Sequence record: SRR2962707_536
Reading direction: 5' to 3' (one strand)
Length of the DNA stretch: 36,092 nucleotides
The translations under genes were made by a program, and so were the position numbers. This document shows positions 1 to 36,092 of the stretch, piece by piece; positions within the stretch are counted from its first letter, which is position 1, and each line of letters starts with the position of its first letter. A model generated the notes under the pieces. That model worked only from the letters and a program-made list of their open reading frames with translations, searched no databases and was not told the DNA's origin.

Positions 1-1
1 C

Positions 2-250
2 ATCGGCGACGCAATGTCCGGTGCGAAAACTCCTCAGGAAGCACTCGACGCCCTGTGTGCAGATCAGGAAAAAGTCCTGATCCGTCTGGAACGCGCCGGT
101 GTTCAGGGCGATATCGGTCCGGTGATGAATGACGAAAGTGATCCATCTTTCTGGCTCGATCAACCTGGTTCGCCTAAGGCGAAACTGGCCAACGAAGACG
201 AAACTCCGGTGACGATCGCTTATGACGAGCTGATCAAATCCTGGAACTAA
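2..250 (+). CDS. ABC transporter substrate-binding protein, C-terminal part (glycerol uptake, GlpV-like); 5' truncated by window edge
   Basis: Frame is open from the window start (IGDAMSGAKTPQEALD...TIAYDELIKSWN*). The C-terminus resembles alphaproteobacterial glycerol ABC binding proteins and the gene lies directly upstream of glpK. Confidence 0.75.
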   Translation: MGDAMSGAKTPQEALDALCADQEKVLIRLERAGVQGDIGPVMNDESDPSFWLDQPGSPKAKLANEDETPVTIAYDELIKSWN

Positions 251-258
251 GTTAAGTT

Positions 259-284
259 TCTGGGGCCACAGTGTTGGCCCCAGA
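259..284 (+). terminator. Stem-loop after the binding-protein gene (terminator or mRNA stabiliser)
   Basis: Perfect 10-bp stem TCTGGGGCCA/TGGCCCCAGA with a 6-nt loop, 8 nt after the stop; no U-tract. Confidence 0.5.
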
Positions 285-322
285 GATCAAACTCCCTAGA
301 ATTTTTTGACTTGTCAAAAAAG

Positions 323-349
323 GCGGCCACATATTGTGGCCGCTGTTTT
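323..349. terminator. Intrinsic terminator-like hairpin
   Basis: GCGGCCACA-TAT-TGTGGCCGC, preceded by an A-run and followed by TGTTTT. Confidence 0.55.
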
Positions 350-375
350 CCCATAACCGACCGTAGGGGCCACAG

Positions 376-1863
376 ATGACCTATATTCTTGCAATTGATC
401 AGGGAACCACATCCACCCGTGGTATTGTGTTTGATAGCGCGATGACCATTGTGGCCAGTGAGCAGCAAGAGTTCACTCAGCATTTTCCGCAGTCAGGATG
501 GGTGGAGCATGATCCGAATGATCTATGGGAGACAACCCTTGCGACCTGCCGGGGGGCCATAGCCCGCGCCGGGGTTTCTGCATCCGAGATAGCTGCGATT
601 GGGATCACCAATCAGCGTGAAACGGCGATTGTTTGGGACAAAGAGACCGGCAAGCCAATTCACAATGCGATCGTTTGGCAAGACAGGCGCACGGCCGATC
701 ATTGCCGAATCCTGCGCGAGGCGGGCCATGGTCCGATGATCACGGAACGCACGGGTCTTTTGATTGATCCCTATTTCTCAAGCACCAAGGTCAAATGGAT
801 TTTGGACCATGTCGAAGGGGCCCGCGCCCGGGCCGCCCAGGGCGACTTGCTTTTTGGTACCGTCGATAGCTTTTTGATCTGGAAGCTGACGGGCGGTGCA
901 GTGCACGCAACAGACGCGACAAACGCGGCCCGAACGATGCTTTATGACATTCGCAAAGGCCGGTGGAGCAAGACGATTTGCGACTTGCTTGATATTCCCA
1001 TGGAGATGCTGCCAGAGGTCAAGGACTGTGCGGCTGACTTTGGTCATACTAAAACTGAACATCTTGGTGCCTCTATACCTATCTGTGGCGTTGCCGGTGA
1101 CCAGCAAGCAGCGACCGTGGGGCAGGCGTGTTTTAAGCCGGGCATGATGAAATCAACCTATGGTACGGGCTGCTTTGCCCTTTTGAACACGGGCGACACA
1201 CCAGTTGTGTCTGAAAACCGTTTATTGACCACAATTGCTTATCAGCTTGACGGAAAACCCACTTATGCTTTGGAAGGGTCGATTTTTGTTGCCGGCGCCG
1301 TCGTGCAATGGCTGCGCGATGGTTTGAAAATTATCGGCGACGCTGCCGAAACGCAAACGTTGGCAGAACAGGCGGACCCGTATCAAAACGTTGTGCTTGT
1401 TCCGGCCTTTGTGGGACTAGGCGCACCTTATTGGAATGCTGAATGTCGGGGGGCGACATTCGGTCTGACCCGCGCAACCGGGCCGGCGGAATTTGCTAAA
1501 GCGGCACTGGAAAGTGTCGGGTACCAGACACGCGATCTGCTAGAGGCCATGTCTGCTGATTGGCAAGCCTCCGGTGTACAACCAACCTTGCGGGTTGATG
1601 GTGGTCTGGCAAACAGCGATTGGGCCATGCAATTCTTGGCGGATATCATCGGCGCACCGGTGGACCGCCCGGAAATCCTTGAAACGACAGCGCTCGGCGC
1701 GGCTTGGCTGGCGGGCATGCACGTCGGGCTCTTTCCCGATCAAGCGACGTTTGCCGCTCAATGGGCCTGCCAGACAGAATTCACTCCGCAGATGGGCGAC
1801 GCAAAAAGACAGGAGAAATACACCGCTTGGCAAAAGGCTGTTTCAGCGACGATGCAGTTTTGA
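376..1863 (+). CDS. glpK: Glycerol kinase
   Basis: [39 protein letters not shown] and VDGG motifs of FGGY glycerol kinases; 495 aa. Confidence 0.97.
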
Positions 1864-1981
1864 GCCGCTGATTGCTACTATCGGTCTGACTCAGGTGCTT
1901 GAGAGAATGGAGCGCTTGCGTAGGACTGCGAACCATTGCCGTTGCAGCACCTTTGAGAACAAGGCGGCAAAAGACGGGGCA

Positions 1982-2587
1982 CTAAACATAAACCGAAAGG
2001 CCAAGTTGTGTCTTTTGCAACTGGCGAAAATCGCTTCGCAAACTCGCTGACATGACATTGTTTTCAACGCAGATCATCCGAAGCCCATTTGCCTGTCGTG
2101 CCCATTCAAGCAGGGCATTGCCGCCCTTATCTGAGATTGAGCAATTAACCAGCCCCAGTTCGACCAGCGTCTTGGGAAGCGCGCTCGCCAACGCGATGGC
2201 ACCTTCATCCTTGATCTCGTTATAACTCAGACTGAATGAGCGAAGTCTGGCACGTTGCGATTGTGACAGCACTGCAAAAGCATTTGCGATGAGTGCGGCC
2301 CCATTGCCGCTTATGCCAGCACGTCTGAGATGAAGACTGACTTTTTTGTTCGGGTCAGTGTGCTGGGAAAGATCATCAGCCGCATTTACACTTATTGTCG
2401 ACCCAATCGACCGAAGCGCCGTTTGTAAGTTGGCTTCAAGAGTCTCGTTGTTCGTAACAGTTAAGTTTCCGGCCATTGTCGCCCCCGCAAAATTGATCAA
2501 AGTGAAACTTGCACCGACGGCAGTCAGGCAAAGCTTGCGGCGAGACAGGCGCAGAGATTTTGATTTCTGAATTGGTTTATGGGTCAT
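1982..2587 (-). CDS. Exported RNI-like leucine-rich repeat protein
   Basis: Start moved to ATG 2587 (GAGGG RBS). LRRs include LRSFSLSYNEIKDEGAIALASAL and LVELGLVNCSISDKGGNALLE. N-terminal SRRKL plus hydrophobic stretch. Confidence 0.75.
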   Translation of the reverse strand: MTHKPIQKSKSLRLSRRKLCLTAVGASFTLINFAGATMAGNLTVTNNETLEANLQTALRSIGSTISVNAADDLSQHTDPNKKVSLHLRRAGISGNGAALIANAFAVLSQSQRARLRSFSLSYNEIKDEGAIALASALPKTLVELGLVNCSISDKGGNALLEWARQANGLRMICVENNVMSASLRSDFRQLQKTQLGLSVYV

Positions 2588-2728
2588 GCTGTTCCCTCTC
2601 GACTCTGAACGTAGCCTCACATCGAGAGTTGTCCAATGGCACCTTGAATCTAAGGGCATTGGGGCTGACTCAGGGCCAGATATCTGTAAAATGACGTGAA
2701 GTGCGAAATTCATATGGAGGGTAACCTT

Positions 2729-3154
2729 GTGAAATCACCTTGGCATCTTTGGGTCGTTGGCATTTTCGGGGTGATTTGGAACGGGATGGGAGCAATGGAT
2801 TATGTTCTCACGGCGTCGCGCAACGAAAATTATTTGGCCCAGTTTACAGCAGAACGGTTGGCTTTTCTGGAAGCTTTGCCGTTTTGGGTGATTTGCAGCT
2901 GGGCGCTGGCAATCTGGCTTGCTGTCGCGGGCTCCCTCTTGCTTTTGCTGCGCTCGCGCTTTGCGCAGCCTGCATTTTTGGCAGGTCTCGTCTTCTTGAT
3001 TTTGACGACAATACACAATCTTTGGCTTGCTGAGGTGTCAGCCGCTGAAACGATGAGTGTCGGAGAGATGGCGTTTACGGGTGTGATTTTTGTCTTTGCC
3101 ATCGCGCAATGGCTCTATGCAAAAACTATGACAAGGCGCGGGATCTTAAAGTAG
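2729..3154 (+). CDS. Hypothetical membrane protein (about 4 TM helices)
   Basis: GGAGG RBS at 2716-2720 before GTG 2729. PWHLWVVG...WNGMGAMDY start and four hydrophobic segments. Confidence 0.75.
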   Translation: MKSPWHLWVVGIFGVIWNGMGAMDYVLTASRNENYLAQFTAERLAFLEALPFWVICSWALAIWLAVAGSLLLLLRSRFAQPAFLAGLVFLILTTIHNLWLAEVSAAETMSVGEMAFTGVIFVFAIAQWLYAKTMTRRGILK

Positions 3155-3415
3155 ACTAAGATCAGAGCGTCGGTCGAAAAATTTCGCTTAAGTAGCTAAA
3201 GTAAATAACATTTCTCTGGTCTGATGTCCGCATTGGCTTTGGATTCCGCGCATGAAGTTCGATGTTTGGGACAATAAGGCCTATACCGCAATATATTAAT
3301 TTTGGGCTTGCTGTCTCTTTAACTTGTAGCTTTGAGATTTGTATCTATTTGAAGGGTTCATACGTGCCGCGTCAGGATACTTGTTGAACCGACGCTGACC
3401 CAAAGGATCTTTCTG

Positions 3416-3907
3416 ATGCAATCTCCTATTCCAAGCTTTACCCACGCCCTGCGCAGTCTTTCCGCCATCTTGGCAAAAGCAGAAGCCCATTGCGAGGATC
3501 GCAAAATTGATCCGGACGCTTTGCTAACGGCGCGGCTTTTTCCGGACATGTTGAATTTCACCCGCAATGTTCTGGTCGCTTGTGATACGGCTAAGGGATT
3601 GGCTGCACGGTTGTCGCAAACGGAAAACCCAAGCTTTGAAGACAATGAAAAGACATTTGGCGAGCTTCAGGCCCGCATTGCAAAAACCATCGAATTTATG
3701 GAGTCCGTTCCGGACGCAGCGTTTGAAGGGGCTGAGGCGCGGGAGGTGATTATGAAGTTTGGACCGGATGAGCACAAATTCACGGGGACAGCCTATTTCA
3801 ATGGCTTTGCTGTGCCGAACTTCTATTTTCACATGACCACAGTTTACAACATCTTGCGTCACAACGGGATAGATGTCGGGAAACGTGATTTCCTCGGCGC
3901 GGCTTAA
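3416..3907 (+). CDS. DUF1993 family protein
   Basis: ARLFPDM, PNFYFHMTTVYNILRHNGIDVGKRDFLG signature. Confidence 0.9.
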   Translation: MQSPIPSFTHALRSLSAILAKAEAHCEDRKIDPDALLTARLFPDMLNFTRNVLVACDTAKGLAARLSQTENPSFEDNEKTFGELQARIAKTIEFMESVPDAAFEGAEAREVIMKFGPDEHKFTGTAYFNGFAVPNFYFHMTTVYNILRHNGIDVGKRDFLGAA

Positions 3908-4097
3908 ACAATTGCCTGCCTGTATTATCGTTCGACAATGCGGGCAGCATTCAACAGCGCATAACACGTGACCGCTTCGGCATTCGCTTAGTCTGTTGAC
4001 CGGCGATGGACGTTCAGCGTTTTCGACAGATTTGCATATTCCGAACAATTGGGGCGGCCCTTCAATTGAAAATCAACGCTTAACCCAGGACGCTTCC

Positions 4098-4370
4098 ATG
4101 ACAGACGAAAATGAAACCGGCTCTAAGGTGCACTACATCTGCCAAACCTACATCGAGAAAAAGGGCGGACGTGGCGGGCAAGTCGGATTGCAGATTGGTA
4201 AGACCTTTCAGTACACGTCAGCCGACCAGGCAGAAGAACGGGCAGAGCGCGAAGCCCGTGCTGATGGCTGTGTAGGTGCGGATGCATATATGATCGTCGA
4301 GGAAGTTGATTCCGGCGAAGTCAGTGCTCCGACATTCATTGCCCGGTTCGGGACTGTCCCGGAAGAGTGA
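4098..4370 (+). CDS. Small hypothetical protein (90 aa)
   Basis: AGGA RBS before ATG 4098. Host-like codon use and a globular-looking sequence (HYICQTY...GADAYMIVEE...PTFIARFG). Confidence 0.65.
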   Translation: MTDENETGSKVHYICQTYIEKKGGRGGQVGLQIGKTFQYTSADQAEERAEREARADGCVGADAYMIVEEVDSGEVSAPTFIARFGTVPEE

Positions 4371-4867
4371 TCATTGGCCTATTTTCCGGCCTTTGCGATG
4401 CGGGCATGCGGACCGATTGATGTAAATGGCGTGCCGGTTTTGCTGACCGGGTAATCGCAAATAAACAAACTTTGGTGTTCTCAGAGGGCGGAAATGCAAA
4501 TACGGCCCGGTTCTTTGAGCCGGGTCTGAGGTATTGTGCAGCTAGGCTTGCACACTATGGCAAGGCCTAAGAAGCGGTGGCCGGGTTCTCCATTAGACCC
4601 CCCCTTAAGAATGGCTCCAGTCGGTCGGACTTTCTGCAAAACGAACGCCTGTAAGGCAGACACGGAAAAGTGGTTTTGAGCAATGTCAAGTTGGCGCTAA
4701 CGTCGTTGTTTGTGAGCGCACTGGGTTGGACCTCAAAAAGTGAACCTGAAAGACAACAATCGACGTACAGAAATCAGGCTGTTTACGGTTACAAACCTGA
4801 ATAATCTTGCGCTTCGCCATGGTCGCACTATGAGAGTGACCAAAGCCGACACGAGGAAAAACAACAT

Positions 4868-5560
4868 ATGAACATGCTTGGCACTTTCATTAAGCCGATG
4901 CACCGTGAAGGCATCAAATTCGTCGCAACCTTTGCGGTTGTGACAGCGGTCTTGTCGCTGATCTCTCCATTTTTGGGCTGGATCGGTGTCGGACTTACCG
5001 TTTGGTGCTATTATTTCTTTCGTGATCCCGAACGGGTGACACCTCAACGACCGGGGCTGGTTGTCAGTCCGGCGGACGGAATTGTCTCTCTTATCGAGCC
5101 GGCTGTGCCTCCAGCGGAACTTGGTATGGAGGATGTCGCTCTGACCCGTGTCAGCGTGTTCATGAACGTCTTTAACTGTCATGTGAACAGAACGCCCGTC
5201 GCCGGTCAGGTTACATCGGTGGCGTATCGCCCCGGCAAGTTTTTTAACGCATCCTTGGACAAGGCCAGCGTCGACAATGAACGCAACAGTCTATGCATCC
5301 GCATGCCCGATGGCCGTGAAATCGCGGTCGTCCAGATTGCTGGATTGGTTGCCCGCCGCATTGTCTGCTTTGTTGATAAAGAGGATGACATGCAAACGGG
5401 CGAACGCTTTGGTTTGATTCGGTTCGGTTCGCGTTTGGACGTTTATCTCCCGAAGGGCGTGGAGCCGCTGGTCAGCATCGGTCAGACGATGGTTGCTGGT
5501 GAAACCGTGCTTGCCCATCTCACTGACACTGCAAGTGACGAGCAGGGGACGGTACAATAA
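4868..5560 (+). CDS. psd: Phosphatidylserine decarboxylase proenzyme
   Basis: [35 protein letters not shown] and the RFGSR autocleavage motif; GAGG RBS. Confidence 0.96.
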
Positions 5561-6318
5561 CCAAAGCCTCTGACAAACCCAAAACAGATATTGCACTGGT
5601 TCAACTCATTCCGAACGTGCTGACAATCGCTGCGATTTGCGCAGGCCTGTCAGCGATCCGTTTTGGGGTGCAGGGTAACTATCTTTTGGCTGTGAAGTTG
5701 ATCTTAGCCGCATGTGTTCTTGATGGGTTGGACGGGCGGATTGCCCGTATGATGGGCAGTGACAGCAAAATGGGGGCTGAGCTGGATTCCCTGGCGGATT
5801 TTGTGAACTTCGGCGTTGCCCCGCCGTTGGTGTTTTACTTCTGGGCCTTGCAAGACATGCCCAATGCCGGATGGATCGCGGTTTTGGTGTATGCCGTTTG
5901 CTGTGTGGTACGTCTGGCTCGCTTCAATATCAGCAGCAAAACTGAAAGCGACGGGGACACCTCGGCCTCAAGTGCCTATTTCACGGGTGTGCCGTCACCG
6001 GCCGGGGCCGTCCTTGTGATGTTGCCCATGTTCGTCTCTTTCGCCTTTCCCGAAACCGCACTTTTACCGGATCTGGTTCTGGGATTTTATGTGGTCTTGG
6101 TGGGGATGGCGATGATCAGCCGTATCCCCACATGGTCCTTTAAAACCACAAGGGTCTCACGCGTGAACGTAAAGTACTTTCTGGTAGGGTTTGCCTTTAT
6201 CGGCGCGGCCGTTTTGACCTACGCTTGGGTGACGTTGGTTGTTCTGTGCGTTGGCTATATTGGGATGGTCATCTGGTGCGCTTTGTTTGCCAAAGCGCCG
6301 GATGCCCCAAAAACCTGA
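5557..6318 (+). CDS. pssA: CDP-diacylglycerol--serine O-phosphatidyltransferase
   Basis: DGLDGRIAR...[20 protein letters not shown]-alcohol phosphotransferase motif, [15 protein letters not shown]. The conserved LIPN lies upstream of the first canonical start (GTG 5617), so the start is placed tentatively at ATA 5557. Confidence 0.9.
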
Positions 6319-6486
6319 AACGAAACAAAGGTATAAGCCTTGTGGATTTTCCTGCGTAAACCGGTTTTTGACCTTGGTCTGGTCGCGTTTTCACCGCGCA
6401 CAGCATCGATCAGATCGAAAAGCGGCGCAGGGCGCGATTGACTGGCCCTTTACGCTCAGCTTGTCACAACGACATATGGTTCCCAG

Positions 6487-6525
6487 AAAAACAGCGGATC
6501 AGGCAGTGCAAAACAGCCTGATCCG
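6487..6525 (-). terminator. Intrinsic terminator of the flotillin-ending operon
   Basis: Stem CGGATCAGGC (6495-6504) / GCCTGATCCG (6516-6525), followed on the minus strand by CTGTTTTT. Confidence 0.7.
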
Positions 6526-6580
6526 TGGTCATAACATTGGTGAAAGCCTTGTCATGTGACTTTTGGCTTGCCGCCCGGAC

Positions 6581-8149
6581 TTAGGACGATGCGTTGTCAT
6601 CCTTGTTCTTTGATAGCGCCAAATCCAGGTTTACCCCGAGTGAATCCCCCAGCTTTTTCATCGTGGGTAATGAGACCGCCATATCCAAAATCGCATCGAC
6701 CGTTTGATTGACCGGAGAGACAACTCCGCCTGTCGCTTCGTTGCCGTTCCGGCCTAGGCCACTGATATGGTTGACCGAAATTCCGTTGATTTTTTCGGCT
6801 GGTTTGACCATCTCGGCGACAATTTGCGGCGCGGCTTTCAACCGGGCGAGCTCTAATTGCATGGCAACCTGCGCCTCTGACCGCGCGTTTTCTGCTTCGA
6901 TCTGGGCCAAGTTGGCTTCGGTTTCGGCAAGTTTCATTGCCTTCGTCGCTTCTGCATCTTCGCGTTTGGCAGCAGCTTTGTCGGCTGCGGTGGCCTTGTC
7001 GGATGCGGCTGCAATCTGCGCTTGGGCTGCGGCGGCTTCGGCCTTTTCTTGAGCCACAATGAGGGCAAGAACCTTGCGCCGTTCGGCCTCGGCCATTTGC
7101 CGGGCGGTTTGTACCGCTTCAGCGGCTTTGACGGCCTCAACACGGGCCCCATCGGCCTGCGCCTGTGCATGGCTTTCCTCTTGCGACTTTGCCGCGATGG
7201 CTATGGCGCGTTTCTGTTCAGCATGTTCCAAAGCAAGAGCCTGAGAAATCTCGGCCTCGCGCAAGAGTTGCTCTTTCGCAATATCAGCCGTCGCGATGTC
7301 TTGTTCCATTTGGATGCGCGCATGGGCGACGGATCGTTCGCTATCGGCCTTACGTGCGGCGATTTCCGTTAGTTGTGAGGCGATAAGTGTCTCAATCTCT
7401 TGGGTCTGCGAGATTTCAGCACGACGTTGCTCAAGATCAATCTCAAGCTTGCGGCGCTGAGATTCCATGGCGGCCCGGGCCACGCTGACCTGACTGTCAC
7501 CTTCGATTTCGGCCCGTTCCTTTTTTGATTTCGCGATGACTTCGGCAAGTTTGCGCATACCAACGGCGTTGAAGGCGTTGTTCTCATCCAAAGCGGCAAA
7601 AGGGGTTTGGTCGAGCGCCGTCAGCGATACAGAGTCCAGCTGTAAGCCATAGTTGGCCAAGGTGTCGGCCAGTGTTTCACGCACTTGACGAACAAAGCTG
7701 CTGCGGTTCTCGTGCAGCTCGTCCATGGTCATCTGTGCCGCGACAGAGCGCAGGGCGTCTATCATCATCCCGTCAATCAGGTTTTTAAGCTGTTCGGGTT
7801 GAAACACCCGTTTTCCCAGAGTCTGAGCGGCCCGTGTGACCGCATCATCATTTGGGGTCACGCTGGCATAGAACTCTGCACCAACATCGACACGCAGACG
7901 GTCCTTTGTAATCAAGGCTGCTTCGCCGTTTCGAACCACGTCCATCCGCAGGGTCTGCATGTTGACCCGATTGATCTCGTGGAAATAGGGGATGGCAAGT
8001 GTGCCGCCGTCAATTATGACGCGCCGCCCACCAAGTCCGGTCCTAACCAATGCCACTTCGTTGGTGGCTCTTTGATAAAATGTGGCGGCCAAAGCGATAA
8101 CAACCGCAGCCAGAACTAGTAGAATGATGACCCAAGCCAGAAAAGTCAT
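6581..8149 (-). CDS. Flotillin family (SPFH/Band 7) membrane protein
   Basis: GGAGG RBS before ATG 8149. N-terminal TM, ALVRTGLGG, LITKDRLRVDV, DENNAFNAVG, long Ala/Glu coiled coil and C-terminal MVKPAEKI. Confidence 0.92.
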   Translation of the reverse strand: MTFLAWVIILLVLAAVVIALAATFYQRATNEVALVRTGLGGRRVIIDGGTLAIPYFHEINRVNMQTLRMDVVRNGEAALITKDRLRVDVGAEFYASVTPNDDAVTRAAQTLGKRVFQPEQLKNLIDGMMIDALRSVAAQMTMDELHENRSSFVRQVRETLADTLANYGLQLDSVSLTALDQTPFAALDENNAFNAVGMRKLAEVIAKSKKERAEIEGDSQVSVARAAMESQRRKLEIDLEQRRAEISQTQEIETLIASQLTEIAARKADSERSVAHARIQMEQDIATADIAKEQLLREAEISQALALEHAEQKRAIAIAAKSQEESHAQAQADGARVEAVKAAEAVQTARQMAEAERRKVLALIVAQEKAEAAAAQAQIAAASDKATAADKAAAKREDAEATKAMKLAETEANLAQIEAENARSEAQVAMQLELARLKAAPQIVAEMVKPAEKINGISVNHISGLGRNGNEATGGVVSPVNQTVDAILDMAVSLPTMKKLGDSLGVNLDLALSKNKDDNASS

Positions 8150-8160
8150 GATGGCCTCCG

Positions 8161-8967
8161 TTAGGATGAAAGTCCGTGCATTTCGCACAGTATATTGGAT
8201 GACATGCCGCCGTCGGCAGGGATGTTGATACCGCGGAGCCACGTCGTCATATCGGATAGCAAGAAGGCCACGATCGGGGCCAAGTCCTGAGGCGTGCCAA
8301 GGCGATCCATGACGCGCGCGTCTTCTTCGGCACGCGCACCAAGGGTTTCCAGAAAATCCCCGAGGATAGGGGTATCAACCGGGCCGGGGCTCACGGTGTT
8401 CATACGGATGCCACGATCCCGCCAAGTCCAGCGGTTTTGCATGGTCCATGTGATCAAGGCCTCTTTGGAAAAGAAGTAGCTACGCCCGCCTTCATTGGTG
8501 ATCTGATGGTCCCGCGAAAACTGTGCGGCGTCATCTACGTGAATGTTCTCGCTGGCGCGAATGGCATCAATTGCATTGGCCCAGCCAAATCCGGCGAGGG
8601 AGGCAAGATTAACAATGCTGGCCCCGTCGTTGAGCTTTGGGATCAATCCGGTCGTCAGGCGCTTGAGGCCAAACAGATTCACCGCCAGAACCTTATCTGC
8701 TGGGGCAGTAGGGGGCAGGCCTGCGACATTGGCGATCCCGTCGATCCCCTTGGGGAGGGTTTCGATCAGGGCATCAATCGTTGCACCATCGGATAGATCT
8801 GCCCGGTAGAACTCTTCGACATGATCGAACTTTTTGGTCAGATCCACGCCAAGGACCTTGGCCCCCATGGCGGTACAAATGCGCGCTGTTTCGCACCCAA
8901 TTCCCGAGGCAGAGCCTGTGACGAGAATGGTTTTGCCAGCTAACAAAGGAATGCGTTCCAAACTCAT
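8161..8967 (-). CDS. SDR oxidoreductase, coniferyl-alcohol dehydrogenase (CalA)/3-alpha-HSD-like
   Basis: TGSASGIG, NVAG, YFFSK catalytic motif, SPGPVDTPIL; start at ATG 8967. Confidence 0.85.
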   Translation of the reverse strand: MSLERIPLLAGKTILVTGSASGIGCETARICTAMGAKVLGVDLTKKFDHVEEFYRADLSDGATIDALIETLPKGIDGIANVAGLPPTAPADKVLAVNLFGLKRLTTGLIPKLNDGASIVNLASLAGFGWANAIDAIRASENIHVDDAAQFSRDHQITNEGGRSYFFSKEALITWTMQNRWTWRDRGIRMNTVSPGPVDTPILGDFLETLGARAEEDARVMDRLGTPQDLAPIVAFLLSDMTTWLRGINIPADGGMSSNILCEMHGLSS

Positions 8968-8968
8968 A

Positions 8969-10444
8969 TCAAAACACCGGAGGATAAGGGCGATGACCAC
9001 GATCTAGCGTGATCCATCGCGTTTCAGTAAAGGTATCCATCGACCATTTTCCGCCGTGTTTTCCCAAACCTGACGCCTTGGTGCCGCCAAAGGGCACATG
9101 CGGTTCATCGTTGATAGAACTGCAATTCACGTGGCACATGCCGGTTTCAAGGTGACGGGACATTTCAAGCGCACGGTGCTCATTTGCCGTGATAATGCCC
9201 GCGCTCAGCCCGTATTCAGTGTCATTATTCAAAGCGATGGCTTCGGCGTCGGTCTTGAACGGCACAACTACGGCCACGGGACCAAAGGTTTCGTCCCGCC
9301 ACACGGCCATATCTGACGTAACATTGGTCAAGATCGTGGGTTCAACGAAACGGTCCCAGACACGGCCACCCAAGACGGCTTTTGCGCCCTTGGCCAAGGC
9401 GTCTTCGATCTGGAATTTGACGCGTTCAACCTGTCGGTCGTTGATGAGTGGCCCGATAACATTGCCCTTATCCGCGGTATCTCCGGTTTTTAGCTTTGCG
9501 GCGCGGGCCACGAACTGACGCAGAAATTCAGGGTAGATGCTTTCATGGACTAAAATCTTTTCGACGCTCATGCAAATCTGACCCTGATGCATAAAACTGC
9601 CAAAGCTTGCAGAAGATGTTGCGCGCTCCATATCGGCGTCTTCCAAGACAATCAGGCTGTCCTTGCCGCCCAATTCGACACAGGCCTTTTTCAGATGGGC
9701 CCCGGCCTTGGCGGCGATCTGGCGTCCGATCGGGGTTGAACCTGTGAATGAAATGCCTTTGACGGTTGGGTTTTCGACCAGTTCATCGCCCATCTCGGCA
9801 ACCTTGTCGCGTGAACAGGTGATGACATTGAACACGCCCTTGGGGACACCCGCTTCTTCGAGAATTTCTGCAAAATACAGACCACCAGCATAAGGCGTAT
9901 CTTCGGAAGGTTTCAAAACGATGGTATTGCCCGCTGCCAGGGGAAAGGCGAACCCGCGCGACGTAAGAATACCGGGCATGTTCCAAGGGCTGATCACCCC
10001 GACAACACCCATCGGCGTCCGCTGCACCATTGAAACTTTGCCATGTTCGGAGGGCATCATTTCTCCGATTGGATTGTAGCACATTGCGGCAGCAGCTCTG
10101 AAAACCTCAGAGACATATCCGGCTTCAAACATGCCTTTGCCAAACCACCCGCCGCCCTCGGCCATGGCAGCGGCGACATAGTCCATTTTGCGTCGGTCCC
10201 AGATCTCTGCGGCTTTTAGCAGGTAGGCGGCGCGCTCTTGGAACATCAGCTCAGACCACGCGGGAAAGGCAGCCTGTGCCGCCGCAATTGCGGTACGCGT
10301 CTCGGCGCGGCCACCATCGGGCACTCTGGCCCAGACCTCACCCGTCGACGGGTTGATATCCTCAAAGAAACGTTCGCCCTGGAGCCAGTCACCGCCGATA
10401 TACATTCCCTTGATCGAGGCGGGTTTTGCCTGATTGTCTAACAT
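8969..10444 (-). CDS. Aromatic aldehyde dehydrogenase (benzaldehyde/vanillin DH-like)
   Basis: ISPWN, LKPSE, FTGST, ELGGK, GQICMS, ETFGP, PFGG; AAGGA RBS before ATG 10444. Confidence 0.9.
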   Translation of the reverse strand: MLDNQAKPASIKGMYIGGDWLQGERFFEDINPSTGEVWARVPDGGRAETRTAIAAAQAAFPAWSELMFQERAAYLLKAAEIWDRRKMDYVAAAMAEGGGWFGKGMFEAGYVSEVFRAAAAMCYNPIGEMMPSEHGKVSMVQRTPMGVVGVISPWNMPGILTSRGFAFPLAAGNTIVLKPSEDTPYAGGLYFAEILEEAGVPKGVFNVITCSRDKVAEMGDELVENPTVKGISFTGSTPIGRQIAAKAGAHLKKACVELGGKDSLIVLEDADMERATSSASFGSFMHQGQICMSVEKILVHESIYPEFLRQFVARAAKLKTGDTADKGNVIGPLINDRQVERVKFQIEDALAKGAKAVLGGRVWDRFVEPTILTNVTSDMAVWRDETFGPVAVVVPFKTDAEAIALNNDTEYGLSAGIITANEHRALEMSRHLETGMCHVNCSSINDEPHVPFGGTKASGLGKHGGKWSMDTFTETRWITLDRGHRPYPPVF

Positions 10445-10445
10445 T

Positions 10446-11582
10446 TCATGTCCTTTCAAAGCCGGAGCCATCGGGTTGGCGGCGATATACTTCTATGCGG
10501 GGCGTGCGGTAGACTTCGATCACGGGAGGGGCTTTCATAGCCGTCGGTTGTTCTGCCGGTGCGGGCGTTGGTGAAGCGGTTTGGCGGACCGCAGGTTTTG
10601 GCCGGTTCCGCGCCGCCTTGGCGGCCTTTTCGATGTCGGCTAAGGCCGCTGAGATCCTGTCTGCTGGAACGGTCGCTTCCGTTTTCGGACCGGTGCTCTT
10701 TGACAGCGCGGCACTTTGAGTGCTGGCCGCGTCAACCAGATCCTGAATAGATCGGCCCAAAATCGCGTCTGCGGAAAGAGTTTGCTGAGATCGTGGTTGT
10801 ATCGAGAAAGCGTTGACCTGCGGAGGCTCTTCCGGTGCTTCCGTTGCCGTGTCTGAGGGTGGTGGTGCGCTGGACCCGGCGCCCAAATAGGCGGCCTGCA
10901 CGGCTGGGTCGTTCATAAGGGCAGAGGCGCTGTCTTCGTGCACGACATGCGCATTTTCAATAAGATAGCCGCGATCGGCAATGGCCAGAGATTGCTTGGC
11001 GTTTTGCTCAACCATCAGCACGCCGATGCCCAAGGCGCGCACTTTGGCCAAATTTTGAAACAGCTCCTTGGACAGCAATGGCGACAGGCCCAAGGACGGC
11101 TCATCCAATGTCAGAATAGTTGGGTTCGACATCATCGCGCGCCCGATCGCGACCATTTGCTGTTCGCCGCCAGACATCGTTCGCACGATTTGTTTGCCGC
11201 GTTCTTGCAGTTTCGGAAACAGGTCGTACACGCGATCCAGCGTCATCTTTTCATCGTCACGTGCGCGGGCTGAATAAGCCCCTAAGGTCAAATTCTCGCG
11301 CACTGACAAGTCTGGAAACACACCGCGCCCTTCGGGGACCAGAGCCAAACCCGCATCGACGATCTTGTTGGCGGCCATGCCGGTCAGATCAGCGCCATCC
11401 AGACGAACGGCCCCTTCAACAACGCCTTCACAAATGCCGCTGGCGGCTTTGAGCAGGGTCGATTTTCCGGCACCATTCGCGCCTAAGATCACAACAATTT
11501 CGCCCTTGGACACTTTTACGGTCGCGTTTTCCAAGGCTCTGTGTTGCCCATATCGAACCGTGACGTTGTTCAACTCAAGCAT
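10446..11582 (-). CDS. ABC ATP-binding protein (LivF-like) with a 144-aa C-terminal extension
   Basis: GANGAGKS, MSGGEQQ, LDEPSLGL, VEQN, AAYLG, then a Pro/Ala-rich tail. Confidence 0.9.
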   Translation of the reverse strand: MLELNNVTVRYGQHRALENATVKVSKGEIVVILGANGAGKSTLLKAASGICEGVVEGAVRLDGADLTGMAANKIVDAGLALVPEGRGVFPDLSVRENLTLGAYSARARDDEKMTLDRVYDLFPKLQERGKQIVRTMSGGEQQMVAIGRAMMSNPTILTLDEPSLGLSPLLSKELFQNLAKVRALGIGVLMVEQNAKQSLAIADRGYLIENAHVVHEDSASALMNDPAVQAAYLGAGSSAPPPSDTATEAPEEPPQVNAFSIQPRSQQTLSADAILGRSIQDLVDAASTQSAALSKSTGPKTEATVPADRISAALADIEKAAKAARNRPKPAVRQTASPTPAPAEQPTAMKAPPVIEVYRTPRIEVYRRQPDGSGFERT

Positions 11583-12306
11583 CGTCATCTCCCAGATAGG
11601 CGCGAATGACTTCGCGATCAGACAGGACTTCCGTTGGTGTGCCTTCGGCAATTTTTGTGCCTGCGGCCATCACGACACAGCGGTCACAGAGCGAGCGGAT
11701 GGCATCCATCACATGCTCGACCAAAATGACCGTGCGCCCTTCGTCCCGCAGGGATTTGATCAGTGTAATCCCGATTTGCAGTTCCGTCGGGTTGAGGCCA
11801 GCCAGCCATTCGTCCAGCAACAAGACCTTGGGGTCTGAAGCCAACGTTCGGGCAAGTTCGACGCGTTTGGTATCGATATAGGTCAATTGCCCGATCGGTA
11901 GATGTCCCTTGCCCCCCAGCCCAACTTGCTCCAGCAACTTTTCGGCATGGCGGTGCGCCTCCGCGCCCCAGTGGCGACGATGCCCAAAGACGGCTCCGGC
12001 GACAACATTGTCCCTTACGTTCATAGAGGGCAGCAATCGCACAAGTTGGAAGGTCCGGCTGACCCCTTTTCGGGTGATCGTCTGCGCCGGCAACCCCGAG
12101 ATTTGGCTGCCCCACAGGTTCACTGTGCCAGCCGTCAGCGGCAATGCCCCGGAAATCAAATTGAGCGTCGTGGATTTGCCAGATCCGTTCGGCCCCAAAA
12201 GGCCGATGACTTCATGTTCGTGGACATCAAAGTCCATGGAATTGACAGCAACAAGACCGCCAAACCGCTTCGTCACACCGCGTAGTGTCAGGACAGGGTT
12301 TGCCAT
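11575..12306 (-). CDS. ABC ATP-binding protein (LivG-like)
   Basis: KRFGGLVAV, GPNGSGKS, RTFQ, LLDEWLAGLN, VEH, AYLG. Confidence 0.92.
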   Translation of the reverse strand: MANPVLTLRGVTKRFGGLVAVNSMDFDVHEHEVIGLLGPNGSGKSTTLNLISGALPLTAGTVNLWGSQISGLPAQTITRKGVSRTFQLVRLLPSMNVRDNVVAGAVFGHRRHWGAEAHRHAEKLLEQVGLGGKGHLPIGQLTYIDTKRVELARTLASDPKVLLLDEWLAGLNPTELQIGITLIKSLRDEGRTVILVEHVMDAIRSLCDRCVVMAAGTKIAEGTPTEVLSDREVIRAYLGDDDA

Positions 12307-12307
12307 G

Positions 12308-13243
12308 TTATACCCCTTCCTTGCCATTGATGCGGACCATGGCCTTGTCCAGCAGGCCAACAAACCCTTTGGGGATAAAGTAGACGATGATCAGGAAGGC
12401 GATGCCCAGCATCAAAGTGGTCTGATTAGGGAAGTTGGACGAGATCAGCTCCCATAAGATTGTGAAGGGGATCACGCCAACCAGCGGCCCCCATAGTCGC
12501 GACGCACCGCCCAACAGGGCCATAATAACAACCTGAAAGGACAGGATGGGCGCAAAGGCCAAGGACGGTTCGATGTAGACATAGCGGGGGGCAAGGATTG
12601 CGCCGGTCATCGCAGCGACCGCGCCGGGGACCATGAACAACAGAACCTTGGCGCGGGCGGTGTTAATACCGGAATGCGCTGCAACGGTTTCATCATCACC
12701 GATGATCCGCAATGCAAAGCCAAGACGTGAGCGACCAATGAGCCAGCCGGACAGGAACACAGCAGTCCCCAATCCCAAAAGCCACCAGTAAATACCGGCT
12801 TCGTCTAAGTCGGTCAGGACATATAGGCCTTTTTGACCCGTGTTATTTTGTACCCAAGTGATGACCTGTCGCACGAGCTCTGCCAGCCCCAGTGTGAAAA
12901 TCACGAAATAGACGCCAGACAAGCGTAGCGTCGCAAGACCGACCAGCGCGGCCAAGATAGCTCCAAGAAGGCCTGCCAATCCGACAAGCGCCCAAAAGGG
13001 GAGTGTGTCGATCCCCAAACCGGTCACATAAGTACCGACGCCAAAGAAGGCCGCTGTTGCAAGGCTGATATAATGTGTGGGGCCTGAAAACAGCGCCCAA
13101 GACGTGGCAAGAACCGTGAACATGGCAATCGTTACACCAAGGCCAAGCCAATACCCGTTGTCACCAAACGGCAGCAACGCACATATGACCACGGCGATAG
13201 CTGCCAGAATAAGGTTGCGGATGTCTGTTCCTGTTAAACTCAC
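12308..13243 (-). CDS. ABC permease (LivM-like)
   Basis: Multi-TM; LRLSGVYFVIFTL, SRLGFALRII, MALLGG. Confidence 0.92.
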   Translation of the reverse strand: MSLTGTDIRNLILAAIAVVICALLPFGDNGYWLGLGVTIAMFTVLATSWALFSGPTHYISLATAAFFGVGTYVTGLGIDTLPFWALVGLAGLLGAILAALVGLATLRLSGVYFVIFTLGLAELVRQVITWVQNNTGQKGLYVLTDLDEAGIYWWLLGLGTAVFLSGWLIGRSRLGFALRIIGDDETVAAHSGINTARAKVLLFMVPGAVAAMTGAILAPRYVYIEPSLAFAPILSFQVVIMALLGGASRLWGPLVGVIPFTILWELISSNFPNQTTLMLGIAFLIIVYFIPKGFVGLLDKAMVRINGKEGV

Positions 13244-14106
13244 GTTGTTTTCTTTCCGAACAGGCCCTGTGGGCGGAACAGTAAAATGCCAAGGAACATC
13301 AGGTAGGCGGCGGCTAAGGTCAGACCCGGATCAATCAGGCTGGCGACCACGGTTTCAACGACACCTAGCAAGAGTGCCGCTACAATGGTGCCGCGCACGT
13401 CTCCAACGCCGCCCATGATGACGATAATCAAAGCCTTGAGCGTGAAGACAACGCCGGTCGAGGCATCCAAGGTCAGGTAGGTCGACAGCAACGCGCCGCC
13501 AACGGCCGTTACCGCACCGCCAAGGGCAAAAGCCAAGGCAGACAGATGCTTAACGTCGATCCCGACCAAGCGCGCAGAGGCGGGCGCGGTGGCAATCGCG
13601 CGGATCGACAGCCCAGCGCGGGATCGGTTCAGCCAAAAGTAAAGGATGCCGCAAATCAGTGTCGCCATCACAAAGGAGACCACACGGTTCTGCCCATAAG
13701 TGTTGCCGAGGATTTCGACAGGCACGGCCATAAAGCTGTACGAGAAATAATCGCCGCCAAAGAAGCTCAGCATCAGACCGACGCCGATGAAGGACAAACC
13801 AAATGTCGCAAGAATACTATCGGTTTCTAGCTGGCCGCGTGTTTTCGCACGGTTCACGAGCGGCTGTAGCATGATGCGATAGATCAGCCAGTTCAGCACA
13901 AAGGCCAATGGGGCGACCAAAAAGATCGTTAACAATGGGCTGAGTTGGGTCGACGTATAGGCGATGAAAGCAAAATACCCGCCTGCGACCAGAATTTCCC
14001 CATTGGCGAGGTTCATGATCCGCGCCACACCATATTGCAAATTTAAGCCCATGGCGATTAACGCATAGGTGCCGCCGAGCAACAGGCCTGTGATCAGAAT
14101 GTCCAT
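13240..14106 (-). CDS. ABC permease (LivH-like)
   Basis: YALIAMGLNLQYGV..IMNLANG, IMGGVG, FRPQGLFG; GTGA overlap with the next gene. Confidence 0.92.
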   Translation of the reverse strand: MDILITGLLLGGTYALIAMGLNLQYGVARIMNLANGEILVAGGYFAFIAYTSTQLSPLLTIFLVAPLAFVLNWLIYRIMLQPLVNRAKTRGQLETDSILATFGLSFIGVGLMLSFFGGDYFSYSFMAVPVEILGNTYGQNRVVSFVMATLICGILYFWLNRSRAGLSIRAIATAPASARLVGIDVKHLSALAFALGGAVTAVGGALLSTYLTLDASTGVVFTLKALIIVIMGGVGDVRGTIVAALLLGVVETVVASLIDPGLTLAAAYLMFLGILLFRPQGLFGKKTT

Positions 14107-14133
14107 CCAAGGATGTCCTTTGTCCTAATATTA

Positions 14134-14160
14134 TTGGGGCAGCAGGAGGCGCTGCCCCAA
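14134..14160 (-). other. Intercistronic stem-loop after the binding-protein gene
   Basis: Perfect 10-bp stem TTGGGGCAGC/GCTGCCCCAA with a 7-nt loop, in the position typical of ABC-operon mRNA stabilisers. Confidence 0.65.
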
Positions 14161-14169
14161 CTGTCGCTC

Positions 14170-15369
14170 TTACTTCCAGCCGTCTTTCAAGATGACGGGC
14201 ACAGTGCCGTCTCGACCGCGCGATGCGACGCCCTTAAAGACCCCGCCTTGCCATTGACCCACGGTCCAGTAATCCGCGTTTGAGTTGTTCTCATCAAAGC
14301 TGATCGGGCCGAGGATGGTCTCAAAAGTTGCCTCTTTGAGATGTGCTGACACCGCGGCGCGGTCCAAACCGACGCTTTCGATGGCCTGACCTAAGATCTC
14401 CAAAGAAGCGTAGGTCGTTGCTGACGCCCAATAGTCCGGCTTTGCGCCTGTGACTGCTTCATGGGCCGACGCATATTCCATAAATGCGGGGCTTGCTGGG
14501 TTCACACCACCTGCACCAAGAACGCCTTCAGCCGCAGCGCCGAAACGCGCGCCATACCCGGGGAAGGGTGTCGCAACAGCCGTGTAGAAGGCCTTTACGT
14601 CGAGATCTTCGATCATCGCCTGTTCGGTCAGACCGAAGGTATCAGGGGGATAGGACCAAGCCACAAAGGCATCAGGACCGGCTGCGGCTGCCCCTTTGAT
14701 GACGGGGGACAAATCCTGAGTTCCTAGCGGATAGGATGTCTCATACACGATATCGAAACCGGCCTCTTTGAACAAAGGTCCAGCGGCGGCTGCCAATTCG
14801 ATCCCAAAGGCATCGGCGACATTCACCATGGCGATTTTGTCACCCATCTGGCCGGCTGCCCGCATGTCGCTTAGAACCTTCACCACATCCGCGGCAAGCG
14901 CCGTTGTTGTGCCCAAAGTAAAGAACATGTTCGGGAATTTATCGGCCAGATCCGCCTGTTGATCTGTGATGGCGGACACCGCAATCTGAGGATAGCCGTA
15001 GCGGTCAAATAGCGGGGCGGCGGCCAGGTTCAGGCCCGTTCCGTAAGGCGCGATGATGAAATGCGCGTCATCTTGAGTGGCCAGTCGCTGTACGGCCTTG
15101 ATCGTTTCGCCCGGGTTGGTCTGATCGTCATATTCGATCAGGTCAATCATCATCTTTTCACCATCAACCATCAGGCCGCCGGCTTCGTTGATCTGATTGA
15201 CCCAGAGTTGGATTGAGGGCCATTGGGTCACGGTTGCGCCGCCTGCCAAGGGGCCGGTTTTTGGCGCGACGGCGCCAATGCGGATGTTTTCAGCGCTGGC
15301 CGTTGTCGCCGCCAGGGCGCTCGCGATTGTCAAAGCACTGACAAGTTTTAGAAATGGTCTGCGGTTCAT
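14170..15369 (-). CDS. ABC substrate-binding protein (Liv/type I PBP family, probably aromatic ligand), Tat signal
   Basis: MNRRPFLK twin-arginine motif and ASA cleavage site; KTGPLAGG, IEYDD, APYGTG, FETILGPISF, VGQWQ; GGAGG RBS. Confidence 0.9.
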   Translation of the reverse strand: MNRRPFLKLVSALTIASALAATTASAENIRIGAVAPKTGPLAGGATVTQWPSIQLWVNQINEAGGLMVDGEKMMIDLIEYDDQTNPGETIKAVQRLATQDDAHFIIAPYGTGLNLAAAPLFDRYGYPQIAVSAITDQQADLADKFPNMFFTLGTTTALAADVVKVLSDMRAAGQMGDKIAMVNVADAFGIELAAAAGPLFKEAGFDIVYETSYPLGTQDLSPVIKGAAAAGPDAFVAWSYPPDTFGLTEQAMIEDLDVKAFYTAVATPFPGYGARFGAAAEGVLGAGGVNPASPAFMEYASAHEAVTGAKPDYWASATTYASLEILGQAIESVGLDRAAVSAHLKEATFETILGPISFDENNSNADYWTVGQWQGGVFKGVASRGRDGTVPVILKDGWK

Positions 15370-15423
15370 TGCGTATCCTCCATTTGCAATTCGTATTGTC
15401 TAACCACCCAAGGTTTTGGGGGG

Positions 15424-16824
15424 CTAAAGTGTTGAAACCTGGCCCTTCCTATGGGACGCGATCCAACGTAGTTCGGTAAATTCATCAATGACGCTTTGGC
15501 CTCCGAAACGTCCGTAACCACTTTGTTTCATGCCGCCAAAGGGCATGGCCGGATTGTCATTGACGGTAGGGCCGTTGATTTGCACGACGCCGTATTCAAG
15601 GTCATCCGCCATCGCCTGAGCCACGGCTTCGTCCTCTGTAAAAATTGCGGCGTTCAGTCCAAAATCGGAATCATTTGCGATCGACAACGCTTCCTCTGCG
15701 TCGTGAACCCGCAGAATGCTGGCCAAGGGGCCGAATGTTTCTTCGTGATAGACCCGCATGTTGGACGAAATGCCGTCAAGCAATGCCGGCTGCATGACGG
15801 ATCCGTCAATTTGCCCGCCTACAAGCAATTTGGCGCCCTTTGCCACCGCGTCTTCGATCAATCTCCTGACACGCTGGGCGGCATCGGCTGAAATCATGCG
15901 TCCCAGATCGGCGTGGCGCAAAGCTGGATCAGCGGCGTCGAGCTGCTGAATGCGGGCTGTGAGCTTAGCAACAAAGGCATCTGCGATGGGCTTTACGACA
16001 ATGATCCATTCGGTCGACATGCATATCTGACCTTGGTTGAAATATGCGCCGAAACACGCGGCCTCAACGGCGGCGTCCAGATCCGCGTCTTCCAATATGA
16101 TCAGGGGGGCTTTGCCGGACAGTTCCAGAAGCACGGGTTTTAAATGCTGGGCGGCAGTCACAGCCACTTCTCGTCCAACACGCGTCGATCCGGTAAAATT
16201 GATCCGCCGAACACACGGATGGGACATCAACCTTTCCATGATTTCCTGCGCGTCGTCTGGTTTGTTGACAATGCAGGACAACGCGCCCTGCGGCAGGCCA
16301 CTTCGGTTTAAGATCTCGACAAGGCGGCCGTGGGTCTGAGGGCACAGCTCGGACCCTTTCATTAACACGGTGTTCCCGCACATTAACGGGCCGGCAATGG
16401 CTCGGACCCCAAGTGTTACGGGGGCATTCCAAGGGACAAACCCCAATGCGACCCCAGCTGCCTGGCGTCGAATGACCGATATGGATCCGTTTTCAGGGTT
16501 GGTCACAATTTGGTCGGCCAACAAAGGCTCAAGACTTGCGACATGGTTAAGGATGCCTTGGGCCAGATCAATGTTGAAGGCGGTCCAATTGGGCGATGCG
16601 CCAATTTCCATCGCGGCCAAATCAATCAAGTCTTTGCGGGCCTTGTCCAATTCGACGGCCATCTCGCGCAACACAGAGGCGCGCTCTTGCACCGGCCACT
16701 GTGACCACACTGCGAAGGCGGATGCCGCAGCATCTGCCGCGATTTCAGCAGACCGCAGTGGATCGCCGGACGCCAAGGCAGCCGAGTCCGCTGCTGGCCC
16801 AAGGTCTGGCACAGCGTTTTGCAA
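15424..16824 (-). CDS. Aldehyde dehydrogenase, vanillin DH (Vdh)-like
   Basis: PWNAP, KGSELCP, RRINFTGST, LELSGKAP, GQICMSTE, EETFGP, GYGRFGG; GGAGG RBS before TTG 16824. Confidence 0.85.
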   Translation of the reverse strand: MQNAVPDLGPAADSAALASGDPLRSAEIAADAAASAFAVWSQWPVQERASVLREMAVELDKARKDLIDLAAMEIGASPNWTAFNIDLAQGILNHVASLEPLLADQIVTNPENGSISVIRRQAAGVALGFVPWNAPVTLGVRAIAGPLMCGNTVLMKGSELCPQTHGRLVEILNRSGLPQGALSCIVNKPDDAQEIMERLMSHPCVRRINFTGSTRVGREVAVTAAQHLKPVLLELSGKAPLIILEDADLDAAVEAACFGAYFNQGQICMSTEWIIVVKPIADAFVAKLTARIQQLDAADPALRHADLGRMISADAAQRVRRLIEDAVAKGAKLLVGGQIDGSVMQPALLDGISSNMRVYHEETFGPLASILRVHDAEEALSIANDSDFGLNAAIFTEDEAVAQAMADDLEYGVVQINGPTVNDNPAMPFGGMKQSGYGRFGGQSVIDEFTELRWIASHRKGQVSTL

Positions 16825-16924
16825 ATATTCCTCCCTTTCTGCGCGGTCAGTTTGCGTCTGCCTCGCAGTGAGCCCGGTAAACGGTGTCACCCAGAGCATA
16901 TGCGTGAAACGGCGCTAAGAAATA

Positions 16925-16952
16925 TTGATTTCCGGGTAAGTCTTGTCATAAT
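16925..16952 (+). promoter_or_regulatory. Putative sigma70 promoter of the AraC gene
   Basis: TTGATT-N16-CATAAT with an extended -10 TG at 16944-16945. Confidence 0.5.
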
Positions 16953-16959
16953 CTGGCGC

Positions 16960-17874
16960 ATGAGCCCGATATTTCTTGATCTGCCGTCTACACCCGCCTC
17001 GCAATCACCGGTTCACGCCGAAGAATTCCGCAGCGGTTTGCGTGACCGATTCATCGGGGGATTGGTCAATTTTCCCGTCCGGACCTGGCAATGTATCCTG
17101 GTGAATTCTGGTAGCATTACGCGTTTTGGGACAGAGGAGCCGGAGGAGTTTTTCGCGCCTGCTGTTGTGTGGGCGCTAACGGATTCAGAGGTGAGGGTGC
17201 GCGCCAAAGCCGGTAGCAGCGGCGCGATTATGGTGATTGGCGAAACGACGTTGTCTAATGCGATCGGGCATAAACCCGAGGCAGCGGCGCTTCGATTGAT
17301 GTCCGCGCGACGCTTTTCACTAGATCTGTCGGGAAAGGACAACACCAAGGAAGGCTTGCTTGCCTGCTTTCGCGCCATTTTTCAGGAATTAGAAGACGAT
17401 CAGGCCGGCATGGAAACCGTGATTGAAGCGCAGATCCGCATCATGCTGGTGTCGTTATGGCGGTCAGGTCTGCATGCCAAAACCGTCGACCTTAGCAATA
17501 CCAACTTGATGCTTGAAGGGTTTCGCCACTTGCTTGAAACGCATTTCCGCGAACGTTGGTCGGTTGGGCGATACGCAAAGGAACTGGGGATGTCGCCGGA
17601 CCGGCTACACGACATTTGCACCCGAACTCTGGGTAATGCGCCGCAGCGTCTTATTCAGGAAAGGCTGACAATCGAAGCGCAAGTGCTCTTGGAGCGGTCG
17701 CACCAGACTTTGGAGCAGATCGCGGATTATCTGGGGTTCAGAAGTGCGCCGCAATTCAGCGCTTTTTTCAAAACGCAAACCGGCTTTCCGCCGGGGACCT
17801 ACCGCAAAGCCCTTAAGCAAAAGGATAAAACAGCGGAACTTGTTCAGTCGCGTACCTATGCCGATTGGCCATGA
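16960..17874 (+). CDS. AraC family transcriptional regulator
   Basis: C-terminal double HTH (ETHFRERWSV..YAKELGMS..RL; IADYLGF....FSAFFK..TG.PP..YR); divergent from the ALDH/ABC operon. Confidence 0.9.
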   Translation: MSPIFLDLPSTPASQSPVHAEEFRSGLRDRFIGGLVNFPVRTWQCILVNSGSITRFGTEEPEEFFAPAVVWALTDSEVRVRAKAGSSGAIMVIGETTLSNAIGHKPEAAALRLMSARRFSLDLSGKDNTKEGLLACFRAIFQELEDDQAGMETVIEAQIRIMLVSLWRSGLHAKTVDLSNTNLMLEGFRHLLETHFRERWSVGRYAKELGMSPDRLHDICTRTLGNAPQRLIQERLTIEAQVLLERSHQTLEQIADYLGFRSAPQFSAFFKTQTGFPPGTYRKALKQKDKTAELVQSRTYADWP

Positions 17875-17881
17875 CGGGAGT

Positions 17882-19438
17882 TTAAGAGAAATAGATTTTG
17901 TATTCTTCGCGGATTTTGCGGTCCAACTCTGGTTCTATCTGGCTCCCGGCTTCGGCCAATAGCTGGTTTTTTCGGCGGATCGCCTCGTCCAAAAGGATCG
18001 GACGTTCAGATTCAATCCATTCCTTCGGGCTCATTCTGTTGCTAAGTTTGGGATAGATATATTCGGTTTGCATAAGACCAAGCGTTTGGTCGGTGCCAAG
18101 GTAATGGCCCGGTCCGCCGAGGCAGACTTCCTTCATCGTTTCAAGGGAAATGGACTCTTCGGTGACGTCGATTCCGCGTACACATCGCATGGTTTGCCCC
18201 AGAATATCGTCCCCCAGAACAAGGCTTTCCATACAGAAACCCAAAAGCGAAGCATGCATGCCCACCGCTTCGTAAACCATGTTTAAGCCTGACAGACCCG
18301 CCATTACGTTGTTGATGCCCTGTTCCCATCCCGCCTGCATGTCAGGCAGTTTGGAATCCGTGATCCCTGCGGCGGCCCCGCCGGGCAGGCCGTAAAACTT
18401 GTGCATCTGTGAACAGCCAGCTGTCAAAAGCCCTTGTTCGGCTGAACCGCCAGACATTGCGCCGGTGCGCAGATCGCTAACGAAGGGCCAAGTGCCAAAC
18501 ACGGCCGGGTGCCCCGGCTTGATGGCGTTGACATAGACAACCCCGGCCAGACATTCCGCCACGGCCTGAACAATGGCCATCGCAATGGGGGCAGGGGCCG
18601 TAGCACCAGCCTGTCCGGCAGACAGCAATGTGATCGGCATACCTGCGTGGATCAAACGCTCCATCACCTGGCAACTTTCTTTGGCGAATTTCATCGGAGG
18701 AACGACGAAACAATTGCTGTTCGAAATAAAGGGCCGTGCACGCCAAGCTGTTTCGCCACCTGCGATCATGTGGATCAAGTCCATGCCCGGCGCAACGTGA
18801 GCGGGTTCTCCGAACGACGTGCCCACATGTTTTTTCGTGCCGGCACAACAGGCGTAGATGGTGTTGAGGTCCATTTCTTTGTTGTCCAAGACGTCGCGAC
18901 AGACCATAGCGCGTTGGAAAAAATGGACGTTATCCAAATTCTGCACCAGTCGCGCTGCGTCATACAGATCTTGCGCCGTCGAGTCGCGAAAGGTTTTTGT
19001 GATCGGATCCACAATGTGAACCGCCGCGCCTGCAGTGCCGTAATGCACATTGTTGCCAGACAGATGCAGGTCGTATTGCGGATCGCGCGCAAACAGCGTG
19101 ATGTCGCGCGCCGCCAGGGCCAGCATGTCTTCGACCAAGGATCGTGGGAATCTGATCCGCCCATCCTCGCCCAGAATGGCGCCAGCCCCGGTCAGGATCT
19201 CTACCCCAGTGGGTGGGGCATCGGACAAGCCGATTTCCTCTAAGGCGACCAAGGCGGCTTCGTGAATGCGAAGAACGTCTCTTTCCGACAAAGGTTTGTA
19301 CTGCCCACCAGCCATTCCCGGACGCACGGGTTGAACGCTCTTGGCCAATGGTGCGGCGCGCAAAGCGACGCGTGCCTTTCGCCCACCGGATCGTCTGTTG
19401 GGTTTCGGCGTCGGATCACTGGCCTCGGAGAATGTCAT
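17882..19438 (-). CDS. Trimethylamine methyltransferase (MttB) family protein, non-pyrrolysine
   Basis: RRSGGR N-terminus, RIHEAAL..LEEIG, GQAGATAP, SDLRTG, DSKLPDMQAGWE, GPGHYLG; no in-frame TAG. Confidence 0.92.
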   Translation of the reverse strand: MTFSEASDPTPKPNRRSGGRKARVALRAAPLAKSVQPVRPGMAGGQYKPLSERDVLRIHEAALVALEEIGLSDAPPTGVEILTGAGAILGEDGRIRFPRSLVEDMLALAARDITLFARDPQYDLHLSGNNVHYGTAGAAVHIVDPITKTFRDSTAQDLYDAARLVQNLDNVHFFQRAMVCRDVLDNKEMDLNTIYACCAGTKKHVGTSFGEPAHVAPGMDLIHMIAGGETAWRARPFISNSNCFVVPPMKFAKESCQVMERLIHAGMPITLLSAGQAGATAPAPIAMAIVQAVAECLAGVVYVNAIKPGHPAVFGTWPFVSDLRTGAMSGGSAEQGLLTAGCSQMHKFYGLPGGAAAGITDSKLPDMQAGWEQGINNVMAGLSGLNMVYEAVGMHASLLGFCMESLVLGDDILGQTMRCVRGIDVTEESISLETMKEVCLGGPGHYLGTDQTLGLMQTEYIYPKLSNRMSPKEWIESERPILLDEAIRRKNQLLAEAGSQIEPELDRKIREEYKIYFS

Positions 19439-19589
19439 ATCGGATCCTCGCTAACTAACATGGGGTGTCTCAGAAGGAGGGCGGACATCCTTGCCTGAGG
19501 CGGGCTACCCGATGGCGGTGTGCCATCGGGCGCAGGTTTTAGATTAAGCTGGTTCTCAAGTTAGGAAAAACACGGTAAATTGACATGTA

Positions 19590-19610
19590 ATCATACGTTG
19601 AGGTTATGAT
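19590..19610. promoter_or_regulatory. LysR-type operator
   Basis: ATCATA-N9-TATGAT inverted repeat containing T-N11-A, next to TTGACA (19580-19585) and overlapping the LysR start. Confidence 0.6.
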
Positions 19611-20508
19611 GTCATCTGTGCTTCCGCCCTTTGCAAATCTGATTGCTTTCGATGCCGCAGCGCGTCACGGGACATTTACCCGGGCGGCAAGTGAGCTGAA
19701 TGTCTCGCAACCGGCAGTCAGCCGACGCATCGCCGATCTGGAGCGGGATCTTGGTGTCAGGCTTTTTAGCCGAGATACCAAACCGCCTAGATTGACCCCT
19801 GTCGGTCAAAGATTGTTTGAGGTGCTGCGATCAGGTCTGAGCCGACTTGAGGCAACGATTACGGAAATTCGAAACGAAGCAACCGGTGTTAAACTCACCA
19901 TCGCGGCAGCGCCGGGGTTTATGTCTTTTTGGCTTGTGCCACGTTTGTCAGAACTGGTGCAAAGATTTCCCGACTGTGATTTGCGATTGATGACAAGCGA
20001 ACACGGGCCGATGACGACACAGGCGGATATTCATGTCCAATTCGGTGCAGGCGATTGGCCCGGGGTGCAGCAGATGAAGATTATGGGCGAAGAGGTTTTC
20101 GCGATTTGCAGCCCCCTCTATCTGCAAAAACACTCTGGCTTTATTAATGCCGAAGGGTTGCAGAACGATAAGCTGCTGCAACTGTCTGATAGTTTTGAAA
20201 GATGGTACGACTGGCGCTCTTGGTTTGGAGTGAACGACATCCCGGTCAAAAGCAAGTTAACAACGCTGGACTTTGACAATTACAGCCTTTTGATTAGCGC
20301 GGCCCTGGCTGGAGAAGGTGTGGCGTTATGTTGGTCCGGGCTGCTTGATCAATATTTGGATTCGGGGGCGTTGGTGCGATTGCCTGGGGCCTCTTTGTTG
20401 TCACACCGCGGGTATTATGTGACCTGTGCCCACGGTGCTGAGCCGGACAGCCTTGTGGCCCAGTTGATGGATTGGTTTGCCGAGACCGCGGCGACACCGC
20501 CGGGTTAA
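19606..20508 (+). CDS. LysR family regulator (GcvA-like)
   Basis: LPP...LIAFDAAARHGTFTRAASELNVSQPAVSRRI..LE; WLVPRL. Confidence 0.93.
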   Translation: MMSSVLPPFANLIAFDAAARHGTFTRAASELNVSQPAVSRRIADLERDLGVRLFSRDTKPPRLTPVGQRLFEVLRSGLSRLEATITEIRNEATGVKLTIAAAPGFMSFWLVPRLSELVQRFPDCDLRLMTSEHGPMTTQADIHVQFGAGDWPGVQQMKIMGEEVFAICSPLYLQKHSGFINAEGLQNDKLLQLSDSFERWYDWRSWFGVNDIPVKSKLTTLDFDNYSLLISAALAGEGVALCWSGLLDQYLDSGALVRLPGASLLSHRGYYVTCAHGAEPDSLVAQLMDWFAETAATPPG

Positions 20509-20538
20509 AGGAGTATTCTCGTGCCAGACGTGGGCGGG

Positions 20539-20658
20539 TCAAAGGCAGTCTAACAAATGCCATTTTGTGTTCTCTGGGGTGAGTTCGACCGGTTCCTAGA
20601 TACGTCCTGCGCCAAAACGAATTGCGGTCGGATAGGACCAATTTGCGGTCAGAGACAA
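20539..20658 (-). pseudogene. Iron-containing alcohol dehydrogenase remnant (N- and C-termini only)
   Basis: Manual translation LSLTANWSYPTAIRFGAGRI*EPVELTPENTKWHLLDCL*: a Fe-ADH N-terminal motif joined to a (N)PVELT-type C-terminus. Confidence 0.75.
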
Positions 20659-20752
20659 AGGCAATTCTTTCATTCAAATTTGCGGAACTTCAAAGGTCCG
20701 GACGGGCGGCAACACTGGGCTGCGGATCCTCTGAAAACTATTTGTTTGTCGG

Positions 20753-21115
20753 TCAGGCGCGTTCAAAGCCACGGGCGATTTCCCAGTCTGTAACGGCCTT
20801 GTCGAACTCTTCCTACTCCGCGGCGCAGGTGTAGTGATCTACAACATCGTCGCCCAATACTTCGCGAAGGAATGTCGAGGCTCGCAACGTTTCCGTTGCT
20901 GTCAAAAGTGAGCGCGGAACCTCTGGGGCGGCGATGTTTTGGTAGACTTCGCCAGTAGATAGTTGCAGCACTGGCTCTCTTCGAACGAAATTAATGGCGT
21001 GAAAGCACTTGCCCATCAAGCGGCCTTGCATATCAACGATACAGGCCAGAACCGTATCGATTTTGCCGTCTGCGACCTGCGGTTTCAGCTCTTCGAAACT
21101 CAGTTTACCTGACAT
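20753..21115 (-). pseudogene. Glutamine synthetase family (gamma-glutamylamide synthetase) remnant
   Basis: N-terminus IDTVLACIVDMQGRLMGK fused to C-terminus VPRSL...LGDDVVDHY...AE*EEFDKAVTDWEIARGFERA*; internal stop and large deletion. Confidence 0.88.
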
Positions 21116-21459
21116 GTGCCGCCCCTTCTTATTTCGCAGATGGACCCAAACTTGTGTCGCTTCGCCAACGGTCGGGTTCCAACAAAAGGCTCACACCCGG
21201 CTTGTCGGTATTTCCCGATGAACACCGCTTTTCGACAGCAAACGGGATATCGACATCCAACGAAAGCCTTAGCTCTATTGAAACCACTGTTTGTTGGAAT
21301 GCCTGATCCAAGTTGGGGATATTCCAATCGTTACAAAATCGACCGGTTTGGGGCAGAATGGCTGGCAGTTTATCGCTTTATGGCTGATCTATCGACGTGA
21401 GGCAGTGGACAGTCTTGGTATCTCTGCTTCCTTTGCAACGGCACATACGAACCACATCG

Positions 21460-21672
21460 TCATGCGCGCATGGCCCTCATCCTTAGCCGAGGAATGACGG
21501 ACGCCCATGTTGCAATGACAAAGATTGCTACTGATCGATCTTGCCGGTGCGGTCTTCTGTCGCTCTGAGACCGACGGAGTTCCTGCAGGTTTTCTCGGTT
21601 CTTGTTTTTAGCGTGGCCGTCGGGGGCGAACTCAGCAACTGCGCGCATCATGTCAGAAGATATTTGGTACAT
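21460..21672 (-). CDS. Small hypothetical protein divergent from LysR
   Basis: GAGGGA RBS before ATG; position typical of a small LysR target gene; no recognisable domain. Confidence 0.4.
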   Translation of the reverse strand: MYQISSDMMRAVAEFAPDGHAKNKNRENLQELRRSQSDRRPHRQDRSVAIFVIATWASVIPRLRMRAMRA

Positions 21673-21753
21673 CGCTTCAGGTCCCTCATGTTTGCATTTC
21701 AGGTCCCTATTGCCAGATTTTTATGCCATATGCTAAACAACTAGAATCCTTAA

Positions 21754-21772
21754 ATGATAGAAAAAGTATCAT
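21754..21772. promoter_or_regulatory. Inverted repeat at the LysR start (possible autoregulatory site)
   Basis: ATGATA-N7-TATCAT overlapping ATG 21771. Confidence 0.4.
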
Positions 21773-22655
21773 GACAGAGATTGATTGGAAGGCGCTACCC
21801 TCTCTCGTATCCCTGCGCGCCTTTGAGCTGACGGCGCGGAGTGGGAATTTCGCTACGGCAGCGCGGGAGCTCAATGTAACGCACGCGGCCATCGCACAAA
21901 GGGTGCGATCCTTGGAAACTGACCTTGGCGTTCCGCTAGCACGGCGTTCTGGCCGGACGGTCGTTCTAACCGAAGCGGGCGCGCAACTGGCGAGACACCT
22001 GACTGAAGGTTTCGGAACAATCGCTGAGGGGATCAGGGAGTTGCAGGCGGATCAAACCCAAACCCCCCTGCAAATCGCTGCAACAGTCCACATCTCCCAA
22101 GCGGTGATCCTTCCCAAGCTCCACGAATTTTGGGAGCGTCACCCAGATATACAGGTTTCCGTCATGCCGTCGCAGGACGTTGTGGATATCGTCTCACTTG
22201 GCTTTGATCTCGCAATTCGCGCGACTGCGATCGAACCGGATTGGCCCGGTGTTACCGCCGAACCTCTCTTCGAAAGCGAGCTTATCGCCGTTGGCGCGCC
22301 TTCAATGGTGAATGATGACATGGCTCCGCTCGACCAACTGCCATGGATCTGGACGAGAGGGGTTAAGTCTGAAGAGCAGGCAATGAAGACGTTTGGCCTA
22401 GATACACAGAAACTGAAGAATGTTGATATTGGCGTCCCTTTTCTTCAGCTCACTCTCGCCCGCCGGGGTTTGGGACTTTCGTTTACCACCGAGGTCCTTG
22501 TTCGAGACGATCTTGCAGCAGGAGACTTGCGCCGCGTTCCCGTGTCTTCGCCCGTATCAATCACATACTATGCCGTCACGCCGGCCGGCGCGGTTCGACC
22601 GCAAGCACAAGCCTTTATCTCATGGCTGCGTGGAAGCATTGCCAAGCGCGGCTGA
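21771..22655 (+). CDS. LysR family regulator (GcvA-like)
   Basis: DWKALPSLVSLRAFE..AR.GNF..AARELNVTHAAIAQRVRSLE; FDLAIR. Confidence 0.93.
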   Translation: MTEIDWKALPSLVSLRAFELTARSGNFATAARELNVTHAAIAQRVRSLETDLGVPLARRSGRTVVLTEAGAQLARHLTEGFGTIAEGIRELQADQTQTPLQIAATVHISQAVILPKLHEFWERHPDIQVSVMPSQDVVDIVSLGFDLAIRATAIEPDWPGVTAEPLFESELIAVGAPSMVNDDMAPLDQLPWIWTRGVKSEEQAMKTFGLDTQKLKNVDIGVPFLQLTLARRGLGLSFTTEVLVRDDLAAGDLRRVPVSSPVSITYYAVTPAGAVRPQAQAFISWLRGSIAKRG

Positions 22656-22860
22656 GGGGTCGCGCTGGTTTGCTCTACTGTAAAAACTGGCCGATGTATC
22701 GGCTCTTTGCGGCCGAAGGGTCAGCTCTGAGTTGATCCTGTGCTAGCGGTCAAAAAACACCCAAATCGCAACACGCCCAACGAACTGAGTTCGGGTTGGT
22801 CTGCGGGACTAAGTTAGTATTCGCAGCAGCTGCGCCAATGACAGCTTTTAAGTTTGCCGA

Positions 22861-22882
22861 ACAGGTCTCGATGCAGACCTGT
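22861..22882 (-). terminator. Hairpin downstream of the secreted hypothetical gene
   Basis: ACAGGTCT-N6-AGACCTGT, 11 nt past the stop; weak U-tract. Confidence 0.4.
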
Positions 22883-22893
22883 GAGAGAGCCCA

Positions 22894-24384
22894 TTAAGGG
22901 GCACAGTCTTGCTTAACCGCATAGAGCTGACCCTCTCCAATGACCAATGCCGATGTCGGTTCAGGCAACACCCCTATGACACCGGTGACCCGCTCCTCGG
23001 ACCCGAGTTTTGTGAAGCGTTCCATATCCTTCGAAACATGAATCTCACCTGATCGTTTGTGAATGACAAGGTAGGTTTGCCAAGGTTCGACATAGTCGAT
23101 GCTGACTTCATGTGGCCACGGAACTTCCACCGGAAAGTTACCGACTCTATGGAGCGAAAGGTTGTCATTCAGGACAAATAATCCAATCTCAGACTGGATG
23201 ATAGTCAGCCCCCCTAAGAATTTAACGGTGGGATGGTTACCAATCTCCTCATAGGACAACACCTGTATTTGAGTCAGCGATACGCCATCGAGAACCACGA
23301 TGCCCTCGTCTGAGTGCACGAACACTGGAGTTTCGCGGGAAATGGTTATTGGGCGAGGGTGATAAAGGATTTTTTCGCCAGCCACGTGACTTTGTGAGGT
23401 TAGGCCTAGAATGAGTTGCGCCTCTGTTTCATCTGGGCCAAGCAATAAGAAGTGTGGCGGCAGCGTTTCAGGTGTTTCCTTCCAAAAACCAAAGCCCGTC
23501 GTTGTTGATTGAGACCACGGTCCAATCCTGCCGATCCAATTCTGACTTGCCGTATGATATTCCCAAGTCCCTGCGGGAAGAGTTGTAACAAAATCCAATT
23601 CGTCTTCGGAGAAGCGAAAAATCAGCGGCTCAAAGACGCTGTTGGAGGGAAATAACCGGACAAAACCGTTACCGACCTCAATTTGCGCATCCTGAAAGCT
23701 GGGAAGCAGGCGATCCTCTCCAGTCGCGTCTATTAAGATTCTGGTCCACTCCCCAGCAAACGGTCGGAACCACAGGGAGCTGCTTTCTCGCACTATTGAA
23801 CTGTGTGGTCCCGTCAAGGCCAAAGCACCGTTGATTTCAGCGATGGTTCGGACCGAAACTGTCTGGTCACCATTGAACACCGGCAGATCAACATTCTCAC
23901 TGGTACCACTGGCTTTGATCCTGTTCAGCGGGTTTGATGAAGCTGCCTGCCAGTAAACATCGCCGGCACCTTGGTCAAAAAACGCACGATCATAGCCTCG
24001 AGTGGCTTCAATCGGTTCCCAACTCGTAGCATTAGAGCCAAAGCGAAAAATCACTCGCGGGCGAGCCCCAAACCCAAAGGCCTCTCCATCTGGCCCGACA
24101 TGGATACCGTGCTCGAACGCAAATCCCCATACATGCGGAAAATCATCCTCCACTAAGGACAGGCTTGAACCATTGAACTCGTATAGTTCTTGGCGATTAG
24201 CTGCCTTTACGATCATCCCATCAAAACCCGGAACGGTGCGTGGCGACGTTGCAATCCGGTATGGCTGTTCAAATTCCACAGGTAGCTTTGCCTCGCTTCC
24301 CGCTACGGGTACGACACAGAACTCCTCTGCATTGGCCATGGTCGCCCCCATAGAAATCATCAATATGGAAAGCTGTTTATACAC
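22894..24384 (-). CDS. Secreted hypothetical protein, probably all-beta (propeller-like)
   Basis: 496-aa ORF; signal peptide ending ANA; beta-rich with recurring Trp/aromatic motifs; more AT-rich codons than its neighbours. Confidence 0.75.
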   Translation of the reverse strand: MYKQLSILMISMGATMANAEEFCVVPVAGSEAKLPVEFEQPYRIATSPRTVPGFDGMIVKAANRQELYEFNGSSLSLVEDDFPHVWGFAFEHGIHVGPDGEAFGFGARPRVIFRFGSNATSWEPIEATRGYDRAFFDQGAGDVYWQAASSNPLNRIKASGTSENVDLPVFNGDQTVSVRTIAEINGALALTGPHSSIVRESSSLWFRPFAGEWTRILIDATGEDRLLPSFQDAQIEVGNGFVRLFPSNSVFEPLIFRFSEDELDFVTTLPAGTWEYHTASQNWIGRIGPWSQSTTTGFGFWKETPETLPPHFLLLGPDETEAQLILGLTSQSHVAGEKILYHPRPITISRETPVFVHSDEGIVVLDGVSLTQIQVLSYEEIGNHPTVKFLGGLTIIQSEIGLFVLNDNLSLHRVGNFPVEVPWPHEVSIDYVEPWQTYLVIHKRSGEIHVSKDMERFTKLGSEERVTGVIGVLPEPTSALVIGEGQLYAVKQDCAP

Positions 24385-24685
24385 CCGTTCTCACCGCTCA
24401 AATTCCTGCCAATCATGATTTGTAAATCAAATGCGACCATCTTCAGAAGTGGTTGGCTTGATCGCTTACATTTCTGATAGCAGACATTTGCAAGCTGAGC
24501 AGCATCCGTCACTTCGGGCTCACTGCCGACCTTGGCGGTGCAGATGCCGCGCTGCAGGATCACTTATCGCACCAGTGTTGCGCAGACGCATGATTTGCGC
24601 CGCTTGGACGTTGCAAAACCATGCGTTTCCGCAACACGCCCAACGGACCGTTTGTGACCAAATGCTTTTTGGGAGGTGTTTGTCC

Positions 24686-25405
24686 GTGCCAAAAGATCAA
24701 CTATGACTCCAGAAAAGGCGGGCATTGATCAACCGCCTGATACATCATGGATAACGAATGCCAGAGCTAAATGGGAAAATAGCCTCTCGTGAAAGCCTTT
24801 TCTGGTGGGCTGTTTTGGGGGGAGTCGCATCTTCTCCTGGCTGGATTAGTCTGTTGGTGCGCTTATTTGACATCGATCTGGCGGCGTTGCCGATGCTGGC
24901 TCTGCAGTCATATAGAGACTTGACCGCGCAGTTTCTCAAACTGACTCTTTTTTGGACAACCTGGAAACCACCACAGCCTTTAGTGGATCTATTGGTTTTA
25001 CATATTATGGTCTCAGGGATCTGCTTGAGAGCCGATTTCATAGCAAAAGGCCCGCTTTTCGAACACAAATAGTACTATAAAGAAAGTAAAGAAGTCGTTC
25101 ATTTCTGGGTTGGCCTACTCATCCCGCTTTATCTACCCCTGCATATTATCATCAGGAGAATTGCCTACGGGGATGGTCGCAAGGCGGCTAAGAAGCGTTT
25201 TTCGTGGATACTTGAAACCGGGGCGTCCGATACGGCCAAACAAGAGGAATGGAGTTGGGAGTTGAGCTATTCTGAACGTGTTAAAGAGCGGTATGCTGCC
25301 ACTGTAAAATTTCTGTTCTTAGGGTTTGTCGTCATTGCAACGACGTCCTCTATATTTTTCCTAGTGGATGTCGCGCTCAAAGTCGCATCACAAGACGTCA
25401 CTTGA
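24686..25405 (+). pseudogene. Degraded hypothetical membrane protein gene
   Basis: The frame of ORF 24758-25072 stays open for 110 codons past TAG to TGA 25403-25405, with further TM segments. The upstream GGGAGG/GTG 24686 and ATG 24703 segments are stopped or out of frame. Confidence 0.55.
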
Positions 25406-25612
25406 TCCAGACGGTTTGCCAAAACCATACGTTTGTGTCACCGGCGAAAAACACCGGTTTGGGGCATTGAGTATAAGCCGAGCATCCGTATCTTCTGCAG
25501 ACTTTGTTGAAGATGAGACAAATCAATTTTCAGCTTTGTAGCCGAGTCCTGTGTCCTAAGAATCTGTAACAAAACAAGGGTATGTGAGCCAAGAAGCGGA
25601 TTGATCCGCACT

Positions 25613-27070
25613 TTAGTAAAGATCAAAATACTCGGCTTGTTCCCATGCGGAAACGGTCAGGTGGTACCTGTTCCATTCAGCCCGGCGAATACGGCTCAGG
25701 TAGTCGACAAAGTCGTCGCCCAGAGCGTCGCGATAAAAGGCGGAAGTTTCAAATTCCTGAATGGCGGCCAAAAGGCTTTCGGGAAGTGACATCGCCGGAC
25801 CGTCATAGGGGCTTTCGACCGCGTCGGGGGCGACCAATCCTTGAGTCACACCATCGAGACCTGACAGGATTTGACTGGCAAAGAAATAATAGGGATTGGC
25901 CGTGGTTTCGGCCACTCTGTTTTCAATCCGAGAGGCTGGATCGCCGGGGGCCATCAATGCCCGCACCATGGCTCCGCGATTGTCACGCCCCCATTGGATA
26001 CGATCCGGAGCCAGTTGATGGGGGCGATAGCGCTTGTATCCGTTCACGGTAGGCGTGGTCAGTAGACAGGATTCCCGGGCATGTGAAAGAATGCCAGCAA
26101 TCCAAGACTGCGCGATTGGTGTGAGTGCATTTTCAACCTCAGGGATCATCAGGTTTTCACCGGTCGAGGCCCCGACCACAGATTGATGCAAATGCCATCC
26201 GCTGGCCGCGGCATTCTCAAGGTTGGGTTTGCACATAAACGTGGCATGCAAACCCTGTCGGGCGCAGGTTTCTTTTACCATCGTGCGGAACATCATCATG
26301 TTGTCGGCATGGGTGAGCGGATCTGCCGGATCAAAGGTAAATTCGAATTGGCTGGGGCCCATTTCCACTTCCATTGAGCGAATGGGTAATCCGAGCGCCT
26401 GACAATTTCGTCGAAGCGCATCCATCACATGTTCTAACGCACTATAGCGGGTTTCCGTCAGAAACTGGTACCCCGGCGCGAGGTTCCGGGTTTGGGGCGG
26501 TTGCGCGGGCATGGTTGCGTCGGCGTGTTCCAGCTTGTCATCGGTTTTTTCGAAGACGTGAAACTCAACCTCTAAACCGACCACCAAGGCCATGTCGGCC
26601 TTCGCCAATTTGTCTATGGCCGTTTTTAAAACCGTTCGGGCGGCAAATGGGATCGGCGCGCCGGATTTGTAGCAAATATCGCAAATAATCCAGGCAGAGT
26701 GCGGAGACCAGGGGAGGACGCGGAATGTGACTGGGTCAGGAACCATTAAGACATCGCTTGCCCCGGTCATATTTCCCGGAACATCGGCGTCTTCTGACCA
26801 TACCGGAAAGACCGTTGCATGGGATGTGTCTTTCAGCAGTAAAGTGGAGGGCACCGCCAATCCCGTACAAAAGATTGAAAGGAACGCGCTGGCGACAATT
26901 GTTTTACCGCGCAGAACCCCATGTTGATCCGGAAACAAAACGCGGATGGTCTCTAGCTCTCCATCCGAGACTTGCTGAACCAAATCTGCGGCGGCCGAGA
27001 TGACTTCGGGAGGCAACAGACCTTTTCGCGCCAAACTTCCCTGAGAGATCGCATCGTGAAAATTTTGCAT
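25613..27070 (-). CDS. Glutamine synthetase family protein (gamma-glutamyl amide ligase type)
   Basis: FPDQHGVLRGK, GLEVEF, EVEMGPSQFE, SGWHLHQS, NGYKR, NRGAMVR, RIENR; start moved to ATG 27070 to avoid overlapping the Rieske gene. Confidence 0.9.
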   Translation of the reverse strand: MQNFHDAISQGSLARKGLLPPEVISAAADLVQQVSDGELETIRVLFPDQHGVLRGKTIVASAFLSIFCTGLAVPSTLLLKDTSHATVFPVWSEDADVPGNMTGASDVLMVPDPVTFRVLPWSPHSAWIICDICYKSGAPIPFAARTVLKTAIDKLAKADMALVVGLEVEFHVFEKTDDKLEHADATMPAQPPQTRNLAPGYQFLTETRYSALEHVMDALRRNCQALGLPIRSMEVEMGPSQFEFTFDPADPLTHADNMMMFRTMVKETCARQGLHATFMCKPNLENAAASGWHLHQSVVGASTGENLMIPEVENALTPIAQSWIAGILSHARESCLLTTPTVNGYKRYRPHQLAPDRIQWGRDNRGAMVRALMAPGDPASRIENRVAETTANPYYFFASQILSGLDGVTQGLVAPDAVESPYDGPAMSLPESLLAAIQEFETSAFYRDALGDDFVDYLSRIRRAEWNRYHLTVSAWEQAEYFDLY

Positions 27071-27125
27071 GCAACGGGTCCAAACTGGTTTCTGTGCGCT
27101 GGGCGACGGTTCGATTAGAACAAAC

Positions 27126-28445
27126 TCAAACTTTGGCGTCCCAGTCAATGCATGCAGCGCGACGTTCTGCATCGCTGCTGGCCGAAACTTCGCGCCAGCG
27201 GCTTTTGTCACCAATCGTGTCATTCGAGATTGGCCCGCACACTGAACTTGCCTCAACGCCGTTGAGCATAGGAAGCGCATCGCGGTCTCCGGCTTCAAGG
27301 CTGGCAATTGCGGCGCGCATCATGCGACGGTATTTGATAATCGCGACATCAGTTTTGCCAAGGTGCTCTTTGGTTCGATCAAAAATAGGGCCGGGGCTTT
27401 CAACGGCCCATTGGTCATGCACGTTTATGTCCAACCCCATACCGGTATAGGTCTCTTTGGCTTGTTCATCTGGGTTATACCCATAGTCATTGCGCTTGTT
27501 TTTGATCGGCGCATAGTCGGGCAACCGGTGTTCTTTGAGCCGCTGAGCCCGCATAAGCTCTTTGTCGACCGGCTTGGTGAAGCTGGTAAACATCGAGTAC
27601 CAATAGCAATTCTCGTCATCAATGGGCACGTGCCATTGGGTGATAATCATCTCTCGGGACATCGGGATCGAAATGGCTTCGGGGAAAATTTGGTTGGTGA
27701 TCCGAACGTGGGTTTTTCCGTTGTCCAGATCGCGCAGCGCAATGATGCGCATGCCATAGTCCGTTTCCTCGACAGTAATGTCAGGGCGGGGATAGTCACG
27801 GAGCAGTTTGGTCATCGGGATATCTGTGTCAGCGGCCTTGTCGCGGAACTGTTTACCGTAAGAATCCGCCGGGTCTTCGTCTTCGAGAAAGCGGTGCAGG
27901 AATGAGGCGTGGGCCGGGTCGATCCCAACCTCCATGGCTTGAAGCCAGTTGCATTCCCAAAGACCCTTGAAAGCGAAAACATGGGATTCGGGCGCGCGAA
28001 AGCAGTCGAAATTCGGGAATTCAGGTGGCTCCCCCGGACCCATATAAGCGAATATTATGCCGTTTTTTTCGACAACAGGGTAAGACGTCGTCTGAATGCT
28101 TTCATGCATCCGCGACCCTTCCGGTTCTCCGGGCTGTTCGACACATTGCCCGTTGCGGTCAAAATGCCAGCCGTGGAACGGGCAACGCAATCCGTTGTCT
28201 TCCAATCGACCAAAGCAAAGATCAGCACCACGATGGGGGCAACCACGCTCAATCAGACCCAACTCCCCATCGCTATCCCGGAACAGGACCAAGTCCTCGC
28301 CCAAAAGTTTGACCGGAACAACAGGGCGATTGTTGACCAATTCGTCGCTTAGGGCGGCGGGCTGCCAATAATGGCGCATGACCTCTCCGGCTTTTGTTCC
28401 GGGGCCGCTCTGAGTGAGCATCTCATTCATCTCTTGGCTGATCAT
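27126..28445 (-). CDS. Rieske non-heme iron oxygenase alpha subunit (phthalate 4,5-/chlorobenzoate 3,4-dioxygenase-like)
   Basis: CPHRG-x14-CPFHGW Rieske motif; CNWLQAMEVGIDPAHASFLH mononuclear Fe motif; HDQWAVES; EHLGKTD. Confidence 0.92.
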   Translation of the reverse strand: MISQEMNEMLTQSGPGTKAGEVMRHYWQPAALSDELVNNRPVVPVKLLGEDLVLFRDSDGELGLIERGCPHRGADLCFGRLEDNGLRCPFHGWHFDRNGQCVEQPGEPEGSRMHESIQTTSYPVVEKNGIIFAYMGPGEPPEFPNFDCFRAPESHVFAFKGLWECNWLQAMEVGIDPAHASFLHRFLEDEDPADSYGKQFRDKAADTDIPMTKLLRDYPRPDITVEETDYGMRIIALRDLDNGKTHVRITNQIFPEAISIPMSREMIITQWHVPIDDENCYWYSMFTSFTKPVDKELMRAQRLKEHRLPDYAPIKNKRNDYGYNPDEQAKETYTGMGLDINVHDQWAVESPGPIFDRTKEHLGKTDVAIIKYRRMMRAAIASLEAGDRDALPMLNGVEASSVCGPISNDTIGDKSRWREVSASSDAERRAACIDWDAKV

Positions 28446-28509
28446 GTGAATCCCTTTCCTGCGGCCAAGCCGATCCTTATTGGAAACTTGCTTGGTGTTT
28501 TTGCGAACA

Positions 28510-28530
28510 TTTGGTCTAATAGCGCACAAA
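28510..28530. promoter_or_regulatory. PcaR/PobR-type IclR operator
   Basis: TTTGGTCTAATAGCGCACAAA matches 16/21 positions of the PcaR/PcaU-type site TTTGTTCGATAATCGCACAAA (consensus as I recall it); lies between the divergent Rieske and IclR genes. Confidence 0.65.
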
Positions 28531-28627
28531 TGAAATAATGGCGCAATTGAAATTCGATTTGCCTCGCTGAAAACTTGTGGCAGGAGTACGTGCTATCGGA
28601 TCAGGCCAGATGAATGGGGAGGGCAGG

Positions 28628-29428
28628 ATGCCCAAACAAACCACATCGCAAGTCACCAAACTTGCGGATCGGGACATCTCGACGACCTTTGTCAAAGGTT
28701 TGGCGGTCCTAAAGGCTTTTGACGACACCCACACTCGCTTAACACTGGCAGAGATTGCGCAGCGGACCAATCTGGACCGGGCATCGACGCGGCGACTAAC
28801 CCTGACTTTGCTGCACTTGGGCTATGCCCAGAAAGACGGGCGGCATTTTTCCTTGTCGCCGAAAGTACTTGTTCTGGCAGGTAGCTTTCTGCGCGGGAAC
28901 CAGTTTGGTACAGATATTCAGCCCTTGCTCAATCGCGCATCCACCCAAATTGGGGCGACGGTGTCGCTGGCTTTGGCGGATGAGGATGCCGCAGTCTATG
29001 TCGCACAGTCTCATGTCTTGGAAGATGTGGTTTCCTTTGGCTTTACACTCGGCAGCCGGTTACCGCTTTTGCACACAGCAATCGGGCGAATGATTTTGGC
29101 CTATAGCGCCAAAGCATGGGCTGAGGAGAGAATCGAGACTGATGCGTTTGACACTTACAGCGCGACAACGATTACAGATCGACGGGTTTTAAGTGAAAAG
29201 GTCGCCGCAATTCGAACGGCGGGCTATGCCATTGTCGATGGTGAATTTGAACAGGGTGTCACCGGCTTTGCCGTACCTGTTGGTGGGGCGGGCACCTTAA
29301 AAGCGGTTGTCGGCCTGTCAAAGCCGTCAATACTGGTGCGTGATCCTGAGGAACAACTCAAAATCATAAGTCAGTTGCAACAGACGGCTTTTGCTTTGGG
29401 GCAATCGCGGATGTTCTCTGGTGGGTAG
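28628..29428 (+). CDS. IclR family regulator (PcaR/PobR-like)
   Basis: KGLAVLKAFD...LTLAEIAQRTNLDRASTRRL.LTL..LGY; GSRLP...TAIGR; GYAIVDGEFE.G. Confidence 0.92.
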   Translation: MPKQTTSQVTKLADRDISTTFVKGLAVLKAFDDTHTRLTLAEIAQRTNLDRASTRRLTLTLLHLGYAQKDGRHFSLSPKVLVLAGSFLRGNQFGTDIQPLLNRASTQIGATVSLALADEDAAVYVAQSHVLEDVVSFGFTLGSRLPLLHTAIGRMILAYSAKAWAEERIETDAFDTYSATTITDRRVLSEKVAAIRTAGYAIVDGEFEQGVTGFAVPVGGAGTLKAVVGLSKPSILVRDPEEQLKIISQLQQTAFALGQSRMFSGG

Positions 29429-29631
29429 TCGTCTGATGACAGAACACCCGCAAAAAGTTTTCATTTAAGTGGATCGGGTCTGCGTAAAATTTGCGCATCC
29501 GATGAGGTGCCGGGCTTTCTGAACGCCGGGCGATGATATCGCCCCTAGATTTGTCGTGAAGCCTTGGTTCCCCCCAACGAACAAGAAAGAATGCTGCGAC
29601 ACCCGGACTGACTTTGGGTTGGAGCATTGCC

Positions 29632-30336
29632 ATGAAATATCTCAAGATTGCCGCCGTTGGCGTCGCTATGCTGGCCTCACAAGGGCACGCGCATGAGGAG
29701 GGCGTGTCGATTGACGCGCAAATCCGTGCCTATCTGTTGGCGCATCCCGAAGTGATCATGGAATCTTTGGCGGTCTTGGCCGAGCGGGAACAACGCAGTC
29801 AGCTCTCGCAAAAAATCGCCTCTTTTCCAGCGCTATTTCAGGAAGATCCCGTTTTGGGCCTAGGGCGACCAGATGCGCCTGTCCGCGTCATTGAGTTTTT
29901 TGACTATAAATGTGTGCCTTGCAAAGCCATGCATCCGAAATTGACCGAACTCGTGGACAAAAAGCCGGATTTACGGATCGAGATGCGCCAACTCCCCATC
30001 CTGACGCCAGCGTCCGAACGCGCAGCTCGCTTTGCATTGGCGGTCAAAGACGTGGCGGGGGATGAAGCCTATAGACAGGTTCATAAGATGCTTTGGGCGC
30101 ACAAAGGCCCCTATAACACGGTCGTGTTTGGCCAGTTTGCCGACAAGGCTGCACTCGACTACGCCACTTTGGAGACGGTCATGGAAAGCGATGCCATCTC
30201 TGACCGGATCGAAGAAAACCGCGATATCGCGATCACCTTAGAAATACTGGGAACGCCGGCTTTTATCACACCGGACACTGTATCTTTTGGCCAAAGTGAC
30301 ATAGGTGCTTTGGCCAAAGAATGGCTTAGTCAATAA
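29632..30336 (+). CDS. DsbA family (Com1/ScsC-like) periplasmic thiol-disulfide oxidoreductase
   Basis: Signal peptide; YLLAHPEVI; EFFDYKCVPCK; GTPAF cis-Pro loop; GGAG RBS. Confidence 0.9.
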   Translation: MKYLKIAAVGVAMLASQGHAHEEGVSIDAQIRAYLLAHPEVIMESLAVLAEREQRSQLSQKIASFPALFQEDPVLGLGRPDAPVRVIEFFDYKCVPCKAMHPKLTELVDKKPDLRIEMRQLPILTPASERAARFALAVKDVAGDEAYRQVHKMLWAHKGPYNTVVFGQFADKAALDYATLETVMESDAISDRIEENRDIAITLEILGTPAFITPDTVSFGQSDIGALAKEWLSQ

Positions 30337-31126
30337 AGGCTTTTTCGACCACAAAATGCTGAGGTTTCGAGTTCGCGCCTTCGTCCAGACCGGCGTCGGC
30401 GCACAGGCTCATAATGTCTTTATTCAGTGCCAAATTTCCGCAAACCATCACGCGATCTTCTTCGGGTGTCCAGGCTGGAAATCCAAGCGCGTCAAAGACA
30501 CGTCCGTCGCGAATGTGATCACTGATACGCCCTTCGATCTTTGAATCTTCCCGGGTGGTTGTCGGATAGTAATGCAGTTTGTCGCCGACCAATTCACCAA
30601 TCAAAGGATCGTCAGGCAAAGCCGAGACGATCTCGGCACCATAGGCGAGCTCTTTTTGAGTCCGACAAGTATGTGCCAGGATCACCTCGTCATAAGCTTC
30701 CCAAGTTTCCGGATCGCGCAACAGCGAAGCGAACGGGGCGACACCGGTCCCGGTGCAAATCATCCAAAGCCGTTTGCCGGGCAACAAGGCATCCAGCACA
30801 AGTGTGCCCACAGGTTTTGGCCGCAGAATAATCTCGTCTCCGGGCTCAATTTTTTGCAGCTTCGATGTCAGTGGCCCATCGGGAACCTTGATTGAATAGA
30901 ATTCCAGCTCTTCGTCCCAACTTGGGGACGCAATGGAATAGGCCCGCAGCAATGGCTTGCCATCGTCCTTAAGAAGGCCAATCATCACAAACTCACCAGA
31001 CCGGAAGCGCAAAGATTGAGGGCGGGCGACCCGAAAAGAGAAAAGCGTATCACTCCAATGTGTTACAGACATAACGGTCTGGGCATCAGGCAGTATTTTA
31101 GCGCTGGGTGTGGCTTGCACGTTCAT
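30326..31126 (-). CDS. fpr: Ferredoxin--NADP(+) reductase (bacterial subclass I)
   Basis: FRSGEFVMIGL, RAYSIASP, GPLTS, TGTGVAPF, MVCG, VVEKAF. Confidence 0.95.
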   Translation of the reverse strand: MNVQATPSAKILPDAQTVMSVTHWSDTLFSFRVARPQSLRFRSGEFVMIGLLKDDGKPLLRAYSIASPSWDEELEFYSIKVPDGPLTSKLQKIEPGDEIILRPKPVGTLVLDALLPGKRLWMICTGTGVAPFASLLRDPETWEAYDEVILAHTCRTQKELAYGAEIVSALPDDPLIGELVGDKLHYYPTTTREDSKIEGRISDHIRDGRVFDALGFPAWTPEEDRVMVCGNLALNKDIMSLCADAGLDEGANSKPQHFVVEKAFID

Positions 31127-31139
31127 CGCAAGTTCCTTT

Positions 31140-31481
31140 CTAAGCGGCTTCGGCCGCAGGCTTTTCGGAAAAATGAGTTGTCAGCTTATTGTCTGTGCCA
31201 TCCAGATCATCTGCTGTTTCCAATGGTTCCTTGGCCTCAACAATGACCGGCCAAAGCTCAGAATATTTGCGATTGAAGTCGACCCATTTTTCCATGTCGT
31301 CTTCTGTGTCGGCGCGGATGGCGTCTGCAGGGCACTCAGGCTCGCAAACCCCGCAATCGATACATTCGTCTGGATGGATCACCAGCATGTTTTCACCTTC
31401 ATAAAAGCAATCCACCGGGCAGACGGAAACGCAATCGGTGTATTTGCAAGCGATACAATTGTCGGTGACTACAAAGGTCAT
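31140..31481 (-). CDS. fdxA: Dicluster ferredoxin FdxA
   Basis: [60 protein letters not shown] favours ATG 31481. Confidence 0.95.
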
Positions 31482-31603
31482 GGGCATCCCTTTCTGGATG
31501 GTTTTTATCGTTTTGCCGCGCCGCAGCAGACCTGTCCGTCAATAAATTGCTATTTTGCGATTCTGCGTCGCGGCATTCTTTGGGAGTAATAAAGGAGCCT
31601 CCC

Positions 31604-31894
31604 ATGATCGATAGTTTGACCGCCACTCCAGACGCCCGTTGCCTTCAAGTGCATTGGGAAACAGGAGAACAGTCTGATCTGTCCGCAGAAACACTGCGCC
31701 GCGAAGCCAGAGACGCGTGGTCCATTCGCGAACGCATCGATTCTGGTGAGGTCCGGGTTCTTCCCGGCATTACGATCACCGGATTGTTTCAAGTCGGACA
31801 TGGTGGCGTAAACGTCCATTTTTCAGACGGCCACGACCACGCAATCTTTCCTTTTGAGTATTTGCGGGAACTTTCCGACCGCTTTGACAAGTAA
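31604..31894 (+). CDS. DUF971 / GBBH-like N-terminal domain protein
   Basis: LQVHW, LR, VG..GVNVHFSDGHDHAIFPFEYLREL; AAGGAG RBS. Confidence 0.8.
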   Translation: MIDSLTATPDARCLQVHWETGEQSDLSAETLRREARDAWSIRERIDSGEVRVLPGITITGLFQVGHGGVNVHFSDGHDHAIFPFEYLRELSDRFDK

Positions 31895-31957
31895 TTGACA
31901 GTTGCCCGCTGCGCTGCAGCGCAGGCTCAAACAGTAGCCAGACCTTAGGAGTCGAGC

Positions 31958-33700
31958 ATGGACGAAATTTTGGATGGAATGACGCAGATTGACTGTGACA
32001 TCCTGATCATCGGTGGCGGAACAGCGGGGCCGATGGCGGCGCTGAAGGCCAAAAAGAAAAACCCCAAAGCAAATGTTGTTTTGTTGGACAAAGCCAACGT
32101 GAAACGCTCAGGCGCGATTTCCATGGGGATGGACGGGCTCAATAACTCGGTCATTCCGGGCTATGCGACGCCAGAGCAATACACCAAAGAAATCACCATC
32201 GCGAATGACGGCATTTGTGATCAGGCAGCGGTCTATCGCTATGCCGAAGAATGCTATGGTATCATTCAGGAATTGGACAGCTTCGGTATCCGTTTCCAGA
32301 AAGACCAAAACGGCGAATATGACGTTAAGAAGGTCCACCATATCGGGACTTACGTTCTGCCGATGCCAAATGGGGATACGGTCAAGAAGGCGCTTTATCG
32401 CCAACTGCGCAAAGCGCGGATCAACATTATCAACCGGTATATGGCCACGCGGCTTTTGACTGGTGAAGGCCGGGCGGCGGGCGCAATTTGCGTCAACACC
32501 AGAACATCTGAGTTTTTGGTTATCCGTGCCAAGGCCGTGATCATGGGGCTTGGTGCTGCGGGACGTCTGGGTCTGCCGACATCTGGCTATCTATACGGCA
32601 CTTATGAAAACGCGACGAACAGCGGCGAAGGTTATTCGATGGCGTATCACGCCGGTGCTGGCCTGGCGAACCTGGAATGCTACCAGATTAACCCATTGAT
32701 TAAGGACTATAACGGTCCGGCTTGTGCCTATGTGGCAGGGCCTTTGGGCGGCTTTACGGCGAATTCCGAAGGCGAACGCTTTATCGAATGTGACTACTGG
32801 TCCGGCCAGATGATGCAAGAATTCTATGATGAATTGCAGTCAGGCAAGGGGCCTGTGTTCCTTAAGCTGAACCACCTAGCTGAGGAAACTGTGGCTGAGA
32901 TTGAGCGTGTTCTGCACATCGTCGAACGTCCAACACGCGGCCATTTCCACGCCAATCGTGGGACAGACTATCGAAAAGACATGATCGAAATGCATATTTC
33001 GGAAATCGGTTTCTGCTCTGGTCACTCAGCGAGTGGTGTCTTTGTCGACGAACACGCCCGGACCACCATTCCCGGTCTCTATGCTGCAGGTGATATGGCC
33101 AACGTGCCGCACAACTACATGCTGGGTGCCTTTACCAACGGGGCTTTTGCTGGATTGGACGCTGTTGATTTCATCAATGATGTGGACTTTGCCAGCTTTG
33201 ATCAGGGCGAAGTGGATGCAGAACGCACCCGCGTTTTGGCGCCGACCAAACGGGATGATGGCATTCCGCCAAACCAGATCGAATATAAAACACGCCGTCT
33301 GGTGAACGATTATCTTCAGCCACCAAAAGTGACGGCTAAGATGGAACTCGCTCAAAAGCGTCTTGCAGAAGTGCGCGACGACATGGAGCAGGGCATGTAT
33401 GTGCGCGACTCACATGAGCTGATGCGGGCGCTCGAAGCCTCTTCGATCTTGGATTGCGCCGACATGGCGGCGGCAGCGTCGCTCTACCGGACCGAAAGCC
33501 GTTGGGGTCTCTACCACAACCGGGTCGAGTATGCCCGTGACGACGATAACTGGTTCTGCCACACCATTCTAACCAAAGGCGAAGACGGCAAGCCTGCGCA
33601 TCGTAAGCAAGAGGTGAAACCTTACGTCGTCGAAATCGGTGACGACGAAAAAGACGCCTACAACAAGCAACGTGTCGATACGACCGTGGCTGCGGAATAA
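31958..33700 (+). CDS. FAD-dependent oxidoreductase of the FRD/SDH/AprA family (AsfA/AprA-like)
   Basis: IIGGGTAG, KRSGAISMGMDGLN, GLYAAGD, RTESRWG; AGGAG RBS; no covalent-FAD His in the RSxx segment. Confidence 0.88.
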   Translation: MDEILDGMTQIDCDILIIGGGTAGPMAALKAKKKNPKANVVLLDKANVKRSGAISMGMDGLNNSVIPGYATPEQYTKEITIANDGICDQAAVYRYAEECYGIIQELDSFGIRFQKDQNGEYDVKKVHHIGTYVLPMPNGDTVKKALYRQLRKARINIINRYMATRLLTGEGRAAGAICVNTRTSEFLVIRAKAVIMGLGAAGRLGLPTSGYLYGTYENATNSGEGYSMAYHAGAGLANLECYQINPLIKDYNGPACAYVAGPLGGFTANSEGERFIECDYWSGQMMQEFYDELQSGKGPVFLKLNHLAEETVAEIERVLHIVERPTRGHFHANRGTDYRKDMIEMHISEIGFCSGHSASGVFVDEHARTTIPGLYAAGDMANVPHNYMLGAFTNGAFAGLDAVDFINDVDFASFDQGEVDAERTRVLAPTKRDDGIPPNQIEYKTRRLVNDYLQPPKVTAKMELAQKRLAEVRDDMEQGMYVRDSHELMRALEASSILDCADMAAAASLYRTESRWGLYHNRVEYARDDDNWFCHTILTKGEDGKPAHRKQEVKPYVVEIGDDEKDAYNKQRVDTTVAAE

Positions 33701-33711
33701 GGACTGCCAAT

Positions 33712-33954
33712 ATGCCTCTTGCACAAACTTCATCTACAGTTCCGGTCGTCGTCGACAAAGATCTGTGTATCGCTGACAAAGGTTGCACGGTCTGCGTGGA
33801 TGTCTGCCCTTTGGATGTGCTGCGCATCGCTGTCGAAGACGACGGGACCAAAACGGCTTTTATGAAATATGACGAGTGTTGGTATTGCATGCCCTGCGAG
33901 GCGGATTGCCCAACAGGTGCCGTGACCGTGAACATTCCCTTTTTGCTGAAGTGA
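33712..33954 (+). CDS. 2x[4Fe-4S] ferredoxin (AsfB/AprB-like)
   Basis: CIADKGCTVCVDVCP and CWYCMPCEADCP. Confidence 0.92.
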   Translation: MPLAQTSSTVPVVVDKDLCIADKGCTVCVDVCPLDVLRIAVEDDGTKTAFMKYDECWYCMPCEADCPTGAVTVNIPFLLK

Positions 33955-33961
33955 GACCTTT

Positions 33962-34915
33962 ATGAGCGGGCTATTTGAAGACTTCGACGATATTTCAGAG
34001 CTGGCCGAAGGTCTGGACGATCCTTCGGCGGGCGGGCGGATCATGGCCGTGATCGAATTGGCGGACACCGCTGATTCGGCTGTCATTCCCTACTTGGCTA
34101 AAGCCATTTCAGACGAGGATGCCGGGGTGCGCAAGCAAGCCGCCTTGGCGTTAACCAACTTTGACGGTCCTGAAACCGCGTTGGCCTTGGTCTCGGTTCT
34201 GAAAGACGAGGATCCGGCGGTGATTGCGGCGGCGGCCCTGAGTTTGACAGAGTTAAAAGACCCTGCGGCAGGGGACTCTATCCTGCCTGAGTTGGACGAT
34301 ATGGATGAGGTTAAGCTGACGGCTTGTTTGGCCGGGATCAAGGAATTGCGCCGTCCCGAAGCGATGGGACCAGCGGTTTTTGCCCTTAAACATGAGTCTT
34401 CAACGGTGCGGGTCCAAGCCGTTGGTGTGATCGGATGGCTTCAGGATGAGGGGTCGTTGCCCGCACTAAGGGACGCCGCGCATGATGCGGATACTCAGGT
34501 TCGGCGCACCGCCTTGGCTGCGCTTGGTTTTTCCAAGTCTGAACATGCTGAAGCCACGTTGGTTGAAGGCCTGTCAGACGGCGAATGGATGGTGCGGGAA
34601 TCCGCAGCAGAAACGCTGGCAAAAACCGGGTCTGCCACGGCCATTCCTGCGTTGCGACAGGCTTTGCTTGACGATTACTGGCAGGTTCGCCTGAAGGCCG
34701 TTCGGTCTTTAGGACGTTTGGGGGCAACAGAAGCCGCGATGGAAATCGGGCCGATGATGGATACGAGCATACCGAATTTGCGCAAAGAATGCGCGGCGGT
34801 GTTGGGTGAATTGGCTGTTCCAGAGACGATTCAATTCCTGGAAAAATATGCAGACGACACAGACCCTGATGTACGTAAAAACGTGCGCTGGGCTTTGGAT
34901 AAATTGGCCGCATAA
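33962..34915 (+). CDS. HEAT repeat (PBS lyase-like) protein
   Basis: About 9 repeats of the L.D.D..VR..A..AL pattern. Confidence 0.9.
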   Translation: MSGLFEDFDDISELAEGLDDPSAGGRIMAVIELADTADSAVIPYLAKAISDEDAGVRKQAALALTNFDGPETALALVSVLKDEDPAVIAAAALSLTELKDPAAGDSILPELDDMDEVKLTACLAGIKELRRPEAMGPAVFALKHESSTVRVQAVGVIGWLQDEGSLPALRDAAHDADTQVRRTALAALGFSKSEHAEATLVEGLSDGEWMVRESAAETLAKTGSATAIPALRQALLDDYWQVRLKAVRSLGRLGATEAAMEIGPMMDTSIPNLRKECAAVLGELAVPETIQFLEKYADDTDPDVRKNVRWALDKLAA

Positions 34916-34950
34916 CTCAACCACAACACTATTTGCACAAAAAGTGCGCA

Positions 34951-34977
34951 GCCCTCTTGAGCTTTGCTTAAGGGGGC
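34951..34977 (+). terminator. Hairpin after the HEAT gene
   Basis: GCCCTCTTGAGC-TTT-GCTTAAGGGGGC, a 12-bp stem with 2 G-U pairs; no U-tract. Confidence 0.4.
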
Positions 34978-35231
34978 CGAAATGCCCTCCGAAATAGAAT
35001 TAAGTCTTTGATAAATAACGATTAAAATGTTTGCGATTCTGACTTGAAATCCATGATTTGGTCGCTTTTCTGCGTGATTGTCGCCCGACCTCAAGAAAAT
35101 CGGCCTAAATCTTAACCAATTTGAGAATAGAGCCAATTTCGCCCTTTGTGATTCTTTGAACATTGCGATTTCGGCCGTCTACTGGGGGCAGAAATTCCTA
35201 GCCACTCCTTCAATCCCAATCGGAGACAGCA

Positions 35232-36092
35232 ATGTTTGCCAAGACAACACTAAGAGCCGCGCTTCTTGCCGCGACACTCATTCCCGCCGCGACGATCGCA
35301 TCGGCAGAGAAAATCAAAATTGCCGTCGGGCACCAATCCATGTGTACCGATACCTATACAGCCGGCATCGTGATCAAGGAACTGGGTTTGCTAGAGCAAT
35401 ACCTTCCAACGGATGGCAAGTATGCTGACGCGGATTATGACGTCAGCTGGGCCGACTACAGTTCTGGTGGCCCGATCACCAACCAGATGTTGGCCAACAA
35501 GCTGAACTTCGGTGTCATGGGGGACTATCCACTGATCGTAAACGGCGCCAAGTTCCAAGAGACTGACAGCCTGCGGACCCTTTATGTGGCTGGAACGGGC
35601 TACAACCTCAAAGGCTCCGGCAACGCGATTGTGGTTCCCGTTGAAAGCGACATCTATTCCATCGACCAGTTGATGGGCAAAGAAGTGTCCACACCTGTTG
35701 GCTCTGCTGCCTGGGGCATGTTGCTGAAGGCGATGCAGGACAACAACATTCCGACGTCAGAATATGTGCTTAAGAACCAAAGCCCTGCCGTTGGCGCGGC
35801 CAACATCGCAGCGGGTAAGATCGACGCGCACTCTGACTTCTGCCCTTGGTCGGAAATCATGGAATTCCGCGGCACAGGTCGTAAAATCTATGACGGTTCC
35901 GAAACGGGCGTTCCGTATCTGCACGGCGTCGTTGTTCGGGAAGATTTCGCAAAAGAATATCCTGAAGTCGTAGAAGCCTTCATTAAGGCTGTTTGGGCCG
36001 CTGGTGAATGGATCCGTGAAGATCCAATGCGGGCCGTTTCGATGATGGAAGGCTGGACCGGTGTCGAGAAAGAGGTTCTGTATCTCTATTTC
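35232..36092 (+). CDS. ABC substrate-binding protein, SsuA/TauA/NrtA-like (AsfC-like); 3' truncated by window edge
   Basis: Not in the ORF track (no stop). GGAG RBS; MFAKTTLRAALLAATLIPAATIASA|EKIKIAVGHQ...SGGPITNQMLANKLNFGVMGDYP...STPVGSAAWG; open to the end. Confidence 0.9.
   Translation, partial: MFAKTTLRAALLAATLIPAATIASAEKIKIAVGHQSMCTDTYTAGIVIKELGLLEQYLPTDGKYADADYDVSWADYSSGGPITNQMLANKLNFGVMGDYPLIVNGAKFQETDSLRTLYVAGTGYNLKGSGNAIVVPVESDIYSIDQLMGKEVSTPVGSAAWGMLLKAMQDNNIPTSEYVLKNQSPAVGAANIAAGKIDAHSDFCPWSEIMEFRGTGRKIYDGSETGVPYLHGVVVREDFAKEYPEVVEAFIKAVWAAGEWIREDPMRAVSMMEGWTGVEKEVLYLYF

Follow-up and report, generated by a model that had tools for sequence, protein, structure and literature searches.

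Layout of the Locus

The window analysed here is a stretch of DNA of 36,092 nucleotides. Near its end, fpr and fdxA are transcribed divergently from genes for a DUF971 protein, a flavoprotein, a small ferredoxin, a HEAT repeat protein and a periplasmic binding protein. This seven-gene layout had been described in an earlier note on the same DNA. Each of the seven genes is found intact, except that the window end cuts the binding-protein gene, leaving the first 287 of about 458 residues inside.

29614..30336, + strand: DsbA/ScsC-like periplasmic thiol-disulfide oxidoreductase with a CVPC motif (Pfam DSBA 71 bits, ScsC_N 33 bits)
30326..31126, - strand: fpr, ferredoxin-NADP(H) reductase (Pfam FAD_binding_6 and NAD_binding_1)
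31140..31481, - strand: fdxA, 7Fe-type ferredoxin (NF045490 161 bits, cut-off 135; DUF3470)
31532..31554, no strand: CTGTCCGTCAAnnAATTGCTATT, a conserved block between the divergent fdxA and DUF971 genes
31604..31894, + strand: DUF971 (GBBH-like_N) protein, 96 aa (Pfam PF06155, 52 bits)
31958..33700, + strand: FAD flavoprotein, 580 aa, cytoplasmic, AprA-like catalytic subunit (NCBIfam NF006131, PRK08275)
33712..33954, + strand: 2x[4Fe-4S] ferredoxin, 80 aa, 8 Cys (Pfam Fer4_7)
33962..34915, + strand: HEAT (PBS-lyase type) repeat protein, 317 aa (HEAT_2, 171 bits)
34916..35231, no strand: spacer of 316 bp ahead of the importer genes
35232..36092 (window end), + strand: NitT/TauT-class periplasmic binding protein (signal peptide; NMT1 42 bits)

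The DsbA/ScsC-like gene, whose product has a signal-like N-terminus, overlaps the stop of fpr. Of 80 related loci, 8 carry it upstream of fpr, each among the closest relatives; it is an optional companion of the module. The DUF971 reading frame is open from 31547; its likely start is the ATG at 31604, behind AAGGAG.

In an alignment of the window with 9 close loci, the CTGTCCGTCAAnnAATTGCTATT block is near-invariant and stands out from an otherwise variable spacer; it is a candidate shared promoter or operator. The word TTTGYGATTCT has three exact matches in the window (31554, 35030 and 35145) where 0.06 would be expected, and all three fall within the two spacers. The word is not kept in the relatives in which its conservation was checked.

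The Flavoprotein Family

The flavoprotein scores 1041.9 bits against NF006131 (cut-off 587). The next unrelated NCBIfam model, the AprA-like PRK06854, gives 280 bits (cut-off 557) and the aprA model 130 bits (cut-off 642), while the Sdh, Frd and NadB models reach at most 158 bits, far under their cut-offs. Its matches in the PDB are the alpha subunit of a PAPS reductase (8a8o_A, E 6e-60), AprA (1e-31) and FrdA (6e-20). The best solved relative is the alpha subunit of MtPAPSR, with E 7e-77 when the family profile is used.

In the tree, support for the NF006131 clade is 100; the extended clade groups with 8 PRK06854 sequences as its sister, at a support of 97. Three SdhA sequences, a NadB-like sequence and a Frd/Sdh-family flavoprotein from genome G009 (L085) lie outside. 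Judged by its sequence, the flavoprotein is a sister lineage of the AprA-type APS/PAPS reductases. The earlier note had argued for kinship with AprA rather than with FrdA or NadB and had proposed a phylogeny as a check; model scores, PDB matches, residues and tree agree with it, and the flavoprotein groups beside the AprA type, outside SdhA, NadB and AsfA.

Each of the 5 closest genomes holds one NF006131 member (1037-1098 bits, the next match at most 126), and none of 14 control genomes has a protein above the cut-off. The flavoprotein core is 58-93% identical across several phyla.

The Active Site

Residues 50-53 (32105-32116) form an RSGA segment that aligns with 'RSGA' of AprA and with 'RSHT' of SdhA. 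Since it stands opposite 'RSHT', the covalent-FAD histidine is absent: the position is Gly in 12/12 family sequences and His in 3/3 SdhA sequences, as the earlier note had read from the window. The flavoprotein would retain FAD non-covalently.

Several positions follow AprA. Asn74 of AprA is retained as Asn62 in 12/12 core, 7/7 near and 8/8 Apr-like sequences, the aromatic Trp234 position is Tyr216, and His356 is common to the flavoprotein and the Apr-like clade (8/8) and not to SdhA. The substrate pocket differs. Arg265 of AprA, which contacts the sulfite adduct, is Arg in 8/8 Apr-like sequences and Leu247 in 12/12 family sequences. Together, AprA Arg265, Glu141, Gln145 and Val273/Gly274 become Leu, Ile, Val and Ala/Cys. 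This loss of Arg265 and of the AMP-binding positions argues that APS is not the substrate. The specificity loop of the flavoprotein is the family-invariant HHIGTYVLPMPNG.

Other positions recall Sdh and Frd. The Arg of their 'GERF' motif is retained as Arg274 in 12/12 family and 3/3 SdhA sequences, and in one of 8 Apr-like sequences. HMMER pairs His346 with the His of SdhA 'CHYMMGG', a match that MAFFT does not reproduce.

Comparison with Known Systems

For the AprAB-type PAPS reductase of Methanothermococcus thermolithotrophicus (PDB 8A8O), a passage of PMC10322725 gives an FAD-N5 mechanism. This enzyme and its PRK06854 relatives resemble the window module in that the alpha subunit belongs to the fumarate-reductase superfamily, binds FAD non-covalently and has a 2x[4Fe-4S] beta subunit as its partner, and in the Asn74-type and 'GGH' His positions; the alpha subunits are about 30% identical. 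The window module differs in its replaced nucleotide-binding positions and Arg265, its HHIGTYVLPMPNG loop and its tail-less ferredoxin, and adds HEAT, DUF971, importer and Fpr/FdxA genes.

AprAB itself (PDB 2FJA/1JNR) shares RSGA, the Asn74 position, the aromatic residue at the Trp234 site and a C-terminal RTESRW. The central part of AprA (294-426) is not alignable to the window flavoprotein. In contrast to AprAB, no sat, aprM or qmo homologue was found among the Pfam-scanned window reading frames, alpha precedes beta, and the hosts are aerobic heterotrophs.

Identity with AsfA, known from bacteria that desulfurize arylsulfonates, was also considered and rejected. The published asfA/asfB primers match a different flavoprotein-ferredoxin pair exactly (L089). 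Its flavoprotein is 25% identical to that of the window (56.6 bits), scores 84 bits against NF006131 (cut-off 587) and does not join the Apr-like/NF006131 group in the tree, so the label 'AsfAB-like' given earlier does not hold as a statement of membership. Asf loci, as defined by these marker primers, do share the order flavoprotein, ferredoxin and binding-protein gene, and the two flavoproteins are distant members of one superfamily, both without the covalent-FAD His. AsfB, however, has 109 residues and CxxCxxCxxxCP-type motifs, compared with 80 residues for the window ferredoxin, and the HEAT and DUF971 genes of the window are not seen in the 3-kb asf locus.

Partner Proteins and Electron Supply

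The 80-residue ferredoxin has 8 Cys and Trp57, without variation across 13/13 sequences. Its PDB matches include AprB (3gyx_B, E 1.4e-6) and the beta subunit of PAPSR (8a8o_C, E 2e-5), and it scores 27 bits against the aprB model (cut-off 136). From its sequence, it appears as the equivalent of the AprB core with the AprB tail missing.

The HEAT protein matches the C-terminal part (608-895) of a fused model, NF010374, at 81 bits. Actinobacterial HEAT-flavoprotein fusions include P0126 (925 aa) and a Tsukamurella protein of 893 aa. Given these fusions, the HEAT protein is probably a stable partner of the enzyme; the suggestion that it is a mere maturation factor becomes doubtful. The DUF971 protein resembles PDB 3luu (E 2e-9). 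Of 16 aligned orthologues, 7 have a CxCxxC motif; the window protein and 8 others lack it. As had been claimed, there is no SdhB-like protein or membrane anchor among the Pfam-scanned window reading frames (at least 150 aa outside the locus).

The best solved relative of Fpr is the ferredoxin-NADP(H) reductase 2bgi_A (E 1.3e-122), and the protein scores 128 bits against the NCBIfam Fpr equivalog (cut-off 390). FdxA matches the PDB 7Fe ferredoxin I (E 7e-41). Fpr is linked in 48/80 loci and FdxA in 36/80; one or both adjoin the enzyme genes in 57/80, where at least five arrangements are seen. All 5 closest genomes also carry another copy of each gene away from the locus, at 66-70% identity for fpr and 73-81% for fdxA. 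Given these second copies, the linked genes are dedicated paralogues, and the concern that they might be the only housekeeping copies does not apply in the relatives. With the linkage so widespread, electron flow from NADPH through Fpr, FdxA and the small ferredoxin to the flavoprotein, as first proposed, is the natural reading, though an inferred one.

Conservation of the Module

Across the 80 loci, the ferredoxin is linked in 77, HEAT in 75, DUF971 in 71, the binding protein in 67 and the permease in 65. The regulators are of Crp/FNR type in 60 loci and of GntR type in 21. A YeiH 'putative sulfate exporter' occurs in 21. In one Cupriavidus locus the neighbours are an NtaA/DmoA monooxygenase, a gene of the acyl-CoA dehydrogenase family and a binding protein of the SsuA family, and a Nostoc locus is flanked by two sulfonate binding proteins and metX. 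A rough all-against-all clustering of reading frames from these loci places no oxygenase among the gene groups shared most widely. The module is conserved, mobile, horizontally spread and sparsely distributed. The window holds its enzyme half and first importer gene.

The Binding Protein and a Copper-Linked Variant

A 'sulfonate-type ABC' importer had been claimed. The binding protein is in the window; the permease and ATPase lie outside it, following in relatives. Against SsuA_fam, the window part scores 102 bits and the full-length protein 117 (cut-off 163.5). A model of a full-length orthologue (pLDDT 88.8) most resembles binding proteins for alkanesulfonates and taurine; its best folds are SsuA structures (TM 0.87 on target), and DszB is also among the structural matches. 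DszB is a desulfinase of this fold that depends on a Cys. SsuA and TauA have the same fold (TM 0.77-0.87 on target) and go with permeases and ATPases of the same type, whereas the window-type proteins fall under the SsuA cut-off, carry an extra C-terminal domain and have three pocket types (A, B and C). One database record names an orthologue a nitrate ABC binding protein.

The window protein has a predicted type A pocket of His34, Met37, Cys38 and Cys204. Type A occurs in 21/21 loci with Sco1, a dihaem cytochrome c or an uncharacterised CC-motif membrane protein, and otherwise in one truncated contig only; PCuAC is a further gene of these 21 loci. Six of 7 independent pairs in the flavoprotein tree support this association and none opposes it (p 0.031). 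The association of the type A pocket with these genes is new here. The Sco1 protein has CxxxC and His, and the cytochrome two CxxCH motifs. The extra domain of about 100 aa matches NosL weakly: an isolated Bradyrhizobium domain scores 27.8 bits (cut-off 24), and 3/18 full-length proteins match at E <= 0.01.

Models for the Function of the Module

The model preferred here is that the enzyme, with its dedicated electron supply, cleaves an imported sulfo-compound by Apr-like FAD chemistry. We give it a probability of about 0.45. FAD reduced by the chain above would attack the sulfur of a small imported compound, as AprA does with APS, releasing sulfite and the desulfonated rest. The putative substrate is a sulfonate, thiosulfonate or sulfate ester; APS and PAPS would not fit, since the nucleotide pocket is gone. 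HEAT may be a structural subunit, and DUF971 an adaptor or Fe-S helper. The sulfur context in Cupriavidus, Nostoc and the YeiH loci favours this model, as does the likeness of the binding-protein model to sulfonate and taurine binders. Against it stand the replacement of Arg265 by Leu247 (12/12), the fit of Arg274 to C=C hydride/proton chemistry and the binding-protein score under the SsuA family cut-off. Sulfur scavenging is also not obviously needed in sulfate-rich seawater. Sulfate-starvation genes have CysB/LysR-type regulators, and those found here are Crp/FNR or GntR. A plain sulfonate would leave the His/Met/Cys/Cys pocket and copper-chaperone genes of the window variant unexplained.

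An unlikely alternative is that the enzyme reduces a substrate that is unsaturated or contains no sulfur, either an activated C=C acid or similar imported anion, through hydride/proton chemistry like that of fumarate reductase, or a nitrogen oxyanion-type compound. The retained 'GERF' Arg274 with the loss of Arg265, and the HMMER pairing of His346, would suit it, and NitT/TauT binders also take nitrate, bicarbonate and others, in line with the one nitrate annotation. It is opposed by the tree and scores, which place the flavoprotein with Apr-like proteins and not Frd/Sdh, by the failure of MAFFT to recover His346, by the sulfonate and taurine binders as closest folds, and by the sulfur-related Cupriavidus and Nostoc contexts.

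For the window variant, the binding protein might instead be copper-loaded or Cys-dependent, the module handling a copper-bound or thiol-reactive compound. The type A association, the Sco1 and cytochrome motifs, the NosL-like domain and DszB point this way. Yet the importer and copper genes adjoin each other in a single block, and their linkage could by itself yield the association; copper genes are missing from most loci (types B and C), whose enzyme active-site residues are nevertheless identical; the metal site is putative and the NosL signal weak. We consider this quite unlikely.

Helper models give the pair a lesser role, feeding electrons to a separate desulfonating oxygenase. Such a supply of electrons to a desulfonating oxygenase has been proposed for arylsulfonate use in Pseudomonas putida S-313. 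A passage of PMC4267179 describes asfRABC as a reductase/ferredoxin electron system. The layouts are alike, and the Cupriavidus monooxygenase is nearby. Nevertheless, such a role is very unlikely for a family other than that of the primer-defined pair, which falls apart from the Apr-like and NF006131 sequences in the tree, with no oxygenase among the most shared gene groups in the rough clustering and a catalytic-looking core whose 58-93% identity is unusual for a mere electron carrier.

A true assimilatory APS/PAPS reductase is extremely improbable: MtPAPSR is the closest solved structure and its clade the sister, but the Arg265, Glu141, Gln145 and Val273/Gly274 positions are all replaced, PRK06854 and aprA stay far below their cut-offs, and a dedicated importer would be senseless for an intracellular nucleotide. 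An ordinary fumarate reductase, succinate dehydrogenase or L-aspartate oxidase, as suggested by the Pfam domains (FAD_binding_2 and Succ_DH_flav_C) and NCBI product name, is scarcely credible for a flavoprotein with neither covalent-FAD His, SdhB nor anchor, low scores and a place outside those clades, in genomes that hold separate SdhA genes.

Within this module, an uncharacterised enzyme akin to APS reductase, served by its own electron supply, is joined to a dedicated nutrient importer.

Gene content of the module

The ORF listing and family scans of the window recovered every gene that the earlier note had named. The module and its left neighbour are arranged as follows.

29614-30336: ScsC-like oxidoreductase gene, the window's copy of the optional TlpA/DsbA/ScsC-like neighbours
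30326-31126, minus strand: fpr
31140-31481, minus strand: fdxA
31604-31894, plus strand: DUF971 gene, after a 122-bp spacer from fdxA
31958-33700, plus strand: flavoprotein, 580 aa
33712-33954, plus strand: ferredoxin, 80 aa, eight Cys
33962-34915, plus strand: HEAT-repeat protein, 317 aa
from 35232, plus strand: NMT1-type binding protein with a signal peptide, after a 316-bp spacer; 287 residues lie inside the window

The closest homologues are 78-92% identical, under names that include Roseovarius, Paracoccaceae and Lentilitoribacter. The remainder of the window is the ordinary gene content of a marine alphaproteobacterium. At 17882-19438 (minus strand) it encodes an MTTB-family (trimethylamine methyltransferase-like) protein, with AraC and LysR regulators, aldehyde dehydrogenases and a branched-chain-type ABC importer as neighbours. 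This region looks like a quaternary-amine catabolic island and is unrelated to the module. A glutamine-synthetase-like protein (with gamma-glutamylputrescine-synthetase-like scores) and a Rieske LigXa-like oxygenase are encoded at 25613-28529 (minus strand), beside an IclR/PcaR-type regulator at 28577-29428; none of the three is conserved beside the module in relatives. A 496-aa ORF at 22894-24384 (minus strand) matches no Pfam family at E <= 1e-5.

A 12-of-13 inverted repeat (31514-31526, TGCCGCGCCGCAG; 31563-31575, CTGCGTCGCGGCA) flanks a conserved spacer block, and its downstream arm is recognisable in just 4 of 10 aligned loci. The pattern TTTGYGATTCT, picked after being noticed in the window, has three exact copies (31554, 35030 and 35145; 0.06 expected), all in the module's two spacers; it is absent from the equivalent spacers of 20 relatives. 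The FNR/CRP box, with the consensus TTGAT-N4-ATCAA, gave no signal at up to 2 mismatches (19 matches, 17.75 expected). A promoter scan of the window found 1 site, compared with 4.2 in shuffles. Terminator-like sites numbered 12 (6.8 in shuffles), none of them tellingly placed.

Kinship of the flavoprotein

The flavoprotein matches the NCBIfam model NF006131 (PRK08275) with 1041.9 bits, above the cut-off of 587, over model positions 6-575 of 577. The database name of this family is [quoted passage not shown]. The model for a fused flavoprotein-HEAT protein, NF010374, gives 812 bits. In the open-access library searched, no paper was found on NF006131/PRK08275/PRK13800, on DUF971 and HEAT together with sulfonates and a ferredoxin, or on HEAT and a flavoprotein subunit under sulfur starvation.

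Among solved structures, the closest is the alpha subunit of the AprAB-type PAPS reductase of Methanothermococcus thermolithotrophicus (MtPAPSR; E 6e-60), followed by A. fulgidus AprA (1e-31), FrdA (6e-20), SdhA (2e-18) and NadB (4e-18). A family-profile search reproduces this ranking of PAPSR, AprA, FrdA, SdhA and NadB. A maximum likelihood tree (IQ-TREE quick search, LG+G4, SH-aLRT support) was built from 75 rows: the window, 9 locus orthologues, 59 full-length representatives at 50% identity that carry NCBIfam labels (61 representatives were labelled overall), and, from the genomes of relatives, 6 Sdh/NadB-type proteins. The window flavoprotein's clade has a support of 100, and the 8 rows of PRK06854 are the sister group (support 97) of an extended, 19-row clade, in a tree that includes no sequence reaching the AprA cut-off of TIGR02061 and in which one long-branch outgroup row is unstable. 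The SdhA rows and the NadB-like row fall outside the extended clade. Kinship with AprA, as proposed in the earlier note, rather than with FrdA or NadB is thus supported.

The flavoprotein is nevertheless a member of none of these named families. PRK06854 (NF005331), which is AprA-like and includes the PAPS reductase type, gives 280 bits against a cut-off of 557, and its rows form a sister clade rather than the same clade. Dissimilatory AprA is rejected because TIGR02061 gives 129.5 bits in two stretches (cut-off 641.75) and the APS-binding and catalytic positions are replaced. The best Sdh/Frd model reaches 158 bits (cut-off 567); the covalent-FAD His of SdhA/FrdA is missing and, as had been claimed, no SdhB or membrane anchor was found among the window ORFs scanned against Pfam. 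NadB is dismissed by 113.7 bits on TIGR00551 (cut-off 452.75) and by the place of the NadB-like row in the tree.

A substrate pocket of its own

Residue positions were read off a profile alignment to the AprA structure 2FJA, and the residues were also tabulated for the rows of the tree. We take the 2FJA numbering to agree with that of the familiar AprA residues, and Arg265, Glu141, Gln145 and Val273/Gly274 are presumably the APS-binding and catalytic positions of AprA. Asn74, Arg265 and His398 of AprA, and the Sdh arginine, are considered in the functional roles known for AprA and Sdh.

The flavin segment reads R50-S51-G52-A53, in common with the Apr-like clade; its counterpart in SdhA is RSHT, which contains the covalent His. 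Gly52 stands at the position of this His, so that the earlier description of an RSGA segment lacking it is accurate. The position of Asn74 is kept as Asn62, which is common to the Apr-like clade, as are His356, at the "GGH" position of MtPAPSR, and the motif RTESRW. The position of AprA Trp234 is aromatic too (Tyr216).

The nucleotide positions are replaced. Arg265 has become Leu247, and Leu is found in 12/12 family rows compared with Arg in 8/8 Apr-like rows. The profile alignment also places Ile129 at Glu141, Val133 at Gln145 and Ala255/Cys256 at Val273/Gly274. Gln145 has been named as the residue deciding between APS and PAPS (PMC10322725). Invariants specific to NF006131 are Glu78, the loop HHIGTYVLPMPNG, YLYGTYEN, QINPLIKDYNGPAC, ECDYWSGQMM, His346 and His385-Asn386-Tyr387. 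The Sdh/Frd-type "GERF" arginine (Arg274) is likewise invariant in NF006131 and is mostly missing from the Apr-like clade. Since the flavin residues are kept, the nucleotide positions are replaced and the family has invariants of its own, the flavoprotein is, judged by its residues, Apr-like in frame and flavin environment, with a predicted substrate pocket of its own.

Comparison with AsfA

The gene asfA is a marker for aromatic desulfonation, and AsfAB is described as a reductase/ferredoxin pair (PMC4267179, PMC9694294, PMC2864759). The primers asfAF1all and AsfBtoA were taken from the supplement of PMC9694294. Among the 80 module loci, asfAF1all fits best in two from Burkholderiales, where it lies at the homologous "LSGIEC" site with 2 mismatches, and AsfBtoA has no match at up to 3 mismatches. 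At up to 1 mismatch, the forward primer was found in 3 of 151 Burkholderiales genomes. Both primers fit locus L089 without any mismatch, in a gene for a 562-aa flavoprotein and in the next gene, for a ferredoxin. An ORF with a signal peptide lies 3' of this pair.

As represented by the primer-defined L089 gene rather than by the sequence from P. putida S-313, AsfA shares 25% identity with the window flavoprotein (56.6 bits), scores 84 bits on NF006131 and forms a long branch outside the entire Apr-like/NF006131 group. Because of this distance, the likeness to AsfABC is one of layout, not of family. The flavoprotein is not AsfA, since the primers fit L089 exactly and not the module loci, and the label AsfAB-like, used earlier for the locus, is not supported as a family assignment. 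Both systems have a flavoprotein gene followed by a ferredoxin gene. The ferredoxins differ in length, AsfB of L089 having 109 aa and that of the module 80 aa.

Partners and electron supply

The small ferredoxin is not a member of the AprB family. It scores 27.3 bits on the AprB model TIGR02060 (cut-off 135.65), and it consists of the two-cluster core only, whereas AprB has a C-terminal tail that wraps AprA. Its Trp57 is invariant and is located between the cluster ligands; such a Trp is proposed for electron transfer in the MtPAPSR paper (PMC10322725).

In a Tsukamurella plasmid record the flavoprotein and the HEAT protein form a single 893-aa protein. Another fusion is the protein representative P0126 (925 aa, 1585 bits on NF010374). 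These fusions argue for HEAT as a stable partner of the flavoprotein. The Fe-S carrier HCF101 ends in a DUF971 domain, whose function there is termed elusive and whose CxCxxC is considered a possible metal site (PMC7980591). Among 16 aligned DUF971 orthologues of the module, 7 have CxCxxC, while the window protein and 8 more, most of them marine, lack it. Nostoc has an Mrp/NBP35 gene two genes 3' of the ferredoxin-HEAT pair; the 19.7-kb stretch around the module contains no annotated DUF971 gene. DUF971 may plausibly be an Fe-S-related helper or adaptor.

Fpr has the two-domain FAD/NAD(P) fold and matches a bacterial ferredoxin-NADP(H) reductase (2bgi_A) over residues 8-265 with E 1.3e-122. 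On the E. coli-type equivalog NF008178 it scores 128 bits, under the cut-off of 390. FdxA scores 161.3 bits on NF045490 (cut-off 135) and matches 7Fe ferredoxin I with E 7e-41. In the five closest genomes, the linked fpr is 85-88% identical to the window's and a second copy elsewhere 66-70%; for fdxA the values are 81-87% and 73-81%. Because each genome has these second copies elsewhere, the linked genes are extra, dedicated copies in these relatives, and the possibility, raised earlier as damaging to the proposal, that they are the sole housekeeping copies is excluded there in 5/5 genomes.

Linkage and distribution

One genome was scanned for each species. At least 582 sites that encode a relative came to light, 80 of which were kept with 10-kb flanks. 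The proteins of the window and of L020, the closest complete locus, were placed in these loci by tblastn.

Table. Module components found by tblastn in 80 loci, which are non-independent samples (several short contigs, many Bradyrhizobium).
Small ferredoxin: 77/80
HEAT: 75/80
DUF971: 71/80
An ABC ATPase: 70/80
Binding protein: 67/80
Permease: 65/80
Crp/FNR-type regulator: 60/80
Fpr or FdxA: 57/80
Fpr: 48/80
FdxA: 36/80
Fpr and FdxA: 27/80
GntR/UTRA regulator: 21/80
YeiH "putative sulfate exporter": 21/80

The linkage of fpr and fdxA to the module occurs in varied arrangements. Divergent fdxA-fpr genes lie upstream in 21 loci, as in the window. In 19 loci fpr is directly upstream on the same strand, in 7 fdxA stands by itself downstream, and in 4 fdxA-fpr is 3' of the importer genes.

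The family occurs in alpha-, beta- and gammaproteobacteria, Acidithiobacillia, cyanobacteria and actinobacteria, often plasmid-borne. NF006131 is found in 58 plasmid records, and annotated plasmid records of Cupriavidus, Acinetobacter, Acidithiobacillus, Nostoc and Tsukamurella carry the same core. The family is single-copy in 5/5 genomes (1037-1098 bits); none of 14 control genomes exceeds the cut-off. Within the closest genome's family, 4 of 101 sampled species exceed it, and one broken copy is present; within its class, the centre genome is the sole carrier among 121 sampled species. A family that is highly conserved yet patchily distributed and plasmid-borne fits the picture of a mobile accessory trait.

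On the Acidithiobacillus caldus plasmid pTcM1 (L094) the module consists of GntR, flavoprotein, ferredoxin, HEAT and fdxA, and a 1153-aa "FAD-dependent oxidoreductase" (10574-14035) lies 3' of it, replacing the importer. In one relative, a partial family member with an in-frame TGA (G363:C23:191484-192629; 559 bits, model positions 191-574) is probably a decaying copy.

The binding protein and the copper genes

Two features lie beyond the window end and are placed in relatives.

L020:14298-14654 and L044:6024-6380: C-terminal NosL-like domain of the binding protein
L020:15641-16330: CC-motif membrane protein, about 215 aa, at the orthologous position

A full-length orthologue of the binding protein has 458 aa. 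As modelled (pLDDT 88.8), it most resembles SsuA proteins, which bind alkanesulfonates, and TauA, which binds taurine; CmpA/NrtA and the SBP-fold enzymes DszB and Thi5 come next. Although the fold is closest to SsuA, membership of that family is rejected: on TIGR01728 (cut-off 163.5) the window fragment scores 102.5 bits and the full-length orthologue 117.2 bits. The binding protein has an additional alpha/beta domain of about 100 aa at its C-terminus, which weakly matches the copper chaperone family NosL. The match reaches E <= 0.01 in 3 of 18 full-length binding proteins; the L020 domain scores 15.5 bits, and the isolated Bradyrhizobium domain, at 27.8 bits, is the sole orthologue over the Pfam cut-off of 24.

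An alignment of 61 full-length binding proteins gave three pocket types, 19 of the 80 loci being left out for having no match of at least 38% identity or no ORF of at least 380 aa. Type A has GHQSMCTDTY ... Trp161 ... HxDFCPWSE, type B has GHQSTVTNTVP ... Trp ... DF(T/C)PWSE, and type C has GTQDTTTNTVT ... His ... DFVPFAE. The window protein is of type A (His34, Met37, Cys38, Cys204). The invariant residues of the flavoprotein are identical across loci of all types.

Type A goes together with extra genes. All 21 loci with at least one scored extra gene (Sco1, cytochrome or membrane protein) have it, and outside them it occurs on one 7.4-kb contig only. The set comprises Sco1 with CxxxC and His, PCuAC, and a dihaem cytochrome c with two CxxCH, joined in some loci by TlpA-like and DsbA/ScsC-like oxidoreductases. 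The CC-motif membrane protein has an invariant SWVVCCATPSW and another invariant Cys, and its gene stands between those of the permease and the ATPase in 22 of 80 loci. The protein matches no Pfam or NCBIfam family and only "hypothetical protein" clusters in the Atlas, and Foldseek with its model (pLDDT 81.6) gave no PDB match at E <= 0.001.

In two loci, the flavoprotein shares 90-91% identity with that of the window, yet the binding protein is of type B (53-54% identity) and the extra genes are absent. A flavoprotein tree offers 7 independent pairs of differing pocket type; the copper-gene set is concordant in 6 and opposite in 0 (p 0.031). Joint transfer can explain this association, because the binding protein and the copper genes form one contiguous block. 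A candidate metal site in the type A pocket is a lead. For a thiocyanate dehydrogenase reading of the copper genes, which is rejected, no supporting mention stood among the literature matches listed.

A possible reaction

In APS reductase, the flavin N5 attacks the sulfo group. To our knowledge, this attack is known only with activated sulfate. The preferred reading, to which we give slightly less than even odds (about 0.45), is that the module cleaves an imported sulfo-compound and releases sulfite. NADPH would reduce Fpr, and Fpr would reduce FdxA. FdxA would then reduce the two clusters of the small ferredoxin, which in turn would reduce the FAD. Finally, FADH- would attack the sulfur of the imported sulfo-compound, yielding sulfite and the rest of the molecule. 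This reading starts from firm ground: the components are present and linked, the carriers have paralogues in relatives, the flavoprotein has Apr-like kinship, and the nucleotide pocket has been lost. It is open to doubt because Arg265 is lost and the Sdh-type arginine retained, because the SsuA score is below threshold and the regulators are not of the CysB type, and because it leaves the copper-type variant unexplained.

It is unlikely that, in this variant, the window's binding protein is a periplasmic copper- or Cys-dependent protein feeding import and APS-reductase-like cleavage. Its pocket would be formed by His34, Met37, Cys38, His200 and Cys204, and it would be no passive receptor. Sco1, PCuAC, the TlpA/ScsC-type oxidoreductases and the dihaem cytochrome c would mature or serve it, as would the previously undescribed CC-motif membrane protein. 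Periplasmic copper/thiol redox would thus be coupled to import, and cytoplasmic ferredoxin-driven, APS-reductase-like cleavage would follow. If this holds, marine bacteria would have a hitherto undescribed route for an organosulfur (or copper-thiolate) compound. The copper-chaperone variant in the window offers a concrete experimental handle.

Implications

By its database name the family would be a fumarate reductase, which it is not, and it is not AsfA, the soil marker gene, either. Since neither label fits, surveys that use them miss or mislabel it. A second substrate for APS-reductase-type chemistry in aerobic bacteria is implied, because a sister family without the nucleotide pocket has its own importer and low-potential electron supply, and because it is spread over many taxa, often on plasmids. 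Once identified, this substrate would supply a further step for the organosulfur cycle of soil and sea.
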